From assembly GCA_965207065.1 (NCBI GenBank), contig OZ242260.1, forward strand, positions 224,001 through 288,000: a stretch of 64,000 bases of DNA. Reading direction: 5' to 3'. Below are positions 1 through 64,000 of this stretch, piece after piece. Positions within the stretch are counted from its first letter, which is position 1, and every line of letters starts with the position of its first letter. The DNA is from a bacterium. Lineage in GTDB: Bacteria > UBA8248. Under the pieces are notes generated by a model that was not told where the DNA came from, did no database searches, and saw only the letters and a list, made by a program, of their open reading frames with translations. The translations under genes and the position numbers were made by a program.

Positions 1-1679
1 CTGCCGGGCGGCCAGCTGAAATCGGGCCACGAACCCATCTTGTAGCCCATCCCGGTGAGCGCGGGGCCTGCGTCGCCCATAAGCCGCGCCTCGGCCTTGG
101 CGCTCGCGGGCTCATAGGCATGGGGCCAGAATGAATTGGGGAAATTGGCTGTGGCCGCCCTCGGCGCTTCGATCGCCATCTGGGGCGGCATGCCGAAGAG
201 CGCGTGGTTCAGGAACACCTGCAGCATGGCCTGGGGCTGGACGTCGCCGCCCGGTGTGCCCAGCGTCATGTAGAACGCGCCGTCCTTGAGCGTGAGGGCG
301 GGGTTCGGCGTGAGCCTCGGCCGCTTCCAGGGTGCTAAGCAGCTCGGGTGCGCCGGGTCGAGCCAGCTTTGGGAGCCGCGCCCCGAGACGGTCGCGCCCA
401 CGCCGGGCACGAAGGGCATTGTGTTCGCGGGGTCCGAAGGCGTGCAGGAAAAGGCGTTTCCCTCCGAATCCACCGCCGTGCAATAGGAGGTATCGTGCTG
501 GTATTCGGCCTCAGAGGCTTGCGGGACCCGGTGCGCGCCATCGTAACGCCACGGGTGCGCGCCCCCCTGGTGCGTCCAGGGGTCTCCGGGTTCGGGCATG
601 TCAGCGAACGCTTTATTCATATCAATCCGCTCCGCCTGCTTTGCGGCGTATTCTGTAGAGAGAAGGCCGTCTATCGGCACGTCCACGAACTCGGGGTCCC
701 CGACATAAGCCTCCCTGTCGGCGAACGCTAGATTGAGCGCGGCCATCAGCGTATGCAGGTAGCCGGGAGAATTGTGGCCCAGGGCCGCGAGGTCGAAGTT
801 CGATACGATGTTCATCGCCTCCAGCAGCGTCGGCCCCTGGCACCACGGGCCGCAGGCGTAGACCTGGTGTCCCAGGAACTCGGTCATTACAGGCTCTTCT
901 TCCAGAACGTGGAAATCGGCCAGGTCGTCCATCGTCATCAGCCCGCCCTCGCGCTGGATGAAATCGACCATCAGGCGGGCCGTCTCCCCGGTGTAGACTT
1001 CATCGCGCGCCGCGCGCACGCCCCCGGCGCGACCGCCGCCCGCCCTTTGCTCCGCGCGCACCATGCGCCGCATCGTCTCGGCCAGGTCGGGATTCCGCAC
1101 CCGCCCGCCCACGGGTATGAGGTCGCCACCCGGAAAATAGACGGGCCGCGTCGATTCCCAGCGGTAGTAGTCTCCTTCCGCCGATTTGATGTGGTCGTAC
1201 ATGAAATGGTGCATGGGGAAACCATCTTGTGCCAGGGAGATGGCGTCCTGGGAGACCTCCGCAAAGCTTTTTGTGCCGTAACGCTCAAGAGCGGTGAGCC
1301 AGGCGTCTATCGCCGCGGGGGTGACGGCGCGCCGGACTCCGGGTGGAATTTCCCCACCGCAGTTTTTCTCGAACCACTCGATAGAGGCCGCCTTGGGCCA
1401 GCGCCCCAGACCGCTGATGGTGAGCACGCGGCGCTCTTTCGCCAGGTAAATCATCGTGGGTGCGACGCCCAGGAACGACACCATGTCGGAGTGCAGGACG
1501 CTCAGGCAGATCCCCGCCGCGACGCCTGCGTCTATCGCGTTTCCGCCTTTTTCCAGAATCCTCAGCCCCGCCTGGCTCGCGTAATGATGGCCGGATGCGA
1601 CCATCGCCTCGCGCGCGCTCACCTGCGGCCTGTGGGCGATGTATTCGCGGCCTTCGGGGGTGGTGTGGCGAAACGCCAT
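1..1679 (-). CDS. ggt: Gamma-glutamyltransferase family protein (3' end runs off the window)
   Basis: Not in the ORF track because it is open at the window edge. Manual translation from ATG 1679 gives MAFRHTTPEGREYIAHRPQVSAREAMVASGHHYASQAGLRILEKGGNAIDAGVAAG..., and LGTPGGDVQPQ occurs near position 250. A GAGGA RBS lies upstream. Confidence 0.9.
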   Translation of the reverse strand, partial: MAFRHTTPEGREYIAHRPQVSAREAMVASGHHYASQAGLRILEKGGNAIDAGVAAGICLSVLHSDMVSFLGVAPTMIYLAKERRVLTISGLGRWPKAASIEWFEKNCGGEIPPGVRRAVTPAAIDAWLTALERYGTKSFAEVSQDAISLAQDGFPMHHFMYDHIKSAEGDYYRWESTRPVYFPGGDLIPVGGRVRNPDLAETMRRMVRAEQRAGGGRAGGVRAARDEVYTGETARLMVDFIQREGGLMTMDDLADFHVLEEEPVMTEFLGHQVYACGPWCQGPTLLEAMNIVSNFDLAALGHNSPGYLHTLMAALNLAFADREAYVGDPEFVDVPIDGLLSTEYAAKQAERIDMNKAFADMPEPGDPWTHQGGAHPWRYDGAHRVPQASEAEYQHDTSYCTAVDSEGNAFSCTPSDPANTMPFVPGVGATVSGRGSQSWLDPAHPSCLAPWKRPRLTPNPALTLKDGAFYMTLGTPGGDVQPQAMLQVFLNHALFGMPPQMAIEAPRAATANFPNSFWPHAYEPASAKAEARLMGDAGPALTGMGYKMGSWPDFSWPPG

Positions 1680-1758
1680 GAAGGGTCCTCCTTAGCCAGG
1701 GGGCATAGAGTAGCCGCCATCTTGCCAGATGTGTTCGGATGAGCGCAAAGAGTCATTC

Positions 1759-1931
1759 CCGACCGAAGAGGGGCTGTTAAAAAAGTCTTTTCCCAGGGAA
1801 TACCCCCCCCTACCCCCCTTGTCAGGGGTCAAACGCGAGTGAGGAACGAGCGTTTGCATATGCCATTGACGAGAAACACATCGGCTCGCAAAACCTCCCT
1901 CTTCGGTCGGTTTTGACCCTGACAAGGGGGG
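1759..1931. repeat. Intergenic repeat cluster: two interleaved inverted-repeat pairs plus an IS-end-like motif
   Basis: CCGACCGAAGAGGG (1759-1772) pairs with 1897-1910. CCCCCCTTGTCAGGGGTCAAA (1813-1833) pairs with 1912-1931 with one bulge. GGGGCTGTTAAAAAAGTC lies at 1770-1787. Confidence 0.75.
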
Positions 1932-1951
1932 GTGCCTTTCAAAGCGAGAGC

Positions 1952-2854
1952 CTACGCCATCGCTTGCTCCACGAAGCGCATATCCACGGCCTGCTCGTAT
2001 GAGACGCCGGTTCCGATCAGCCCGCCGCTCAGGCATGCGGCACGCAGCCACTCGAAACTCTCCTTCGCGAGGCGGGGGTTCCGGTTCCAGAGGCCAAGGC
2101 TCTTGTAGCGCGCAATCGCCGCCGCGAGAAGATCAAAATCCATATCCTCGAACCAGGACTTCACGAGGCGGGCGACGGCCTCCGCATCGTTCTCCGCGAG
2201 CCAGCGCTCGGTCCTCAGTATGGCGCGCGTCATGCCGAGGGCGGATTCTGGCTGCTCCCTCAAAAACGAGGCCGGCGCGTAGAACGCCGTATAGGTCGTG
2301 AGTCCCCGCTCCGCCGCCTGATACCAGATGTGGCCCGCGCCTTCTCGGATCAACTCCTCGGCGAATGGCTGAAACACCTGGATGACGTCCACCTCGCCCG
2401 CGCGCAGGGCTTCTGCGTTTTCGCCCATCGTACGATCCGGGATTCTCTCCAGCGCCGCCGGGTCGAGCCCCGCCAATTGCAGGTCGTGCTGCAGGCACAT
2501 CCAGGGAGTGGGCACCTCGCTCACCGTGGCGACTTTAGGTCCCATCAGCTCGCCCATCCGGAACACCGGGTTCGGTTCGCGCCCAATCAGGAAAAACGGG
2601 TCGCGGCAGACGACCTCGCAGAACACCTTGAGGTCGCACTCGGGGTTTTTGTCATACGCCACCAGGACGCGCATGGGCCCGCCCCAGCTCACCTGCGCCT
2701 CACCGGACATGAGCAACTCCGCGTTCCGGGCGGGATCGGGCGAGGTTTCGATACGAACGTCGGCGCCCTCCTCCTCATAGGCCCCCAGCGAGAAGGCGGC
2801 GTAGAACGGCGTGTAGAAAACGGCTCTGAAATTCTCCAGCAGCGTGATGCTCAC
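1952..2854 (-). CDS. ABC transporter substrate-binding protein, NMT1/THI5-like
   Basis: ENFRAVFYTPFYAA, SWGGPMR and RDPFFLIGR motifs; GTG start with GAGGAGG RBS. Confidence 0.8.
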   Translation of the reverse strand: MSITLLENFRAVFYTPFYAAFSLGAYEEEGADVRIETSPDPARNAELLMSGEAQVSWGGPMRVLVAYDKNPECDLKVFCEVVCRDPFFLIGREPNPVFRMGELMGPKVATVSEVPTPWMCLQHDLQLAGLDPAALERIPDRTMGENAEALRAGEVDVIQVFQPFAEELIREGAGHIWYQAAERGLTTYTAFYAPASFLREQPESALGMTRAILRTERWLAENDAEAVARLVKSWFEDMDFDLLAAAIARYKSLGLWNRNPRLAKESFEWLRAACLSGGLIGTGVSYEQAVDMRFVEQAMA

Positions 2855-2864
2855 GTAAACCTCC

Positions 2865-4088
2865 TCAAAGAATCGGCGTTATGGTTTTCGACATCAGTTC
2901 GCGCTCGTCTATCCCGAACACATCCGACAGCCAGTCGGCGAGTACCTCCTGCCCGATGGTGGGATTGTCGTGCTGGCAGTGGTCGGCGCCCGTCTCCTCC
3001 TCGTCGACGAGCCTGAGCGTCACGTCCACCCCCGCCGTCTGGGCAGCATCATACACCTTGCGCGCCTGGGCCACGCCGAGCACGTCGTATCCCCCGTGGA
3101 CGATGAGGTATGGACACTCCATCCGCCCGATGTGTCCTTCCAGCGTAAAGGGCGCGAGCTTCTCGACGGCTTCTCTCATGCTCGCGGCCCCGAACACCCA
3201 CTTGATGGAATCGGCGAGGCGGTGATCCTCGTCCGCGTCGCGCCATGTATCATACAGGCTCCACCCGGCGGTGTGGGAGAGCGCGGCGGCGAGCCTGTGC
3301 TCGTAGCAGGCCGCCCGGGCGGCGAAATGGCCCCCGATTCCCCCGCCGCAGACGGCGATGCGCGAGGCGTCCACGTCTCCCCTCGCCTCCAGATAGTCGA
3401 TGCAGCGGCCCACGGGCGCCTCGTAGTCGTGGCGGCAGGTGATGCCCCCTCTCCTGAGCGTGCCGCCCTGGCCGGGGCCGTCGATCATCAGGACCGATAT
3501 GCCGCGCTGCAGGAACCCCCGCCCCGCCATGAACCACATCTCATCCTTATAGGCGTCCAGGCCGCCGAAGCTGATGACGGCGGGCTGCCTTTCCACCCAA
3601 AAGGGCGCAGGCACGATATAGGCGTCCAGATGCGCGCCGTTCTCATAGGGAACCCGCACCACCTCGCCGGGAGGTGTGAGATGGGCGAGAAACGCCTTGG
3701 AACACGCCTCCACCTTCTCGAAGGTCTCTAGCCGGCGCGGATCGTCAGACTCCAGCCAGAACTCCGCACTCCGGTAGTAATCCGCCGCGCGCAGCCAGCA
3801 GTTGCGCGCCGTCTGGATGCGCCCCGCGGCGGCGGCCTCATCCCCTCTCGCGCGGTTGCGCTCGCCCACGCGCGTCCACTCCACATACCAGCTCTCGTTG
3901 TCGCCGGGCGTCATGCGGCTCGCGGCCTGGAAGCACTCGCTCACCGAGCCGCCGCCCTCCTGCGTCTCGCCCAGGGCGCGCCTGAATTGATAGGACATCC
4001 AGGGATGCTCGGGCCAGTGGTGCCAGCCGTAGGGTTCGTAGTGCGCTCCCCGGGATTCGTCGATCCGGTCGATCGCTTTCTCTTCCAT
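2865..4088 (-). CDS. Alpha/beta hydrolase (2,6-dihydroxypseudooxynicotine hydrolase / FrsA-like) with nucleophile Ser replaced by Gly
   Basis: GGLDAYKDE, DGPGQG and GADHCQHDN motifs; the nucleophile elbow reads CGGGIGG. Confidence 0.8.
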   Translation of the reverse strand: MEEKAIDRIDESRGAHYEPYGWHHWPEHPWMSYQFRRALGETQEGGGSVSECFQAASRMTPGDNESWYVEWTRVGERNRARGDEAAAAGRIQTARNCWLRAADYYRSAEFWLESDDPRRLETFEKVEACSKAFLAHLTPPGEVVRVPYENGAHLDAYIVPAPFWVERQPAVISFGGLDAYKDEMWFMAGRGFLQRGISVLMIDGPGQGGTLRRGGITCRHDYEAPVGRCIDYLEARGDVDASRIAVCGGGIGGHFAARAACYEHRLAAALSHTAGWSLYDTWRDADEDHRLADSIKWVFGAASMREAVEKLAPFTLEGHIGRMECPYLIVHGGYDVLGVAQARKVYDAAQTAGVDVTLRLVDEEETGADHCQHDNPTIGQEVLADWLSDVFGIDERELMSKTITPIL

Positions 4089-4249
4089 GAGAAAACCCTC
4101 CCCGTTAGTCTGCCTGAATGGTGGAGCGTCCGCCCGGTCAAGGGATGGAAGAATCTACCCCCGCGCGAGCGGAAGTGAAATCAGATGGTGAGTGATGATC
4201 CCCGGCCCTTGTTCGAACCACAAAGCCGCCCTCGAACCCGCCAACTCCC

Positions 4250-6223
4250 CTATGCGGAAGCGGCTCCTCCGGCCACCGGGGCGGGCGTGGGCTCTCCCTC
4301 CTCGGCGAGGCGTCTTCTCTGCAGGATGAAAACCGCGCCCAGCATAATCGCGCCCGCCAGGTGGTTCAGGTAGCCCGGCCAGAACAGGAGGCCCGCAGCC
4401 AGGAACAAGTACCCGCGCATCGGGGTCGAGAAGCGGAAATACATGAACCCGACCATACCGGCGGCCAAAGCCTGGAAGCCGAGAAGCCCCGCGGCGAAAG
4501 TTTCGAGCGAGAGCCAGGGCTGGCGGATGAGCAGAATCGGCGTGAATGCGAACATCAGCGGCAGGATGTACATGCCCTTCGCCGTGCGGAAAGACGCCCA
4601 GGCCGCCTTCGCCGGGTTGGCGTCCGCTATGCCCGCCGCCGTATAGGCGGGCACGCATACAGGGGGCGTGAAGCAACTGTCCAGGCTGTACCAGAAAACG
4701 ATGAGATGGGCCGAGAGCAGCGAGAGCTTGAACGGCTCCCCGAGTTCCAGTAGCGCGGGCACGGCCATGACGGACAAGACGATGTAGGCCGCGCTCGTCG
4801 GCAGGCCCATGCCCAGCACGAATGAGGCAATGCCCACCAGGAGGATTCCCAGGAACAAGCTGTCGTTCGCCAGATTCGTGACCAAAGAGGAGAACTTTAG
4901 CCCCAGGCCGGTCTGGAACAGCGCCCCCATGATGAGGCCCACCGCGCCCACCGCCGCGCATATGGGCAGCGACTGAATGGCGCCCTTCTCGAGCGCGAGG
5001 ACGATGTTCCAAAGCCCGCGGCCGATTTCGCTCACTACTTCCGATACGCTCGTGCCCTCTCTTCTTGCTTTTTCCAGCAAGACGAGGGCGCCCTTGAGGC
5101 CCGCCAGGAGCACGACGGAGAGAATACCGACAAGGCCCGCGTAGGGCACCGGTCTCCCCGTCATGAGGATCGCCAGAATCACGATGGGGGGCAGAAGGTA
5201 GAACCACCCGTCCTTCATGATGGGTCCCAGGGGAGGTATCAAATCCCTGGGCATGCCGACCAGGCCCTCTTTTCTCGCTTCTAAGTGCACAGTCGCGTAG
5301 ACGGAGAAGAAGTACAAAACGGCCGGCAGAATCGAAACCTTCACGATTTCCCAATACGAAATGCCGGTGAACTCCACGATCAGAAACGCCGACGCCCCCA
5401 TGATGGGCGGCATGATTTGGCCTCCCGTAGAAGCCGCCGTCTCGATGGCCGCCGCCATCTCGGGCCTGAAGCCTGTGCGCTTCATCATCGGGATGGTGAA
5501 CGAACCCGTGGTAACCACATTCGCGTTCGCGCTGCCCATGATGGTGCCCGTCATGGCGCTGGCGAAAACCGCCGCCTTCGCCGGCCCGCCGCGCAGCCTG
5601 CCCGCGGCCGACATGGAGAGTTTCACATAGAAATCCGCTGCCCCCATGCGGTCGAGAAACGCGCCGAAGAGGATGAACAGGAAGATATAGACCGAAAAAA
5701 CGCTCAAAGGCGCCGTCCACAGGCCGTCGTAGGTCATGTACTGATGGTCCACGATGTGCATGTAGGTTGCCCCTTTGTGCGCAAGAAACCCGGGGAAATA
5801 GGGGCCGAAATACGAATAAACGATGAAGAATAGCGATATCACGGGGAGCGCCAGGTTGATGGTCCTGCGCGCAGCCTCGAAGGCGAGCACCAGAACTACC
5901 GAACCCAGTATCAGATCCATGGTTTCGAGCGGTTCAACGAAATGCAGACGATTCAGGTAATAGTCGATGCGCAGTATCGGGTAAGAGATGGAGGCGACCG
6001 CCAGGAGGCAGACGGCGGCCGTAACAACGGCGCGCCACCCGCCTCCCGCAGGTTTTCTGTAGACGATGAAAATCAGGGTCATCCCGAAGAGGTACGAGAG
6101 CGCCCTCTGGGTAAGCGGCTCATAACCTCCCGTGTAGGCCACCTGGATGTGAAACCAGGACATACCGACGGCTATCGCCAGGACAAGCCAATCCAGAGGG
6201 GTTCTTTCCTGTATATCGTTCAC
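4250..6223 (-). CDS. TRAP transporter fused 4TM/12TM permease (TAXI type)
   Basis: GGPAKAAV, ASTGGQIMPPIMGA and LGMGLPTSAAY motifs; highly hydrophobic. Confidence 0.92.
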   Translation of the reverse strand: MNDIQERTPLDWLVLAIAVGMSWFHIQVAYTGGYEPLTQRALSYLFGMTLIFIVYRKPAGGGWRAVVTAAVCLLAVASISYPILRIDYYLNRLHFVEPLETMDLILGSVVLVLAFEAARRTINLALPVISLFFIVYSYFGPYFPGFLAHKGATYMHIVDHQYMTYDGLWTAPLSVFSVYIFLFILFGAFLDRMGAADFYVKLSMSAAGRLRGGPAKAAVFASAMTGTIMGSANANVVTTGSFTIPMMKRTGFRPEMAAAIETAASTGGQIMPPIMGASAFLIVEFTGISYWEIVKVSILPAVLYFFSVYATVHLEARKEGLVGMPRDLIPPLGPIMKDGWFYLLPPIVILAILMTGRPVPYAGLVGILSVVLLAGLKGALVLLEKARREGTSVSEVVSEIGRGLWNIVLALEKGAIQSLPICAAVGAVGLIMGALFQTGLGLKFSSLVTNLANDSLFLGILLVGIASFVLGMGLPTSAAYIVLSVMAVPALLELGEPFKLSLLSAHLIVFWYSLDSCFTPPVCVPAYTAAGIADANPAKAAWASFRTAKGMYILPLMFAFTPILLIRQPWLSLETFAAGLLGFQALAAGMVGFMYFRFSTPMRGYLFLAAGLLFWPGYLNHLAGAIMLGAVFILQRRRLAEEGEPTPAPVAGGAASA

Positions 6224-6249
6224 GCTCTCGCCTCTTTATCGGGGATGGG

Positions 6250-7233
6250 TTACATCGAGCCCCCGATTTCCTTGTAGAAGCGCTTGGCGCCTTCATGCAG
6301 CGGCACTCCGAGATGCATTCCCGCCTTCTTGGGGTCCCAACTCTTGTAGATCTTGTGAACGCCGCCGAGGAACTTCCTCTCCTGACTCGCTATCTTGAGG
6401 ATCGAGTAAACCACGTCGGCGCTCATCTTGGTCGTCGTGAGCAGCACGCCGAAAAGCCCCATCGATTCCTTGGGCTTGGGGTTGCCCCTGTACATGCCGC
6501 CCGGAATCTGGCAGGACGTGAAGCCGTTGCCCGCCAGCATTTTTTTCACGTCATCGGACATGTCCAGGAACACGAGATTGCGGCCCAGAGCCGCCTGGAT
6601 GCCCGCGCCGTTGGGGTCGCCAGAGTTGTGGAAGTAGAAATCGAGCTGTCTCGCTTTAATCGCGCGCGACATGCCGTTAACACCCGCGAAATTGAGTTTG
6701 TAACCACGTTCCCTGAGTTGCTTGTAGTTCGTCTTGTAATGCTTGACGATCAGGCTTCCCACGTACTCCGTGCTGGTTCCCTTCTTGGCCACACCTACCT
6801 TGAGCGGCGTTTTCGACTTGATGATGTCGCCCCAGGTCTTGATGCCGGAGTCGTAGAGTTCCTTGGAGGCGTACTGGTGGTAGCACGAAGGCCAGAAGCT
6901 GGCGATGCCCCGGAGGGTCTTATAGGACTTCTTGAATGGGGTCTTGCCTGCCATGGCGGCGCCGGCGAAGTTCGAGAAGGTATAGCCGAAGTCGGCGCCT
7001 CCTCCTCCCACGCGGGCCGGGTTCGCCCGTCCGCCGCCGGGCACCACGCTTAGGATAACCTTTTTCTGTTTCCTGTTGACGATTTCGCTGAGGCCCGCGC
7101 CCAGCCTGCCCATCGTGCCGCCCAGGCTGCCGACCGCGACGTCGTACTTCGCGGGCGCGGCGTAGGCGTCGCCTAGCGTCAGAAACGGCAGGGTCAAAGC
7201 CAGAATTCCGAACATCATGATGATTCTTTTCAT
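6250..7233 (-). CDS. TAXI family TRAP solute-binding protein
   Basis: Signal peptide MKRIIMMFGILAL...AYA, IPGGMY, C-terminal VPLHEGAKRFYKE; adjacent to the permease. Start moved to ATG 7233 (GGAGAGG RBS). Confidence 0.88.
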   Translation of the reverse strand: MKRIIMMFGILALTLPFLTLGDAYAAPAKYDVAVGSLGGTMGRLGAGLSEIVNRKQKKVILSVVPGGGRANPARVGGGGADFGYTFSNFAGAAMAGKTPFKKSYKTLRGIASFWPSCYHQYASKELYDSGIKTWGDIIKSKTPLKVGVAKKGTSTEYVGSLIVKHYKTNYKQLRERGYKLNFAGVNGMSRAIKARQLDFYFHNSGDPNGAGIQAALGRNLVFLDMSDDVKKMLAGNGFTSCQIPGGMYRGNPKPKESMGLFGVLLTTTKMSADVVYSILKIASQERKFLGGVHKIYKSWDPKKAGMHLGVPLHEGAKRFYKEIGGSM

Positions 7234-7374
7234 TTTTCCTCTCCCTGATGAAGTGACGTAAAACGTAAAGTCACATGAATCGAACAACCCTCGCTCATCA
7301 AGACACATTTCACTGAGAACAAACCGGCTCGCTGCGTTCTCAATGAGCGCTCTTTTCTGTATGCTTGCGGCTGA

Positions 7375-7404
7375 ATCTTACAGACGGGAGCGTTCCGCTG
7401 TCAA
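7375..7404 (-). promoter_or_regulatory. Putative sigma70 promoter for the TAXI operon with an operator-like palindrome in the spacer
   Basis: Minus strand TTGACA-N18-TAAGAT; the spacer contains GGAGCGTTCC (7387-7396). Confidence 0.5.
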
Positions 7405-7490
7405 TGAAACTTGAGGACTCAAACGAGCGTTTCCGTCTCGATATCCGGAACGACCCGTAAAAACCGTTTTCTTCGACAAGGAGCCGTAAC

Positions 7491-7841
7491 ATGCCGTTTT
7501 ACCGTTGGGACGAAATGAAGCGAAAAAATCTGGCGAGGCCGTCCGATTCAGAGGGCAGCATCATCATCGGCGAGCACGTCACCCTGAACCGTTCGGTGAG
7601 CCAGCCGGGCAAGCTGGCCCGCCCGCATACGCACGACTGCGAGCAGTTGATCAACGTCGTCGAGGGGACGGCCTGGTTCCGGGTGGGCGATGAGGCGAAA
7701 ACCGTCACCGCGGGCGACATCATCCATGTTCCCGAAGGCACCGAGCACGAGTTCAAGAACGATAGCGACGGCGAATTCATCTACCTCTCGTTCAAGAACA
7801 AATCGGAGGGCTGGCCCCCGCCGACCGCGACGATGGACTAG
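7491..7841 (+). CDS. Cupin domain protein
   Basis: PHTHDCEQ...VEG and GDIIHVPEGTEH cupin motifs; AAGGAG RBS. Confidence 0.88.
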   Translation: MPFYRWDEMKRKNLARPSDSEGSIIIGEHVTLNRSVSQPGKLARPHTHDCEQLINVVEGTAWFRVGDEAKTVTAGDIIHVPEGTEHEFKNDSDGEFIYLSFKNKSEGWPPPTATMD

Positions 7842-8968
7842 CTTCTCGCCTTAAGGCCCGCGTGAAGCTCCTCGGGATCAATGGGCAGCTTCACGACTTC
7901 CTTGCGCTTGGCGGATAGGTCGCACGCCATGCAGAGCATGAGGTTGCGGTGTCCCTCCGCCCCCGTGGCGTGGGGCATGTCCGTTCCCGTATAGACGTGC
8001 GCGAGCCAGGCGATGGACTCATCGCGCATGGGGCCCCAGAACTGCCCTTTGGACATATCTCCCGCCGGGTAGCTCTCGAGCAGGTGTACGTTGCGCTCCT
8101 CCCCCCGGTGGGAGGCCAGCGGGTTCTCGGACGCCATGATGAAATCGGCATGGGTGTCGTCGATGGTGAGCGCGCCGTCGGTTCCCACCACGCTGATGGT
8201 CACGCCGTACGTCGAGGCGGGCCAGATGGTGGGCATCCCCCAGTTGCACTCCATGCTCCAGATGGTCCCGTCGTCGAAGGTGAAGATGCTGAAGGTGGCG
8301 TCCTGCGTGCCGATGCCCGTCATCACGCGCGAGATGGAGCGCGAGACGACCTCGACGGGCTGCTTCTCAGGCCCCATCACGAACAGCATGACGTCCAGCG
8401 CATGGGTGCCGGAGATCACCATGGGCGTGAGCATGGAGCGGTCCTCGTTCTTGGACAGCCGCGTGATGCCGACCTGGCGGTTCAGCAGCGCGCGCGTCGT
8501 CGCGGAGGTCACCTCGCCCAATACCCCCGACTGCACGTGCTCGCGCGCCGTGAGCCAGCGCCTCCTGAAGCGCTGGGTGTAGCCCACGAGCAACTCCACG
8601 CCCGCAGCCTCCGCCGCCTCCACGATTTTCGCCGATTCCACCACGCTCGTGGCCAGCGGTTTTTCCACTAGTATTTTGTGGCCCTGCGCTATCGATTCCC
8701 AGAGCGGCTTCGCGTGCCATTCCTCATCCGTGGCGATGATGACGGCGTTTACCTCGGGACGCTTAATGAGTTCGGCGAAATCGGTCGTGAAAAAATCGGC
8801 CCCGAACTCCTCGGCCATGGCCTTTCCTTTTTTCTCGTCGATGTCGCAGCAGCCCAGCCACTCCGTGCCCGGATACTCCCTGGCGCAGCGCGCGCGAATG
8901 CGCCCCACCCGCCCGCAGCCGACTATCGCCAGACCAATCGGATTCTTCTCACCTCCCAAAGCCGCCAT
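7838..8968 (-). CDS. Gfo/Idh/MocA family oxidoreductase
   Basis: IVGCGRVG Rossmann motif, VEKPLA and GYTQRF. Confidence 0.9.
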   Translation of the reverse strand: MAALGGEKNPIGLAIVGCGRVGRIRARCAREYPGTEWLGCCDIDEKKGKAMAEEFGADFFTTDFAELIKRPEVNAVIIATDEEWHAKPLWESIAQGHKILVEKPLATSVVESAKIVEAAEAAGVELLVGYTQRFRRRWLTAREHVQSGVLGEVTSATTRALLNRQVGITRLSKNEDRSMLTPMVISGTHALDVMLFVMGPEKQPVEVVSRSISRVMTGIGTQDATFSIFTFDDGTIWSMECNWGMPTIWPASTYGVTISVVGTDGALTIDDTHADFIMASENPLASHRGEERNVHLLESYPAGDMSKGQFWGPMRDESIAWLAHVYTGTDMPHATGAEGHRNLMLCMACDLSAKRKEVVKLPIDPEELHAGLKARS

Positions 8969-9148
8969 CTTCTTCTCCCGTTAAGTCATCGTGACGTAAA
9001 AAATGCGCCGGAGCCCGGCCCGACGCCTTTTGGATTCCCCTTCATACCAGTTTCAGGGAATGGGCGCATCTTTAGTACGAGCCTTTGTAAGGAGCGATAT
9101 TCCGACGATGGGAGGACTTGCGCCTTCGCAACAAACAGGAAATCTCGC

Positions 9149-9267
9149 CGTAGGGACAGGTCGCGACCTGTCCTTACGAGGCTGTGCGGCTTCGTTCGTA
9201 ATCCCGGCGAAAGGCGAAATTACGGCGCTGGTCAATTCCGAGCGAGGAGGGGTTTTTCAACAACCTC
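9149..9267. repeat. Composite REP/MITE-like element
   Basis: GTAG-type palindrome GTAGGGACAGGTCGCGACCTGTCCTTAC (9150-9177). 9149-9221 resembles the reverse complement of 25221-25293, and 9216-9267 resembles 23240-23291. Confidence 0.8.
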
Positions 9268-9360
9268 GAAAAAGGAGCGTTTGACGAGCGAGGACAGGGA
9301 TTTGTAGATGCGGACCTGACGGCCTCATCCTTGAGAGAACCTGCGGGGAGCGGCGTCCGC

Positions 9361-10476
9361 CTATTCAAAATCCTCAGGCTGAACCGGAAGCGATACCGCC
9401 CTTCCGGTTTTGGCCGATTGATCCATCGCCAGGCACAGCATCAAGTTCTCGTGCGCTTCGCGCGCGGTGGTGTGCGGCGTTTGGACACCCAGATATATCC
9501 TGTCGAACCACGAGCGCGTCTCCTCGCGCATGGGCCCCCAGAGCTGGTCGAACACCAGGTCCCCCGGCGGATAGCTGGTGAGAAAACTCACGTTGCGCTC
9601 CTGCTTCAGACGCGAGGATTCGTGCGGCTCCGCGGTGGCGAAGACGATGTCGCGGTGCGTGTCGTCTATCGTGAGCACGCCCCCCGTCCCCACGACCCCC
9701 AGTTCGAGCGAATAGACCTCCGCCGGCCAGACGCGCGGCAGCGCCCAGCTCACGTTCATGCTCCATATCGTCCCGTCCTCATAGGTGACGATGGCGAACG
9801 TGGAATCTTTCGTGAGGTATGGCGCCATCGCCTTGTCCACAGAGCGCGCGTAGACCTCGACGGGACGATGCCCCTCCAGGAGCCAGGAACACAAGTCCAC
9901 GCTGTGGGTGCCGGAGATGACCATGGGGGTGAACTTCGTCGGGAACTCGGTTTTGGTGGAATTCGCCACCGGGTTCATGCGGTTCAGGAAGGCGCGGCCC
10001 GTCACGGAGGAGACGTCGCCCAACTCGCCCGAGCGAATCTTCTCCTTCGCCACCAGAAAACGTCGGCGGAACCGCTGCGTATAGCCCAGAACGGCGTCGA
10101 TACCTGCGTCGTCGACCGCGCGCACCAGCCTCGCGGATACGTCGGCGTCCACCGCCAGGGGTTTTTCGACCAGCATCCGGTGGCCTCGCTCCACGCCGAT
10201 GAGGATGGGCTCCAGCCGCTCGTTCGCGTAGGTGGCCAGAACGGTGGCGTTCACCTCATCGCGCTTCAAGAGTTCGCGGTAATCGGTGGTGAAAAAATCG
10301 GCCTGGACGTCTTCGGCCAGTTTTCGGCCCACCTTCTCGTCGATATCGCACAGACCCATCCATTCGACCGCCGCGTTCTGGCGCGCGAACTCCGCTCGGA
10401 TGCGCCCGATCTTACCGCATCCCACCACCGCGAGGCCGATGGGCTTTCTCGCATTAACCGATACGTTCATGAACAT
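9361..10476 (-). CDS. Gfo/Idh/MocA family oxidoreductase (paralog of 7838-8968)
   Basis: VVGCGKIG, VEKPLA, GYTQRFRRR and TPMVISGTH are shared with the neighbouring gene. Confidence 0.9.
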   Translation of the reverse strand: MFMNVSVNARKPIGLAVVGCGKIGRIRAEFARQNAAVEWMGLCDIDEKVGRKLAEDVQADFFTTDYRELLKRDEVNATVLATYANERLEPILIGVERGHRMLVEKPLAVDADVSARLVRAVDDAGIDAVLGYTQRFRRRFLVAKEKIRSGELGDVSSVTGRAFLNRMNPVANSTKTEFPTKFTPMVISGTHSVDLCSWLLEGHRPVEVYARSVDKAMAPYLTKDSTFAIVTYEDGTIWSMNVSWALPRVWPAEVYSLELGVVGTGGVLTIDDTHRDIVFATAEPHESSRLKQERNVSFLTSYPPGDLVFDQLWGPMREETRSWFDRIYLGVQTPHTTAREAHENLMLCLAMDQSAKTGRAVSLPVQPEDFE

Positions 10477-10555
10477 CCCTTTGATTGGAGAGCGTTAATT
10501 CAAAACGGGCGCATCTTCCCACCCGGGCCCTTCGCGGCGCAAGCTGGGGTTCGAT

Positions 10556-10882
10556 TCAAACCGGGACGCGGTAGATACCCGGTTGCAACTCTCCAGAAAG
10601 AGTTGCGATTACTTCAGAGACGAGGGGCTGTAGCTCCTGTAACCGGTTTCTGGAGGCGATCATGATGATGACGGGAATCGCCAGTTCGGAGAGGTTCTGT
10701 TGGTATTCGATCCCCTGATCCACCGTGATGAAAGCGTCGAATCCACTCTCGGCCGCCATGCGCAACAAATCACCGTTCTTGCTACCCGCCCAGTCCATCT
10801 GCTGGACCGTGCGCACTTCGAATGAACCAGAGAATAACGAACCGAGCCGCCTGGGAACCGACTCGTCAAGCAGCAGTTTCAT
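10556..10882 (-). CDS. DUF5615 / PIN-like toxin (VapC45-like)
   Basis: MKLLLDESVP, GSKNGDLL and FITVDQGIEYQQN motifs. Confidence 0.85.
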   Translation of the reverse strand: MKLLLDESVPRRLGSLFSGSFEVRTVQQMDWAGSKNGDLLRMAAESGFDAFITVDQGIEYQQNLSELAIPVIIMIASRNRLQELQPLVSEVIATLSGELQPGIYRVPV

Positions 10883-11090
10883 CGGCGCCGCTGGTGAGCA
10901 TCCCCTTCGCGCGTTCGAGCGCTCCGAGCGCCTGCTCTCGCGACACCGTCGGGAAGTCTTCCAGAAAATCGTCGAGCCTGTCGCCTGCTTCGAGATGCTC
11001 CATCAGAGTGCGCACAGGGACCCTAGTGCCTGCGAATACCGGAGTTCCTCCGAGGATATCCGGGTTTCTCTCGATAAGCGTATCGGACAT
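10866..11090 (-). CDS. DUF433 antitoxin
   Basis: NPDILGGTPVFAGTRVPV and DDFLEDFPTV motifs; overlaps the toxin start; AGGAG RBS before ATG 11090. Confidence 0.88.
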   Translation of the reverse strand: MSDTLIERNPDILGGTPVFAGTRVPVRTLMEHLEAGDRLDDFLEDFPTVSREQALGALERAKGMLTSGADETAA

Positions 11091-11298
11091 CGCACACTCC
11101 TTGAACACGGCGCAATAGTGAGAATCAAAGGCGCTCACAGTTTCTATTCTTCACCAAACCACCTTCCTGCACAACTCACGATAAAGAACGGCATCAAGCG
11201 CAAGCTGGGGCATAAAGACCGCCGCGGTTCCAATAATTCGCGTTTCATCGGAAAATGGGACATTCTCATGAAACCTGAATACCAAAAGGAGTGATACC

Positions 11299-11949
11299 GT
11301 GTCCCGCGTACCCATGCTTGAATCAGGCGCCGACGACCCCGTTGTGAACCACCTCTTCGACCATGCGGGCGTCCTGCTGAACCGAATCCCGAACGCCTGG
11401 CGCGTGATGGCGAACCAGCCGTTCATCACGAAGTTCATGCTGCCGCTCACCTCGTCTCTCCTGCGCCAGGGCCTCGGTTCGGCCCTCGACACCAGGACGA
11501 AGGAACTCGCCATCATCAACACCAGCCGTCTCAACAACTGCGCCTACTGACTGGCGCACAACACGCCGGTTGGTCAATCGGTGGGCATCACGGAGGCAGA
11601 TATCGCCGCCATCAGCGCGGGCGATTACAGTTCCTTCACCGAAAAAGAGCGCGCCGTCCTGCTCTGGGCGGAGCACGTCACGCTCAATACGGCCAGGGAG
11701 CGGGACGACGTATTCGAGGAGGTAAAGCAACATTTCGACGACACGGAAATCGTGGAACTCACCATGGTCATCACCTACTTCAACATGAGAAACAAGTTCA
11801 ACGACGCGCTGGGGATTCCCATCGAGGCGCAGGATGAGATCGACAGGAACAAGATCCGCCGCAAGAACCCCGATGATCTCAAGGCCTATCTCGAAGCCCT
11901 GCTCGCCGACTGGCCGGATGAATTCCCCGAGGCGGGAAGCCGCGCATGA
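11299..11949 (+). CDS. AhpD / carboxymuconolactone decarboxylase-like selenoprotein (CxxU; Sec at TGA 11548-11550)
   Basis: ORFs 11299-11550 and 11581-11949 are in the same frame and separated only by TGA. The join reads KELAIINTSRLNN-C-A-Y-U-LAH, matching the AhpD CxYC-xx-H motif. A downstream hairpin is present. Confidence 0.88.
11564..11583 (+). promoter_or_regulatory. Putative bacterial SECIS hairpin
   Basis: Stem CGCCGGTT / AATCGGTG (includes G-U pairs) with loop GGTC. The loop starts with G and follows the UGA after 21 nt. Confidence 0.65.
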
Positions 11950-13292
11950 CGAAAACCCTCATCCGAAACGCTGCGATTCTCTCGATGGACCCCGAGGTCG
12001 GGGAGATCGAGTGCGGCGACGTCTTGATCGAGGGTGCGCAAATTTCCGCGGTCGGCGAGAGTCTCCCGGTAGCCGATTCAGAGACCATCGACGCGGCCGG
12101 CATGATCCTCCTGCCCGGCCTCATCAACGCCCACATGCACACCTGGCAGACCGCGATTCGAGGCCTGGGCGGAGACTGGGGCGGGCGCAGCTATTTCGAA
12201 ATTGCGCATGAGACCATGGCTCCGCGCTACCGGCCCGAGGACGTCTACATCGCGACACTTGTGGGCGCGTGGTCGCAGATTGACGCCGGAACGACGACGC
12301 TTTTCGACTGGTGCCACAACAACCCCACGCCCGAGCACACCGACGCAGGAATCGACGCTCTTGAAGAGTCCGGCATCCGCGCCCTTTTCGGGCACGGCAC
12401 GCCCAAGCCGAAACCCAGAACGGGCGAGCCTCATTATTCGCTAATCCCGCATCCGGTGAGCGAGATAAAACGGTTGCGGACGGGCCGCCTGGCCTCTGAC
12501 GAAGGCCGCATAACTCTGGCGATGGCCATTCTGGGCGCCGATTATTCTCCCCTCGAAGTGGCGCTTCACGACATGCGCCTGGCGCGCGAATACGGGCTCC
12601 TGTCGAGCGCGCACATCTGGGGCGACGCGAGCAGGAAGGTGCAGGGCGGGTACCACATACTTGCAAAAGAGGGCGTTCTGGGTCCCGACCACAACCTCGT
12701 GCACTGCAACTACGTGGGCGATGAGGAGTTGAAGATCATCATCGACTCGGGCGCATCCGTCACCGCCACGCCCTCCGCCGAGATGCAGACGAACCGGGGC
12801 GAGGCCGTCTGCGGGCGCGTGAGCGCGCTTGGCGGCAGGCCGTCCCTCGGTGTGGATCTCGAGACCTACGTCAGCGGGAACATGCTCCACGCCATGCGCC
12901 ACGCTCTTCAGGTCCAGCGGATTTTCGATAACCGCCGCCTGGACGAGAGCACCTATCGCGCGCCTGCCCTTTCATTCTCGGCGCGCGACGCGCTCGCGTG
13001 GGCCACCATCAACAACGCGCACTCCATGGGCATGGCGGAGAGAATCGGCTCCATAACGCCCTGGAAGCAGGCCGACCTCATACTCATCCGAAAAGAAGAT
13101 ATTAATATGACGCCCGCCGGAGACCCGGCCCGCGCCGTCGTCTTCTATGCGGAACGCTCGAACGTGGATACCGTCTTCATCGCAGGGGCAAAAGTGAAAG
13201 CGGGCGGAAAGCTGCTCGTGGATTCAGGTAAAATCGACCGGGCGAAGGAGCAGCTTACAGAATCCGCGCGTTGGATTACTGAATCGCCTTGA
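11946..13292 (+). CDS. Metal-dependent amidohydrolase (AtzA/TrzA/SsnA-like)
   Basis: PGLINAHMHTWQ, AGTTT and SLGVD motifs; ATGA overlap with the upstream selenoprotein gene. Confidence 0.88.
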   Translation: MTKTLIRNAAILSMDPEVGEIECGDVLIEGAQISAVGESLPVADSETIDAAGMILLPGLINAHMHTWQTAIRGLGGDWGGRSYFEIAHETMAPRYRPEDVYIATLVGAWSQIDAGTTTLFDWCHNNPTPEHTDAGIDALEESGIRALFGHGTPKPKPRTGEPHYSLIPHPVSEIKRLRTGRLASDEGRITLAMAILGADYSPLEVALHDMRLAREYGLLSSAHIWGDASRKVQGGYHILAKEGVLGPDHNLVHCNYVGDEELKIIIDSGASVTATPSAEMQTNRGEAVCGRVSALGGRPSLGVDLETYVSGNMLHAMRHALQVQRIFDNRRLDESTYRAPALSFSARDALAWATINNAHSMGMAERIGSITPWKQADLILIRKEDINMTPAGDPARAVVFYAERSNVDTVFIAGAKVKAGGKLLVDSGKIDRAKEQLTESARWITESP

Positions 13293-13456
13293 AGTAGAAG
13301 TTGTTGGCAATTCCGGACTCAATTCCGACGAATCAGGCATTGCCGAATGAGGCTTGAGGTGGGTGGGTAAAAACATCAACACAATTGATTCTCGCCAGGG
13401 AATAACCGCCCGGACCACGGACAATAACGCATGGCGCGTCACGTGGTTTAAGTGGA

Positions 13457-13684
13457 TTATTCCCGGAGAGAGGACGAATCGGGATCAAGCGGCGTCGCCT
13501 GATTCGCTTCCTCGCCTTTGAGAACAGCGCCGCGCATGGCCTCTACTTTCGTCTCGTGCTCTTCGAGTAGCCGAAGCCCGGCGCGCACCACGTCGCTTGC
13601 CGAGTTGTAGCGCCCCGATTTAACCCGCTTGCTGATGAAAGCCATAAAATGATCCCCGAGCGAAACCGATGTATTCCGTGGCAT
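13457..13684 (-). CDS. parD: ParD-family antitoxin (CC2985 / ribbon-helix-helix type), apparently orphan
   Basis: MPRNTSVSLGDHF...SGRYNSASDVVRAGLRLLEE; GGAGG RBS before ATG 13684. Confidence 0.82.
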   Translation of the reverse strand: MPRNTSVSLGDHFMAFISKRVKSGRYNSASDVVRAGLRLLEEHETKVEAMRGAVLKGEEANQATPLDPDSSSLRE

Positions 13685-14058
13685 GAGAACCTCCCTTACA
13701 GGCGCAATGGCGTAGCATATTGTAAAAACTGAGCGTCCCAACCTGCGATACGAATGACCGCTTCAGCGCATCAACCCAAATTATCGATAAGGCGTGGTAG
13801 CCCTCGCGCCACGAGACATGATTCGGGAATCATCAAGCAGGCTTACGAAACCGCCCCTCGTGGCAAACAGTGTCGGTGTGCTCGTTGCCAGGATGGAGTC
13901 GCATGTATCCAGCTATCCAGTCCTGGCCTACGGTATTCGGGGTTGGCCAATTCCTTCCCCGTGGTAATTCTTCTGCGTCGCAACATTCTTGAAACCAGAA
14001 TACCAAGTTTAGCGGAGAAATTCCACTCCACCATTCATGGTTAGTTGACCCGAAGAGG

Positions 14059-14160
14059 ATTGCGTAGGATCGATCCTCCGCGCACATCCTGAACACGGAG
14101 GTGCGGTCCGTGAGCAGGTCGTACATTGGGAGACTGACGCAGAGGCCGACCCTACGCAAT
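14059..14160. repeat. Degenerate GTAG-type REP doublet (REPIN-like)
   Basis: ATTGCGTAGGATCG (14059-14072) versus CGACCCTACGCAAT (14147-14160) is a 13/14 inverted match. Confidence 0.6.
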
Positions 14161-14666
14161 GCTCATTTCGTCATGCCCCGCTCTTCAAGGCGGGGGTTTG
14201 CTTGTTCCTCGCTTTCGCCTGAGATTGTTTCGCCGAATCTCAGGATATTGAAACCCTGGTTTCCTGACAGTGCGGGCCCCATATATCCCTGTTGACCCAC
14301 AATTACTGAAATACCAATCATAATCATTAAAATACCAATCGAATTACATTACTTCAAGTTGAATAAATTTATAAATCCAGGAGCCCTGATCCTCACTCCT
14401 CCTCTTGCCACCGCCCGTACGCTTCCGCATGCGCGCAACACTCGTTACGCCTTAGCACACGCGTTTCATCTATCGGAGTATTGGGATGACGCCAGACCAG
14501 AAGTATGGCCCGGCAGGCTCAGCGGAGAATCACGGAAACGCTCCCACGCGAAAGTGGCGAGAAATTCCCGCAAGTCATCCAAATTCCAAAGAAATGATTC
14601 CATGGGTACTTCAGCGAAGCTGCCGGATCAAAGGGCGTGAAACCCTTTAACTTCCATATTCAATAG

Positions 14667-14960
14667 TCAGCCCCCGTTGTTGCGCGCACCGCTCCTGCGT
14701 CCATCGCTACTACGACCACTGCGCCAGCGGGTGATGTGGATGACCAGAACGACGAGGGCGTCGTCCTGCACTTCGTAAATCACCCGGTATTCACCCACGA
14801 GGAGCCGCCTGAGCCCCCGTGCATCCCCCTTGAGCGCGTGGCCCAGCAATGGCTGCTCCGCCAGTCGGTCGATGGCCTCTGCAATTCGCTTGCGATCCGC
14901 AATATCGAGGCGTTCCAACTCCCTGGCAGCGCTTTGTTTAATTTGTATCGAGAAATTCAC
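14667..14960 (-). CDS. RelE/ParE family toxin with an atypical C-terminus
   Basis: SAARELERLD, LKGDARGLRRLLVGEYRVIYEV motifs; overlaps the antitoxin stop. Confidence 0.82.
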   Translation of the reverse strand: MNFSIQIKQSAARELERLDIADRKRIAEAIDRLAEQPLLGHALKGDARGLRRLLVGEYRVIYEVQDDALVVLVIHITRWRSGRSSDGRRSGARNNGG

Positions 14961-15159
14961 GCCTTACCTGATCCCAGTCGAGCACCGGATCGTTCGGGTC
15001 GCGCAGCCGATCCACGGCTACCGAAAGATCGTCAAATTCTTCTAGATAACGCTCGATCGCCTGCCGGATAATTTCAGCTCGGCTCCGTTTGAGTCGGTTC
15101 GCCGCCTCATCCAGCGCATCGACCACCTCATTCGGCAAACGTGCGGTTATTTGAGTCAT
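14938..15159 (-). CDS. Ribbon-helix-helix antitoxin (RelB/CopG-like)
   Basis: MTQITARLP...LKRSRAEIIRQAIERYLEEFDD, acidic C-terminus, located upstream of the toxin. Confidence 0.85.
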   Translation of the reverse strand: MTQITARLPNEVVDALDEAANRLKRSRAEIIRQAIERYLEEFDDLSVAVDRLRDPNDPVLDWDQVRREFLDTN

Positions 15160-15175
15160 AATGAGTCCACCTCAC

Positions 15176-15217
15176 TGTGATGTCAAATACATTACAACTT
15201 AGCGGCCTTGGAGTCAA
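15176..15217 (-). promoter_or_regulatory. TA operon promoter with an autoregulatory operator
   Basis: Minus strand TTGACT-N17-TAATGT; inverted repeat TGTGATGT-N5-ACATTACA (15176-15196) overlaps the -10. Confidence 0.6.
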
Positions 15218-15259
15218 CAAAAAAATGCGATCACTCCATCATCCTACCACCCCACCACT

Positions 15260-16723
15260 TTAATACCCATCATCCGCGTAATCGCCCGGCGTAGGCGTAG
15301 CGCCGATTTTTGCGGTTTCGATAACGTGGTCGCGTCCGCCGAGCCGTTCGATGAGAGCCGCCTGATCGCGCTTGGCGCGCGCATCCACCTCTATCGGGTC
15401 AATAAAAACACGCAAGTCGCTTTCGAATTCACGGATTACCGCCTCCCTGCCGGGTTTTCCTGCGAGGTCGTCCTGCTCCTCGGGATCCGTTTCCAGGTCA
15501 TATAACTCAGGCGGGTAGCCCACGTAGTAGATGAATTTCTTCTTGCCCTTCCGGATGAGGTAGGCCGCCGTCTCCGCGCCCGAAGCGTGGTATTCGCTGA
15601 ATACCGCCCGTTCGGGGTCAAAAGGCGCGCGCGCGATCTCATACAGTGAACGGCCCGTGCGGGTCTTGTCATTATCATCTGGTGCAACGCCCACGGATTC
15701 GAGGATGGTGGGATAAAAATCGAGCAGCGATACGGGCGTCTCGACCACAGCGCCCGCCTCGACGTCCGGCCCGGCCATCATGAGCGGCACGGCGGCCGAT
15801 TCCTCGTACATCGTGCCCTTGCCCCAGGTTCCCCGCGCGCCCAGGTTCTCGCCGTGATCACTCGCGAAGACGACGCGGGTGGATTCCGCGAGACCCGAGC
15901 GATCGAGACTTTCCAGCACATGGCCCACCAGATCGTCCAGAAACGTGCAAAGCCCGAAGTATGAGGCGATGGCGACCCGCCTTTTCTCGTCGTCGAAAAA
16001 ACTGTCAGACGGCACGTATTTGCGGTACGCCTCTATCCACGGATGCCGGGGGCGTCCATCCAGCGCATGGGCCTTGGGCATGGGCACGGCGTCGGTCGGA
16101 TACATCTCGAAATACTTCTTCGGCGCCATCAGGGGGAAATGCGGCGAGACGAAGGAGACGAAGGTCATCCAGGGTTTCCGGCCGTCACAATATTGTTCCG
16201 CCTCGTTCTCCAGCCACGAGCAGGCTTTTTCGGCGATGTCCAGGTCGTAGTTCGAATAGCTCGTCTCGCCCGGACCGATCTCGCGCGCGAGCTTATCCGC
16301 CTTCTGGACGATCAATTCATCCCGGATGGAGCCGAGCACGCTGCCCACGCCGCCGTCACGCGCGTGCATGGGCAAGATTTGCTCATCGAATCCGGTGGGG
16401 TCGTTGATGTTCCTGTAATGGAGCTTGCCGATGGAGGTGACGCGGTGGCCCTCGGCTTGCAAGCGATGCCCCCAACCGGTGGGTTCGCCCGTATAAGGGC
16501 TCGCGTTGTCCCAACAGCCGATCTCGTGCACGTAGCGGCCCGTGGCGAAACTCGCCCGCGCGGCCGTGCAGATCGGGGAATTCGTATAGGCGCTCGTAAA
16601 CCGCGCGCCCGAGGCCGCCAAACGGTCGATGTTCGGGGTTTTCACCATCGGGTGTCCGTAGCAGCCGAGCGTTCTGACGCTCAATTCATCCGCCATGATG
16701 ACGAGCAAATTCATCGGTTTCAT
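15260..16723 (-). CDS. Sulfatase (choline-sulfatase-like, Cys type)
   Basis: NLLVIMADE, SPICTAARASFATGRY (CxAxR), GKLH, PHFP and SDHGE motifs. Confidence 0.88.
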   Translation of the reverse strand: MKPMNLLVIMADELSVRTLGCYGHPMVKTPNIDRLAASGARFTSAYTNSPICTAARASFATGRYVHEIGCWDNASPYTGEPTGWGHRLQAEGHRVTSIGKLHYRNINDPTGFDEQILPMHARDGGVGSVLGSIRDELIVQKADKLAREIGPGETSYSNYDLDIAEKACSWLENEAEQYCDGRKPWMTFVSFVSPHFPLMAPKKYFEMYPTDAVPMPKAHALDGRPRHPWIEAYRKYVPSDSFFDDEKRRVAIASYFGLCTFLDDLVGHVLESLDRSGLAESTRVVFASDHGENLGARGTWGKGTMYEESAAVPLMMAGPDVEAGAVVETPVSLLDFYPTILESVGVAPDDNDKTRTGRSLYEIARAPFDPERAVFSEYHASGAETAAYLIRKGKKKFIYYVGYPPELYDLETDPEEQDDLAGKPGREAVIREFESDLRVFIDPIEVDARAKRDQAALIERLGGRDHVIETAKIGATPTPGDYADDGY

Positions 16724-16778
16724 CGCAAAATATCTCTCATTGAATGGGGAATATGAAGGAGGAACGCAGCGCTTCGCC

Positions 16779-17654
16779 TCACATGTGCGGCCACACCGGG
16801 TCCGTCCGGTTGCCGAGCGGACCGGAAGGGTGCTCTTCCAGGTAATCGTAGATGTTGCCGAGCCCTCCCTTTCTCAGCATGGTGAGGCGCTCGCCCAGGT
16901 GATCCATGCTGTTCAAGTCGGTCTCATACACCTCGAACACCTTGTCCTGCACTTCCTCGCGGCTGAGTCCCCCGTTCTTGAGGACCCTGACCTTATCTAT
17001 CAGCTCATGGAGCTTCTCGCGCTGGCGGGGTATCTCGTTTTTTTGACAAGGCCTCCCGTGCCCGGGCACGTACCAGTCCACGTCCAGGGCTTCGAGCACG
17101 CCCAGCGACTGGAACCAGCCCCACACGTCGGCGGAATGGCACGCCACGTTGAATGCGGGCGTCAAGTTGTCCGCCGTGAAGGCGACGCGATCATCCACCG
17201 CGTGGACGACCGTCTGCCCGCGCGTGTGGCCGGGGGATTCGATGAGGATGAACGTCTTGCCGCCCAGGCGTATCGTCATGCGCCCCTTGTAGGTGATGTC
17301 GGGGGGCCTGAGCTCGAAACCATCGAGCAGCGCCTCGTTCTCGGGGTCATACTTGAGCATGCGCTCCTTGCCATCTTCCGGCGTGGCGATGGAGGTGTAG
17401 AAGTCCGCATAGGTGATCTCGCTCGAAATGATCCGCTCGGGCTGCAAGAACCAGTTCGCCGCGATGTGATCCTGATGGTGCTCGGTATTGACGAGATAGC
17501 GAAGCGGGCCCTTCTCGGCGACAAATTCGCGCCAGGCGATGGCTTCCGAGGGCCGCATGGGGCCGTCTATCGCGATGACGCCGTCATCCGTCACCACCAT
17601 GCCCAACGTCGGGTAGCAATCATAAAAAAATACGTTGTCGGTCAACTGTTCCAA
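16779..17654 (-). CDS. MBL-fold metallo-hydrolase (cyclase-like)
   Basis: NTEHHQDH, PGHT, FTAD and VPGHG motifs; TTG start with AGGAGG RBS. Confidence 0.85.
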   Translation of the reverse strand: MEQLTDNVFFYDCYPTLGMVVTDDGVIAIDGPMRPSEAIAWREFVAEKGPLRYLVNTEHHQDHIAANWFLQPERIISSEITYADFYTSIATPEDGKERMLKYDPENEALLDGFELRPPDITYKGRMTIRLGGKTFILIESPGHTRGQTVVHAVDDRVAFTADNLTPAFNVACHSADVWGWFQSLGVLEALDVDWYVPGHGRPCQKNEIPRQREKLHELIDKVRVLKNGGLSREEVQDKVFEVYETDLNSMDHLGERLTMLRKGGLGNIYDYLEEHPSGPLGNRTDPVWPHM

Positions 17655-17695
17655 TCGTCCATCCTCCTGAACGGCATCCGGTAAGATAGCCTTAC

Positions 17696-18580
17696 TTAAT
17701 CATTCAAACCCGCCTCACGCTCGAACCACTCTCGTATGACACCCTGGTCGAGATCGCCCAATCCCATATCCATCGCGCCCTGGTACGCCTTCCCGACCGC
17801 GTCGATCACCGGTGCGGAAGCGCCGTTTTCACGGGCGAACTCGCGGATCAGCCCCAGGTCCTTGTGCATGAGGGCGAGGGCGAACTTCACGGGTTCATAT
17901 TCCTTTTTCCTCAGCCCCCAGCCGCGCGTGTTCATCACGCGGAACACGGTGCTCGAATAGAGATATTCCATCATCTGGTCCGGGTCCAGGCCCGACTTCA
18001 CTCCGAGGGTGAACCCTTCCGCCAGAGCGCATAGCTGGGCCGAGACGAGATGGTTCGTGATGAGCTTCATCCTGAGTCCCGATCCGTTGGGGCCGAAATA
18101 ATCGAGCAACTCGCACGCGGAATCAAGCACCGCGCGATGCGCGTCCAGCACCTCTTTCTCTCCTCCCACCATGAAGCCGATTTTCGCATCGCGCGCGATG
18201 ATGGCGTTTCCGCTGATGGGGGCGTCCAGGAAATGAAAGCCGCGGCTCGCGGCCTCTTCGGCGACGGCAATGCTCTCCTCGGGCAGGATGGTGGAAAAAT
18301 CGAAACACACAGCACCTTCTTTCGCTGTGAGCAGCGCGCCCTTCTCGCCCAGGTAGGCGTCGCGCACGTGCTCTCCTTTCGGGACCGAACTGCACACATA
18401 GTCCGCCTCCCGGGCCGCCTCGGCGGGAGATTCGAAGACGGGGATGCCGGCTTCTTTCGCCGCCTCCTGCGCCGCCGGACTCGGGTCGCAGCCCACGACT
18501 TCGAAGCCCGCCTTCTTCATATTCGCGGCGACGGCCCCGCCCATGTTGCCGAGCCCTAGAAATGCGATTCTCTTCGCCAA
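17696..18580 (-). CDS. NAD(P)-dependent oxidoreductase, 3-hydroxyisobutyrate dehydrogenase family
   Basis: FLGLGNMG, DAPISG, MVGG, KLITN and F..ALMHKDL motifs. Confidence 0.9.
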   Translation of the reverse strand: MAKRIAFLGLGNMGGAVAANMKKAGFEVVGCDPSPAAQEAAKEAGIPVFESPAEAAREADYVCSSVPKGEHVRDAYLGEKGALLTAKEGAVCFDFSTILPEESIAVAEEAASRGFHFLDAPISGNAIIARDAKIGFMVGGEKEVLDAHRAVLDSACELLDYFGPNGSGLRMKLITNHLVSAQLCALAEGFTLGVKSGLDPDQMMEYLYSSTVFRVMNTRGWGLRKKEYEPVKFALALMHKDLGLIREFARENGASAPVIDAVGKAYQGAMDMGLGDLDQGVIREWFEREAGLND

Positions 18581-18592
18581 ACCCGCTCCTCC

Positions 18593-19678
18593 TCAAGCGC
18601 CATATCGCCGTATGGCCTCCTCAGAAAATTCCACTCCGTGTCCGGGGACGTCCGGAACCTCCATGCAGCCGCTCACAACGGGAAACTCCCGCGTCAGGGT
18701 ATCGGGAGGAAGCATCTCCACGTACTCCACCATGTAGCCACTCGGCGTCGCCGCGAGAAGGCTTAACGATACCTCCTGCAAGAGATGCGCGCACAGCGAG
18801 AGGTTGTAGGCTTCGGCCAGATGAGCCGCCTTGCGAAATTCCGTCACCCCGCCGCAGCGGCCCACGTCGGGCTGCAGGAACGCCGCCGCCCTTCTCTCGC
18901 AAATCTCCCGGAAACCCCAGCGCATGTATGCGTTTTCTCCCGCGGCGATGGGCACGGGACTTCTTTCGGCCACTTCCGCCAGATCGTCCACCGAATCGGC
19001 GAGTACGGGCTCCTCGAACCAGCGCACGTCGTATTCGTCGAGCATCGCGGCCACCTCGAGCGCCTCGCGCGGGTTGTACTTCTGGTTCGCGTCCGTGAAC
19101 AGGACGACCGAATCGCCCACCTCATCGCGCAAGAGGCGGACCCGCTCCTCATCCCGGTTGGTACCCAGCTTCAGCTTGTACGCGCTGATGCCCTTCTCCA
19201 TGAAGCCCATGCACTCATCCACCATCTCGGCGTCGGTGAACGTGAGCCAGCCCCCACTGCCGTATACAGGCACCTCGTTCCTGAAGCCGCCCAGAACGCG
19301 GGAGAGAGGCAGCCCCGCCGCCTTGGCGAGCGCGTCCCAGCAGGCGGTATCCACCGCGGAGAGCGCCTGCACGCCCAGCCCGCCGCGCATCCTCGGCTTG
19401 TTCGGCCCCCAGAGGCGCGCCCAGAGCGCCTCTGGCGCCAAGGCGTCCTGCCCCACCGCCAGCGGAGCCAGTTCTTTTTCGATGTAGGGAACAAGGGTCG
19501 TCGAGGTCTCCCCGCCCAGGCCCATCACGAAACCGCAGCCCGTCGGGCCGTTTTCGGTGTGGAGAAAGACCACCAGGTAATCGAGTTCCGACTTCGTGCT
19601 GTTGGCGCTTCCTATCGCGCGGGCGAGTGGCACTTTGAGCGATTTCGCCTCTATCCCTGATATCTTGAGTTCAGCCAC
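18593..19678 (-). CDS. Mandelate racemase / muconate lactonizing enzyme family protein
   Basis: KLKLG, DANQ, WFEEP, AGEN and QPD enolase-superfamily motifs. Confidence 0.9.
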   Translation of the reverse strand: MAELKISGIEAKSLKVPLARAIGSANSTKSELDYLVVFLHTENGPTGCGFVMGLGGETSTTLVPYIEKELAPLAVGQDALAPEALWARLWGPNKPRMRGGLGVQALSAVDTACWDALAKAAGLPLSRVLGGFRNEVPVYGSGGWLTFTDAEMVDECMGFMEKGISAYKLKLGTNRDEERVRLLRDEVGDSVVLFTDANQKYNPREALEVAAMLDEYDVRWFEEPVLADSVDDLAEVAERSPVPIAAGENAYMRWGFREICERRAAAFLQPDVGRCGGVTEFRKAAHLAEAYNLSLCAHLLQEVSLSLLAATPSGYMVEYVEMLPPDTLTREFPVVSGCMEVPDVPGHGVEFSEEAIRRYGA

Positions 19679-19777
19679 CCGTCATACTCCGTGAAAGCTC
19701 TCGCTACGATACAGCAAAACAAAGGCTGCGGAGGCTCAATGCAAGCCCCCGCAGCCTTAGGCAACGAACCAAATAAC

Positions 19778-20788
19778 CTAGTTCATCTTCATGCTGGCCA
19801 GCGCTTTGGTGAGCGGGCCTCTCTCGATGCCTTCACCCCCTGCGAAATCGGGCAGGCGCCGAATCTTGCCGCGGCCCTTCTGCACCTTGGCCGTCGCGTT
19901 GAGCGCGTTGATGATGCGCGGCGTGATCTTGTACAGCGGACGCACCACGTTGATGGAGCGCCTGGCGATGGAGTAATCCACCTTGCGGCCCTTCGCTGTC
20001 AGCCACTTGTGATAGACCTTGGCGAATTTGTCGGGGTCTTTCTTCCAGAGGTTCGCGGACTTGAGGTAGGCGCGCAGATACTTCACCACGCCCCCGGGGT
20101 TGCTCTTGAGCGTCCTGGGGTTCGCGAGTTCGATGAAGATCATCGCCGGCGGATTGTCGTACTTGCAGTAATCCACGATGGGACGGCCCCATTTCTTGTC
20201 CGCGAGACGGAACGAGGTGGGCGCGCCGATGACCATTGCGGAAACCACCTTTGCCCGGAAGGCGGAGAGCCGCTCCGCCGTGGTGGTGTTCATGATCTTG
20301 ATGTCTTTCGGCTTCATCCCGAACGCGGGCAGGATGCCGTTGTCCAGCACGAAGTGGGTGGACGTGCCCTTCTTCTCGGCGATGGTCTTGCCCTTGAGAT
20401 CGGCCACCGTCTTGACCGGAGAATCGGGCGGCACCCAGATCGAGATGGATTTACACCATGAGGAACTGGCGGAAACCATCACCAGGCCCGCCTTTTTCGC
20501 CACCCCGTCCACGTAGGGCCGCGTGGCGCCGTGGCCCACGTCGAGACTGCGCGAGAGCAGCGCCTCGATGACGAGCTTGCCCTGCGCGAATACTTTCACG
20601 TCCCAATTGCCTTTTCCGAACTCCTCATCGAAATAGCCCATCCCCATGGCGACCGCCGTGAAGGAGCCGAACGTCTGGCGGTGCATGCCGATGCGGAACT
20701 TGGCCGCCTCGGCGTCCGTCGCCTGGAAGCCGACCGGCACGAGGCTCAATGCAAGAAACAGACTTAACAACCCGAACCACTTTCTCAT
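19778..20788 (-). CDS. ABC transporter substrate-binding protein (SsuA/NMT1-like)
   Basis: Signal peptide MRKWFGLL...AEA and VKTVADLKGKTIA..GTSTH. Start moved to ATG 20788 (GAGAGGAG RBS) because the upstream ORF extension is repeat DNA. Confidence 0.85.
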   Translation of the reverse strand: MRKWFGLLSLFLALSLVPVGFQATDAEAAKFRIGMHRQTFGSFTAVAMGMGYFDEEFGKGNWDVKVFAQGKLVIEALLSRSLDVGHGATRPYVDGVAKKAGLVMVSASSSWCKSISIWVPPDSPVKTVADLKGKTIAEKKGTSTHFVLDNGILPAFGMKPKDIKIMNTTTAERLSAFRAKVVSAMVIGAPTSFRLADKKWGRPIVDYCKYDNPPAMIFIELANPRTLKSNPGGVVKYLRAYLKSANLWKKDPDKFAKVYHKWLTAKGRKVDYSIARRSINVVRPLYKITPRIINALNATAKVQKGRGKIRRLPDFAGGEGIERGPLTKALASMKMN

Positions 20789-20991
20789 CTTGTTTCTCCT
20801 CTCGGAAAATGAAAATGGATTGCTTACCTCACGAAAGCGTGAACGCTTATTTGAACTGGATGGCCAAAGTATGCCACAGACGAGATTTCGTTGCATCCGA
20901 CAAGCGCGGCCTGGCCGGTGTTGTTGGATAAATCCGTTTCGGAAGCGGGCGGCATGGATGTTCACTTGGCGTGGGCGGGCGCGATGGTTTT

Positions 20992-21067
20992 GTAGGGACA
21001 ACCCTCCGTGGTTGTCCTGCCCCCATGGTCGTACTTCGTCAGGACAGGCACGGAGGCCTGTCCCTAC
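20992..21067. repeat. GTAG-type REP doublet
   Basis: GTAGGGACAACCCTCCGTGGTTGTCC ... GGACAGGCACGGAGGCCTGTCCCTAC in inverted orientation. Confidence 0.8.
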
Positions 21068-21195
21068 GGTGAACAATTCGATGATCAGGATTCCCTCCCT
21101 CCTCGGAGGGACTTTTTCTACAGCCCCGATGAATGAGCGTTTACGCGCCTACTCAGGATGAGGGTGGGGTGTCGAACGCCCGCGCAGCGCCCGCC

Positions 21196-22011
21196 TCAAA
21201 GCCGCATCAAATCCTCACCGGCGATGATGGGTCCGTTGAAATATGGGGCTATCGCCTCGCGCACCTTGTCGTTCGGCGCCAGGGGAGGAACGACGTGGGC
21301 GAAAACGAGCTGGCCGACGTCGGCCTCGCTAGCCGTTTTTCCGACTTCTTCCGCCGTGGCGTGATGAGCCGCCACAATCTTCGCCGTGGCTTTGAAACTC
21401 CCGAACCTCTCGTCAATCAACTCCGGCAGGCAGGGGTGCATCACCAGCACGTCCGCCCCTCGCGCCAGGGGAACCAGCTTATCCGTTGGGCTGCCGTCGC
21501 TCGCGATGACGATTTTTCTCCCCTCCGCCTCGAACGCGTAGGAGATGATGTCGTCCACGTTCCCGTGGCGCGTGCCCTTCTCGGCGCGGATGGCGATGCC
21601 ATCCACCTCGATCGAATCGCCGGGCTCAAGGACGGACACCTCGATATCGGTTCCCGCCCTGGGTTTTCCCTCCTCCGCCCTCAGATCGATGTCGTACTCG
21701 TAATAGCGGAGCATCCGCTCGACTATCTCCTCGACGGGTGACGGCCCGTAAACCTTGAGCGGCGTCGATGCGCCCATGATCCACCGCGAGATGAAGAACT
21801 CGCCGAAGCCGGTGTAGTGATCGGAGTGAAAATGCGTGAAAAACAGGTGGTCCACACCGCTCACGTGAAAACCCGATTTCATGATCTGGGTCGCGGCGTG
21901 GCGGGCGGCGTCCACCAGGTAGAGTTTCCCGTCTTTCACGACCGCGTTGCACGGGCCGCTTTTCTGAGGGGTCGGCGGCGGCGCGCCCACGCCCAGGAGT
22001 ATGAGTTCCAA
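21196..22011 (-). CDS. MBL-fold hydrolase, RNase Z / AtsA arylsulfatase-like
   Basis: LILLG, THFHSDH, ASD, HHAT and FAH motifs. Confidence 0.85.
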   Translation of the reverse strand: MELILLGVGAPPPTPQKSGPCNAVVKDGKLYLVDAARHAATQIMKSGFHVSGVDHLFFTHFHSDHYTGFGEFFISRWIMGASTPLKVYGPSPVEEIVERMLRYYEYDIDLRAEEGKPRAGTDIEVSVLEPGDSIEVDGIAIRAEKGTRHGNVDDIISYAFEAEGRKIVIASDGSPTDKLVPLARGADVLVMHPCLPELIDERFGSFKATAKIVAAHHATAEEVGKTASEADVGQLVFAHVVPPLAPNDKVREAIAPYFNGPIIAGEDLMRL

Positions 22012-22122
22012 AACAGGGTTTCCTCCCCTTCACGAAAGTGGATATGTGTCTTGCCGGAACGGATTCTTGTAGGTATTCTTGCGCGAATATCCTCACTCAC
22101 GTCAACCAGAAGAGAGGCCGCC

Positions 22123-22989
22123 ATGGATCGTCTGTCCGAACACCTGTACGCAGAGACCGCCTACGACTGGGCGAACGTGGGCGCCGCCGTCACGGAAAGC
22201 GGCGTCGTCCTCCTCGACTCCCCGGTTCGGCCGAGCGATTCGCGCAAGTGGCAGGAAGAAGTCTCTTCTTTAAGTCCGCTGGGCGTGCGCTACCTCATCG
22301 CCACCGATTATCACGGCGACCACACGACGGGCTCCTCCTTCATCGAAGGGGACGTCACCCGCATCGCCCCCCAATACGTCTACGATGAAATATCGAAGGG
22401 CGACAACGCATTCTCGAAGGAAATCTTCGTGAAGACGCTCCGGGATCTCGGCTTCAACGAGGAGGCGGATGAAATCGAAAACGCCGCCGTGCCGCTTCCC
22501 CAGTTCTGCTTCGAGGACAACCTCACCCTGCATCTTCCGCCGCTCACGTTCGAGATTCACCGCAAGGGGGGCCACTCCCCCGCCTGCACGTCCGTCCTCG
22601 TGCCCGAGGAGGGCGTACTCTTCGCCGGCGACGTCGTCATCAACGGCCCCTCGGCCGGCATGCGCGACGCCTTCGTGCAGGAATGGATAGACGCGCTCGC
22701 CTGGGTGGAGGGCCTCGATATCGAGACCATCGTCCCCGGCCACGGCGAAATATGCGGCAAGGAAGTGGCCACGAAACTCAAAAATACCCTGAGCGGAATG
22801 ATGGAGATCATGGTCGAGGTCGTCTCCGGGGGTAAAGAGAAAGCCGAAGCCACGGAGGACCCGAAATTCATGAAATATTTCCACGCCGACGAAACGCGCG
22901 GCGAATACTGGCTCCAGCAGAGAAAAGAAACCTTCCGCGATGGTCTCGAACGCCTGTACGACGAGGTCGCCGCGCAGCGGGGGTTGTAG
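22123..22989 (+). CDS. MBL-fold metallo-hydrolase (cyclase-like)
   Basis: ATDYHGDH, GGHS, FAGD and VPGHG motifs; start at ATG 22123 (GAGAGG RBS). Confidence 0.85.
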   Translation: MDRLSEHLYAETAYDWANVGAAVTESGVVLLDSPVRPSDSRKWQEEVSSLSPLGVRYLIATDYHGDHTTGSSFIEGDVTRIAPQYVYDEISKGDNAFSKEIFVKTLRDLGFNEEADEIENAAVPLPQFCFEDNLTLHLPPLTFEIHRKGGHSPACTSVLVPEEGVLFAGDVVINGPSAGMRDAFVQEWIDALAWVEGLDIETIVPGHGEICGKEVATKLKNTLSGMMEIMVEVVSGGKEKAEATEDPKFMKYFHADETRGEYWLQQRKETFRDGLERLYDEVAAQRGL

Positions 22990-23085
22990 AAATAGTCCTG
23001 ATCTCGTGATTTGGCGTATGTAATCGACAGACGAGAGAGAAGACAACACAATCCCTCTCGCCTTGGTCGGGATTGACCCCTTGAG

Positions 23086-23291
23086 GGGGCCGCTGAAAAA
23101 GTCCTGCAATGCCGGTATGGCGGCGACGGGATACCACCTTGCCGGAGGGAATGTAGGGGTCGCATATATGCGACCCGTATGCCTCGAACGGGGAGGGCCG
23201 CATATATGCGGCCCCTACAACAAAAACGGAAATGATGCCGAAATGACGGCGGTGATCAAATCCGAGCGAGGAGAGGTTTTCCAACAACCCC
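23086..23291. mobile_element. Putative MITE: imperfect IS-like terminal inverted repeats enclosing a REP doublet
   Basis: Ends are GGGGCCGCTGAAAAAGTC and AGGTTTTCCAACAACCCC. Internal GTAGGGGTCGCATATATGCGACCC (23153-23176) pairs with GGGCCGCATATATGCGGCCCCTAC (23195-23218). Confidence 0.55.
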
Positions 23292-23337
23292 GCAGGGATA
23301 GAAGCCTGTTCCACCAACATCCGAAAAGGAGACTTCA

Positions 23338-23766
23338 ATGAGAGTAGAAGAGAGGAAACTGGGCCGCATCTTCCGCGTTACGCTCGAGGCCGGCGATAAT
23401 TTCTATACGAATTTATGCAACCTCGTGAAGGAGAAGAACATTCGCGCGGGTTCGGTCTTCCTCATCGGCGCCCTCGCCGAGACGGACATGATATCGGGCT
23501 TCAAGAGCATGGACGGCTACGACGTCGACCGGCTGCACTTCGAGGGCTGGCGCGAACTCGTGGCGCTCGGGAACATCACCTGGCCGGACGAGCCGCCCCT
23601 CGCTCTGGGCGACGTAACCTGGGACGAACCCCAGCCCTACGTCCACGTGCACATGGCCATCAGCGGCGGACCGGGCGAGCCGGAAAAGGTTCTGGCGGGC
23701 CACCTGAGCGACGGCACCATCAAGGGCGGCATGGTCGTCGAAATCTACGAGCACCTGGACGCCTAG
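23338..23766 (+). CDS. PPC / DUF296 domain protein
   Basis: IGAL, ELVALGNI, PYVHVH and AGHL motifs. Confidence 0.85.
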   Translation: MRVEERKLGRIFRVTLEAGDNFYTNLCNLVKEKNIRAGSVFLIGALAETDMISGFKSMDGYDVDRLHFEGWRELVALGNITWPDEPPLALGDVTWDEPQPYVHVHMAISGGPGEPEKVLAGHLSDGTIKGGMVVEIYEHLDA

Positions 23767-23811
23767 AGCGGTTCGTCCGCCGCTGCGGACGGATTTTCGC
23801 CGAAAGAAACG

Positions 23812-24960
23812 ATGAACGACACGCCCCTCGAAAACCTCCCCTTCGCGCCCAGCGAAGACCCCTTCGTCGTGGAGCACGGCGGTTTCTACCGCCGGTGGTT
23901 CTCCATGATCGAGGACCTCGAAGAGTTGAAAGACGCCGTGGCGTCTCTCAAGGGCACGACCGACGACCTCTGGGTGCCCCTCTGGAGCGGGATTGGAGCG
24001 CGCTATGAACGAGAAGCGGAGGAGCTCGCCGCCCAGGGAGAGACAACCGCAGCGCGAAATAAATTCCTCCTCGCCAAGACCTACTACAGCCTTGCGCGGT
24101 TTCCCCGCCCTCTGACCCCGCTCAAGGAACAAGCCAACCAGGACTGCATTCGCGCTTACTTGAGAGCGTGTGAATCCCTGGACCCGCCGCTCGAAGTCGT
24201 AAGCGTGGAGTGCGAGGGTGAGCGCATCACATCCCACTTCCGCGCGCCGAAAGACGCGAACGCGGATAACCCCGCGCCCGCCGTCCTCATCATGTGCGGC
24301 GGGGACATGTTCAAGGAAGACCGCGGCTGGGCGGGCGGGATGGCCCTGGAACACGGCCTGGCCTCCCTGGTGATGGACGGTCCAGGGACGGGGGAGAACC
24401 CCTTTCCCTACGAACCGGAATCCGTCTCGGCGTGGAAGGCGGCGGTGGACTATCTCGCCGCGCGTCCCGAGGTGGACGGGGGGCGCATCGGCGCGTTCGG
24501 CATCAGCCGGGGCGGACATTCGGTGATGCTGCTCGCGGGCTCTTATCCCGAGAAGGTGCGCGCCGCCGTGGCGAGCGCGGGCCACCACTTCGGCTACCGC
24601 ATGACGGAGGCGGAGATGGAGAACTACGTCGCCAACAGGAACAGGCGGGCCGCCTACATATTCGGCGCGCCGGGAGACGGGCCATCGTTTCCGCCCACCA
24701 CGGTCGAGCAGGAAGAGGCGCTGTTCCGGCGCTGGTCGCTGAGCGAACTGGGGCTGGTGGAGAAAATCGTCTGCCCCGTCCTGATGATCAACGGAAAACA
24801 GGATCACCTCGCCCCTATCGGGAACATCTACTACATGCTCGAACACGGCCCCGTGACCGGCAAGGAGGCGCGCGTCTATCCGGATGATGGCCACTGCGCC
24901 TTCAAGCACTTCGCCGAGTGGGCGCCCGAGTCGTTCCGGTGGCTGAGGGAGAGGTTGTAG
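23812..24960 (+). CDS. Alpha/beta hydrolase (FrsA / DUF1100-like)
   Basis: MDGPGTGE, GISRGG nucleophile elbow, GKQD and GHC. Confidence 0.85.
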   Translation: MNDTPLENLPFAPSEDPFVVEHGGFYRRWFSMIEDLEELKDAVASLKGTTDDLWVPLWSGIGARYEREAEELAAQGETTAARNKFLLAKTYYSLARFPRPLTPLKEQANQDCIRAYLRACESLDPPLEVVSVECEGERITSHFRAPKDANADNPAPAVLIMCGGDMFKEDRGWAGGMALEHGLASLVMDGPGTGENPFPYEPESVSAWKAAVDYLAARPEVDGGRIGAFGISRGGHSVMLLAGSYPEKVRAAVASAGHHFGYRMTEAEMENYVANRNRRAAYIFGAPGDGPSFPPTTVEQEEALFRRWSLSELGLVEKIVCPVLMINGKQDHLAPIGNIYYMLEHGPVTGKEARVYPDDGHCAFKHFAEWAPESFRWLRERL

Positions 24961-25106
24961 GCAATCGGGCGGACACGCCGGTCACCGGACGGGCAAGGGG
25001 GCTGTCCGCTGCCAAGAAAACCACGCAAATCGAAACGAGCCTTTAGGGGCGTCGAACTTCCTGAAGAGGGGAGTTCGACCGTGGCCGCTCGTGGTCCGCC
25101 TTTGGC

Positions 25107-25293
25107 CGTCATTCCGGCGCATGCCGGAATCCAGGGGTTTCTCATTTCCTTTATCTTCTGTCGCATTTCCGCCAATGTGAGGGCATGAAACGCCGCATAT
25201 CTCCAATCCCATCGGCTCTGGATTCCGGCTTTCGCCGGAATGACGAACAATACCGAACCGCCTCGAAAGGACAGGTCGCGACCTGTCCCTACG
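25107..25293. repeat. CGTC-type REP doublet plus a GTAG-type palindrome
   Basis: CGTCATTCCGGCGCATGCCGGAATCCAG (25107-25134) pairs with CTGGATTCCGGCTTTCGCCGGAATGACG (25218-25245). AGGACAGGTCGCGACCTGTCCCTAC lies at 25268-25292. Confidence 0.85.
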
Positions 25294-25507
25294 AAACCAT
25301 ACAAATAAAACGAAGCCGCAGAAGGGTGGTCTCCAAAACCGCCCTACCCCGTGGCCATCCACGATTCGTTGTTGACCGCAATCGCTGCATCCTCTTCATC
25401 GCGCCGCATGGCCGCATCGCCTGAAAACGATGTATAATCCCGCCACCGCACCGGCCGCCTGGTGCCGATCGTTTCTTCATTCCATTTCTCAAAACCAGGA
25501 GACAGCC

Positions 25508-26395
25508 ATGGAGCGCAGACAAGCGAGTGATTTCGACCAGGAACTGCTGGACCTGTTCGACGAGTACGTGCACGGCATCATCGAGCGCAGGGAGTTTCTC
25601 GACAGGGCGGCCAAGTTCGCCGTGGGCGGCCTCACCGCCGCCGCCCTGCTGGATATGCTCTCGCCCGATTACGCGCTGGCGAAACAAGTCGAGGAGAACG
25701 ACGCACGCATCAAGGGGCAGATGATTGAATACGCCTCTCCAAAAGGACACGGGAAGATAAAAGGCTATCTCGTCCGGCCCGCCGGCGGGGGCAAGCGCGG
25801 CGGCGTGGTCGTCGTGCACGAGAACAGGGGCCTGAACCCCTATGTCGCGGACGTGGCCCGCCGCGTGGCCGTGGCCGGCTACACCGCGCTCGCGCCCGAC
25901 GGACTCACCCCGCTGGGCGGATACCCCGGCAACGACCCCGACGGCAAGGTTATGCAGCGAAAGCTCGATAAGGCGAAACTCCTGCAGGATTTCTTCGCCG
26001 CCTTCGATCACCTGAAAGCCGACGCGAGCGCGAACGGCAAGGTGGGCGTGGTGGGCTTTTGCTACGGGGGCGGCGTTTCGAACGCCATGGCCGTTCACAA
26101 GCCGGACCTCGCCGCGTCCGTTCCCTTCTACGGCCGCCATCCTAAGACCGAAGCCGAGGTCGCCCGGATCAAGGCGCCCCTACTGATCCATTTCGGCGAG
26201 CTCGACGCGCGCATCAACAAGGGCTGGCCCGCCTATGAGGCCGCGCTCAAGAAACACGGCAAGGAATACACCGCGCATTTCTACCCCAAGGCGAACCACG
26301 GCTTCCACAACGACACCACCCCGCGCTACGACAAGGCGGCGGCCGAACTTGCCTGGAAACGCACGATAGACTTCTTCCGGGCGAAGCTCGTATAG
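25508..26395 (+). CDS. Dienelactone hydrolase family protein (YghX-like)
   Basis: [26 protein letters not shown] and [12 protein letters not shown] motifs. Confidence 0.92.
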
Positions 26396-26402
26396 ACCGA
26401 TT

Positions 26403-26437
26403 GAAGGCCGCCTCCCCCGAGAGGTGGAGGCGCCTTC
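26403..26437 (+). terminator. Hairpin after the hydrolase gene, possible terminator
   Basis: GAAGG(C)CGCCTCC ... GGAGGCGCCTTC; the U tract is weak. Confidence 0.4.
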
Positions 26438-26562
26438 TGAATTTATGCCGGACCGTTTCCACTGCCTCACACATCTGACATAATGGATTGCCATGAGGAC
26501 CCCTGTTCGGTCGAGCAGTTTCTCGGCCCCTCGTTTCCAACGAGACAGGGAATCACGACCTC

Positions 26563-27318
26563 ATGCGCGGCCTGCCAGGAAAATTCATCGACTTCAACAA
26601 ATGCCTCTCCAGACGTTTCGACGCGGTGCTGCCCAAATCATTCCGGGTGGATGGACATAAACATTTCAGAGAAAAATTCGCGCCGCCTCAAATCCCCGAT
26701 GGTGCTCTGGTATACGAAGTGGGCGGGGGGAAACATCCTCTGCACTCCAGAGAAGAGAAGGTGCTGCGGGATCTTCATGTCGTAGGCCTCGACATCGACG
26801 AGGGAGAGCTGACCAGGGCGCCGCGCGGGGCCTACGATGCGACCATCCGCGCCGACATCACTGAATACCGGGGACGCGAAAACGCCGATGTGGTGATCTG
26901 CCAGGCGCTGTTTGAGCACGTCGCGGACACGAATTTCGCATTCGCCGGTCTGGCAAGCATATTGAAAAAGGACGGCGTTGCACTCCTTTTCACGCCATCG
27001 AGAAACGCCGTCTACGCACGGGTAAATCTTCTCATTCCCGAGAGGCTCAAGCGAATTCTGATCAGGCTCCTCTATCCCGAACTCGCGGATCAGTCCGGGT
27101 TTCCGGGCCGCTACCATCACTGCACGTTGTCCGAATTCGAAGATATGGCGCGTGGGCAAGGCTTCGCCGTAGTTCAGAAAAAGACCTATTATTTCAGTGA
27201 GTATTTCAGCTTTTTCGCGCCCTTTCACGTTCTCTGGCGACTTTGGCTTTGGGGTTTCTTTCTCTTTGCGCGAGACGGGGCGGCTGAAACCTTCAGCATG
27301 GCGCTTCGCAAATTGTGA
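26563..27318 (+). CDS. Class I SAM-dependent methyltransferase
   Basis: YEVGGG, GLDID, ADIT and LFEHV motifs. Confidence 0.85.
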   Translation: MRGLPGKFIDFNKCLSRRFDAVLPKSFRVDGHKHFREKFAPPQIPDGALVYEVGGGKHPLHSREEKVLRDLHVVGLDIDEGELTRAPRGAYDATIRADITEYRGRENADVVICQALFEHVADTNFAFAGLASILKKDGVALLFTPSRNAVYARVNLLIPERLKRILIRLLYPELADQSGFPGRYHHCTLSEFEDMARGQGFAVVQKKTYYFSEYFSFFAPFHVLWRLWLWGFFLFARDGAAETFSMALRKL

Positions 27319-27370
27319 GGATGGAATCCTGGGCGCGTCCCGGTTCTTTCATTCAAGCTGAGCGGACATC

Positions 27371-29317
27371 ATGTGTGGCGTTGCGGGTTTTCTCTTCACG
27401 CATCTAGAGACGGACGACCCCCGGAGAGTCGTTTCGAGGATGGCGGAGCGCCTGCGCCACCGTGGGCCCGACGACGGGGGAAGCTGGGTCGATGGGGAGG
27501 CGGGCATTGCTTTGGGGCACAGGAGGCTCGCCGTCATCGATTTAAGCGCGGACGGCCGCCAGCCGATGATTTCGCGCGAAGAAAGATACGTCCTCTCCTG
27601 CAACGGGGAAATCTATAATTTCATCGAACTGCGCGATGAGTTGATTCGCGAGGGCGTGCGCTTCAAGGGACGCTCAGACACCGAGGTCCTAATCGCTGCG
27701 GTGGAGACGTGGGGGCTGGAAGCGGCCATCAAGCGATTCGTCGGCATGTTCGCCTTCACCCTTTGGGATCGTTCGGAAAAAACGCTGCATCTAGCGCGTG
27801 ACCGCATGGGCGAAAAGCCCCTCTACTACGGCTGGTGCGGAAAATCCTTTCTATTCGGCTCGGAACTCAAGGCCCTCCGCGCGCACCCTGACTGGGAAGG
27901 CGAAATCTGCACCTGCGCGCTGGCCCTGTACACAAAACTCGGCTGCGTGCCTGCTCCCTATTCCATCTACCGGGGAATTTACAAGCTGCCGCCCGCCTCC
28001 ATCTTGAGCCTGCGCGCCTCGGACGCACCAGGTTTTCTGCCAGAAGCAAGGGCTTATTGGTCCGCCCAAGATGCCGTGAGGCGCGCTTCCGCAGACAAAT
28101 GGGCGCTCTCCGACGATGAAGCGCTTTACAAACTAGAAGAAGTGCTGAAACGCTCCGTACGCCAGATGCTACGCTCCGATGCGCCGCTCGGTGTGTTTCT
28201 CTCAGGCGGAGTCGATTCATCGACAGTGGCAGCCCTGACGAAAGAGGAGAGCGGCGCTCCCGTCAGGACGTTCTCCATCGGATTTCATGAGAAAGGTTAT
28301 GACGAAACACACCATGCGCGTGAGATGGCCCGCCATCTCGAAACCGAGCACACCGAACTCTACGCAGGTCCGAAAGAAGCGCTCGAGGTCATCCCGCGCC
28401 TACCCATGCTCTATGACGAGCCGTTTGCGGACCCGTCCCAGATTCCCACGCACCTGCTGTGCGCACTCACGAGGAAGCACGTGACGGTCGCCCTCTCGGG
28501 CGATGGGGGCGATGAGCTTTTTGGTGGCTACTACCGCCATTTCTGGGCGCCCAGGGTCTGGAAGTGGACTCATCGGCTGCCGCAGTGCGTGAAAACGCAA
28601 ATCGCGATGGGTTTGACCAGGCGGCATCTCGCGCTGGCGCGGTATTATGAAAAAATTTCTCCCCTGCTGCCCAGGCGTTACCAAGTCGAGATGGCCAGGG
28701 AGAAGATCCCGAAGCTGGCGGATATCTTCGGCGCAGCAAGTCTTGATGCGATGTATGAGCGCCTGAGGGCGCACGGGGATGTTTCGGTTTGTCTGCCGGG
28801 GAATCAAAACGTGGAAAAAACCATCGGCCCGATACCAATTCCGCACGGCCTTCATCCCGCCGAGAGGATGATGTACCGCGACATGATGGAATACCTGCCC
28901 GATGATATCCTCGTAAAGGTGGACAGGGCGGGCATGGGAGCGAGCCTCGAGGTGAGAGCACCATACCTGGATCACCGTGTCGTGGAGTTCGCCTGGAGTC
29001 TCCCTCTGCGGCAAAAGCTAAGGGATGGCGAGGGAAAATGGATTTTAAGGCGGTTGTTGTCCCGCTACGTTCCCGGCTCGCTGATCCAAAGGCCTAAAAT
29101 GGGGTTCGCCGTCCCTGTCGGTGAATGGTTGAGAGGACCTCTTCAGGACTGGGCGGAAGATTTATTGGGAGAATCGCGACTCAGGGAAGAGGGATTTTTA
29201 CATGCGGAAACCATTCGCCGGATGTGGATACAGCACTTATCTGGCGCAAGGGACTGGCAATTCGGGCTTTGGAGCGTGTTGATGTTTCAATCCTGGCTGG
29301 ATGAGCAAGAGCGTTGA
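27371..29317 (+). CDS. asnB: Asparagine synthase (glutamine-hydrolysing)-type amidotransferase
   Basis: MCGVAG, HRGPD, NGEIYN, FLSGGVDSS and SGDGGDELFGGY motifs. Confidence 0.93.
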   Translation: MCGVAGFLFTHLETDDPRRVVSRMAERLRHRGPDDGGSWVDGEAGIALGHRRLAVIDLSADGRQPMISREERYVLSCNGEIYNFIELRDELIREGVRFKGRSDTEVLIAAVETWGLEAAIKRFVGMFAFTLWDRSEKTLHLARDRMGEKPLYYGWCGKSFLFGSELKALRAHPDWEGEICTCALALYTKLGCVPAPYSIYRGIYKLPPASILSLRASDAPGFLPEARAYWSAQDAVRRASADKWALSDDEALYKLEEVLKRSVRQMLRSDAPLGVFLSGGVDSSTVAALTKEESGAPVRTFSIGFHEKGYDETHHAREMARHLETEHTELYAGPKEALEVIPRLPMLYDEPFADPSQIPTHLLCALTRKHVTVALSGDGGDELFGGYYRHFWAPRVWKWTHRLPQCVKTQIAMGLTRRHLALARYYEKISPLLPRRYQVEMAREKIPKLADIFGAASLDAMYERLRAHGDVSVCLPGNQNVEKTIGPIPIPHGLHPAERMMYRDMMEYLPDDILVKVDRAGMGASLEVRAPYLDHRVVEFAWSLPLRQKLRDGEGKWILRRLLSRYVPGSLIQRPKMGFAVPVGEWLRGPLQDWAEDLLGESRLREEGFLHAETIRRMWIQHLSGARDWQFGLWSVLMFQSWLDEQER

Positions 29318-30491
29318 GATGAGTAATACCTTACTTCTTCTGGACCTGGAGGACAGATACTTCTTGAGCCACAGGCGCGCGCTCGCGCTGGCGGCAAGGG
29401 ATGCGGGATACCGCGTCGTCGTATGCGTGAGAATCGGCGGAAATTACATGGAACAGATACAAACGGAGGGTTTCGAATGTATCGATTTGGGAATTAAAAA
29501 CAGGGCGGGGATCAATATTTGGAGCGAATTTCTGGCTCTTCTCAAACTCTTTCGCGTCTACCGGAAGTACCGTCCCCGAATCGCCCACCATTTCGGTGTG
29601 AGAAACCTGCTTCACGGAACACTCGCCGCGCGACTGGCAAAAACGCCTTTCGTCATGAATTCGTTTCTGGGACAGGGCTCGCTGTTTTCTGAAAAATCGC
29701 TGAAATTCCGTTGCCTGAAGAAAATCGTATTGTCCATGCTGCGATATCTCCACCGAAGGAAGAACACCCGTGTAATCGTGCAAAACGACTCCGATAAGGA
29801 GATGGTTCTCCAGAACGTGCTACCCGATGAATCACGTCTGAGTGTCGTTCTCGGCTCGGGCGTAAACGTCCAATCCTTTTATCCTGCACCGGAGCCCCCG
29901 GGCACGCCCTTGGCGGTGCTCGCTTCCCGGATGCTCGATGAAAAAGGGGTGTATGAATTTGCAGAGGCGGCGGTCCTGCTGAAAGAAGAAGGCATAAAAA
30001 TTCGCATGGTGCTGGTGGGAAGCCCGGACCCCAAGAATCCATCGTCCATTCCCGAATCCACGCTTTCTCGGTGGCACCGGGAGGCCCGAGTCGAATGGTG
30101 GGGCTACAGGGAGGACATGGCCGAGGTCTGGAGAAGCTCTCACATCGCCGTCTTGCCGACGTATTACAAAGAGGGGCTCCCGAGAAGCTTGCTGGAAGCC
30201 GCGGCATGCGCGCGCCCGCTGGTGGCCACGGATGTTCCCGGCTGCCAGGATATTCTGAAGGACCGGGTGAACGGACTAAGCGTCTTTCCCCGTGACGCCA
30301 GGAGTCTGGCCGACGCCATCGGGAAGCTGGCGCAGAACTCTAGCTTGAGGCGAAGAATGGGCGAAGCGGGGCGGAGGATTGTGGAGCAGGAGTTTTCCGA
30401 TAAAATCGTGACTGAAAAAATCCTGGAACTCTATGAGCGTATGGGCGGAGCCGAAGTGAAACCGGGGAAGAATCAAGCGCAACTCACGTAG
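29301..30491 (+). CDS. Glycosyltransferase family 4
   Basis: SHR..LA, GSGV, SRML..KG and EGLPRSLLEAAA motifs. Confidence 0.92.
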   Translation: MSKSVEMSNTLLLLDLEDRYFLSHRRALALAARDAGYRVVVCVRIGGNYMEQIQTEGFECIDLGIKNRAGINIWSEFLALLKLFRVYRKYRPRIAHHFGVRNLLHGTLAARLAKTPFVMNSFLGQGSLFSEKSLKFRCLKKIVLSMLRYLHRRKNTRVIVQNDSDKEMVLQNVLPDESRLSVVLGSGVNVQSFYPAPEPPGTPLAVLASRMLDEKGVYEFAEAAVLLKEEGIKIRMVLVGSPDPKNPSSIPESTLSRWHREARVEWWGYREDMAEVWRSSHIAVLPTYYKEGLPRSLLEAAACARPLVATDVPGCQDILKDRVNGLSVFPRDARSLADAIGKLAQNSSLRRRMGEAGRRIVEQEFSDKIVTEKILELYERMGGAEVKPGKNQAQLT

Positions 30492-30537
30492 AATTCCGTA
30501 TGAGGGATACCAGGCTCCCGCAAACGGCGCCGAGAGC

Positions 30538-31224
30538 CTAGGCGCGTTGCCGCCGGACGCGCAAGAGGGTGAGTATCGTCAGGAATACTACCTGCAAATC
30601 CATCCAGAACGAGTAGTTCAGAATATAGTATAAATCATGCTCCAGCTTGATTCTATATTCTTCAATCTGGTCGACGTGGCCTTGCTTGATCTGCGCCCAT
30701 CCCGTGATTCCCGCCGGAACGAGCTCGCGATACTCGAATTCCGGGTAGTGCTTCTTGGCAATCTCCAGCGTCTTGATGTATTCCGCCCTCGGACCGACGA
30801 TGCTCATATCCCCTTTGATGACGTTCCAGAGTTGGGGAAACTCATCGAGGTGATACCGGCGCAGAAAACGCCCGAATGGATAGATTCTCGGGTCGTTTTC
30901 CTTCGTGGACATGGTTCCCGGCGGTTGATCGGCATTCGCGCGCATGGTCCGGAATTTATAGAGCGTGAACAATATCCCACCCTGCGTGACGCGGGCCTGG
31001 GAATAAAATATCGACCCCTCGCTCGCGAGCTTGATCAGGATGGCGATTAGGAGGCCAAAAGGGGCGAACAAGACCAGAACCGTTATGCTGAACCCCAAAT
31101 CAAACGCGCGTTTGCATAGATACTGACGCCGGCTCAAGACCCAACCGCTCTTCAGGGCGGATAATTTCCCGCTACCGGAAATGGATTCCAAAGGAACGCG
31201 GCCTTCCATAAGAGAACTCAACAC
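30538..31224 (-). CDS. Bacterial sugar transferase (priming phosphoglycosyl transferase)
   Basis: KRAFD, KFRTM, LDEFPQLWNVIKGDMSIVGPR and GITGWAQ motifs. Confidence 0.92.
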   Translation of the reverse strand: MLSSLMEGRVPLESISGSGKLSALKSGWVLSRRQYLCKRAFDLGFSITVLVLFAPFGLLIAILIKLASEGSIFYSQARVTQGGILFTLYKFRTMRANADQPPGTMSTKENDPRIYPFGRFLRRYHLDEFPQLWNVIKGDMSIVGPRAEYIKTLEIAKKHYPEFEYRELVPAGITGWAQIKQGHVDQIEEYRIKLEHDLYYILNYSFWMDLQVVFLTILTLLRVRRQRA

Positions 31225-31641
31225 ATTTCACGAGCGCTTAGAACTCGATACGAAGAATGAGAACGCAAAGTTCTGGCGTTTGCTATTTTTCGCTTTACAT
31301 TCAAGCCGGATTCCCTTATATTCGAATGAATAGCGAAAATACAACGAAAATATTGTCGCACGACCGAGACAACATTCATATTCCACCATGAGAGCAGAAA
31401 ATTCGATATGGCTTCATGCAAATTCCGACTTGGAGACAGCCGCCATCTATTCTGCGAGCAGCCCGTGAATCTTCGCGCATGAATTGTATGCCAACAGGCA
31501 TGTTGTGAGGAAAACCCAAGATTGTCAACTCATAAGCGAAGCAAAAGAAATTTGAGGCACATACATTTTTACCGATCTTGAAAGTGTGAGATTTTCGGTC
31601 CCTTTCAAGAAAATCTCCGCTTCCTGGAGGCTATTTTTTTC

Positions 31642-33093
31642 GTGATGAACCCTTCGCTCTTGGCATATGGCGCCATGACCGTAGGCGCTGCCGCAATCAT
31701 CTGGACAAGCTTGTACAACCTCGGAGCCGCGGGTGCGTTGTTCTTGTTCCTGAATCCACTCGTGAACATCGAGGTCGCATTCTACGATACGGGAAGAAGC
31801 ATCTCATACGACAAAATGGCGCTCCTGGCCCTGGCCTCAGGCTTCGCGCTGCATGTGCTGAAATACAAAAAATCTGTTCGCTTAAAGAGCCAACCGATTT
31901 TTTGCTATATCTGGCTCGCCTACATCGTCTGGAGTCTCATTGCGGCATGGCTGAGCGGCGCTCCCTTGAAACAACAATTCTGGGGCCTCGCCGAAACAAT
32001 CGCCTATTTCATCGCTTTCCTCGTTTTTCAGGATATTTGCGAGGACGAAACCGCACGCAATCATATCTTGAAAGCCATCCTCTACGGCGGCGTCATCTTG
32101 CTGACGGTGGTATTACTCCAGAATCTGGCCTATCAGGTCATATGGAAAACCTGGGGGCCGCACCAAATCTTCCGCGCCGATTTGTTGTATTCGCAATTCC
32201 CCCGGATGTTCTTTGACTCCCGGCCCGGCCCGATCGGGCATCCGAATTTTCTCGCCGCCTACCTGATCCTGTGGACCACGCTCTATCCGCTGCTCTACCG
32301 CACGTTCTTACGTCCGGCGGCGGTCGCCATCCTCGCTGCGCACCTCATCGCATTGGCGTTGACGGGTAGCTATGGAGGAGTCCTGGGCTTCGCCATTTGC
32401 TGCTCGGTTGTTTTTTATTTAACGAACCCAAGCCCCACGAACATGACTTCCGGCCGCATCTCCTTCACCGACAGCCGTCTCCTCCGGCTTTTCCTGGCCG
32501 CTTTCCTGATCCTGTCGATTGGCACCGTCGCGGTAAATGACGAAGACTTCATGGACCTCTCGCTGCTCCCCAGAATCTATATCTATCGCGTCGGCGGAAA
32601 AATGCTCGCAGACCGCCCCCTGGCGGGCCATGGAAACGGCCTCTTCCCCCAGGCGTTTCAGAAAAGCGAGAGCGCTTACATAAACCACGAGGGACTGAAA
32701 GCACCGTCCTGGCGAGTGAAGGATCACGATTCAGCGAGAGCGAGCAAGCCCCTGGGCCGGAAAAAGGAGCTCTCCACTCGCAGGGATGAATATCTCCCGC
32801 CGCTTTCGGCCCATTCCTCTTATCTCAAAGCCTTCGTCGAATCGGGCTTTCCGGGAGGCTTTCTGTTCCTGTGCCTGATTGCCGGAGGACTCATCGAGGT
32901 GTTTCTTCACTTGAGGAAAACGGGGCGGCTTTCGATGCGCTCACCCGAAGCCTGGGGGTGGGCCGCCTGCATCGGCGTATGTTTTCAGGCTGGAGCCGAG
33001 AACATCTTCTCGTCTCCCAAAATTTCCGTTCTCTACTGGGCCATCACGGCGTACTGCCTGACGGCGAAATCCTCACGATCGAAAAGCCCCTAA
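31642..33093 (+). CDS. O-antigen ligase family membrane protein
   Basis: Multiple TM helices; GHPNFLA, LTGSYGG, PLAGHGNG and AHSSYL...ESG motifs. Confidence 0.8.
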   Translation: MMNPSLLAYGAMTVGAAAIIWTSLYNLGAAGALFLFLNPLVNIEVAFYDTGRSISYDKMALLALASGFALHVLKYKKSVRLKSQPIFCYIWLAYIVWSLIAAWLSGAPLKQQFWGLAETIAYFIAFLVFQDICEDETARNHILKAILYGGVILLTVVLLQNLAYQVIWKTWGPHQIFRADLLYSQFPRMFFDSRPGPIGHPNFLAAYLILWTTLYPLLYRTFLRPAAVAILAAHLIALALTGSYGGVLGFAICCSVVFYLTNPSPTNMTSGRISFTDSRLLRLFLAAFLILSIGTVAVNDEDFMDLSLLPRIYIYRVGGKMLADRPLAGHGNGLFPQAFQKSESAYINHEGLKAPSWRVKDHDSARASKPLGRKKELSTRRDEYLPPLSAHSSYLKAFVESGFPGGFLFLCLIAGGLIEVFLHLRKTGRLSMRSPEAWGWAACIGVCFQAGAENIFSSPKISVLYWAITAYCLTAKSSRSKSP

Positions 33094-34492
33094 AAGGACC
33101 TGCCAGAACTTCACGATACAGACAGCGGACGAAATGGAGCAGGATGGCGAACAGCCAGTAGGGGTAAAAATGGGCCGTGGTAGAAACGGCTAAAAACAAG
33201 GCAGCGACAGTGGAGAAGATGACGGCGAAAGGCATCACGAGGCAGAGTGAACCCTTATGCGGCGGCAATCGCATGATTCTGAAAAAATACCTCGCGCCAG
33301 TGATGAGCATGACTATTACCAGGACGAGTCCCAGCAATCCCAAATCCACGACAAAATTCATCGGCAGGCTGTGGAGCGAAACCGGTGCGCTCTTTCTCGG
33401 GTTTTCCTGAAACAAATCCGAAGTCGACCACCCCCGGATACCCGATTCATACCGGGTGATGTCGCCATAAAAGTACCCGGAGAACGTGGCCGGCGTATCT
33501 TTGGAGTACCCATACAAAAATCCCTGCCGCGGCCCGCCCCCCAGGAAGGGCCGCGCAATAAACACGTCCGCCACCCGCGCGTACTGAAAGAGCCGCTCCT
33601 TGACGCTCATCGAGAGATTCGATGCCTCAACGAACTCTCCCCGCACCCAAGTCCCCACCATCACGGAGACGCCGATGCACGCGAGGAAAACCGATACCGT
33701 GAGACAAGAAACGAAAAAAGACTTCATCTTCCCCTTCACGTCCGGGCGTCTTCTGAACTTCATGAAAAAGAGAATTAAAAGGAATGCGCCCAGGAAGAGC
33801 ATGAAAATCGGAACTCTGCGCCATGTAGAAAACACCAGTAGAATTCCGGCAAGCGACGCGAACAGATAGAACCAGCCGCCTCTTCTCCAGAAGAAATAAA
33901 AGGCGACTCCCGCCAGTATCAGCCCGAGCCTGCTGGCGACGATGTGGTGCCGGACGAACATGCCGAGAAAAAACCGTCCCTCATGATTGAGCGAATACGG
34001 ATTGGGGATGCGGAAATAATAGAAGAGAATGCTCTCGACACCCATCGCCAAGGCGACCCAGAACACACACCTGAGCGCGCCCTCGGACTCCTCTCTCCTC
34101 CACCGGTTGTTATGAACCAGATACCATACGAGCATGCCGTCGGCGTAGGGCACGGCGCCGGCCAGAATCCGGTAGAGGGGCACGGACGTCATTATGGGGT
34201 CATCCTGCATGTAGCCGAGGGAAATCCCCGCCCAGAAAATCACCCAGAACCAAACAGTGGTTACGGCGAACCAAAACGTGGGTTTTCGAGCACCGTACCG
34301 AATGACCTCTACCGCCCATGCGCCGCACAGCAACACAAAAAGGAGCACGTAGACCTTATAAGGACCCACGAATTGACCCGGGAAGTAGGGAACGCGTTCC
34401 CACGGGATGAGAAAATATACCGCATGCAGACGAATGACCGAGTTGGTGAGTTGATGAGAAGAGGGGTTTGACGCCGCGCGCTCCACGCTCAA
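33044..34492 (-). CDS. O-antigen ligase / polymerase-like membrane protein
   Basis: Multiple TM helices; STWRR, ER...RPFLGGG and LHS....VDLGLLG motifs. Confidence 0.7.
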   Translation of the reverse strand: MSVERAASNPSSHQLTNSVIRLHAVYFLIPWERVPYFPGQFVGPYKVYVLLFVLLCGAWAVEVIRYGARKPTFWFAVTTVWFWVIFWAGISLGYMQDDPIMTSVPLYRILAGAVPYADGMLVWYLVHNNRWRREESEGALRCVFWVALAMGVESILFYYFRIPNPYSLNHEGRFFLGMFVRHHIVASRLGLILAGVAFYFFWRRGGWFYLFASLAGILLVFSTWRRVPIFMLFLGAFLLILFFMKFRRRPDVKGKMKSFFVSCLTVSVFLACIGVSVMVGTWVRGEFVEASNLSMSVKERLFQYARVADVFIARPFLGGGPRQGFLYGYSKDTPATFSGYFYGDITRYESGIRGWSTSDLFQENPRKSAPVSLHSLPMNFVVDLGLLGLVLVIVMLITGARYFFRIMRLPPHKGSLCLVMPFAVIFSTVAALFLAVSTTAHFYPYWLFAILLHFVRCLYREVLAGPFRGFSIVRISPSGSTP

Positions 34493-34498
34493 GGAAAA

Positions 34499-35320
34499 CT
34501 ACTCCCGCGCGCCCGGCCGTCTGGAAAAATAGCCTCTCTTCACCCACATGCGCACCTTGTGCGGCAACATGCGATACGCAAACCATAGCGGCAAAAGCGC
34601 ATGATATACGAGTCCACCCCCCAGGGCGCGAATCGCTCTTCTTTGCAGCACAACACCATCGAACACATAGCGAAGCCTGGCGCCACGTTCGAAGAATTGT
34701 CTCGCATGGATTCTTTTCGCCGCCACGGGCGCCTTCAAGGAACCGAGTCTCAACCCGTTTTCATATAATCGGACGTACAGGTCCCAATCGAGTTGGCTGG
34801 CGCGGCTCTCGTCGTAGCCTCGAATCTTCTCCATCACATCTCTTCTCACAAACAACGACGTGTGAACCACGGGATTAAAAAGCATGAGTTTTTTCCTCAC
34901 GTCGTTCAGCGAAGTCCTGGCCTTTTCCAGTTCGAATCCGGGCCAATGGGGAACATCTTCGGCATAAAAAGCGTACAGGGGAGATACGACCGCGGAATAA
35001 CCGGGGAAACGCCGCATCGCCGCTTTTTGAATTTCAAATCTCCTAGGATGTGACAAATCGTCGGCGTCATGGCGGGCGATAAATTCACCTCTGCTCTCGC
35101 GCACCCCGAGGTTGAGTGCTCTTGCAAGTCCGATTCTTCCCGCCTCTATGAGGCGAATTCGGGAATCGCAAAATTGCTTGACGATGCGAATCGTATCGTC
35201 CGTGGAACCATCGTCGATAATGATGCACTCAAAATCAGGATCCGTCTGCGCGAGTATGCTCTTCACAGCGTCGACGATGTAGTCCTGTGCGTTGTAAGAC
35301 GTCATCAAAACGCTTATCAC
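34499..35320 (-). CDS. Glycosyltransferase family 2
   Basis: ISVLMTSYN, DDGSTD and ARHDADD motifs. Confidence 0.92.
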   Translation of the reverse strand: MISVLMTSYNAQDYIVDAVKSILAQTDPDFECIIIDDGSTDDTIRIVKQFCDSRIRLIEAGRIGLARALNLGVRESRGEFIARHDADDLSHPRRFEIQKAAMRRFPGYSAVVSPLYAFYAEDVPHWPGFELEKARTSLNDVRKKLMLFNPVVHTSLFVRRDVMEKIRGYDESRASQLDWDLYVRLYENGLRLGSLKAPVAAKRIHARQFFERGARLRYVFDGVVLQRRAIRALGGGLVYHALLPLWFAYRMLPHKVRMWVKRGYFSRRPGARE

Positions 35321-35341
35321 TTCGAATTCCTCTCTCCTGCA

Positions 35342-37267
35342 TCAAGTGTCCGCCGAGTGTCGGGCGTCCAGCATCTCCCGAAACCAAAGCTCCAAAACAG
35401 ACAGAAACCAGATAAGAGGGTAGGCGGACCTCCCTTCCAGGAAACGGGCGTACAGCCTGCGCACCTCTTTGGGCGAGAAAATCCCTCTTCGTCGAAGCGA
35501 CTCCTCACTCAGCGCGTCTTCGAGGATTTCTCGCAATTCCCCCCTCATCCAATTCGCCATCGGAAGGGCGAAGCCCTGCTTTTTTCTGCCTGAAATCCCA
35601 GCGGGAATTACGTCGCGAAGTGAAGCCTCGAGCAATCTCTTCGGGTGCCCCCATCTTCTCTCCCAGCCAGGCGGCAGGCCACAGACGAATTCCACGACAT
35701 GATGATCGACGAACGGCACCCGCACTTCCAGGGAATGAGCCATGCTCATCGTGTCGGTATCCCGCAAGGTTCTCCATCCCATATACACCTGCATTTCGAG
35801 TTCGCTCAGAACGCTCCAGGGTCTCTCGCCGACACGGACCAACGACTCGAGCATCGCCAAAATTTTTGTATCCACTTTGCGCTCGCGAAAGTAGGCCTGA
35901 AGTTGTGGGGTATACAAAGCCCTTTTCTCCTCGGGCCACAACAAAAAACGCGCCAGGGCGTACAATCCCAGCGGCGATTTCACCCATTGCAGCCGAAGAA
36001 ATTTTTCGATGCGCTCTGGAGGCATATTCGGGCTGCGTTGGAGCATCAGCGAGACAAGAGTCACGAGGGTTTTTCTCGCCTTCAAAGGCAACTTTCCCCA
36101 CGTGGTCGAAATTCGCCAACAAGGCGGTATCAGACGAAAAGAGTCGTAGCCGCCGAAAAGCTCATCCGCGCCGAGACCGGACAAAGCGACGGTAACGCCA
36201 TTTTGCTTGGCTATCTGAGATACGAGATAGGTATTGACTCCATCAAAGCTGGGCTGATCCAGGTGCCGTATAATCCGGGGAAGTTCCTCCACTAATTTCG
36301 AGCCTTTCAGCACGAATTCGGTGTGGTGCGTTGAGAAGGATTGGGCGGCCGTTCTCGCATGTCGCCTCTCGTCGTACACTTCCGGAGCGTCATCGAAACC
36401 GACCGAATAGGTTCTTACGGGTTTGTCCGACTGATGCGACATCAATCCCGCAATCGCCGAAGAATCCAGGCCGCCACTTAAAAAAACCCCCAGGGGGACA
36501 TCGCTTATCATGTGGAGTTCGACGCTTTCCTCTAGCAGACTTCGCAGACGGGGGACTATTTCCTTCTCGGCGCATCGCGTCGCTCCGGCCATCGGCATAT
36601 CCCACCATCGCTCGATGGATGCCTCCCTCTCCGTGATGTGCAACCGGTGTCCCGGCGGCAAAGCCTTTACGCCTTTCAATAGCGTGCGTGGGCCGGGAAC
36701 ATAGCCCAGAGAAAGGCTGAGGTCGAGAGAATGCAGGTCCAGTTCGGGGCGAATAACGCCGCTTCTCACCAACGCCCCCAACTCCGAGGCGAACGCCCAT
36801 CCACCCGCAATCGGCGCGTAATACAAAGGCTTGACGCCAAGCCGGTCGCGGGTCAAAAGCAAGACCCTTCGACCGGCGTCCACGATGGCGAATGCGAACA
36901 TGCCTCTCAAAAAACGGGCGCACTCATCTCCTTCTTCCTCGTAAAGGCGCAGAAGAACCTCCGTGTCGGAGCGCGATCTGAAAGCGTGGCCACCACCCGC
37001 CAGAGCTTCCCTCAACCGTCTGAAATTATAGATTTCACCGTTCAATGCGACGCAGATCCTCCCATCTTTGCTGGTCATAGGCTGTTTCGCCGCTGAACTC
37101 GGATCGATGACGCTCAGACGTCTCACACCGATGCAGGTCGTACCGAAACGCCAAAACCCCGCATCGTCGGGTCCGCGATGCGTCATCGCACCACACATCC
37201 TCGCAACCCCCTCTTCTATCGAAGATAAAGAGAGTTCGGTCGAAGTAATCCCACAGATTCCGCACAT
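35342..37267 (-). CDS. asnB: Asparagine synthase-type amidotransferase (second copy)
   Basis: Start moved to MCGICG (ATG 37267), because the Ntn Cys must be residue 2; HRGPD, NGEIYN and FLSGGLDSS motifs. Confidence 0.92.
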   Translation of the reverse strand: MCGICGITSTELSLSSIEEGVARMCGAMTHRGPDDAGFWRFGTTCIGVRRLSVIDPSSAAKQPMTSKDGRICVALNGEIYNFRRLREALAGGGHAFRSRSDTEVLLRLYEEEGDECARFLRGMFAFAIVDAGRRVLLLTRDRLGVKPLYYAPIAGGWAFASELGALVRSGVIRPELDLHSLDLSLSLGYVPGPRTLLKGVKALPPGHRLHITEREASIERWWDMPMAGATRCAEKEIVPRLRSLLEESVELHMISDVPLGVFLSGGLDSSAIAGLMSHQSDKPVRTYSVGFDDAPEVYDERRHARTAAQSFSTHHTEFVLKGSKLVEELPRIIRHLDQPSFDGVNTYLVSQIAKQNGVTVALSGLGADELFGGYDSFRLIPPCWRISTTWGKLPLKARKTLVTLVSLMLQRSPNMPPERIEKFLRLQWVKSPLGLYALARFLLWPEEKRALYTPQLQAYFRERKVDTKILAMLESLVRVGERPWSVLSELEMQVYMGWRTLRDTDTMSMAHSLEVRVPFVDHHVVEFVCGLPPGWERRWGHPKRLLEASLRDVIPAGISGRKKQGFALPMANWMRGELREILEDALSEESLRRRGIFSPKEVRRLYARFLEGRSAYPLIWFLSVLELWFREMLDARHSADT

Positions 37268-37382
37268 ATTTCTCACCAAGCCATCTTTTTGCCGTTTAAT
37301 AACAACCATCTCGCCAATGTAGCGGCGAGAGACCTCGAACCCGACGAGAACCGGTGCGGCCGGGACATTTCGTTCAGCCGCT

Positions 37383-39146
37383 TTAAGACTGTAGTTCCAC
37401 AAATTTTTTATATAGGCCTTGCATCCGCATGAGAGCGGGATGGTCACCTTCCTCGACGATTCTCCCGCCCTCCAGAACCAGAATCTTGTCCGCATCCCTG
37501 ATCGTGGAAAGGCGGTGAGCGACTATCAGAATGGTCATTCGCCCCCCGAGATTCCCTGCGGCCTCCTGGATAAGACGCTCAAACCCGCTATCGAGCGAAC
37601 TCGTCGCTTCGTCCAGAACCAGTATGCGTGGAGAGCGAACCAGTGCTCTTGCGAGGGCGAGTCGCTGTTTCTGTCCCCCGGACAATTTGAACCCCCGGTT
37701 TCCGATTATCGTCCCGTATCCCTCGGGCAACCCAATGATGAATTCATGGGCATAGGCGATCTCCGCCGCCTTTTGTACCTGCGCTTCATCCACACTCAAG
37801 TTTCCATAGCGTATGTTGTTGTGAATCGTGTCGTTAAAGAGATAGGGATCCTGTTCCACCACCCCGATCCGGCTTCGCCATTCTTTTGCGGACACCTGTC
37901 TCAAATCCACGTCATCGACAAGAATGACGCCTTGCGCCGGATCGTGAAGACGCAAGAACAGATTGACGAAGGTCGTCTTCCCGCTTCCCGAGGAACCAAC
38001 GATCGCCGTCGTCGCATCCTTTTCGATCGATGCGTTTATTCCGCTCAGTGCATCGCCCTGCGCGCCCGGATAGGCGAAAGAAACGTTTTCGAACCGGACA
38101 CCCTTTCTCAGGGAACCGAAGGAGATGGTCCCTTCTGGCAACAATTCCTGACATTCACCTTCTGTGTATTCGAGAACCCTCGCCAAATGGGGGGCGAATT
38201 CGCTCACGATGAGCCAATAGTTGCCTATCAGCTTGAGCTTGGGGAGTACCTGCAAGAAGATCGCCAAAAACACCGTGAGGGTGAAAAAGGGAATATTCAG
38301 AAATTTGACAGAAACAACCAGACAGAAAACCATCATGAGGAAAATCAACGGTTCGTAGAAGAACGACGCGACGATTCTGTTGTCCATGATCCGGACCGAC
38401 ACCCGGCGATATTCGCTCGCTCGCATCGTGTAATTTTCGATGTGGTGTTCGAGGTTTCCGAACACCTTCACCGTCTTGATTCCCGAGAAAACATCGAGAA
38501 GATAGGAACTGACGTTTTCCACCCCTTGAGATTCTTTCTCTCCTTGCGCATAGGCCCTTCGAAACCAGGGGAGCAGAAAAATCCAGGAGATTGACGTAAG
38601 GCAGAGGACCAGAACACTCAGCGAAACAGAAACCATCAGATTCAGAATCAGATACAAGATACAGAAGAAAACGGCGTTCGTGATGAGCATTGCGTGTTCG
38701 AAAACGAAACCGCAATTATTCGCAGAGGTGAATTGAACGGCGAGGAGGTCACCGACTTTTTTCCGGTAGAAAAACGAGAGTGGGAGCCCCAGGAGGTTCC
38801 GGAAGATTTTTTCTCTCATGTCGCATGAGATTCTCGCGCTCAGCATCCGTGCAAAGCGCATAGAGAGCGCAACAAGAGAATATTTGACCAGCATGGCGAA
38901 CGTGAACAAAGCGACGAGATTGATTAGTGAAAACTCCAGGCCGACGACGCCGAATCCCCATTCTGTGTACGCCGTGAGGACGTGGTTCGTTTCGATGCCC
39001 TGAATCGTCTGGAATATGGGCATCAACAGACCCAGGCCGACGCTTTCAAACATCGTCGCCAAAATGAGGATGACCAGATACAAGAACAGGAAATCCTTGT
39101 ATTCCTGTGCGACGGCGAAGATATTCCTTTGCTTATCGTTCCACAT
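37383..39146 (-). CDS. ABC exporter, fused permease/ATPase (MsbA/PglK-like glycan flippase candidate)
   Basis: N-terminal TM domain; GSSGSGKT, LSGGQKQR, LDEATS and AHRLST motifs. The start codon is uncertain. Confidence 0.88.
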   Translation of the reverse strand: MWNDKQRNIFAVAQEYKDFLFLYLVILILATMFESVGLGLLMPIFQTIQGIETNHVLTAYTEWGFGVVGLEFSLINLVALFTFAMLVKYSLVALSMRFARMLSARISCDMREKIFRNLLGLPLSFFYRKKVGDLLAVQFTSANNCGFVFEHAMLITNAVFFCILYLILNLMVSVSLSVLVLCLTSISWIFLLPWFRRAYAQGEKESQGVENVSSYLLDVFSGIKTVKVFGNLEHHIENYTMRASEYRRVSVRIMDNRIVASFFYEPLIFLMMVFCLVVSVKFLNIPFFTLTVFLAIFLQVLPKLKLIGNYWLIVSEFAPHLARVLEYTEGECQELLPEGTISFGSLRKGVRFENVSFAYPGAQGDALSGINASIEKDATTAIVGSSGSGKTTFVNLFLRLHDPAQGVILVDDVDLRQVSAKEWRSRIGVVEQDPYLFNDTIHNNIRYGNLSVDEAQVQKAAEIAYAHEFIIGLPEGYGTIIGNRGFKLSGGQKQRLALARALVRSPRILVLDEATSSLDSGFERLIQEAAGNLGGRMTILIVAHRLSTIRDADKILVLEGGRIVEEGDHPALMRMQGLYKKFVELQS

Positions 39147-39346
39147 GAGGCTTCTTCTCTGAAGCCGGAAATTGCCCGAAAACAAAACGATTGCATTGGA
39201 CCGAAAACCCCGGGCGCATCGAGAAAATCACTCAATGTGCTCCAGAAGTTATGGCATGCGTTTCATCGTCACTCGTTCGCGGGCCGGGTCGATATCTCCG
39301 GAACCATTGCCTCGTGGTGGGTCTTTTCTATCTCGTGGAGTGGCGT

Positions 39347-40753
39347 TCATGAAGTTTGAACATCGGCAATATTATCAGACGGAGCCGTTTGCATCCACTC
39401 GGCCGCAATCTTCTCAGCCAACCAGAACTCATATTCGGAATCGATTCTCACGCTTTCCTCCGGAAGCATCGTGATGTGCCCTATTCTTTCTCCCAGGAAT
39501 TTCCCGGCCAGAATTGTATCCACCCGGTTCAGGTATATCGCGCCGTTATCCTTGAACAACGCTTTTCTCTCCAGACGCAGCGTTCTCTGTAGAGAGCCGT
39601 TGACGGGGGTGAGTCCGTGTTTACCGTGATGATAGTAAAACGAAAAATCCTCGGTTATGGATATCACGGAATCGACATTGAAAATCGTCATGGTGTCCAC
39701 AGCCTTGTCTATGTGTGCGCCCCCGCGAAGAGGAGTGTTGACGCAACAAACACATACGGCGTCGGGGATATAACCCCGCTCCTCCAGCGTCTTCAGAACA
39801 TGAAGTGACGTATCCTCCATCCTCACGGCCCATTTCGCCGGCGCTTGGGGCATGAGGAGTACGTCCACTCCCTTAAAACGATTCGCATAAGCCAACACGT
39901 CTTCATCGTTCGAGGAAACGACTGCCTTGTCGATGGAGCGCGCTTCCATGATTTGCTCCAGCGTCCGTTCCAGCAGCGATTTTCCCATGAACTGTCGGAA
40001 AGGATCTCCGAATGCGAATCCCCAATCCAAGAATGCGGGAACGAGAGCCAGCACTTTCGGTATGCGGGAGAGGTTCATCTCCTCCACCACTCGCCTTTTA
40101 ATTTTGCGGCGCGTCTCCAGAATCAGACCGCGGGATTTAGACAAGCTCGCTTCGTGGCGACGATAATAGAACAGGGGCACATTCACGTTGTAAGGCCGAT
40201 GTCGCTCAATGAATTTCAGCCACATGCCATAACCATCCTGGCAACTGAACTCCTCGAAATAACCGCCAATTTCCCACAGGACTTGCTTGCGGATCATGGT
40301 GCATGCGCCATGGGCCGGAAGATCCAGCAAATCAACTTCTTCTCCTATTTTCTGGCGACGGATGATTTCTGTGATCTCTCCATCCTCGTTCACTAGAAAA
40401 TAATCCGGGTACACCAGATCCACGTCGGGCTTCATGTCCAGAACTTGGGAGAGAACCAATAGGATGTTCTCATCCAGGAAATCATCCGCATCCAGCCGCA
40501 TGAAGTATTCGCCTTTAGCGATGCGCAAGGCCATGTTGTTTGTGAAATTAAGACCCCTGTTCTCTTGCTTGAGAATGCGAATCTTGGGATGCATTCTGTA
40601 GGATGCGAGAATTTGTGTGGTGTCGTCCGTCGAACCGTCGTCGATGACGATCAACTCCCAGTCGTCCATTGTTTGTTTCAACACGCTTTGGAGCGCGGCA
40701 TTGAGAAAACGCCCGTAGTTGTAGGCGGGGATATACACCGTGACCTTAGGCAT
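39347..40753 (-). CDS. Fusion: GT2 glycosyltransferase + acylneuraminate cytidylyltransferase-like domain
   Basis: N-half has YIPAYN, DDGSTD and RLDADD. C-half has VLALVPA, VVSSND, TPLR, NGAIY and IDSEYEF. Confidence 0.85.
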   Translation of the reverse strand: MPKVTVYIPAYNYGRFLNAALQSVLKQTMDDWELIVIDDGSTDDTTQILASYRMHPKIRILKQENRGLNFTNNMALRIAKGEYFMRLDADDFLDENILLVLSQVLDMKPDVDLVYPDYFLVNEDGEITEIIRRQKIGEEVDLLDLPAHGACTMIRKQVLWEIGGYFEEFSCQDGYGMWLKFIERHRPYNVNVPLFYYRRHEASLSKSRGLILETRRKIKRRVVEEMNLSRIPKVLALVPAFLDWGFAFGDPFRQFMGKSLLERTLEQIMEARSIDKAVVSSNDEDVLAYANRFKGVDVLLMPQAPAKWAVRMEDTSLHVLKTLEERGYIPDAVCVCCVNTPLRGGAHIDKAVDTMTIFNVDSVISITEDFSFYYHHGKHGLTPVNGSLQRTLRLERKALFKDNGAIYLNRVDTILAGKFLGERIGHITMLPEESVRIDSEYEFWLAEKIAAEWMQTAPSDNIADVQTS

Positions 40754-40792
40754 GACGATTCAACCCGGATGCCAGGAATACTGACTCCATGA

Positions 40793-42385
40793 TCACTCCA
40801 CCATGTCCATCAAGAGAGCCTGATCCGCCTGGATGTCCGTTTTCGCTCTTTTCCCGATAAATTCATCCATCATCCAGCCGGGAAGTCCCTCAGCGGGACG
40901 TTTCATGCCCAGCATTGAGGATTCAATGGTCTCTCCGCGCCGTATATCCCGTTCTGCAACGATGCTGCGTCGCGCGCTGTTTCGCGCAGAAATTTCCGAC
41001 TCGGCGACTCCGAGCGCGCCGTCGCCCAATACGCTTTCGGCAAGACGAACGTTTTGCACCATCTTTTTCAAATCTTCCGGGTTCATCGAAAAGGAATGTC
41101 CCGAACCGCTCAGGCTTCGGTCCAACGTGTAGTGTTTTTCGATGACCCTTGCGCCCAGCGCAACGCCAAGGGCGGGTATGGCCATTTGTTCATCCGGCTC
41201 CGTATGGTCCGAGAGGCCGACGATGAGGCTGGGATATCTTTCCTTCAAAGTATGGATTCGAAGGAGGTTCGCGTCTTCGTTCTCGGCCGGATAACTCAAG
41301 GTGCAGGCCATGAGGATGAGTTGGCGATTGCCTGTAGCGAAAAAGGTGGCGATAGCCCGCTCAATCTCCTCCACCGTAGAACCGCCGGTCGAAAGAATGA
41401 CGGGCTTGCCGAAACCGGCCACGCACTTGAGCAAGCGGCTGTCGGGAAGATCGCAGGAGGCAATTTTGAAGAGCGGCGCGCCCAAATCATTCAGCATCTC
41501 GGCGCTTTCGAGGTCGAACGGCGTGGAGAACGTGATAACACCCTTCTCACGGCCATGTGTGAAAAGCGCTTCATATTCGGGCTTGCCGAAGCGATCAAGT
41601 TTCCGATAATACTCGATTTGCAGGATCCGCTTTCCCCGCCAGTAGGTCATCGCCCCTTTGCGCGTCAGCCGTTCGGCCTTGTAGGTCTGGAACTTGACCG
41701 CATCCACCCCGGCATCGGCAGCGAGATCGATCATCTCTTTGGCAAGCCCCAGGTCACACATGTGGTTGCAGGCACCTTCGGCAATCAGAAAGGCGGAATG
41801 TCCCGCGCCTATCATTTTGCCTCCGACGGTGATTTCCTTTGAATATGCACTCATCTCCTGTTCCGCCATGGCGAAGTCGAATGCAGTGTGGATGTTGATA
41901 CAATCATCTCGAACGATGGAAGATTGAAGAGGCGGATCCGCCATCAACCCTCTTAAGCTCATGATGCGAAGCGCTCCGTTCCGCTTGCCATGGCGGTCCA
42001 CAGTGCGCAAATCGTCGATCCCGTAGTCTTTGACATATCTGACGAGGGCGTCCAGATCGCTTTTTCTGTTCGGATGATCCGGCTGAATTCCGACGAGGAA
42101 AGAAATTTTCTCACGGCTCAATTTCTCTGCGACGTCCCGGTAGACTTCGAGCAAGGGCGTTTCACCACCCAGCTCTTGGCCACGTAGATGAACCATCGCG
42201 CCGTTTCGTACAGCAATTTCGGCGACCTCCTCCGTATCGGTGGAGACGACGATCTTGTCCACGCTTTTGAATCTTCGTGCGTACCGAATCGCATGCGCCA
42301 CCAAAGGTAATCCGTCGATAACCAACAAATTTTTACCCGCCAGACGACCCGAATGCCGCTTGGCCGGTATGACGGCGACGATCAC
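40793..42385 (-). CDS. neuB: Fusion: NeuA-like cytidylyltransferase + NeuB N-acylneuraminate synthase with SAF domain
   Basis: IPAKRHSGRLAGKN and VSTD at the N-terminus, then IAEGACNH, VKFQ, STPFD, KIAS, GLSDHT, IEKHYTLD and ARRSIVA. Confidence 0.9.
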   Translation of the reverse strand: MIVAVIPAKRHSGRLAGKNLLVIDGLPLVAHAIRYARRFKSVDKIVVSTDTEEVAEIAVRNGAMVHLRGQELGGETPLLEVYRDVAEKLSREKISFLVGIQPDHPNRKSDLDALVRYVKDYGIDDLRTVDRHGKRNGALRIMSLRGLMADPPLQSSIVRDDCINIHTAFDFAMAEQEMSAYSKEITVGGKMIGAGHSAFLIAEGACNHMCDLGLAKEMIDLAADAGVDAVKFQTYKAERLTRKGAMTYWRGKRILQIEYYRKLDRFGKPEYEALFTHGREKGVITFSTPFDLESAEMLNDLGAPLFKIASCDLPDSRLLKCVAGFGKPVILSTGGSTVEEIERAIATFFATGNRQLILMACTLSYPAENEDANLLRIHTLKERYPSLIVGLSDHTEPDEQMAIPALGVALGARVIEKHYTLDRSLSGSGHSFSMNPEDLKKMVQNVRLAESVLGDGALGVAESEISARNSARRSIVAERDIRRGETIESSMLGMKRPAEGLPGWMMDEFIGKRAKTDIQADQALLMDMVE

Positions 42386-43677
42386 CTCCCCTCTCCTCTC
42401 GTATTCCCGTTTGAAATCACGGGCATGATTTGTCCCGCCTGCCGAAGCACGATGACTTTCGAATCCGGTCCTCTCGTTTCCAATGCGGCATTGATTGCCG
42501 CCTCTATCGACTCGGCCCAGCCGAATCCCATTCGCTCCGCTTCCTCGTGACCGATATGAGGAGAAACCAATATCCCATTTACTCGTTTGGAGATAATTCT
42601 GCCGATGGCGACCAGCGTATAGGCCAGGAGTTTTTCACGAAATTCACCCGCCTCGACCTTGCGGTAAAGTGTGTCGGGGTCTTTGAACCCATAGCACTCA
42701 AAATGGGGGAATTGCGGAGAGATGCCCTCCCGGCATTCCGCGGCCAGGATGATCACTCCACCATCACGGCAGACGACGTCCGCCGCGCACACGGCCTTGA
42801 TGGCTTGTCGCAGATCGATGTCGGAGGGATAGGCTTCCGCAACGACGACTTCCGCCCTGGCAGGAACCGAAGCACCGTATAGCTTCAGGCATCTTTCACA
42901 GCCCGCCGCATGCGCCGCTTCCATGTCTCCCGCAACGGCGTCAAAGATCCTTTCCTCATCCATCATGATCGTGTTGACGATGAAGCGCAGCCCGGCTCGC
43001 CGAGCGATGCGAACGAACGCTTCCCTCACCTTGTTGTCGAAAATGCCGAGAATTTCGCTCATCTCGTAATCCAGAGCTGCCCAATGGGTCGCCTCTATCG
43101 TGGCCTCGCCGCAAATACCTGGCATCACGCTTTTTGCCCCGCCGGAAAACCCCGCCGTCGCATGGGGGATGATGCTGCCGACGGATATGAGGAGATCCGC
43201 CTTCAGGATTTCCCTGTTCATCAGCACTTCGAAGCCTAACTTGCTCTTTCCCAAAGAAGTCAGCTTTGTGGGGTTTTTCCATTCGTGGTTGAGAATCTCG
43301 AATCGAGCGACCAGATCGTCACCGAACTTGCGCCTTATCTCCTCATCCATCATGGCGCGGTGTGTGCCCAAGCCAATCAGAATACGTACCGAGGAATCAG
43401 AGATGCCCGCCTCGGCGAGTTCCTCCAGGACAATGGGGACCACGCGGTGAAGCGGCGTATGGCGCGTATTGTCGTCGGTGACGATCAGCACCTTCTCCGC
43501 GCCTTTCGAAATCTCCCGGAGAGGGGGAGAGCCGATCGGGTTTCGAATCCGCTCCCTGAGAGCTTCATCGTCAAGACCTATACCTTCAGGCAGGGAGGGG
43601 CCATAGACGCCCATCAACCGCCCATCTCCGACTTCGAAGTCTCCGAACAAATCGTTCGTCAAGGATATTCTGGCCAT
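42382..43677 (-). CDS. larA: Nickel-pincer-dependent lactate racemase (LarA) family protein
   Basis: NPIGSPPL, DDNTR, GLGTHR, NH, PHATAGFSGGAKSVMPG, ATH and QAIKA match the LarA catalytic and cofactor-binding motifs. Confidence 0.88.
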   Translation of the reverse strand: MARISLTNDLFGDFEVGDGRLMGVYGPSLPEGIGLDDEALRERIRNPIGSPPLREISKGAEKVLIVTDDNTRHTPLHRVVPIVLEELAEAGISDSSVRILIGLGTHRAMMDEEIRRKFGDDLVARFEILNHEWKNPTKLTSLGKSKLGFEVLMNREILKADLLISVGSIIPHATAGFSGGAKSVMPGICGEATIEATHWAALDYEMSEILGIFDNKVREAFVRIARRAGLRFIVNTIMMDEERIFDAVAGDMEAAHAAGCERCLKLYGASVPARAEVVVAEAYPSDIDLRQAIKAVCAADVVCRDGGVIILAAECREGISPQFPHFECYGFKDPDTLYRKVEAGEFREKLLAYTLVAIGRIISKRVNGILVSPHIGHEEAERMGFGWAESIEAAINAALETRGPDSKVIVLRQAGQIMPVISNGNTRGEGR

Positions 43678-45563
43678 CAGCTCGTCTCCGCCTCATCGTT
43701 TTTCCACAAATCGGAACCGGGGGATGAGAAAATATCCACCCATTCCGCACGCCAATTCTTGCTCCTCCTGTAGTAGCGATGCGTAAACTCGGCGACGGCT
43801 TCTAGCGTTTGGCCGTCCTCCCACCACGAATCGACGTCGGGCCAGATGGCGTTCAGGTGTCTCGCCGCACTCTCGCCGGAGGAATGATGAACGCTCACGC
43901 TTGAGAGTTTATTGAAGTAGGGCTTCGAATAATGTGAAATCCGCCAGGCGTTTTGATGGCCAAAGAAGAGGGTCGGAATGCCCGCCGCCATCGTGAAGGC
44001 CGCCGTCGTCCCCGGGCGATCGAGTACGCAAACCCCGCACCTCGACAGAGCGGGCGAGAGACGACTCGGCATGTATCTCACCAGTTTTCCGCGAAGGATA
44101 TTTATGTCTGGATATCGCGTTTTGATGTAGGCTTCGTCATAACGGTTGTTTCTCCTGCGCATGTACGGCCTGTACCACAAGGCGGAACGGGGCGCGTCGT
44201 CCAGGTGTTCGATAAAACTCGCCTTCTCCCGCATATAGCGCGGTATGTCTTCGGGCAGGCAGTCCGCCGCCAGCCATTTGAGATGGGCAGTGAGTTCGGA
44301 GGTGACCAGAACGATAGTTGAGCCGCGCTTCTTGTTCCGCCTCATTTTCGAAAGAAACGGAGACGCCGCCGGCAGGGCGCTTACCCGATAATCGGATTGA
44401 CGACTCCACCCCCACGATATGAACCGATCGGCTGTCTCATATTCCGTGAGATGATGCCAGGGTGCCGATTTGATGATGCCGTAGTTTCCTCCGTGCTGAT
44501 TGATGACCAGCCTGACAGGACGTTTTTCGATCAGAGCGGCTACGTAAAAATTCGACTGATCGTCATTGCCCAGATGGCCGTAGGCGATTGTGTCCGTCCA
44601 GGGCGCCGTCGCCTTTACCTTCAACAGGGCTTTTTTCTCGTTTTCAAAATAATGCTCCGTGAATACCCTCGGCATCGTCTCCGAAACGAGTGCATCCAGA
44701 ACGCTCAGGAAAACTTCGGCTTCCCCGGCGGCGATGTGTCGTATCGATTGGATTTCTCCGGCCACATCTTCCCTGGTGAGGTGCGCACTTCCCGCTTCAG
44801 GCGTCTTTTGAAACGATCCGGCAGCCTCCCTCCAACGCCTTCTGTTTCGAAACAGCATGCGTAATGATATGTAGGCGGCATCCAGCGGACTCAAACCATG
44901 CACTTTATGGAACTGCACGAAGCCTAAGTTTGAGGACAAAATGCTCGCCCAGCGATACAACTCCATTTTTCTCTGCACTTTTTTGAAAACGGTATAGTTT
45001 TCCGTTGGTTGCTTACCCGGGAGGTGGTCTGAGTAGAAATACAAATCTTCCGGGGCCGGCGCGCCCTCTCGCATTACCCAGCCCCGGGGCTGAAATACGC
45101 GGATAAACCTGCTGAAAATCAGACGGTTCAGCGGATCATCGATCATCATCTGGTTGAAATGATGCGTCGTGATGGATGATAGAGTCTCATCGCGCGGCGC
45201 GAGATATACCAGATGCGGAACTCCGCTCTTGATACGAATCCTGATGCGCAAGAATCGCTCGAATGCGCACATGACCAGATTGACCAGCCAAGGCATCAAC
45301 AATATGCGCCAGTAGCGATTCGAATAAGAACGCCCGTGCCTTTCATTTTGTCGGATGTTTAGCCCAGCAAGATAGAATTCACAAACCTTCTCCAGTCTTC
45401 TGGAGACGAAGTGAACCTCCTCGCCTCGGAGTGGAGGCTCGATTCCATACTTCTTCCACTCCCACTCGAAAAACTGAGCCTCAGGGAGCGACCAGGGACC
45501 CAGATGCTCGGCCTGTCGTTCATCCAGGACGGGATCGATTCTTGTCAGAATAAGTTGATTCAT
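43677..45563 (-). CDS. LIC12162 family putative transferase (surface-glycan clusters)
   Basis: H...S.RYWRILLMPWL, QHGGNYG, FISWGW and WW...Q motifs. Start moved to ATG 45563 because the longer ORF runs into the tRNA. Confidence 0.7.
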   Translation of the reverse strand: MNQLILTRIDPVLDERQAEHLGPWSLPEAQFFEWEWKKYGIEPPLRGEEVHFVSRRLEKVCEFYLAGLNIRQNERHGRSYSNRYWRILLMPWLVNLVMCAFERFLRIRIRIKSGVPHLVYLAPRDETLSSITTHHFNQMMIDDPLNRLIFSRFIRVFQPRGWVMREGAPAPEDLYFYSDHLPGKQPTENYTVFKKVQRKMELYRWASILSSNLGFVQFHKVHGLSPLDAAYISLRMLFRNRRRWREAAGSFQKTPEAGSAHLTREDVAGEIQSIRHIAAGEAEVFLSVLDALVSETMPRVFTEHYFENEKKALLKVKATAPWTDTIAYGHLGNDDQSNFYVAALIEKRPVRLVINQHGGNYGIIKSAPWHHLTEYETADRFISWGWSRQSDYRVSALPAASPFLSKMRRNKKRGSTIVLVTSELTAHLKWLAADCLPEDIPRYMREKASFIEHLDDAPRSALWYRPYMRRRNNRYDEAYIKTRYPDINILRGKLVRYMPSRLSPALSRCGVCVLDRPGTTAAFTMAAGIPTLFFGHQNAWRISHYSKPYFNKLSSVSVHHSSGESAARHLNAIWPDVDSWWEDGQTLEAVAEFTHRYYRRSKNWRAEWVDIFSSPGSDLWKNDEAETS

Positions 45564-45707
45564 GCGTCGGGCGCTTTTCTCACGCCTCACCGCATATGCA
45601 TGAGGCGTGAATGGAGTAACGGCACTGATGGCCGTCCCCCCAAGGCGCGCGTTGTTACACCCTCGCGCCGCTCGACTTGACGGGAAAGAAATCTCGATAT
45701 TCAGGCT

Positions 45708-45785
45708 TGGCGTCCCCAAGGGGATTCGAACCCCTGTTGCCGGCGTGAAAGGCCGGTGTCCTGGGCCAGGCTAGACGATGGGGAC
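45708..45785 (-). tRNA. tRNA-Glu (anticodon TTC), CCA encoded
   Basis: GTCCCCATCGTCTAGCCTGGCCCAGGACACCGGCCTTTCACGCCGGCAACAGGGGTTCGAATCCCCTTGGGGACGCCA folds as a cloverleaf with a GTTCGAA T-loop. Confidence 0.97.
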
Positions 45786-45881
45786 AAGCAAAATCCATGA
45801 TGGCCGATAGGGATATCCCGAACCATCAAGGGGTCGATTTATACTGGTTTTCGCGCCGGAAGTCCATCCTGTTCCACTGTT

Positions 45882-46751
45882 TCAAACGCGCAAGACAACG
45901 AGTATCACCCCGCTCACGGTGAGCGTCGCTCCCGCGGGTACGCGCCATGTGATGAATTCGGCTTTCCTGAGAAAGATCACACTGAATAGCACGGTAAACA
46001 AAGGGCTGATCTGAACGAGCGGCACCACCCTGAAAACCTCGCTCAACTGCAAAGAGGAGGTGAAAAGAAAAATTCCCATTCCCGCCGCGACCCCACCCAG
46101 CAGATACGGCCAAAACGCTTGCTTCACGTCACCTGCCTCCTCTTCACGCAAGGCGTAACAGGTGTATGCGCCCACCAGGACGAGAGCGGCGGAGGCGCCT
46201 ACCATCGCGGCGGGAAGGGCGCTCGGGAAAGCAACCAAGCCCTTTTTCCAGGACATGGCTCCAAACCCCGATATGATTGCCGCAATCAGGGGCCACCGGG
46301 CGTCCCAGCGGCTCCAGCGTCCTTCCGTCTTTCCCGAAACGAGCAACACGATGCCGCCTACGACGAACAAAACACCCACCAGATGATACCAGGCCGGATC
46401 CTCACCCAGAAAAATGAGCGCGAAAAGAGCTGCGAATATAGGGGACATCCCCTTTATCGGCGCCGCTCGCGCTACGCCGATCCGGTGGATGCCGATCAGG
46501 AAAAAGATAAGGAAAAGACCCGGGTTGCACAGGCCGCCTATCATCACCCACAAATAGTGCGCGCCCATTTCCGGAAACGAGGGACTCAAGAGGAAAACCA
46601 ACGGGACGAAGAAGAGCAACTCCCCCACCAGTGTGATGGTGGCGCCCACGAAATGGTTGGCGTACTGCAAGCCTTTGCGCGCGAAGATATCCGCACAGGT
46701 GAAAGACAGCGCCGCGCTCAGAGCGAGAAAAACAAACGGCTCGATCAGCAA
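45882..46751 (-). CDS. DMT / EamA family transporter
   Basis: About 10 TM helices with two EamA repeats (SPIFAAL..FLGE; SPLFTVL..FLRKAE). Confidence 0.88.
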   Translation of the reverse strand: MLIEPFVFLALSAALSFTCADIFARKGLQYANHFVGATITLVGELLFFVPLVFLLSPSFPEMGAHYLWVMIGGLCNPGLFLIFFLIGIHRIGVARAAPIKGMSPIFAALFALIFLGEDPAWYHLVGVLFVVGGIVLLVSGKTEGRWSRWDARWPLIAAIISGFGAMSWKKGLVAFPSALPAAMVGASAALVLVGAYTCYALREEEAGDVKQAFWPYLLGGVAAGMGIFLFTSSLQLSEVFRVVPLVQISPLFTVLFSVIFLRKAEFITWRVPAGATLTVSGVILVVLRV

Positions 46752-46817
46752 GTCGGAATTCTCCGAGCGAAAATTGAGGGCCTCAAAGATATCCTCCCTC
46801 GGAGGAGTCCGGAAAAT

Positions 46818-48038
46818 CTAGGCGAGGTATTTCTCGGAATTTCCCAGGAACTCGACCACAGCTTGAGCGAAGACGCTCACGCCGACTGGCATCGCGTCCT
46901 CATCCAGGTCGAACAGATCGGAATGGAGCCCGTGCACGAATCCTTTTTCCGGGTTCGATATACCCACGCGGAACATCGCGCCGGGCCGTTTCTCCGCCAT
47001 GTAGGAGAAATCCTCGGCTCCCATCGAAATCGGCATTTCCTCTACGCTCTGAGCGCCGAGAACCTGCCCACCCGCACATTCAACGAGTGCAGTGGCCGCC
47101 TCGTGGTTCACCAGAACAGGATATCCAGGCGTGATTTCCAGGTCGATCTCCACATCGAAGGCTTCCGCCACCCCGCGCGATACCGCCCGCACGCGATCGG
47201 CCACCTTCGCCCTGACCTTCGGATCGTGCGTGCGGATAGTGCCTTTTATCCTCGCATCGCGCGGCACGATGTTGAAAGCAACGCCGGACTCGAACGTCGT
47301 TATGGAGAGAACGGCGGACTCGAGAGGGCCGACGTTTCTGCTCACGATGCTTTGGAGCGCAGTCACCAGATGGCAGGCGGCCAGGAGGGCGTCTTTGGAT
47401 TTATGAGGATACGCCGCGTGCGAACTTTCGCCTCTCACGTAAATCTCGAGTCTGTCCCCCGCCGCCAGCGAAGGCCCCGAACGCGTGCCGATACAACCCG
47501 CCGGCATGTCGGGCCACACGTGCGCGGCGATGAGAAGATCCACACGCGGTTCCTCCAGAACGCCTTCTTCCACCATTCTCTTGCCGCCGGCTTTGCCCTC
47601 CTCCGCCGGCTGAAAGATAAATTTGACGTTCCCACCCAGACCATCGAGCAAGTTTTTATTCTCGGAAAGCAGGCGCGCAGCGCCCAGCAGCATGCTCACA
47701 TGGGCGTCATGACCACAGGCGTGCATCTTCCCCGGCTGGCGGCTCTTGTAGGGCACGTCGTTGGACTCGTCGATGGAGAGCGCGTCCATGTCGGCGCGAA
47801 TACCGATTGTGGGGCCGGGGCGTCCTGTTTCGAGCAGGCCGACCACCCCGGTTTCCGCTATGCCTGCGTGCACGTCGAGTCCGAAACTCTCGAGGTTCTC
47901 CACGATGAGGCGAGAAGTTTCATGCTCCTCGTAACCGAGTTCGGGATTCATATGTATGGTGCGTCTGGTCTCGGAAAGCCATGGCAGCAGGGTCTGAGAG
48001 GCATCTCTTATCGTTTGTGACCTGTCATTAGACTTCAT
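46818..48038 (-). CDS. M20 family amidohydrolase
   Basis: HMNPELGYEE, RADMDAL, MHACGHDAH, FQPAEEG and MGAEDF motifs. Confidence 0.93.
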   Translation of the reverse strand: MKSNDRSQTIRDASQTLLPWLSETRRTIHMNPELGYEEHETSRLIVENLESFGLDVHAGIAETGVVGLLETGRPGPTIGIRADMDALSIDESNDVPYKSRQPGKMHACGHDAHVSMLLGAARLLSENKNLLDGLGGNVKFIFQPAEEGKAGGKRMVEEGVLEEPRVDLLIAAHVWPDMPAGCIGTRSGPSLAAGDRLEIYVRGESSHAAYPHKSKDALLAACHLVTALQSIVSRNVGPLESAVLSITTFESGVAFNIVPRDARIKGTIRTHDPKVRAKVADRVRAVSRGVAEAFDVEIDLEITPGYPVLVNHEAATALVECAGGQVLGAQSVEEMPISMGAEDFSYMAEKRPGAMFRVGISNPEKGFVHGLHSDLFDLDEDAMPVGVSVFAQAVVEFLGNSEKYLA

Positions 48039-48215
48039 GGGCTCTATTCCTCATCTCGCCCAGGCGTCCTGAACGAATCCTTACCAGTAAAGCTCGGGAG
48101 GCATTTGGAAAATGTGTTCAATCAAAGGTAGATATCATAACCAAAGGAGATAAACCATTCAGTCAGCCAGTTCTCGGCTTCTCAATGTATGGATGTGACA
48201 CCTTATTTCCAGTAC

Positions 48216-49892
48216 TCAAAAATCATCCCCCGAGAATTCAGGCCGCTCCCGTAATATCGCCTTGATGTCCTCTCGCTTGTGTTTGCGCGTGGTGGTTCTG
48301 GGCAACTCCTCCTCGGGCCAGAGGAAAAAACCGGCCACTCTCTTGTAATCCGCAAGGTGCGCGCTCAGGCGCTTGAGTTCCGTATCTGCCAGAGTCGTTC
48401 GCTCTTCGTCTTCTTGCGGCAAATCGGTTTCGGGGTCGAGCACCACGACGGCGAACACCTCCTCGCCACCGCGAGGCGTTTTCCTGCCGATGACGCATAC
48501 ATCCTGGAACCATGCACTCTCGAGAAGCTGCTCCTCTACCTCTTCGGGATAAATGTTTTTGCCCGCCTCGGAGACGATGACGTTCTTGGACCGGCCGCAT
48601 ATCGTGAGATAGCCGTCCGAGTCGATACGGCCGATGTCTCCGGTATGAAACCATCCATCCCGCAAGACCTCCGCCGTGAGATCGGGATTCTCGAAATAGC
48701 CCTGCATCACGTTTGGACCCCGTATCAGTATTTCACCCTCTCCCTCGTCCGCACCCTCTACAGGTACGAGCCTCGCTTCCACCCCCGGAATCGGCGGGCC
48801 GACGGTTCCGATTCTATTTTGCGCTCCCGGCGGAGTCGCATGGGCGACGGGAGAGGTTTCCGTCAAGCCATATCCCTGGACCACCTCGATTCCCAGGATG
48901 AGCAAATCTCGAGCGATTTTGGGGTCGAGCGCGGCCCCTCCGCTAGCGAAATAGCGCAGATTCGGACCAAGATTCTTCTTCACCTGGGAAAACAGCAGAT
49001 GACCGACGCGAATACCCATCGACAGGCATATCCTGGAAATCCCGAAAAGAGTCTTGAAGACGAGTTTTTTCGCTCCGCTCAGTGATTCCACGTTCGACAT
49101 GATCCGCTTGTGGATGAGCCGCGCAAGCGCTGGCACCATCAGGCAGATGGTAATGCCCTCGTTTTGCATGGCCTCGACGAGGAGCCGCGGGTTCAGGGAA
49201 GAAAGGTAATGCACGCGGGCGCCCGCCCCCAGCGGTATCAGGAAACCGCCCGTACTCTCGAACATGTGGTGAAGCGGCAGAACCGAGAGAAAAACGTCAC
49301 CCTCCCTGGCGAGGAATGTCTGGAGAACTGCGCGCACATTGGAAGTGATGTTCCCATGAGAGAGCATCACGCCCTTGGGTGTACCCGTCGTCCCCGATGA
49401 AAACGACACCAGCGCTAGATCGTCCAGACCGCGCTCCGCACCCGGCAGTGCATCCAGCGATACAGCGGAGTCAGGCTCTCTCTCCTCATCGATGCGCAAT
49501 ACTGCGCAGGTCGATTCGAGACCGACCGCAAGCGCTTCGGCACGTTCCTCTTCACGGGAATCCGTCACAAGGCAAACGGGCTTGGCTTTTTCCATAATGT
49601 TCGCGAGTTCACCCTCTTTCAAATTCACGTCCAGAGGCACGAGAACGCCGCCGGCGAGCAGCGCCCCGAAATATCCCACCCCCCATTCGGGTTGATTCGG
49701 CGCCAGCTGTGCGACAAAATCTCCCGGCTTCACGCCCGCATCTATCAACTCGCTCGCCAGGGCGGCTGCTTTTCCGCACAACTCCTTTCTGGTGAGCGTC
49801 ACTCGGCCGCGTCCTTCTACGTCTCCTTCCAAGGCGATCGAATCGGGAAATTTCGCAGTTGTCTCTTTCAGGAGATCGATCAAGGTATCCAT
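48216..49892 (-). CDS. Long-chain acyl-CoA synthetase / AMP-binding protein
   Basis: FSSGTTGTPKG, QGYGLTET, FHTGD and GR.KN.I motifs. Confidence 0.9.
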   Translation of the reverse strand: MDTLIDLLKETTAKFPDSIALEGDVEGRGRVTLTRKELCGKAAALASELIDAGVKPGDFVAQLAPNQPEWGVGYFGALLAGGVLVPLDVNLKEGELANIMEKAKPVCLVTDSREEERAEALAVGLESTCAVLRIDEEREPDSAVSLDALPGAERGLDDLALVSFSSGTTGTPKGVMLSHGNITSNVRAVLQTFLAREGDVFLSVLPLHHMFESTGGFLIPLGAGARVHYLSSLNPRLLVEAMQNEGITICLMVPALARLIHKRIMSNVESLSGAKKLVFKTLFGISRICLSMGIRVGHLLFSQVKKNLGPNLRYFASGGAALDPKIARDLLILGIEVVQGYGLTETSPVAHATPPGAQNRIGTVGPPIPGVEARLVPVEGADEGEGEILIRGPNVMQGYFENPDLTAEVLRDGWFHTGDIGRIDSDGYLTICGRSKNVIVSEAGKNIYPEEVEEQLLESAWFQDVCVIGRKTPRGGEEVFAVVVLDPETDLPQEDEERTTLADTELKRLSAHLADYKRVAGFFLWPEEELPRTTTRKHKREDIKAILRERPEFSGDDF

Positions 49893-49978
49893 ATCAGTTC
49901 CTCCTGCTTCTGCCTGATCGAAAACATCCGGCAGGCAGACCGAGGGTTATCTCCACTCGACTCTATCGAGCGTTCCAG

Positions 49979-50770
49979 CTAGATCAGCCGCTTTCTGACC
50001 TGCCATGCAGCGAATTCACCCGCGAAAACCAGGGCGATGATCGCCAGCACCAGCACGCCTGATTTTTGCCACTGAAACTGCTTCACGTACAAGAACACGT
50101 AAAACCCCAAGCCCCCCGCCCCGACAAGACCCAGAATCGTGGAATCGCGCAGATTCATCTCGAAACGTATGGCCAGATGTGCAACCATCTGCGGCAATAC
50201 CTGGGGAATGAGGCCGTGTTGAATGATCTGGAGAGAAGATGCGCCCGTGCCCTGCAATGCGAGTAAGGGTTTCGGGTCGGTCGCCTCGATTTCCTCCGCC
50301 ACGAACCGCCCGAGCACGCCGACGGAGTGCACCGCCAGCGCCAATACCCCCGGAAATGGGCCGAGCCCCACGGCGGAGACGAACAACAATGCGAGCAACA
50401 GTAAGGGGATGGAACGGACGAACGCCATGAACGCCTTGATGGGCAGATGCACCCAGACCGGCGTCCAGTTCGACGCCGCGAGCACGCCCAGCGGATAGGC
50501 GAACAAAGCACCCAGAAAAGTACCCGCAATGGTGGTTTGCAGCGTTTCGACAGCCGAGGTCAGTAAAACATCCCAGACCGACCAATCCGGCGGCGTCATC
50601 CGGCCAAAGAAGTGAAACAGTTGTGGAATCCCGCGCCAGAATTGCCCGGGTGAAAACTCAGAACCCTGAAAAGACCAGAATAAGAGTGCGCTAACTGCCA
50701 GGAAGAGGCTGACCTTGCCAGCCATACGGCCAGGTAAAAGCGCTTCTGCTTGCTCTCGTTCCGTTCCCAT
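49979..50770 (-). CDS. phnE: Phosphonate-type ABC transporter permease
   Basis: RSIP, VGLGPFPG, AEEIE, RFEMNLRDSTILGLVGAGGLG motifs. Confidence 0.9.
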   Translation of the reverse strand: MGTEREQAEALLPGRMAGKVSLFLAVSALLFWSFQGSEFSPGQFWRGIPQLFHFFGRMTPPDWSVWDVLLTSAVETLQTTIAGTFLGALFAYPLGVLAASNWTPVWVHLPIKAFMAFVRSIPLLLLALLFVSAVGLGPFPGVLALAVHSVGVLGRFVAEEIEATDPKPLLALQGTGASSLQIIQHGLIPQVLPQMVAHLAIRFEMNLRDSTILGLVGAGGLGFYVFLYVKQFQWQKSGVLVLAIIALVFAGEFAAWQVRKRLI

Positions 50771-51536
50771 TCACGACTCCGTTTGTTCCCATGAACTCGT
50801 AGATTTCACATATCCTATCATTCGAGAGTGAATCCGAAGAACCATCCCACATGATTTTTCCGTTTTTCATCGCCAGGATTCTATCTGCATACTTTCGCGC
50901 AATTTCGGGGAGGTGGAGACTCATCATGAGCGTGAGTTCGTAGGCGTCGCAAACCGACACGAGGAGATCCATGATGTCCTCGGACAATGCGGGGTCCAGG
51001 CTCGATACAGGTTCATCAGCGAGCAGAATTGTCGGCTCCTGCGCCAATGCCCGGGCGATGGCGACGCGCTGCTGTTCCCCGCCGGAGAGCGTGCGGGCGA
51101 AGCGGCGTTGCTTGTCATCGAGATGCACCTCCTGAATTGCCTGTGCGCAGATTTGCAAATCGCGCTGCGAGCAGATTCCCAACATGCTTTTCACTAACGA
51201 CACATAACCGAGCCTTCCGTGGTAGACGTTTTGCCAGACGGTTTCCCGGCCTATCAGGTCGAAATGCTGATGAATCATACCGATATGGCGATGATGGGTT
51301 TTCATCTTTTTGGGATCCTTGATCGGGAAAACATCCCCCATCACGACCACCTTCCCCTTCTGGCAAGGCACATAGCCCTTCAGCATCCGCATGAGGGTCG
51401 TCTTGCCGGAACCACTGTTGCCGACAATAGCCACTCTCTCCCCACGAGAGACCTCGAGTTGATCGACGGAAAGAATCGTCCGCCCCTCCATCTCCACACG
51501 CGCATTTTCGATTTGGATGACCATTTCTTTCGACAT
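50691..51536 (-). CDS. phnC: Phosphonate-type ABC transporter ATPase
   Basis: [41 protein letters not shown] and SLH motifs. Confidence 0.9.
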
Positions 51537-51540
51537 TTTC

Positions 51541-52464
51541 CTATTCCTTCAAAAAACCATACTTTCGGGCCATATCGGCCACCGGCTTATATCGGTTGTG
51601 GTTGACCCTCACGTAACCATCCGTTCCGTAAAGAGCCCGTATCAAGCTACGATTCGCAGGCCGGTTCATCTTCATCATCGCCGCGATGAATTTTCGCCTG
51701 ATTTCAGGCTCCAACCCTTTGCGCACCACTACGTTGTGGCTGGGAATTCTGGCCGATTGCGCGATGGCGACAACTTGATCGCGCTGATCGGGACGAAGGA
51801 GATTGAGCGCATATTGGCTTACTCCGGCGGCGTTGACGAAACCACCAACCACTGAGTTGACCGCCTGCTGATCCCCGCCTGCGAAATAAACTCTTCGGAA
51901 AAACTTGCCCTCAGGCTTTTCCACTCCCCCGTTTACAAGACCGGCACGAACAAAAATGTCTTGAGGGTACATAAAACCCGAACTCGAAATGGGGTCGACA
52001 TAGGCGATAGTCCTACCCTTCAGATCGGAGATCTTCTTGATGCCGCTGTCCTTGCGAACGAAAATCCTCGAATAGTAGTAAGGTTTTCCGTCGTATATCT
52101 CCCCAAGAACCGCCTCGACTCCCGAATACTTGTTCGCCAGGACATAAGGTAGCGGAGACATAAAGCTCACATCGGCATTTTTCGAAATCATGGCCTCTAC
52201 GGCGGCCGAGTAATTCAAGGTGATGAAATAGCGGACCTTGCGCCCCATCTCTTTTTCCAGAAAATTCATCGCCGGTTTCACGTTGTTGATGAGTTTCTCG
52301 GGATTCTCGAGCGGAATGAACGCAACCCGAAGCTCCCTTTCGGCCGCGCGAACGGGAACCGGAGCGAACAAGAACGTGGAGAAAACGAGGAGAATCGCCA
52401 CTGGCAGAAACAACCCCGGCGCTTTTGTCGATAATACTCGGATGAAACGCATGACTCTGCTCAT
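51541..52464 (-). CDS. phnD: PhnD / PtxB-like substrate-binding protein
   Basis: Signal peptide; YSAAVEAM, DLKGRTIAYVDPISSSGFMYP and FAGGD motifs. Confidence 0.85.
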   Translation of the reverse strand: MSRVMRFIRVLSTKAPGLFLPVAILLVFSTFLFAPVPVRAAERELRVAFIPLENPEKLINNVKPAMNFLEKEMGRKVRYFITLNYSAAVEAMISKNADVSFMSPLPYVLANKYSGVEAVLGEIYDGKPYYYSRIFVRKDSGIKKISDLKGRTIAYVDPISSSGFMYPQDIFVRAGLVNGGVEKPEGKFFRRVYFAGGDQQAVNSVVGGFVNAAGVSQYALNLLRPDQRDQVVAIAQSARIPSHNVVVRKGLEPEIRRKFIAAMMKMNRPANRSLIRALYGTDGYVRVNHNRYKPVADMARKYGFLKE

Positions 52465-54419
52465 TTTAGTTTGTCCTGGTTTTTCTGATATAGCGCGTGA
52501 TATGCCGCGATTTTGTCCTCGGTCATCTTTGGGTCACCCGCGAGATGCGCCCTCAAGGCCTCATTCAGTTTCTCTTCCATCTTATTGAGAACCGGCATAT
52601 TTTCCTTGTCCTGAACATCCCATTTGTGGGCCTGCACTTCACGAATCACCGTTTTCAACAAGACGGTGATCAACTCTTTTTTCTTTCTCTGCTTCAATCG
52701 CTCATAGGTGGAGAGGAAAAATTTGAACTCCTCCAACTCCGACTCCAGCGTGTAAACTGTATTTTCAATCCCCTGGACGCCATCACCAACGGCTTCGAGG
52801 TAGGCGGTGAGGTCGTCGATGTCCTTTCGTTCCAATCCCAGTTTGAATTGCCTGTTGAACCATTCGTTCACGGCCCGCAGTGTAGGCAGGCTGCCGTCGT
52901 GGAAATACGGGGGCGTGAATTTCGATGAGAGCAGGGTGGGCGTATCCATACCGCCTACGTGAAACAGCCGGCTCGCGCCCGTGGAACCGATGTCATGCCG
53001 CTTGTGGTCCACGAAGTTCGCATTTGGAATGTGACAACTCGCGCAACTCATGCCGCCCATCATCTGGGGGAATTTCCGGTGAAAAATTTTCTCGCCACGC
53101 AACGCCGCCCGGGAAACTTTCTCGAGGTTGAGTCTCCCGCTCTTTTTGAGTTTCGGGTTCGGCAAGAACTCGAACTCGTTCATGTAGGCGATCATGCCGT
53201 CCAAGATCATCGGGTCGGGTTCAGGCCCGTTGAACTCGTTCACGATGACGTTGCGCACGAATTCCCTGAGTGAGGCGAAACGGCCGTTTCTACCGTATGG
53301 GGCAGTGAAGCGAATGCCCCGCAAGTCGGGCGTGTCCAGCGGATCATGAAGACCGTTGTTGGCGTGGCCTGCGAAGAAACTGTTCGACACGTCCATGCCG
53401 CCTTTTTCCCGGGAAAGACCGGGGATGAAAAGTTCGGGATTCGTCACGCCCTTGTTGTGGCAAGTGTTGCAACTCATCCCCAAGGTGCGCGCGGGTTCGC
53501 CGAAAATCTCTGCGCTGTCGAAAGCCATATCCCCAAAAGCGATGAGAAAGGTTTCCGCCTCGTTGACACCGCGCTCCGCCATTCCGAGAATCTGTCTCGG
53601 ACGCGGGAGTTGTTTGTTGATGTTGGAACCCGGCGGCAGGCGCCAAGGTACGTGCGCGGTTTCGGTATATGTTTCGCTCCCCTTGGGTCGGGGCAGGAGC
53701 CTGTGTTCTATTCCGGCCTGAAACTCGGAGAAATTCACATGTATATACCCGCGGATGAATGAGATGCTCTCGCGGATTTTTTCGATATTCATCGGCTTTG
53801 CGCCGATTCCCATCACTCCGGCGGCTCCCATATGGGAACTCGCTTCGAGCCAATGGATTTGCATCTTTTTCCAAGCCTTGGGATCCAGATACGGCAAAGT
53901 CCCGGCGAAAGCCTGGGAGATTCTTCGCGCTTGGCTCAGACGCTTTTTGACCTCGGCTCTGTCCGAGTCCGCCTTGATCGCGTCCAGATGCGAGATTATG
54001 AGCGAGGCGACTCCCCGCGTGGCCAGGGAAAATACCAACCGGCTCCCATTTTTTCGCGCAGCGACCAAATCCGGTTCTTTATCGCCACTCGCCACGGGCT
54101 GAGCAACGCGCTTGGCAATGGCCAACTCTTCCGGGAACTTCTTGGAGCCAGGAGAATTAACTCCATACAGCGCTTCTTCGATATGTTTCAAATCTGACCA
54201 TACCTGTGGCCAGAGCACAGGATTCAGATTCAAGATGAAACTGGCGCGACGATAGCTTTCGGCAACGGGGTGTAATTCCTCAGGAGGGACGATGTGTGCC
54301 GAAGCGGGGTAGGAACTCATCAAGAACAACCCGGTAGCCAGAAGCCACGCCGGTTTCGTCAAAAAGTTTCTCACACGCAGAGCAAGTCTCGCCCCGGGCG
54401 CTTTGATGCTGCATATCAT
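52461..54419 (-). CDS. Exported di-heme cytochrome c peroxidase / MauG-like protein with large uncharacterised N- and C-terminal helical extensions
   Basis: Signal peptide ending ASA|HIVPP; two CxxCH motifs (CNTCH, CASCH); TPDLRG..TAPY and TPTLL..TPPYFHDGS. Confidence 0.8.
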   Translation of the reverse strand: MICSIKAPGARLALRVRNFLTKPAWLLATGLFLMSSYPASAHIVPPEELHPVAESYRRASFILNLNPVLWPQVWSDLKHIEEALYGVNSPGSKKFPEELAIAKRVAQPVASGDKEPDLVAARKNGSRLVFSLATRGVASLIISHLDAIKADSDRAEVKKRLSQARRISQAFAGTLPYLDPKAWKKMQIHWLEASSHMGAAGVMGIGAKPMNIEKIRESISFIRGYIHVNFSEFQAGIEHRLLPRPKGSETYTETAHVPWRLPPGSNINKQLPRPRQILGMAERGVNEAETFLIAFGDMAFDSAEIFGEPARTLGMSCNTCHNKGVTNPELFIPGLSREKGGMDVSNSFFAGHANNGLHDPLDTPDLRGIRFTAPYGRNGRFASLREFVRNVIVNEFNGPEPDPMILDGMIAYMNEFEFLPNPKLKKSGRLNLEKVSRAALRGEKIFHRKFPQMMGGMSCASCHIPNANFVDHKRHDIGSTGASRLFHVGGMDTPTLLSSKFTPPYFHDGSLPTLRAVNEWFNRQFKLGLERKDIDDLTAYLEAVGDGVQGIENTVYTLESELEEFKFFLSTYERLKQRKKKELITVLLKTVIREVQAHKWDVQDKENMPVLNKMEEKLNEALRAHLAGDPKMTEDKIAAYHALYQKNQDKLK

Positions 54420-54454
54420 GATTTCGGTTCCCTATAAAAACCACCAACAAAGCA

Positions 54455-54484
54455 ATTTTATTCGGAAGACAAAAATAAAGTCAA
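54455..54484 (-). promoter_or_regulatory. Putative sigma70 promoter of the di-heme/phnDCE operon
   Basis: Minus strand TTGACT-N18-TAAAAT in an AT-rich stretch. Confidence 0.6.
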
Positions 54485-54501
54485 GTTATACTGAATATAT
54501 T

Positions 54502-54517
54502 TTTAGACTTGCCTAAA
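54502..54517. promoter_or_regulatory. Putative DtxR/MntR/SirR-type metal-regulator box
   Basis: Palindrome TTTAG-ACTTGC-CTAAA. Confidence 0.5.
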
Positions 54518-54615
54518 TTTTAAATTATCTACCAAAATCAGCATTAACAGGCACTTCGAGGATATTTTTGAAAATAGCGCATTAAAAAATGCGCTGTCCC
54601 AGAGATTCAAACGCA

Positions 54616-54646
54616 GAAAACCGGCCCAGATTCAGGGCCGGTTTTC
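54616..54646 (-). terminator. Rho-independent terminator downstream of amtB-glnK
   Basis: 12-bp perfect stem GAAAACCGGCCC / GGGCCGGTTTTC. Confidence 0.7.
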
Positions 54647-54758
54647 CGAAAGTCGAACGTTCGTGCCTTAGAAATCGATTTAGAGGCAAATTAAGAAGGC
54701 TATGAATCGCCCACGCCATCGCCTCGTTCAGGAAACGACTCCCTTGCGAAGCGGATTC

Positions 54759-55100
<342 letters not shown>

Positions 55101-55156
55101 TCATTCCTCTCAAGATGACAGATGGACTCATCCGGTAATGTATCCCCTCGCCTGAA

Positions 55157-56548
55157 TCAACCCAATCTCTCGCCTGCATAGGCCTCCATGCCATGCTCCG
55201 AGAGGTCGAGACCTGCCAATTCATCCTCTGCGGAAACGCGCACGCCCATCAGACCTTTCACCACATGCCAAAGGATGAAGGACAAAACGAAGGTAAAGAC
55301 ACCGACCGCGACAACTCCCACTAGTTGTTTGATGAAGAGTCCTGCGCCGCCACCGTAGAACAATCCTACAACGCCGTCGTCTATGGAAGGCGCGGCGAAC
55401 AAACCCAGCGCAAGCGTGCCGAATATCCCGCATACCAAGTGCACAGAAACAGCGCCGACCGGATCGTCAATCTTGATTTTATCGAGAAACGGAATCGCAA
55501 CACAGACGATGAAGCCAGCGATCAGACCGATAATTACTGCCCCCAGTGGAGTAACGTTAGCGCATGGCGCCGTAATGGCGACCAACCCTGCAAGCGCGCC
55601 GTTCACGCTCATGGAAAGATCGGCTTTGCCGAACATGGTGCGCGACGTGATGCTGGAAGCAACTACACCTGCGGCGGCGGCGAGGTTTGTCGTCACGGCG
55701 ATCCGCGCGATAGAGCCCGCATCGGCGGCCATGGTGCTGCCTGGGTTAAAACCGAACCATCCGAGCCACAAGATAAACCCACCCAACGTGACAAGCGGCA
55801 TGTTGTGGCCGGGCATCGCCTGCATTCGGCCGTCGGAGGTGTACTTGCCGAGCCGAGGACCCAGAACGATGATTCCGGCGAGTCCCGCCCAGCCGCCTAC
55901 GGAGTGAACCACTGTGGAACCGGCGAAATCGAGAAAACCCATACCGCCCAACCAGCCGCCACCCCAGATCCAATGGCCCTGGATAGGATAGATAATGGCT
56001 ACAAGCAAGAAGCTGAAGATCATGAACGAGGAAAACTTGATTCGCTCGGCCACACAGCCCGATACGATGGTCGCCGCCGTCGCAGCGAAAACAAGCTGGA
56101 AGAAAAACTTTGCGTATAGCGGTATTCCCGTCCAATTCAGGGATGAGAATACACCTTTGTACGCGTCACCCGTGGCCGGGCTGTTGTCAGCCCCCGAGAT
56201 GAAAAACCCGTTCGTTCCCGATATAGAGCTGCCATCTCCAAACATGAGGGCGAAACCCAATATCCAGAATGCCAGGGACGAGACGGCGACGACGCCGAAA
56301 TTCTTATAGAGAATGGCGACGGTGTTCTTGGCCCGGCAAAGCCCCGATTCGAGCATCGCAAAGCCTGCGTGCATGAAAAACACCAGAAACCCGGCCACCA
56401 TCACCCAAACAGTATCCGCCGCGACTCGTAAATCCGCCAGGCTCTTCGCCATGGCCTTGACATCCTGTGCCCAACCGCTGCCGGTAAAGGATAAAACCCC
56501 CACGGCGAAGACCAACACCGCCGCAATGTAGAGTCCCCTTCTTCTCAT
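55157..56548 (-). CDS. amtB: Ammonium transporter
   Basis: FFQLVFA, DFAGSTVVH, WFGFNPGS and DDPVGAVSVH motifs; start at ATG 56548 (GGAGG RBS). Confidence 0.95.
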   Translation of the reverse strand: MRRRGLYIAAVLVFAVGVLSFTGSGWAQDVKAMAKSLADLRVAADTVWVMVAGFLVFFMHAGFAMLESGLCRAKNTVAILYKNFGVVAVSSLAFWILGFALMFGDGSSISGTNGFFISGADNSPATGDAYKGVFSSLNWTGIPLYAKFFFQLVFAATAATIVSGCVAERIKFSSFMIFSFLLVAIIYPIQGHWIWGGGWLGGMGFLDFAGSTVVHSVGGWAGLAGIIVLGPRLGKYTSDGRMQAMPGHNMPLVTLGGFILWLGWFGFNPGSTMAADAGSIARIAVTTNLAAAAGVVASSITSRTMFGKADLSMSVNGALAGLVAITAPCANVTPLGAVIIGLIAGFIVCVAIPFLDKIKIDDPVGAVSVHLVCGIFGTLALGLFAAPSIDDGVVGLFYGGGAGLFIKQLVGVVAVGVFTFVLSFILWHVVKGLMGVRVSAEDELAGLDLSEHGMEAYAGERLG

Positions 56549-56793
56549 GCCCCTTCCTCCGATACGTTTTAGATATTCCGAGAGTTTAGGTATACGAAGC
56601 ATCATTTACATCTTTTAGGTGAGAAGTATTTCAAAATCGTTTCGACCGTATTACCCGAACGTTAATTGCACCTTCCCGGCAACTATCCGCTTCAGTTTGA
56701 CAGGCGATATCGAGCGTGTTAGCAATTCCGCCAATTCGATTAAAAACTTCTGAACAAGCCATTTTCCGGGATCAATCCACTAAAGGAGAAACA

Positions 56794-57237
56794 ATGCCTC
56801 CGAAACGAAAACCCAAAATTCCCGCGAGCGCCCTCAAACGCGGCACGCACCTGTGGACCAAGGAATTCACCGAGCGCATCGGTCATGACATGGCTGAATG
56901 GGCGGATGAGGAATTCATGGAACTTTTCATGAACTTCTGCTACGGAGGGCTTTATGACCGTAACGTCCTGTCCCATAAAACCAGGGAGCTTTGCGCCGTG
57001 GCCGCATGTGTGATGGCCAACGCGCATCCGCAACTGCGCACCCACATTCAGGCTTCGTGGAACTGCGGAGCGACGAAACGCGAGATCATGGAGGTTATCA
57101 TTCAGATGGCCACTTACTGCGGCATGCCCTATATGCTTCAGGCGGCTCGAATTGCCGCGAATGAGGTCTTTCCCTTGCTCAAGCGCGGCGAAAAGGCCGC
57201 CGCTCCGCCGCCAGGCCTCAAGTTGGATAAAAAATAA
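56794..57237 (+). CDS. Carboxymuconolactone decarboxylase family protein
   Basis: YGGLYDR..L..KTREL, QLRTH, GAT..EI.EVIIQ..YCGMP motifs. Confidence 0.85.
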   Translation: MPPKRKPKIPASALKRGTHLWTKEFTERIGHDMAEWADEEFMELFMNFCYGGLYDRNVLSHKTRELCAVAACVMANAHPQLRTHIQASWNCGATKREIMEVIIQMATYCGMPYMLQAARIAANEVFPLLKRGEKAAAPPPGLKLDKK

Positions 57238-57300
57238 TCCGAACCCTGCAGGCCCCGGGCGGCCAACACCCAAAACCAAATATGTGAGGAGTCTCTAATA

Positions 57301-58077
57301 ATGGCCCGTAGAATCGTAGATTTAAGCGTTCCCCTTCAAAACGCACCCATGGAGAACAACCCGGCCGCTATCCAATACATAAACCACACCGAACTCGGAC
57401 GCATGCGAGCCAAATCATACAAGTTTCCGGACACCAGTTATTTTCCCGACCACATGCACTGCGCGACCGAAAACATCACGGCCATCAGCACGCACAGCGG
57501 CACGCACCTCGATTCCCCGTACCACTACGGCCCTGAATGCGAGGGGAAACCCTCGAAAACGATCGACCTCGTCCCTCTCGAATGGTGCGTGAGCGATGGG
57601 GTGGTCCTCGATTTTCATGATGCCGAACGCGGACACAACATCACGGTGGAGGAAACGCAGCAGAAGGTGACGGCCCTCGAAGAGAAAGGCTATTCACTCA
57701 AGCCGATGGATATCGTTCTCATTCGGACCGATCACACCACGAAGTATCTCTACACCCCCGATTTTGAACAAACCCACCCCGGCATGAGCGTCGACGCTAC
57801 GGAATGGCTCGTCGATCAGGGGATCAAGGTGATGGGGATAGACGCATGGGGTTTCGACATTCCCGTCTCCAAGATGACAGAACTCAGACGCCAGGGAAAT
57901 ACGAAAGATTTCTTCGGCAGCCATTTCCTGGGACGCAAGAGAGAATACATTCATGCGGAAAAGCTCATGAATCTCGATAAAATCCCCGAATTCGGATTCA
58001 CCGTCTCGATGCTCCCAGTCAATATAGAGCGCGCAAGCGGCGCCTGGTGCCGTGCGGTGGCCATCATCGATGATTAG
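57301..58077 (+). CDS. Cyclase / kynurenine formamidase family protein
   Basis: DLS, HSGTHLDSPYH, HPG, GID, EKLMNL and RAVA motifs. Confidence 0.9.
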   Translation: MARRIVDLSVPLQNAPMENNPAAIQYINHTELGRMRAKSYKFPDTSYFPDHMHCATENITAISTHSGTHLDSPYHYGPECEGKPSKTIDLVPLEWCVSDGVVLDFHDAERGHNITVEETQQKVTALEEKGYSLKPMDIVLIRTDHTTKYLYTPDFEQTHPGMSVDATEWLVDQGIKVMGIDAWGFDIPVSKMTELRRQGNTKDFFGSHFLGRKREYIHAEKLMNLDKIPEFGFTVSMLPVNIERASGAWCRAVAIIDD

Positions 58078-58191
58078 CCTGAATTTCTCCGGGGAGGTAG
58101 AGACCGGCGCAGTGGAGTGACTTCTCGGGAAAATATGATAATATCTCCCGCATACATGACGGTAAGGCAAAGAACCTGGAGGAACAGATTA

Positions 58192-58389
58192 ATGGCTTTC
58201 TATGAGAACGCAGTGAATCAAGAAGTCGTATCGGACGGCCTCATTCGGCGTATGGCGGCCGTCAAGCCGGCCATATTGGCGATCGTTCTCGGCATATTCA
58301 TCCTCTACGGCGTGGGTTTCGCCCAACCCCAACTTTTGCATGACGCCGCCCACGATACCCGCCACGCCTTCGCCTTCCCCTGCCATTAA
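58192..58389 (+). CDS. cbtB: CbtB-family putative cobalt transporter subunit
   Basis: One TM helix followed by GVGFAQ...HDAAHDTRHAFAFPCH; GGAGG RBS. Confidence 0.88.
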   Translation: MAFYENAVNQEVVSDGLIRRMAAVKPAILAIVLGIFILYGVGFAQPQLLHDAAHDTRHAFAFPCH

Positions 58390-58419
58390 TAGGCCTGGCA
58401 GCATATTGCCAGACAAGAG

Positions 58420-58449
58420 ACGGCGCCCCTTCCCGAGGCGCCGTTTTTT
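58420..58449 (+). terminator. Rho-independent terminator after cbtB
   Basis: ACGGCGCC / GGCGCCGT stem followed by a T run. Confidence 0.7.
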
Positions 58450-58463
58450 CTTTGAGGAACCGG

Positions 58464-58814
58464 ATGCCCACAGATAATACCGAACATAGACCTTGGGGGC
58501 ATTTCACCATACTGGCGGATGAGCCGGATCATAAGGTCAAACGTGTTGTCGTTCATCCGGGGCATCGCCTCAGTCTGCAGCGTCACATGCGCAGATTGGA
58601 GCACTGGCACGCCATATCGGGACAGGCCGTCGTCATCCGCGAAGAGGAGGAAATCACGTTTTCCGCCGGCCAGAGCATGGATATCCCGCAAGGTGCATGG
58701 CACCGGATTCAAAACGAAGAAGATTCGCCCTTCGTATTCATCGAGGTGCAGACCGGCGCCTACTTCGGCGAGGACGACGTCGAACGTCGCGAAGATGATT
58801 ACGGAAGAGTTTGA
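58464..58814 (+). CDS. Stand-alone mannose-6-phosphate isomerase type II C-terminal cupin
   Basis: RPWG, VKR, LSLQRH..R.EHW and IEVQTG.Y.GEDD motifs. Confidence 0.88.
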   Translation: MPTDNTEHRPWGHFTILADEPDHKVKRVVVHPGHRLSLQRHMRRLEHWHAISGQAVVIREEEEITFSAGQSMDIPQGAWHRIQNEEDSPFVFIEVQTGAYFGEDDVERREDDYGRV

Positions 58815-58843
58815 TGAGGCATCATTTGGATAACCGGGTAAAA

Positions 58844-58872
58844 AAACACCCCCATCGGTCGCGGGGGTGTTT
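58844..58872. terminator. Hairpin between convergent genes (terminator)
   Basis: AAACACCCCC / GGGGGTGTTT with an A run on the left. Confidence 0.65.
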
Positions 58873-58903
58873 CTGAATCACATGGGGATGCAAACGTTTC
58901 AGC

Positions 58904-60103
58904 CTAGCCTTTGCGAAGCTGCTCCAATGCAGCGGCCAACCGCTCCACGCCTCGCTCGCATTCTTCCGTCGAGCAGGAATATGCGATCCTGAGGTATCCT
59001 TCGCCGCCAAATACCGCGCCGTTGACCGTGGCGATGGCGTGCTCGTTCAATAGGTAGTCCGCCACTTCGCCCGAGGTTTCCCCAAAAACCTTCACGTTCG
59101 GGAACGCGTAAAACGCGCCCGTAGGCTCCGCCAGCGTAACGCCCTCTATGGCGCGCAGGCCTTCTGATATCACACGCCGCCTTTTGTCGAATTCGCGCGT
59201 CATCGCCTCCATGGGCGCCTGATCCTCGAGTACGCCGCGCGCCGCGCCATGCTGGATGAACGTGTTGACGCACACGGTGGTGTATTGCCGGATCTTGAGC
59301 AAGTGGCGGGTAATCTCGGGGCTCGCCACCGTCCAGCCGAGACGCCAGCCGTCCATGCTGTAGAATTTCGAAAAACCGTTGATGATCACCGTGCGTTCCG
59401 CCATGCCGGGCTGTGAAAAAATGCTCGGGGCGCACGGCGCATCGCCGTAATAAATGCGCGCATATATCTCATCGCTCATCACCATGAAATTGCGCTGCAC
59501 CGCCAGTTCGGCGATTTTCGCGAGTTCGGATTCAGGGATCGTGCAGCCTGTGGGATTGCCGGGTGAAGTGAGGCAAACGAGTTTCGTCTTGGGCGTCAAG
59601 ACCGCCTCGATGTCCTCGGCGCGCAACGCGAAATCGTTCTCTTCTTTCGTCATCACCTCGACGGGCACGCCGCCCGCCAACGCCGTGCAGGATTTGTAAT
59701 GATGCCAGTTCGGCTGCGCGATGATCACCTCATCGCCGGGATTCACCAGCGCCAGCATGGAAACCATGATGCCCTCGTTCGCCCCCGCCATAACGATTAC
59801 CTGCGTATCGGGGTTCACCTCCACATCGGTGTCGACTTCCGTCCTGTGCGCAATGCCCTTCCGCAAGGCGGGTACTCCCGTGCTGGGTGCGTAGTGCACG
59901 TCACCGCGTGCGAGGGATTCTGCGGCTCCTTGCTTGATGTGCTCGGGCGTATCGAAATCCGTGCGGCCGATCTGCCAGTGGATAACGTCGCGCCCCTCGC
60001 CTTCCAGTTTCGCCACGGCGTCAAAAACCTTGCGAATGCCCGAGAAAGGAATCTCTTCCAAACGATTCGCACCCACGGCCTGGGAGTCAAAAGCAACTAC
60101 CAT
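58904..60103 (-). CDS. PLP-dependent aminotransferase class I/II
   Basis: SPGNPTG, SDEIY, NGFSKFYSMDGWRLG and GAFY motifs. Confidence 0.92.
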   Translation of the reverse strand: MVVAFDSQAVGANRLEEIPFSGIRKVFDAVAKLEGEGRDVIHWQIGRTDFDTPEHIKQGAAESLARGDVHYAPSTGVPALRKGIAHRTEVDTDVEVNPDTQVIVMAGANEGIMVSMLALVNPGDEVIIAQPNWHHYKSCTALAGGVPVEVMTKEENDFALRAEDIEAVLTPKTKLVCLTSPGNPTGCTIPESELAKIAELAVQRNFMVMSDEIYARIYYGDAPCAPSIFSQPGMAERTVIINGFSKFYSMDGWRLGWTVASPEITRHLLKIRQYTTVCVNTFIQHGAARGVLEDQAPMEAMTREFDKRRRVISEGLRAIEGVTLAEPTGAFYAFPNVKVFGETSGEVADYLLNEHAIATVNGAVFGGEGYLRIAYSCSTEECERGVERLAAALEQLRKG

Positions 60104-60180
60104 CTAAAATCTCCTTGCAAATGAAAATGTCCTTGAAAGTAATAATTACAGAGCACTTCATCCAGCGATTGAAGCCGCCC

Positions 60181-60209
60181 GTTATAGCCCTTGAGACTCC
60201 AAGGCGCAA
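60181..60209 (-). promoter_or_regulatory. Putative sigma70 promoter for the aminotransferase
   Basis: Minus strand TTGCGC-N17-TATAAC. Confidence 0.5.
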
Positions 60210-60384
60210 GAGAGTTTCCTGCTATGGATTTTCAGGGAATCCCGGCCGATATCTACATTCTCAATTCCCATGCGAGGGTATTGAGTCATTGTGAACTGGC
60301 ACGAGGCTCAGATGACGTCGACCAGTCTGGAATTCTCATGGGCGTGGCCGTAACTTTGATGACTCAGTCGACCGACCTTCGCGC

Positions 60385-61173
60385 CTACAGCAAATCCCCT
60401 TGCAGGACGGTCACGGCCTTGCCTCCCAGAATAATGCGGTCTCCAAGGATCCTCATACGCACCACCCCGCCTCTCGTGGATGCCTGGTAAGCGTTAAGTT
60501 CTTCTTTTTTAAGGCGCTCCGCCCAGAATGGCCCCAGGCAGCAGTGGGCGGAACCCGTCACCGGGTCTTCGTTCACACCCAGCCCTGGAGCGAAAAATCG
60601 AGAGACGAAATCATATTCAGGGTCATCGGATCGCGCCGTAACGATGCAGCCGCGCATGGGAACGTTCTCGAGAACTTGAAAATCAGGAACCAGAGACCTG
60701 ATCGCCGCCTCGGAATCGGCTTCCACCAGATAATCGAACTCGCTTTTCCCCACATAGCGGGGCATAAGGCCGAGGCCCTCCACCAGGGCGTCAGGGGGCG
60801 CTGCGGGCGATTCCCGGCTTATGGGGAAATTCATTTCTATCCATTCGTCATTCTGCTCACAGGTCAAAACCCCGCTTTTCGTGTGGAAGATGACCGTCTC
60901 GTCAGAACCGAGATGTCCTCCTTCCCAGAGTACATGGGCGCTCGCAAGCGTAGCGTGTCCGCAAAGGTCCACCTCGCTCAAGGGCGTGAACCAGCGCAGG
61001 CCGTAGCCATCTTCTTGTTTCAACACGAAAGCGGTTTCAGAGAGATTCATCTCCGCCGCCACACGCTGCATCCACTCTGCGTCCACTTGCGCCGGCAGAA
61101 TGCATACAGCGGCCGGATTACCCGAAAAGGGCGTATCGGTAAACGCATCCACCTGTACGACGGGAAATGACAT
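60385..61173 (-). CDS. PhzF family isomerase/epimerase
   Basis: VDAFT...GNPAAV, NLSETAF, EVDLCGHATLA and EDPVTGSA motifs. The start could be 61218. Confidence 0.92.
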   Translation of the reverse strand: MSFPVVQVDAFTDTPFSGNPAAVCILPAQVDAEWMQRVAAEMNLSETAFVLKQEDGYGLRWFTPLSEVDLCGHATLASAHVLWEGGHLGSDETVIFHTKSGVLTCEQNDEWIEMNFPISRESPAAPPDALVEGLGLMPRYVGKSEFDYLVEADSEAAIRSLVPDFQVLENVPMRGCIVTARSDDPEYDFVSRFFAPGLGVNEDPVTGSAHCCLGPFWAERLKKEELNAYQASTRGGVVRMRILGDRIILGGKAVTVLQGDLL

Positions 61174-61198
61174 TAGAGGATCTCTAGAAAATATTGAT

Positions 61199-61669
61199 TC
61201 AGATGCGTTTGACGACATCGCCTCCGCGAATGGAACCCTCGCTTATAACTTGAGCATTCAGTCCCGAGCGATTGATGAGCGCGTCGTGCAGGCCCTCTAT
61301 CCCCAGCAAATTCTCGAAATACTTGCATGGCTCGTTCAGGCGAACGCCGCGCATCTTCACACCACCCACTTGAAATTCAGCCCCCACCAGGTGATTGAGC
61401 GGAACGCCTCGCGTCACGATGTTTCGCCTGCTCTGGCCCACGTCGAGTTTGATATCGTGGTCGCGCGCAAGCGCTTCGATGGCCTCGATTTCGATGAACG
61501 TCACTTCACGATCGGGCCCCTGCTTCTTGGAATACGTGCCCACGCCCTCGGCGTAGCGATCTCCGGCCAGGCCGGACCCTATGACAGCCTGCGCCTGGGC
61601 GACCTCCATCATGGGTTCGCCGCCCACCGAGGCGATGTGAACCGAGACTACCTCGCCCTCGAAAGTCAT
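61199..61669 (-). CDS. MOSC domain protein
   Basis: GLAGDRY, R.VT, RRNIVTRG, EPC and RSGL.AQV...G.I..GD motifs; start at ATG 61669, overlapping the upstream stop. Confidence 0.88.
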   Translation of the reverse strand: MTFEGEVVSVHIASVGGEPMMEVAQAQAVIGSGLAGDRYAEGVGTYSKKQGPDREVTFIEIEAIEALARDHDIKLDVGQSRRNIVTRGVPLNHLVGAEFQVGGVKMRGVRLNEPCKYFENLLGIEGLHDALINRSGLNAQVISEGSIRGGDVVKRI

Positions 61670-61908
61670 GCTTTTACATGCTCTTGGAGTAGATTGACCG
61701 CTTCTTCTTCCGTGGGGAAATTGCCCGAATCGAGTTTCGACCATAAAAGATCACCATCGAGCACCAGTTCGAAGGAGCCGACGCGAAAATTTCCATCCTC
61801 GTTTCCGGCGATTTCCAGGTCCGGGAAATGTTGTTTCAGATCCTGAGCCAACTGCTCATAGCGTGGCCCGTAGTTTCACTTTTCGCAGTATTCAACGTGA
61901 AGTTTCAT
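61666..61908 (-). CDS. SelW/SelT/SelH (Rdx) family selenoprotein (CxxU; Sec at TGA 61878-61876), 80 aa
   Basis: MKLHVEYCEK-U-NYGPRYEQLAQDL...GSFELVLDGDLLWSKL..G.FP. The in-frame TGA is codon 11. A GGAG RBS lies upstream. Confidence 0.9.
61844..61858 (-). promoter_or_regulatory. Putative bacterial SECIS hairpin
   Basis: Minus strand TGAGC-AGTTG-GCTCA. The loop follows the UGA after 22 nt and has G at loop position 2. Confidence 0.55.
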
Positions 61909-62118
61909 TCGTCTTTTCTCCCGCATGAAATATATAGTTGGCGAGCATCTGCATCATAGAAGAATTCCGGCTTGAGGAGAAGGTGGAGGGGATGAAAATC
62001 CTGAAAATTGACGATTCGGGCATCCATAACAACCATAAAACCCTTGCGCGGCTTGACTATTTGGCCCGCACGAGAGAAAAATCACCCCGATTTCCGAAGA
62101 AAACTTGAAGGAGGAGAA

Positions 62119-63522
62119 ATGGCTGGTATTACACGTGTGGGAGCATATATACCCTTTCATCGCCTGGATGGAGAGACCGTGCGGTCCGTTTGGGGAACCG
62201 GCAACCGAAGGGCTTCACGCCCGCTGGCCGGTTTCGACGAGGACCCCATCACCATGGGAGTGGAGGCGCTGATCAACGCGGCGGGCTGGGGCGATTCCGA
62301 GGTCGATTCCCTCTATTTCGCCTCAACGACCCACCCATACGCCGAAAAATCAAACGCTTCCGTTCTCGCCGCGGCGGCCGATCTGCCCGAAACACTCTTC
62401 ACCCTGGATGCGGGCGGCTCGGTGCGCGCGGGCACGTCCGCGCTCAAGGCCGCGTGTGACGCCATCGAAGCAGGTTCCTCCAAATCGGCGGCCGTGGTGG
62501 CGGCGGAGAAAAGGCCCGCGCTGCCGGGAAGTCCCGATGAATTAAGCCTTTGCGACGGCGCGGCGGCCGTGCTGCTCGGCAAGGGAGAGGACGTCGCCGC
62601 CGAGATCGAGGCGGTTTATTCATGGTCCGAGGATTTCATCGACAGGTGGCGTCTGCCCGGCGAGGGAGCCGTCTCCGCCGGTGACGCCAAGTTCATCCAG
62701 GATTACGGCTACGTGCGCCAGAGCGTCGCCACCGTCGAGGGACTGCTCCGCCAGACAGGGGCCACGAGAGAGGACATCGCGCGCGTACTCGTCTACGCCC
62801 CCGACGCCCGCACCCACGCCGCAATCGCCCGGAAACTGGGCTTTCCCGACTCGGCCTATCCCGAAAGCCCCCTCATCGCGCGCCTCGGGGATTCCGGAGC
62901 GGCCGCGCCTCTGCTCTCCCTCGTCGATGCGCTCCAGAGCGCGGAACCAGGCGAGCACATCATCGTCGCGGGTCACGGGAGCGGGGGGGAAGCCATCCTG
63001 CTGCGGGCGACGGACAAGGTCCATTCCCTGAGGACGCAGCGAGGAGTCGGCTGGTCCGTGGAGCGCGCGCGCGCCATCCCGAACTATGGACAATGGTTGA
63101 AATTCAATGGGTTATCACCCGAGGAGGAAATCAAGCCCTTCACCTCGCCCAGCATCCTGTGGAAGGAAAACCGGGCGACCATGCGCCTTATGGCCGGGGT
63201 TTGCCGCTCGTGCGGGGAGCTTCAGTATCCCCGCCAGCAGGTCTGCAACGCCTGCGGGGCGCGGGATGAGTGGGATGAGCGGAAACTGGGCCGCCGGGGC
63301 AAAATCTTCACCTTCATCCATGACTACCTGCCCCCATCGCCGGAGGGCTTCATCACCATGGCCACGGTGGAGCTAGAGGGCGGTGGACGCTTTTACGGCC
63401 AGATGACGAGCCAGGTGAAAGACGAGGTCCACATCGGAATGGAGTGCGAACTCACTTTCAGGCTTCTCCATCAGGGCGATGGGTATTATAATTACTTCTG
63501 GAAACTGCGCCCCGCCGGATAG
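62119..63522 (+). CDS. HMG-CoA-synthase/FabH-like domain fused to a DUF35 Zn-ribbon/OB-fold domain
   Basis: GAYIPFHRL, DEDPITM and DGAAA in the N-part; CRSC...CNAC, GKIFTF and YFWK at the C-terminus; GGAGG RBS. Confidence 0.85.
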   Translation: MAGITRVGAYIPFHRLDGETVRSVWGTGNRRASRPLAGFDEDPITMGVEALINAAGWGDSEVDSLYFASTTHPYAEKSNASVLAAAADLPETLFTLDAGGSVRAGTSALKAACDAIEAGSSKSAAVVAAEKRPALPGSPDELSLCDGAAAVLLGKGEDVAAEIEAVYSWSEDFIDRWRLPGEGAVSAGDAKFIQDYGYVRQSVATVEGLLRQTGATREDIARVLVYAPDARTHAAIARKLGFPDSAYPESPLIARLGDSGAAAPLLSLVDALQSAEPGEHIIVAGHGSGGEAILLRATDKVHSLRTQRGVGWSVERARAIPNYGQWLKFNGLSPEEEIKPFTSPSILWKENRATMRLMAGVCRSCGELQYPRQQVCNACGARDEWDERKLGRRGKIFTFIHDYLPPSPEGFITMATVELEGGGRFYGQMTSQVKDEVHIGMECELTFRLLHQGDGYYNYFWKLRPAG

Positions 63523-63569
63523 GGCTTTATATTTTCCGAAGAAAGACATCTTTTTTCAAGGAGTTGGCC

Positions 63570-64000
63570 ATGAGCGGAACCATCGCCGGAAAAGTCGCCA
63601 TCATCGGCGCGGGCATCACGAAATTCGGAGAACTCTTCGAGCAAAGCTATAACGACCTCGTGGTGGAAGCCGCCTACGAGGCCTATGAGGATGCCGGCGT
63701 GAGCGGCGAGGACATCGAAGCCGCATGGCTGGGCACGTATCTGCCGCTCGGCTGGGGCTTCGACGGCACGGGCGGACCCTCGCTCGCCGAGGCGCTCAAC
63801 CTCTACCCCAAGCCCGTCTCGCGGGTCTCGAACTACTGCACGACGGGCATGGAGGCCGTCCGCATGGCGGCGATGGCCGTCGCCTCAGGGATGCACGACG
63901 TCGTACTGGCCGTCGGCGCCGAGAAGATGCGCGAGGTCCCGCCCCGGGGCAGCCTTGTCGCGCAACACGTTGAAAAACTTCATCCTATGTACTCGAAGGG
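63570..64000 (+). CDS. Thiolase / acetyl-CoA acetyltransferase (SCP2/PhlC type), runs off the window
   Basis: Manual translation gives MSGTIAGKVAIIGAGITKFGE...VSNYCTTGMEAVR...VGAEKM; AAGGAG RBS. Confidence 0.88.
   Translation, partial: MSGTIAGKVAIIGAGITKFGELFEQSYNDLVVEAAYEAYEDAGVSGEDIEAAWLGTYLPLGWGFDGTGGPSLAEALNLYPKPVSRVSNYCTTGMEAVRMAAMAVASGMHDVVLAVGAEKMREVPPRGSLVAQHVEKLHPMYSK

Follow-up and report, generated by a model that had tools for sequence, protein, structure and literature searches.

A LarA-family nickel-pincer homolog in a conserved ulosonic-acid gene module: a putative epimerase of surface-glycan biosynthesis

The nickel-pincer enzymes described so far are racemases and epimerases of free 2-hydroxy acids that act in catabolism, together with one recent hydride-transfer family. 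A LarA homolog encoded among ulosonic-acid genes raises the question of what such an enzyme could do in the synthesis of a glycan. The locus lies in a 64,000-nucleotide stretch of bacterial DNA (C1:224001-288000, hereafter the window), for which the initial annotation proposed a new role in surface-glycan biosynthesis, either the supply of a chiral hydroxy-acyl substituent or the epimerization of a sugar-acid precursor. A literature search found no publication linking LarA to ulosonic-acid or glycan synthesis. The main text of two LarA-superfamily surveys contains none of the terms neuraminate, sialic, polysaccharide, glycosyl, NeuB or cytidylyl; their supplementary context tables may list the association. 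If one compact LarA subfamily is tied to a NeuB synthase and NeuA-like domains, the reach of the NPN cofactor would widen to include the biosynthesis of surface glycans.

The genes form a co-directional run on the minus strand, listed here from the 5' end:

45708..45785, minus strand: tRNA-Glu(TTC), found by ARAGORN, directly upstream and marking the 5' boundary of the operon
43677..45563, minus strand: LIC12162-family transferase, 628 aa from ATG 45563, assigned by TIGR04331 and homolog length
42382..43677, minus strand: LarA homolog, 431 aa, with Lar_N and LarA_C domains
40793..42385, minus strand: fusion of a NeuA/KdsB-like domain (aa 1-195), a NeuB-family synthase (aa 199-456) and a SAF domain (aa 472-530)
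39347..40753, minus strand: fusion of a GT2 domain (aa 1-210) and a second NeuA-like domain (aa about 230-450)
37383..39185, minus strand: ABC exporter with fused transmembrane and ATPase domains, HepA/MsbA-like
35342..37495, minus strand: asparagine-synthase-type glutamine amidotransferase
34499..35320, minus strand: GT2 glycosyltransferase
33044..34492, minus strand: Wzy/O-antigen-ligase-like membrane protein, the final gene of the run

The end-to-start overlaps reported earlier were read directly from the sequence at both junctions. The stop TGA of the LIC12162 gene and the ATG of larA share one base at 43677 (...AGC TGA TGG CC..., TGATG), while larA and the NeuB fusion have the four bases 42382-42385 in common, which hold both a GTG start and a TGA stop (...GGA GGT GAT CGT..., GTGA). 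Purine-rich stretches lie upstream at both junctions, and larA is translationally coupled on either side. The LIC12162 gene starts at ATG 45563 and not at the beginning of the long TTG frame (ORF 43677-45719), because the homologs have 628 residues and, in ten related loci, codons 1 to 46-48 of the long frame lie out of frame. The amidotransferase probably starts some 70 codons downstream of the listed ORF start, since HMM and homolog matches begin at residues 46-77. The extent first given for the module was correct as far as it went, but one further gene belongs to it, down to 39347; as judged from the loci compared, the GT2/second-NeuA-like protein is the third conserved member. The synteny of the ABC exporter is kept in most Nitrospinota loci and in locus L031. 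The G+C content of the locus is below that of its flanks, and the tRNA gene adjoins it.

Both domains of the LarA homolog scored above the Pfam cut-offs (Lar_N, 2.4e-56, 190.6 bits; LarA_C, 1.5e-14, 54.7 bits), and its gene is the sole Lar_N gene of the genome. In LarA, according to the residue assignments in PMC11770544 and PMC7583248, H108 and H174 are catalytic, R75, K184 and H200 bind NPN, and Q295 and K298 bind the carboxylate. The counterparts of this set are R72, H106, H172, K182, H198, Q291 and K294, which, together with D68/D69, were invariant in 17 relatives and in 36 of 36 members of the clade described below, so that the motif residues are retained as originally noted.

Nevertheless, the protein is not the ordinary lactate racemase that would have undone the earlier proposal. 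It fell under every NCBIfam equivalog cut-off: 297.2 bits against 460 for lactate racemase (NF033504), 313 against 500 and 247.4 against 462 for the malate racemases (LarAH5/LarAH6), and 278 against 540 for a further model; a Protein Atlas look-up returned generic lactate-racemase clusters only. At LarA positions 175, 176, 358 and 359, where lactate racemases have F, F, W and E/Q/T, the residues are A, T, Y and T, and the H/Q-K pair expected of malate racemases at 358/359 is replaced by Y-T. The pattern also differs from that of gluconate 2-epimerase/hexonate epimerase (GntE, LarAH18-20), which has E, V, A and H at the same four positions and Trp at Y294, a position taken here by Arg290; the score against NF052594 was 73.1 against 500.

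The residues A173, T174, R290, Y353 and T354 were present in all 36 clade members and in 0 of 21 others, as was Lys or Arg at position 349 (K349 in the window's protein). The 120 nearest database clusters carry this signature wherever those columns exist. It differs from the signatures published for lactate, malate, hydroxyglutarate, hydrophobic-acid and gluconate enzymes. The replacement of Phe/Phe by Ala/Thr, with the gain of Arg290 and Lys349, suggests a larger anionic substrate, and R290 and K349 are two candidate substrate-binding residues.

Whether the adjacency of larA and neuB is a peculiarity of this genome was decided by comparison with public loci. Public loci whose LarA homolog reaches 45% identity or more numbered 35. 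Of these, 34 have a NeuB partner within 10 kb and on the same strand, and 32 have the GT2/NeuA-like partner as well; the three exceptions sit at locus or contig ends. Where the identity is 41% or lower (22 loci), neither partner occurred. The adjacency recurs in several phyla, the module loci belonging to Nitrospinota, Cytophagia, Planctomycetota, Verrucomicrobiota, Desulfobacterales, Thermodesulfobacteriota and Omnitrophota. In a set of 51 Nitrospinota genomes, 22 have the LarA ortholog; all of these also carry the NeuB fusion, which otherwise occurs in one fragmented assembly, and 28 genomes have neither. In a quick tree of 51 rows, from which 7 rows had been dropped before building, the module-linked homologs formed one clade (30 rows, SH-aLRT 99). 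The sister clade has a gluconate-epimerase-like signature (R/G, V, W, A, H), and in the single annotated locus (L045) its gene lies in a sugar-acid catabolic operon, amid genes for a TRAP transporter, an SDR, an FGGY kinase and a 2-hydroxyacid dehydrogenase; L044 and L047 share the ORF layout of L045. No fourth gene was universal in the module loci. Methyltransferases and B12-radical-SAM enzymes were frequent neighbors. No acyl-activating or acyl-transfer gene was conserved with the module in the loci compared, and no catabolic transporter, kinase or dehydrogenase accompanied it there. The organisms are MAGs or uncultured, which leaves the module without an associated glycan structure.

Module neighbors were absent around the best archaeal LarA matches (33-39% identity), and searches of 401 Thermoproteota genomes with Lar_N, the clade profile and the NeuA domain, with three follow-up locus sets, gave no NeuA-LarA fusion. 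The 150 best representatives for the clade profile were all at most 445 aa, and a search for longer LarA proteins returned unrelated fusions only. An 838-aa frame (L074) consists of a LarA gene and a transporter gene that overlaps it in a different frame, and a 518-aa frame (L075) is too short to be a fusion of NeuA and LarA. Two archaeal proteins of 549-558 aa adjoin NeuB and start with a NeuA domain; neither has a Lar domain match, L093 having a weak GT-B/PseG-like match in its C-terminal part and L092 no recognized C-terminal domain.

The window has no larB, larC or larE, as first observed; an adjacent larE-larB-larC set was located 3.5 Mb away, at C1:3809160-3811923, with all three genes above their cut-offs (larB, 295.6; larC, 459.8; larE, 341 bits). 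The cofactor genes, the absence of which would have counted against the proposal, are present in the genome. However, larC was present in 43 of the 51 Nitrospinota genomes, many of which have no LarA homolog, so its presence here is not specific to this enzyme, and a larEBC set that exists solely for this LarA homolog was ruled out. In other phyla, larC was not found in two of eight module-bearing genomes, both of them MAGs whose completeness is not stated. NPN-dependent aldo-keto reductases are now described (PMC13524815).

The lack of neuC and of pse or leg precursor genes, noted for the window, holds for the entire 4.48-Mb single-contig genome (96% complete). The whole genome had 0 matches to PF02350 (NeuC/WecB-type epimerase) and only weak generic SDR matches, at most 37.9 bits, to PF02719 (PseB/LegB-type dehydratase), and a tblastn search of the genome with Leg/Pse-type proteins from related loci gave no PseB-like or epimerase gene. 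Neither the NeuC/LegG 2-epimerase nor the PseB/LegB 4,6-dehydratase of the canonical Neu5Ac, legionaminic and pseudaminic acid pathways was found in the genome. The module would imply a sialic-acid-like sugar made by chemistry outside the Neu, Leg, Pse and Kdn routes.

The fusion protein has a CTP_transf_3 match (1.6e-14, residues 3-122), and its NeuB (PF03102; 1.1e-73, 248.1 bits) and SAF (3.2e-9, 37.6 bits) domains scored above the gathering score; the more specific models TIGR03569 (NeuB, 299 against 399.65) and TIGR03586 (PseI, 273.9 against 340.25) were not reached. The neuA assignment needs qualification, since by sequence the N-domain matches only the N-terminal half of CTP_transf_3 (PF02348, profile positions 1-118 of 217), the sugar-binding half not being recognizable. 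The predicted structure (pLDDT 89.7) nevertheless has a whole compact NeuA fold, with query-normalized TM scores of 0.74-0.81 to CMP-Neu5Ac, CMP-Kdn and CMP-Pse synthetases, and a truncated half-domain was ruled out at the level of the fold. R14 and K18 are invariant in this domain. In the GT2 protein, D88/D90/D91 are invariant, while the basic N-terminal CTP-binding motif of its NeuA-like domain is not conserved.

The LIC12162 protein exceeded the subfamily cut-off of TIGR04331 (285.6 bits against 225). The best PDB folds for its model (pLDDT 87) were GT-B glycosyltransferases, at low TM scores of 0.25-0.33, and it is a candidate transferase for the ulosonic acid. Its gene accompanies the module in Nitrospinota loci only, and no pairwise similarity was found to the BFO_1060-like protein of the Omnitrophota loci.

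Because the adjacency is conserved, the enzyme is not an ordinary lactate racemase and larEBC is present, a dedicated role in ulosonic-acid glycan synthesis is well supported by comparative genomics, and the LarA homolog very probably works in the ulosonic-acid pathway. That part of the original proposal stands, but its chemistry we infer. Of the two alternatives offered, sugar-acid epimerization fits better than a hydroxy-acyl substituent, because the enlarged, polar pocket has gained two cationic residues, the one annotated locus of the sister clade is a sugar-acid catabolic operon and no acyl-activating or acyl-transfer gene accompanies the module. The preferred reading, to which we give about an even chance, is that the LarA homolog is a dedicated NPN epimerase and one of three obligatory parts of a non-canonical CMP-ulosonic-acid module for a surface polysaccharide. 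The NeuB domain would condense PEP with an aldose that is neither ManNAc nor a 2,4-diacetamido-6-deoxyhexose, since the genome lacks those routes, and the fused NeuA-like domain would make the CMP-sugar, possibly with help from its NeuA-like counterpart in the GT2 protein. The LarA homolog, carrying NPN made by the distant larE-larB-larC, would invert the hydroxyl-bearing carbon next to the carboxylate in a large, polar sugar-acid intermediate with an additional carboxylate or phosphate, fixing a configuration that the ordinary pathway could not reach. The GT2 domain, the LIC12162 transferase, the Wzy-like proteins and the ABC exporter would build and export the glycan.

We know of no canonical ulosonic-acid pathway with a 2-hydroxy-acid intermediate, so the LarA step is one that we infer. 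The NeuB product is a 2-keto acid whose ring form has no hydrogen on C2, and the module has no gene that would make the second carboxylate or phosphate ester; both count against epimerization by LarA as proposed. A uronic-acid precursor route was rejected, as no dehydrogenase or hydrolyzing epimerase is conserved with the module, and is retained only as an option within the preferred reading. More tentatively, and with rather low confidence, the enzyme may take the ulosonic acid, either free or CMP-bound, as its substrate, inverting the carbon beside the second, terminal carboxylate of an ulosaric acid or delivering hydride to the 2-keto group. If so, it would make an undescribed class of CMP-activated sugar acids and be the first nickel-pincer enzyme in nucleotide-sugar biosynthesis, across several bacterial phyla.

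The hydroxy-acyl alternative, in which a small 2-hydroxy acid such as lactate or glycerate is racemized to provide the correct enantiomer of a group attached to the ulosonic acid or to a neighboring sugar as an acyl, ether or ester, is unlikely. Pseudaminic and legionaminic acids are known to carry N-glyceroyl and related groups, and the frequent methyltransferase and B12-radical-SAM neighbors could tailor such a group. The characterized LarA homologs described in PMC11770544 all act on free 2-hydroxy acids and include glycerate racemases. However, 1) no acyl-CoA ligase, ATP-grasp enzyme or acyltransferase is conserved with the module, 2) the AMP-binding enzyme at 48216-49892 is separated from it by the tRNA gene and two unrelated genes and keeps its synteny in Nitrospinota only, 3) the genome lacks the amino-sugar route needed for N-acylation and 4) the altered pocket points to a larger anionic substrate.

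A reaction other than epimerization is still less probable. Nickel-pincer hydride chemistry on the NeuB product, an open-chain 2-keto-3-deoxy acid, would give a 3-deoxy-aldonic acid or an internal redox shift before CMP activation. The NeuB product is a keto acid like the intermediate in every LarA reaction, the mechanism reported in PMC7583248 proceeding through a bound 2-keto acid; larA lies, translationally coupled, directly between genes with NeuA-like and NeuB domains, and on another scaffold an NPN enzyme is reported to transfer hydride between molecules (PMC13524815). Against this reading, both catalytic histidines are still in place, as they are in true racemases and epimerases, and no hydride donor is evident. 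Furthermore, no 3-deoxy-aldonic acid is known to us in a glycan.

That a catabolic racemase merely hitch-hiked into the locus is very unlikely, although glycan loci are mosaic and this one has a tRNA gene beside it and a low G+C content, given that the three genes stay together across several phyla despite changes in gene order, are gained and lost jointly within Nitrospinota, encode a single LarA clade with its own pocket, and have no catabolic transporter, kinase or dehydrogenase alongside.

With three defined genes, a diagnostic signature and candidate substrate contacts at R290 and K349, the question is directly testable.

The proteins of the module can be compared with known systems. The LIC12162 protein resembles, in type and gene context, the Tannerella forsythia BFO_1060/Tanf_01245 family and the Herbaspirillum LIC12162 protein, large soluble GT-B-type transferases that likewise adjoin ulosonic-acid genes; a published report places the Herbaspirillum gene beside neuABC. 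The NeuB part shares the full TIM barrel and SAF domain of SpsE (B. subtilis, 1VLI, legionaminic acid pathway), PseI (8H2C) and NeuB (N. meningitidis, 1XUU), the module profile scoring 278.8, 262.4 and 224.2 bits, respectively. Unlike these synthases, it is fused to a compact cytidylyltransferase domain in a genome without the canonical aldose-precursor genes. The N-domain model superimposes on NeuA/CNS (1EYR, 6IFD), CMP-Kdn synthetase (9T4Z) and CMP-Pse synthetase (9FTC), and its IPAK..S.RL..KN and QPDHP motifs align with the CTP-binding motifs of KdsB; in contrast to the CMP-ulosonic acid synthetases, it has only 195 residues, with sequence similarity confined to the first 120. The LarA homolog has the two-domain architecture of L. 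plantarum LarA (5HUQ), Mar2 (6D6Z), GntE (4NAR) and a broad-spectrum LarA (9EIA), with E-values of 6e-57 to Mar2 and 1.8e-54 to Lactiplantibacillus plantarum LarA. It retains the two catalytic histidines, the NPN-tethering lysine, the nickel-binding histidine and the carboxylate-holding Arg/Gln/Lys, whereas the specificity positions F175/F176/Y294/W358/T359 are changed to A/T/R/Y/T, and its gene lies in a biosynthetic glycan operon instead of a catabolic or lactate context.

The LarA homolog is the second of nine co-directional genes that, in the ORF list of the window, run along the minus strand from 45563 down to 33044. The run begins directly after a tRNA-Glu(TTC) gene (45708-45785), which lies 145 nt upstream of the first start codon of the operon.

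Genes of the minus-strand run, in order of transcription, and genes upstream of it
43677-45563, minus strand, LIC12162-family (TIGR04331) transferase, first in the run
42382-43677, minus strand, LarA homolog, second
40793-42385, minus strand, NeuA-like/NeuB/SAF fusion, third
39347-40753, minus strand, GT2 fused to a second NeuA-like domain, fourth
after the GT2/NeuA-like gene, minus strand, ABC exporter
35342-37495, minus strand, asparagine-synthase-type amidotransferase, directly after the ABC exporter
after the amidotransferase, minus strand, GT2
last in the listed gene order, minus strand, Wzy-like protein
upstream, both strands, second Wzy-like gene, sugar-phosphate transferase, GT1, another amidotransferase and methyltransferase

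The run, together with the upstream Wzy-like, sugar-phosphate transferase, GT1, amidotransferase and methyltransferase genes, identifies this region as a surface-polysaccharide locus. The first three genes overlap end to start, as the initial annotation had stated, through TGATG at 43675-43679 and GTGA at 42382-42385. The G+C content of the glycan locus (28000-46000) was 0.51-0.56, versus 0.59-0.66 in the flanks. The junction between the EamA gene and the LIC12162 gene was syntenic throughout the Nitrospinota loci and consequently the locus was not inserted into this genome recently. Two asparagine-synthase-type glutamine amidotransferases (35342-37495 and 27371-29317) could amidate sugar carboxylates; their conservation alongside the module is limited to Nitrospinota. 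Elsewhere on the minus strand, a sulfatase, a 3-hydroxyisobutyrate-dehydrogenase-like protein and a mandelate-racemase/enolase-superfamily protein are encoded together at 15260-19678, possibly an acid-sugar utilisation set that is unrelated to the LarA/NeuB finding.

A longer, 680-residue frame for the LIC12162 protein, started by TTG (43677-45719), was rejected as an artefact; the homologs have 628 residues, the upstream 46-48 codons of the frame shift to another reading frame among relatives, and the first 52 codons fall in the tRNA gene (3' end) and the spacer and are non-coding. The predicted model (pLDDT 87) is that of a transferase of GT-B-like fold, and its matches to GT4 and GT41 enzymes are weak. 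The protein was found alongside the trio only in Nitrospinota. In four Omnitrophota- or Planctomycetia-labelled loci (L039-L043) the equivalent position is occupied by a protein with a BFO_1060-like C-domain, and the Tannerella nonulosonic-acid transferases belong to that family (PMC5420450).

The adjacency of LarA and NeuB, first remarked at this single locus, recurs in other genomes. One genome per species was scanned, giving 57 loci, and the window proteins were then run against these loci by tblastn. When the LarA homolog was at least 45% identical, the NeuB partner was present at 34 of 35 loci and the GT2/NeuA-like partner as well at 32 of 35, always in the same orientation as the LarA gene and no more than 10 kb away. 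The loci that depart from this are a 3.2-kb contig (L026) and two others (L025 and L029) where an insertion moves the partners to the locus end. In the 22 loci with more distant LarA homologs, tblastn found neither a NeuB nor a GT2 partner. Gene order is lineage-specific, yet the trio stays together: Nitrospinota have LarA, NeuB, GT2; loci from Cytophagia, Planctomycetota and Verrucomicrobiota have NeuB, LarA, GT2; and Omnitrophota and Desulfobacterales have GT2, LarA, NeuB. All-against-all clustering of the neighbours revealed no fourth gene shared by more than 5 of the 19 loci. When Pfam domains were counted in 85 ORFs that neighbour the trio in 14 non-Nitrospinota loci, tailoring enzymes predominated beyond the trio domains (7 methyltransferases, 6 radical SAM proteins and 3 carbamoyltransferases), and precursor genes occurred only here and there. 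Among 51 Nitrospinota genomes, 22 had the LarA ortholog; the NeuB fusion was present in all of these 22 and in one further, fragmented assembly, and 28 genomes had neither.

The LarA homolog has both Lar domains by profile search, resembles the solved LarA and Mar2 structures at the 30-35% level, and scores far below each of six NCBIfam LarA-family cut-offs. All catalytic and cofactor-binding residues are intact, which bears out the motif assignment made at first reading. In the literature, substrate specificity is read from F175, F176, Y294, W358 and T359 of LarA (PMC11770544, PMC7583248). The corresponding residues here are A173, T174, R290, Y353 and T354, along with K349, and this combination occurred in 36 of 36 clade members and in none of the 21 other LarA homologs fetched, 20 of which have Trp at the R290 position. 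The signature also appeared in the 120 nearest database clusters wherever those columns were present; of the best 150 representatives at 50% identity, only about 3-6 had it or a near variant. A quick maximum-likelihood tree of 51 rows, built after seven others had been left out (six with a stop symbol in the extracted translation and one too short), placed the module-linked enzymes in one clade (SH-aLRT 99). The confinement of the signature to this clade and its scarcity among the best 150 representatives mark the subfamily, judged by its sequences, as compact and sharply delimited. The two new cationic side chains and the smaller loop residues suggest a substrate that would be larger and carry extra negative charge.

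The NeuB domain of the fusion is complete and in profile comparison is nearest to B. subtilis SpsE, followed by PseI and NeuB, and it falls below both equivalog cut-offs. The sequence match of the N-terminal 195-residue domain to cytidylyltransferases is confined to the first 120 residues; on superposition, its predicted model (pLDDT 89.7) matches CMP-Neu5Ac, CMP-Kdn, CMP-Pse and CMP-Kdo synthetases over the whole enzyme, and the basic CTP motif shows no variation. In the GT2 protein, the C-terminal domain can be aligned to residues 23-222 of the N. meningitidis enzyme; the N-terminal basic motif of this domain is unconserved and is missing in the window copy. Other arrangements were also seen. 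A trio-bearing Pirellulales locus (L032:5663-7480) encodes a 605-residue fusion with the opposite domain order, NeuB then cytidylyltransferase, and the NeuB that adjoins its LarA homolog is without the N-terminal domain. Two Thermoproteota (G452 and G288) encode proteins of 549-558 residues (L092:6810-8459 and L093:8190-9866) that open with a NeuA-like domain and whose genes each overlap one for NeuB/SAF. The C-terminal part of the L093 protein gives a weak GT-B (PseG/GT28-like) match, and that of the L092 protein has no recognised domain.

The genome, a single 4.48-Mb contig that is 96% complete, has a single Lar_N gene and one true NeuB gene. The missing neuC and dehydratase genes, first remarked within the window, are missing from the whole genome, which has no PF02350 epimerase and no PseB/LegB-type dehydratase; with this gene content the organism cannot make the canonical Neu5Ac, Leg or Pse precursors via known routes. 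Conversely, the larBCE genes for synthesis of the nickel-pincer (NPN) cofactor, not seen in the window, are present as larE-larB-larC at 3.81 Mb. Two results count against over-reading the cofactor genes: larC is widespread in Nitrospinota (43 of 51 genomes, many of which lack any LarA homolog), and of 8 MAGs from other phyla that carry the module, only 6 yielded it. Only 25 of the 51 Nitrospinota genomes have a recognisable LarA homolog (E at most 1e-20), so the phylum probably has further users of NPN (PMC13524815).

The altered cationic pocket and the lack of an acyl-handling gene in the module favour the view that the LarA homolog epimerises an anionic intermediate of sugar-acid type destined for a non-canonical CMP-ulosonic acid, a reading to which we give about even credence. 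Its main weakness is chemical. We know of no canonical ulosonic-acid pathway with a 2-hydroxy-acid intermediate, and no module gene would add a second carboxylate or phosphate. Supply of a small chiral hydroxy acid, with the pocket and the gene content as they are, is unlikely, and hydride chemistry acting directly on the 2-keto acid that the NeuB partner produces is distinctly improbable. That the LarA homolog is a hitch-hiking catabolic gene is very hard to credit beside a trio that persists through changes of gene order.

In full-text literature searches, no publication connected LarA or lactate racemase with NeuB, nonulosonic acids or glycan synthesis; the single co-mention was unrelated. 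Two surveys of the LarA superfamily make no mention of such a context in the main text, although their supplementary context tables may list it. The novelty lies in a clearly bounded LarA subfamily and in the biosynthetic context in which it occurs.

Among the homologs sampled, the clade is placed both beside and within a set of LarA homologs with Trp at the Y294 position. The specificity positions of the sister group (Bacillota loci L044, L045 and L047, at about 5000-14000 in each) are occupied by R, V, W, A and H. A conserved run in L045, the one sister locus annotated, encodes a TRAP transporter, two SDRs, the LarA homolog, an FGGY kinase and a 2-hydroxyacid dehydrogenase, and the ORF layout is the same in L044 and L047. 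The sister locus looks like an uncharacterised sugar-acid epimerase route, and the V, W, A and H residues of its LarA homologs are typical of gluconate 2-epimerases.

Follow-up and report, generated by a model that had tools for sequence, protein, structure and literature searches.

In the copper-uptake operon that encodes both proteins, MbnH modifies MbnP, and in enterobacteria the import of manganese is co-regulated with the defence against peroxide. For iron, the shared gene context of imelysin, di-haem peroxidase and Ftr1 is presented, in part of PMC3143127, as that of an oxidase-dependent uptake system. The phosphite site of the binding protein PtxB consists, as one part of PMC5700983 has it, of an S-T-S plus His motif, a capping Tyr208 and a partner Asp22, and Asp8 together with Glu99 are given as markers of the MntR family of regulators in a portion of PMC6860424. 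Here we describe a four-gene cassette in a window of 64,000 nucleotides, the window being the whole stretch of bacterial DNA that was analysed. Since the cassette joins an exported two-haem enzyme to an importer of the 'phosphonate' type, and often lies beside manganese-type repressor genes, we read it as a probable redox-assisted system for taking up metal, hitherto undescribed, and not as a phosphonate transporter. Our literature search found no paper describing the system or linking its parts.

Gene order and conservation of the cassette

All four genes lie on the minus strand, in the order di-haem gene, PhnD-fold gene, phnC and phnE. The first (52461..54419) is an open reading frame with motif and family matches that encodes an exported di-haem protein of 652 aa, whose haem-binding motifs, C317-N-T-C-H321 (53457..53471) and C459-A-S-C-H463 (53031..53045), are both invariant in 88 of 88 aligned relatives; the second motif is the source of a Pfam CCP_MauG match. 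For the other three, profile searches with Pfam and NCBIfam identify the PhnD, PhnC and PhnE folds: a periplasmic binding protein of 307 aa (51541..52464; PF12974, 193 bits), an ABC ATPase of 281 aa (50691..51536; PF00005) and a permease of 263 aa as listed (49979..50770; TIGR01097). The haem gene stop overlaps the phnD start in the ATGA at 52464-52461 and the phnD stop is separated from the phnC start by 4 nt; the listed phnE frame overlaps phnC by 80 nt, and its true start may be further downstream. An earlier note, made from the letters of the window, had reported the 652-aa exported protein with two CxxCH motifs, its ATGA overlap with phnD and the phnC and phnE genes that follow, and all of this is confirmed on the sequence. 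An Rfam scan of the window returned one tRNA as its sole match and no riboswitch.

Using the haem protein as query, we collected 80 genome loci, which represent at least seven phyla. In 79 of them phnD follows the haem gene, while 76 have phnC and 75 have phnE; of the five incomplete loci, four stop short of the absent gene. The ATGA overlap between haem gene and phnD recurs across phyla, in 38 of 74 loci with start codons placed by a heuristic. In a scan of metagenomes, phnD was present in every one of the 40 long-form loci that extend 900 nt or more downstream and absent from all 17 core-only loci that extend 1200 nt or more, and the N- and C-terminal domains of the haem protein were confined to the phnD-linked form. 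Two loci depart from this pattern: L122 is a 644-aa paralogue of the haem protein with no phnD in the 4 kb of sequence downstream of it, and in L070 the haem gene is followed by a regulator gene and not by phnD. Because the linkage of haem gene and importer recurs across phyla it is far beyond chance, and, as judged from gene order, the haem protein and the PhnDCE-like importer are one conserved unit. Homologues unlinked to phnDCE, which the earlier note had named as the finding that would speak against its proposal, are thus not what the genome loci and the long-form metagenome loci contain.

The suggestion, from the same source, that an acyl-CoA ligase might belong to the operon did not hold up. 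The ligase frame (49892..48216) starts 86 bp after phnE, but a ligase neighbours the cassette only in the window's lineage, in 23 of the 80 loci, and from this distribution we take it to be simply a lineage-specific neighbour. Metatranscriptome contigs from two runs of one study contain near-identical fragments of the four genes and of the ligase; they are uninformative on transcription units, strand and level.

The candidate operator, neighbouring genes and the choice of metal

Upstream of the haem gene lies a sigma-70-like promoter on the minus strand (TTGACT, 18 nt, TAAAAT; 54455..54484), recognised by its match to the consensus only, at 10 of 12 positions. A 16-bp palindromic operator-like site, TTTAGGCAAGTCTAAA when read on the minus strand, is located at 54502..54517, 18 bp upstream of the -35 hexamer. 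Most of the loci closest to the window have the pattern TTTAG-N6-CTAAA in an equivalent position ahead of the haem gene, and the TTGACT and AATAAAAT blocks are likewise conserved among related loci. The palindrome is the sole TTTAG-N6-CTAAA in the 4.48-Mb genome, where a pattern search returned no second operator within two mismatches of the consensus, and because there is no second site the regulon is no help in naming the metal. Its core, TAGG-N4-TCTA, resembles the MntR box core TAGC-N4-GCTA (PMC1698941), the likeness being one of the core only; boxes that read TAGC-N4-GCTA, the same as the MntR box core of that paper, lie upstream of the cassette in other phyla. What had been described as a metal-regulator-like palindrome in the promoter is therefore both conserved in relatives and unique in its genome.

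A DtxR-family gene flanks 25 of the 80 genome loci, usually no more than 200 bp away and in lineages other than the window's, and 25 of the 52 long-form metagenome loci; the other 55 genome loci have no regulator in the available flank, many of these flanks being short. Every one of the 22 regulators tested gave its best score with the MntR model, above that with the DtxR model, with 4 lying above a curated MntR cut-off and the other 18 under every cut-off. The Glu99 position is occupied by Glu in 21 of the 22, and the Asp8 position by Asp in 13 and Asn in 8; Cys stands at the Glu99 position in L070 and in the window genome's own L090. In the window's lineage no regulator gene adjoins the cassette, and amt (an ammonium-transporter gene) and glnB lie upstream. 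A gene for a PF13557 outer-membrane barrel adjoins 20 of the 80 loci, and in L060 it is situated between the haem gene and phnD, while OprB porin genes were found as neighbours in four cases and genes for FeoB, a TonB-dependent receptor and a Fur-family regulator in one each.

We also surveyed the metal genes of the 4.48-Mb genome to which the window belongs. It contains two MntR-like genes, both away from the cassette, and it has no Nramp gene; both of its ZnuA-family binding proteins are of the zinc type, with Zur and ZnuC adjoining, and no manganese-type binding protein of cluster A-I was found. Nramp is present in 2 of 51 genomes of the phylum, both without the cassette, which is too few to weigh a complementarity of Nramp and cassette.

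Among the substrates that the earlier note had listed, a metal is favoured, by the MntR-type repressor genes adjoining the cassette in other lineages and by the conserved palindrome. We give an even chance to the reading in full, that is, a metal-acquisition cassette for which manganese is the most likely substrate and iron the main alternative, in which the haem protein would alter the redox state of the metal ahead of import, placed under the control of a DtxR/MntR-family repressor by way of the palindrome at 54502-54517. Several observations speak against it: the window's own lineage has no adjoining regulator gene, 18 of the 22 regulators lie under every cut-off, L070 and L090 have Cys at the Glu99 position, the binding protein retains oxyanion-binding residues and has no metal binder among the solved relatives returned, PhnE lies above its equivalog cut-off, L122 and L070 lack the usual linkage, and the AhpC neighbour in L032 would suit a role in peroxide defence. 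Taken separately, the identity of the metal leans slightly towards manganese; iron is a serious second candidate with a chance well short of even, and any other metal would be a surprise.

The same architecture might serve iron: much as in EfeUOB and the imelysin-Ftr1 systems, the di-haem protein would be a ferroxidase or peroxidase of the periplasm, and the PhnD-fold protein would take Fe(III), perhaps along with a synergistic oxyanion. Short, core-only proteins are the nearest relatives of the haem core, and they have an imelysin gene directly upstream in 13 of 28 loci and an FTR1 permease gene in 5 of 28, and the single FeoB, TonB-dependent receptor and Fur-family neighbours point the same way. 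Iron sensors exist in the DtxR family, and the two cases of Cys at the Glu99 position would suit one. Hard trivalent ions prefer Tyr and His ligands, and the invariant Tyr and His residues of the binding protein would suit such an ion. Against iron, all 22 adjoining regulators tested score higher as MntR than as DtxR and 21 keep the MntR-family Glu99, and the genome has no recognisable manganese importer, in a survey that covered manganese importers. We therefore regard the iron version of the mechanism as unlikely, albeit the strongest of the alternatives to manganese uptake.

The di-haem protein

The di-haem protein can be divided into a leader (residues 1-41), a helical N-domain (42-262), a core of the CCP/MauG superfamily (approximately 263-550) and a four-helix C-tail (551-652), and its homologues of about 640 aa number over 1000. 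Its leader ends A-S-A and is followed by His42 (HIVPPEELH), the cleavage site being taken from the -3/-1 rule and not from a prediction tool. His42 is present in 68 of 72 orthologues and is replaced by Asp in the remaining four, in keeping with the mature N-terminal His that had been predicted earlier. Within the core, the PF03150 (CCP_MauG) match, at 47.7 bits against a threshold of 25.6, is partial and covers residues 442-516 only. An alignment to 9qdt places the Met of its K-L-M-L stretch opposite the invariant Trp520 of our protein; we take this Met to be the axial ligand of the electron-transfer haem.

The N-domain has no Pfam match over residues 42-262, and AlphaFold2 gives it a confident, all-helical model (pLDDT 93.9); the C-tail is also helical in the predicted structure. 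Searches with Foldseek and with VIA-align, the latter over 48,161 chains, returned only generic helical bundles for the N-domain, the best at a Z of 7.4, and a search of the ESM Atlas gave no usable match. The earlier description of an unrecognised N-domain and a helical C-tail thus stands. We considered a fused imelysin domain, which was unsupported: EfeO, EfeM and Algp7 come up in Foldseek only at E-values of 1.1-2.2, the VIA-align Z scores of imelysin-type folds (5.0, 4.9 and 4.7) lie under those of the generic bundles, and hhalign against 10 imelysins from related loci gave a probability of 0.09%. A likeness of the C-tail to four-helix bundles (b562 fusions and PsbQ, Z 12-13) was rejected as lying within the helical-bundle background. 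The haem core is poor in the full-length model, which was built without haem (pLDDT 66.9); Foldseek on this low-confidence core gave bCcPs as its top matches, with weak E-values of 0.02-0.3.

Among curated families, the top matches of the core are MbnH (TIGR04039), a MauG-like protein and MauG (TIGR03791). These raise the possibility that the haem protein is a maturase of the MauG/MbnH kind, which would build the ligand site of the co-translated binding protein by oxidising one of its residues, for instance an invariant Tyr, and would not act on the transported substrate. MbnH and MbnP provide a precedent, the haem gene and the gene of the binding protein are translationally coupled across phyla, and four Tyr residues of the binding protein are invariant. 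The three scores, however, are far under their cut-offs (47.5 against 362.85, 31.4 against 340 and 28.7 against 443.85 bits, respectively), and the core's nearest relatives are found with imelysin and FTR1 genes and with no modified partner, so that we hold a maturase to be quite unlikely. Less probable still is a periplasmic peroxide scavenger or sensor that is only co-regulated with the importer, in a response to oxidative stress and manganese, and has no chemical coupling to it. Membership of the CCP superfamily, an AhpC peroxiredoxin gene directly upstream of the cassette in L032 and the enterobacterial co-regulation mentioned above would fit such a role; the strict gene order with its overlap of haem gene and phnD across phyla, the restriction of the N- and C-domains to the phnD-linked form and a score of 19.7 bits against a cut-off of 150 with the curated di-haem peroxidase model (NF040606, CytoC_perox) argue against it.

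The binding protein, a proposed mechanism and known systems

The binding protein reaches the cut-off of the broad subfamily TIGR01098 (182.6 bits against 112.05) and misses that of the PhnD equivalog TIGR03431 (178.4 against 261.1). PhnC likewise falls under its equivalog cut-off (TIGR02315, 237.7 against 266.1), and PhnE, the only PhnE-type gene product of the genome, lies above its own (TIGR01097, 266.8 against 216.7). The closest solved relative of the binding protein is PtxB (1.3e-27), and the solved relatives returned (PtxB, HtxB, ArrX, AioX, PhnD and others) include no metal-binding member. In a HMMER alignment to 5lv1, His160 of Te_PtxB corresponds to Gly197, the capping Tyr208 to His243, Asp22 to Leu52 and the STS motif to SSS. 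All 77 orthologues share Gly197 and His243, and the position of Asp22 is Leu or Tyr in cassette binding proteins; the STS positions read D-M-S in 15 of the 77, and E. coli PhnD has Asp205 at the capping position. Residues invariant in the clade include Gly196, Gly197, His243, Glu122, Tyr124 and Tyr279, of which Glu122 and Tyr124 may point away from the pocket, on a strand-turn-strand of residues 120-132. The oxyanion-binding Tyr85, Tyr130 and Ser162 are retained. Because the PhnD equivalog cut-off is missed and the His and cap residues of PtxB and PhnD are replaced, the 'phosphonate' label of the importer is doubtful on sequence grounds, as the earlier note had suspected; its selenium oxyanion option is unsupported, the score with the putative selenate-binding family model (TIGR04553) being 81.9 bits against a cut-off of 250. 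The absence of a C-P lyase, noted earlier for the window, extends in the case of PhnJ to the entire 4.48-Mb genome. That the cassette is a true importer of reduced phosphorus or phosphonate, with a haem protein that oxidises phosphite or hypophosphite or cleaves phosphonate outside the cell, is highly improbable. In its favour are the phosphite-binding PtxB proteins as best solved relatives, the Tyr and Ser residues that still stand in the oxyanion site, a PhnE above its equivalog cut-off and a genome without cytoplasmic C-P lyase. Against it, the phosphite-defining His160, Tyr208 and Asp22 are all replaced, the binding protein is under the PhnD cut-off, and 53 flank frames of 18 loci scanned contain metal regulators and no Pho-related gene.

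For redox-assisted metal uptake, we envisage the following course. The outer-membrane barrel, where its gene exists, would let metal species into the periplasm, and there the di-haem protein would alter the redox state of the metal. Given a redox role, oxidation is somewhat the likelier direction, and reduction is a substantial alternative with less than an even chance; we favour a conversion of M(II) to M(III) by oxidising equivalents derived from peroxide, by analogy with oxidase-coupled iron uptake. The conserved His or Asp1, Glu6 and His9 of the mature N-terminus, together with the helical domains, would hold the metal, and the translationally coupled PhnD-fold protein would capture the redox product, in an inferred hand-off from the haem protein. 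This protein may hold the metal together with an oxyanion, since it has Gly-Gly and His in place of the phosph(on)ate-specific His and the cap Tyr and has not lost the Tyr and Ser residues that bind the oxyanion. PhnE and PhnC would then import the captured species, and a metal-sensing repressor of the DtxR/MntR family would act through the conserved palindrome. In its most specific form, we tentatively suggest that the di-haem enzyme oxidises periplasmic Mn(II) and that the PhnD-fold protein, carrying the trivalent metal with a synergistic oxyanion in what was once its phosph(on)ate site, feeds PhnE and PhnC, as a new route for manganese; as a complete chain, this is rather unlikely to be right in every step.

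Were it right, the cassette would be the first oxidation-coupled manganese uptake system, with a binding protein that would be the first of the PhnD family to bind a metal, and it would have a wide distribution among marine and sediment Nitrospinota, Planctomycetota, Verrucomicrobiota and Acidobacteriota. The broader reading of the cassette as a metal importer, should it hold, would bring to the few known bacterial importers of manganese and iron one that is redox-assisted and depends on a binding protein, in lineages that here have neither Nramp nor manganese-type ZnuA-family systems, including relatives of nitrite-oxidising Nitrospinota, and would give an example of a phosph(on)ate-binding scaffold that has been retooled. 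Thousands of environmental genes labelled 'phosphonate ABC transporter' and 'cytochrome c peroxidase' would then be wrongly named, inventories of phosphonate cycling based on phnD counts would be inflated, and a large uncharacterised CCP/MauG subfamily would gain a testable role.

Compared with the PhnCDE, PtxABC and HtxBCDE transporters (TC 3.A.1.9; PMC5700983 and PMC12718374, each in part), the cassette has the same fold and family for all three transporter parts, and its binding protein keeps Tyr55 and Tyr100 of the PtxB-type oxyanion site and most of the S-T-S motif. It differs from them in the replacement of His160 by Gly, of Tyr208 by His and of Asp22 by Leu or Tyr, in missing the PhnD and PhnC cut-offs, and in an importer that is preceded by a di-haem gene and has no C-P lyase partner. 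With EfeUOB and the clusters of imelysin, di-haem peroxidase and Ftr1, as treated in part of PMC3143127, it shares a periplasmic haem redox enzyme encoded with a metal importer, the two being presumed partners; the imelysin/Ftr1-type clusters are also the home of the nearest relatives of its haem core. Regulation is metal-dependent in those systems, as we propose for the cassette, with Fur there and MntR-like regulators here. The cassette importer, however, is a binding-protein-dependent ABC transporter of the PhnCDE type and not an Ftr1/EfeU permease, and the cassette has no imelysin gene, its fused N-domain being without detectable imelysin homology.

MauG and MbnH, the latter of the MbnPH copper system, belong to the same superfamily as the cassette haem protein and offer the parallel of a haem enzyme co-encoded with a periplasmic binding protein in a context of metal acquisition. 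The cassette protein has in addition an N-domain of 220 aa and a C-terminal bundle of 100 aa, and its partner, unlike that in MbnPH, serves an ABC importer as its type II periplasmic binding protein. To our knowledge, no described manganese importer includes a redox enzyme. With the manganese importers under MntR (MntH/Nramp and MntABC/SitABCD), the cassette shares the MntR-type repressor genes, which adjoin it also in many lineages, whereas its binding protein and permease come from families unrelated to theirs and a redox enzyme forms part of the set.

Linkage of the haem gene to the importer genes

The four genes of the cassette are tightly packed on the minus strand. In the ORF listing, the haem gene (54419..52461, 652-aa product) is followed by the genes for a PhnD-fold binding protein (52464..51541, 307 aa), a PhnC-like ATPase (51536..50691) and a PhnE-type permease (50770..49979). 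Inspection of the window sequence confirmed the earlier note's observation that the haem gene stop overlaps the phnD start as ATGA. The phnC and phnE ORFs as listed overlap by 80 nt (50691-50770), and an equal overlap was computed in related loci; the explanation is either a later start codon for phnE or a tail of about 30 aa on PhnC, read over the phnE start.

The linkage of the haem gene to phnDCE, claimed earlier for the window, is real and holds outside it. More than 1000 proteins of about 640 aa make up the haem protein family; we surveyed 80 loci, found with the haem protein and drawn from one-genome-per-species contigs (Nitrospinota, Planctomycetota, Verrucomicrobiota/Opitutales, Acidobacteriota, Sumerlaeota, Hydrogenedentota, Oligoflexia and others). 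All but five loci have the complete set: phnD lies downstream of the haem gene in 79, phnC in 76 and a phnE gene in 75. Of the incomplete ones, four end before the missing gene; in L070 the haem gene is followed by a regulator gene instead of phnD. Of 74 loci with start codons placed heuristically, 38 share the 4-nt haem gene/phnD overlap. In a second, independent survey, of metagenome contigs, phnD was present in all 40 loci that encode the long form of the haem protein and have at least 900 nt downstream, and in none of 17 loci encoding only the di-haem core (about 430-480 aa). A 644-aa di-haem paralogue with a different N-terminal part and a pentapeptide-repeat gene upstream (L122:3278-5209) lacks phnD in the 4 kb that follow it. 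Within the window's phylum the haem protein occurs in 31 of 51 genomes examined, including all 23 of the window's genus.

An acyl-CoA ligase gene (48216-49892, minus strand) begins 86 bp past phnE, with a weak terminator-like hairpin (49943-49928) between them. It adjoins the cassette in only 23 of the 80 loci, all from Nitrospinota-type relatives of the window whose haem proteins share at least 61% identity with its own, and therefore, against an earlier suggestion, we do not count it as part of the unit. Directly upstream, on the same strand, are amt (482 aa) and P-II glnB (112 aa) genes (54759-56605), a synteny kept in 20 of 80 loci; a terminator-like hairpin separates them from the haem gene promoter. 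One metatranscriptome study has, in two of its libraries, RNA contigs with fragments of the cassette genes, which show occurrence only. A short adapter-flanked fragment of about 85 nt that includes both the phnD stop and the phnC start (51490-51578) reaches a contig depth above 100 in each of the two runs, other operon pieces lying at 3-13; it does not fold stably (z +1.68).

Regulators, operators and the manganese-leaning reading

We compared 53 flank ORFs, taken from 18 loci chosen for diversity, with Pfam. Among the metal-related hits, DtxR-family repressors flank the cassette in seven loci and a PF13557 outer-membrane barrel in six; a Fur-family gene, FeoB, a TonB-dependent receptor and an OprB porin occur in one locus each. 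By tblastn, a DtxR-family gene is present in 25 of the 80 loci, usually no more than 200 bp from the start of the haem gene or the end of phnE, the barrel in 20 and OprB in four; among long-form metagenome loci, 25 of 52 have a regulator gene. In one Opitutales locus (L032:5154-5681), the haem gene is immediately preceded, on its own strand, by genes for an AhpC/TSA peroxiredoxin and a cNMP-binding protein.

For all 22 of the 25 DtxR-family regulators taken into an NCBIfam test, an MntR model gave the best score. Four (L027, L060, L068, L071) exceed a curated MntR cut-off and L035 falls 0.7 bits short of its own; the others reach 152-213 bits on the Thermus-type MntR model, whose cut-off is 350, versus 79-109 on the DtxR model, apart from the weaker L070 regulator (68 bits on an MntR model). 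Asp8 and Glu99 are named as conserved residues of the MntR family in an excerpt of PMC6860424; among the 22 aligned regulators, 21 have Glu at the latter position, and the former is Asp in 13 and Asn in eight.

Upstream of the haem gene is a promoter-like site matching the consensus (TTGACT, 18 nt, TAAAAT), and 18 bp upstream of its -35 hexamer lies a 16-bp palindrome (54502-54517), which also sits in the spacer of a second, weaker promoter-like site. The metal-regulator-like palindrome reported earlier is thus present; moreover, the pattern TTTAG-N6-CTAAA is found at the matching place in most loci nearest the window, and a pattern search located no other copy in the 4.48-Mb genome. In other phyla, TAGC-N4-GCTA boxes upstream of the haem gene have the same core as the MntR box of enterobacteria given in PMC1698941. 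Acidobacteriota, Opitutales and Planctomycetota loci (L026, L028-L030, L034, L037, L040, L041, L043, L049-L051, L058, L063, L069) have a second operator-like palindrome ahead of the haem gene, TTTTGA-N4-6-TCAAAA, beside the TTGAC -35 box on one side or the other; in Acidobacteriota and Opitutales it takes the place of those boxes and overlaps the promoter.

The window's own genome has two MntR-like genes away from the cassette, one of which (L089) resembles the cassette-adjacent regulators of L016, L018 and L019. A search for manganese importers, covering Nramp and the ZnuA family, found no Nramp and two ZnuA-family binding proteins, both zinc-type, with Zur and ZnuC. Given an MntR-type regulator without a recognisable manganese importer of either type, the cassette is the best candidate for that importer. 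We hypothesize that it supports redox-assisted uptake leaning to manganese, which is the best reading and has about an even chance of being correct; a metal-acquisition role overall, taking manganese and iron versions together, is likely.

The haem protein and its relatives

The leader of the haem protein ends in A-S-A, so that the mature N-terminus would be His42. His42, Glu47 and His50 are invariant or almost so among orthologues (Asp replaces His42 in four of 72), and the two CxxCH motifs are invariant across 88 relatives. AlphaFold2 predicts residues 42-262 confidently as a two-lobed helical domain (pLDDT 93.9) and residues 551-652 as a four-helix bundle; structure searches returned no specific structural relative for either. 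The fused N-domain shows no detectable homology to imelysin. The predicted C-terminal bundle (52464-52769) carries invariant Glu561, Glu564, Glu594, His598 and Trp600 and near-invariant Glu563, Lys599, Tyr640 and Tyr644, and these conserved residues could form a carboxylate/His metal site.

Core-only relatives, 40-50% identical over the core, have an imelysin gene directly ahead in 13 of 28 loci and an adjoining FTR1 permease gene in five; the clusters of imelysin, di-haem and sometimes FTR1 genes are in metagenome loci L094-L112, L125 and L168. One of them, L096, also has an adjoining PPK2 polyphosphate kinase gene. An excerpt of PMC3143127 treats this gene arrangement in connection with iron uptake, and so the di-haem sub-family appears to work with metal importers elsewhere too. 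That the long-form cassette itself takes up iron is, with the MntR-type regulators beside it, an unlikely version of the metal-acquisition reading. Granting a redox role, oxidation would be somewhat favoured over reduction of Mn(III/IV), because the protein descends from peroxidases and has Ftr1-type relatives.

Pfam gives only a partial CCP_MauG match, and the protein misses the curated peroxidase, MauG and MbnH models by a wide margin; its solved relatives (YhjA, the hydrazine synthase gamma subunit, a di-haem enzyme and bCcPs) have weak E-values only. With this distant kinship, it is rather improbable that the haem protein matures the binding protein in a MauG-like way, and very improbable that it is a peroxide defence enzyme merely co-regulated with the importer.

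The binding protein and comparison with known systems

The best solved relatives of the binding protein are phosphite-binding PtxB proteins (1.3e-27), followed by ArrX, HtxB, AioX and E. coli PhnD. We compared the pockets using Te_PtxB residue roles from an excerpt of PMC5700983 together with HMMER alignments. Tyr55 and Tyr100 are retained, and the S-T-S motif becomes S-S-S (D-M-S in a sub-clade of 15 orthologues). However, His160, which holds the ligand's third oxygen according to that excerpt, is replaced by Gly197, the capping Tyr208 by His243 and its partner Asp22 by Leu52. All 77 orthologues share Gly196, Gly197, His243, Glu122, Tyr124 and Tyr279. With PtxB ligand residues replaced and new residues invariant, the protein belongs to the PhnD superfamily, with a pocket that appears unlike any characterised one. 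These replacements, together with a score under the PhnD equivalog cut-off, bear out the doubt voiced earlier over the 'phosphonate' label; a model test against the putative selenate-binding family, also proposed earlier, fell far under its cut-off. We infer that the His, Glu and Tyr residues new to this protein may bind metal beside a retained oxyanion; Glu122 and Tyr124 may face away from the pocket.

No Pho or phosphonate-catabolic gene was detected by Pfam among the 53 flank ORFs of the 18 loci, and the absence of C-P lyase noted for the window extends to the 4.48-Mb genome, which has no PhnJ and no second PhnE. Despite the kinship to PtxB, there is only a slim chance that the cassette is a true reduced-phosphorus importer. 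Three open frames of 312 aa in the same genome (G000:C1:1265416, 2305697, 4437056) have identical weak PhnE-model scores, which points to a permease gene present in three copies or to a repeated element.

In the literature searched, we found no description of this haem protein-PhnDCE system. The cassette follows a logic similar to that of oxidase-coupled iron uptake, but its parts and their combination are new.
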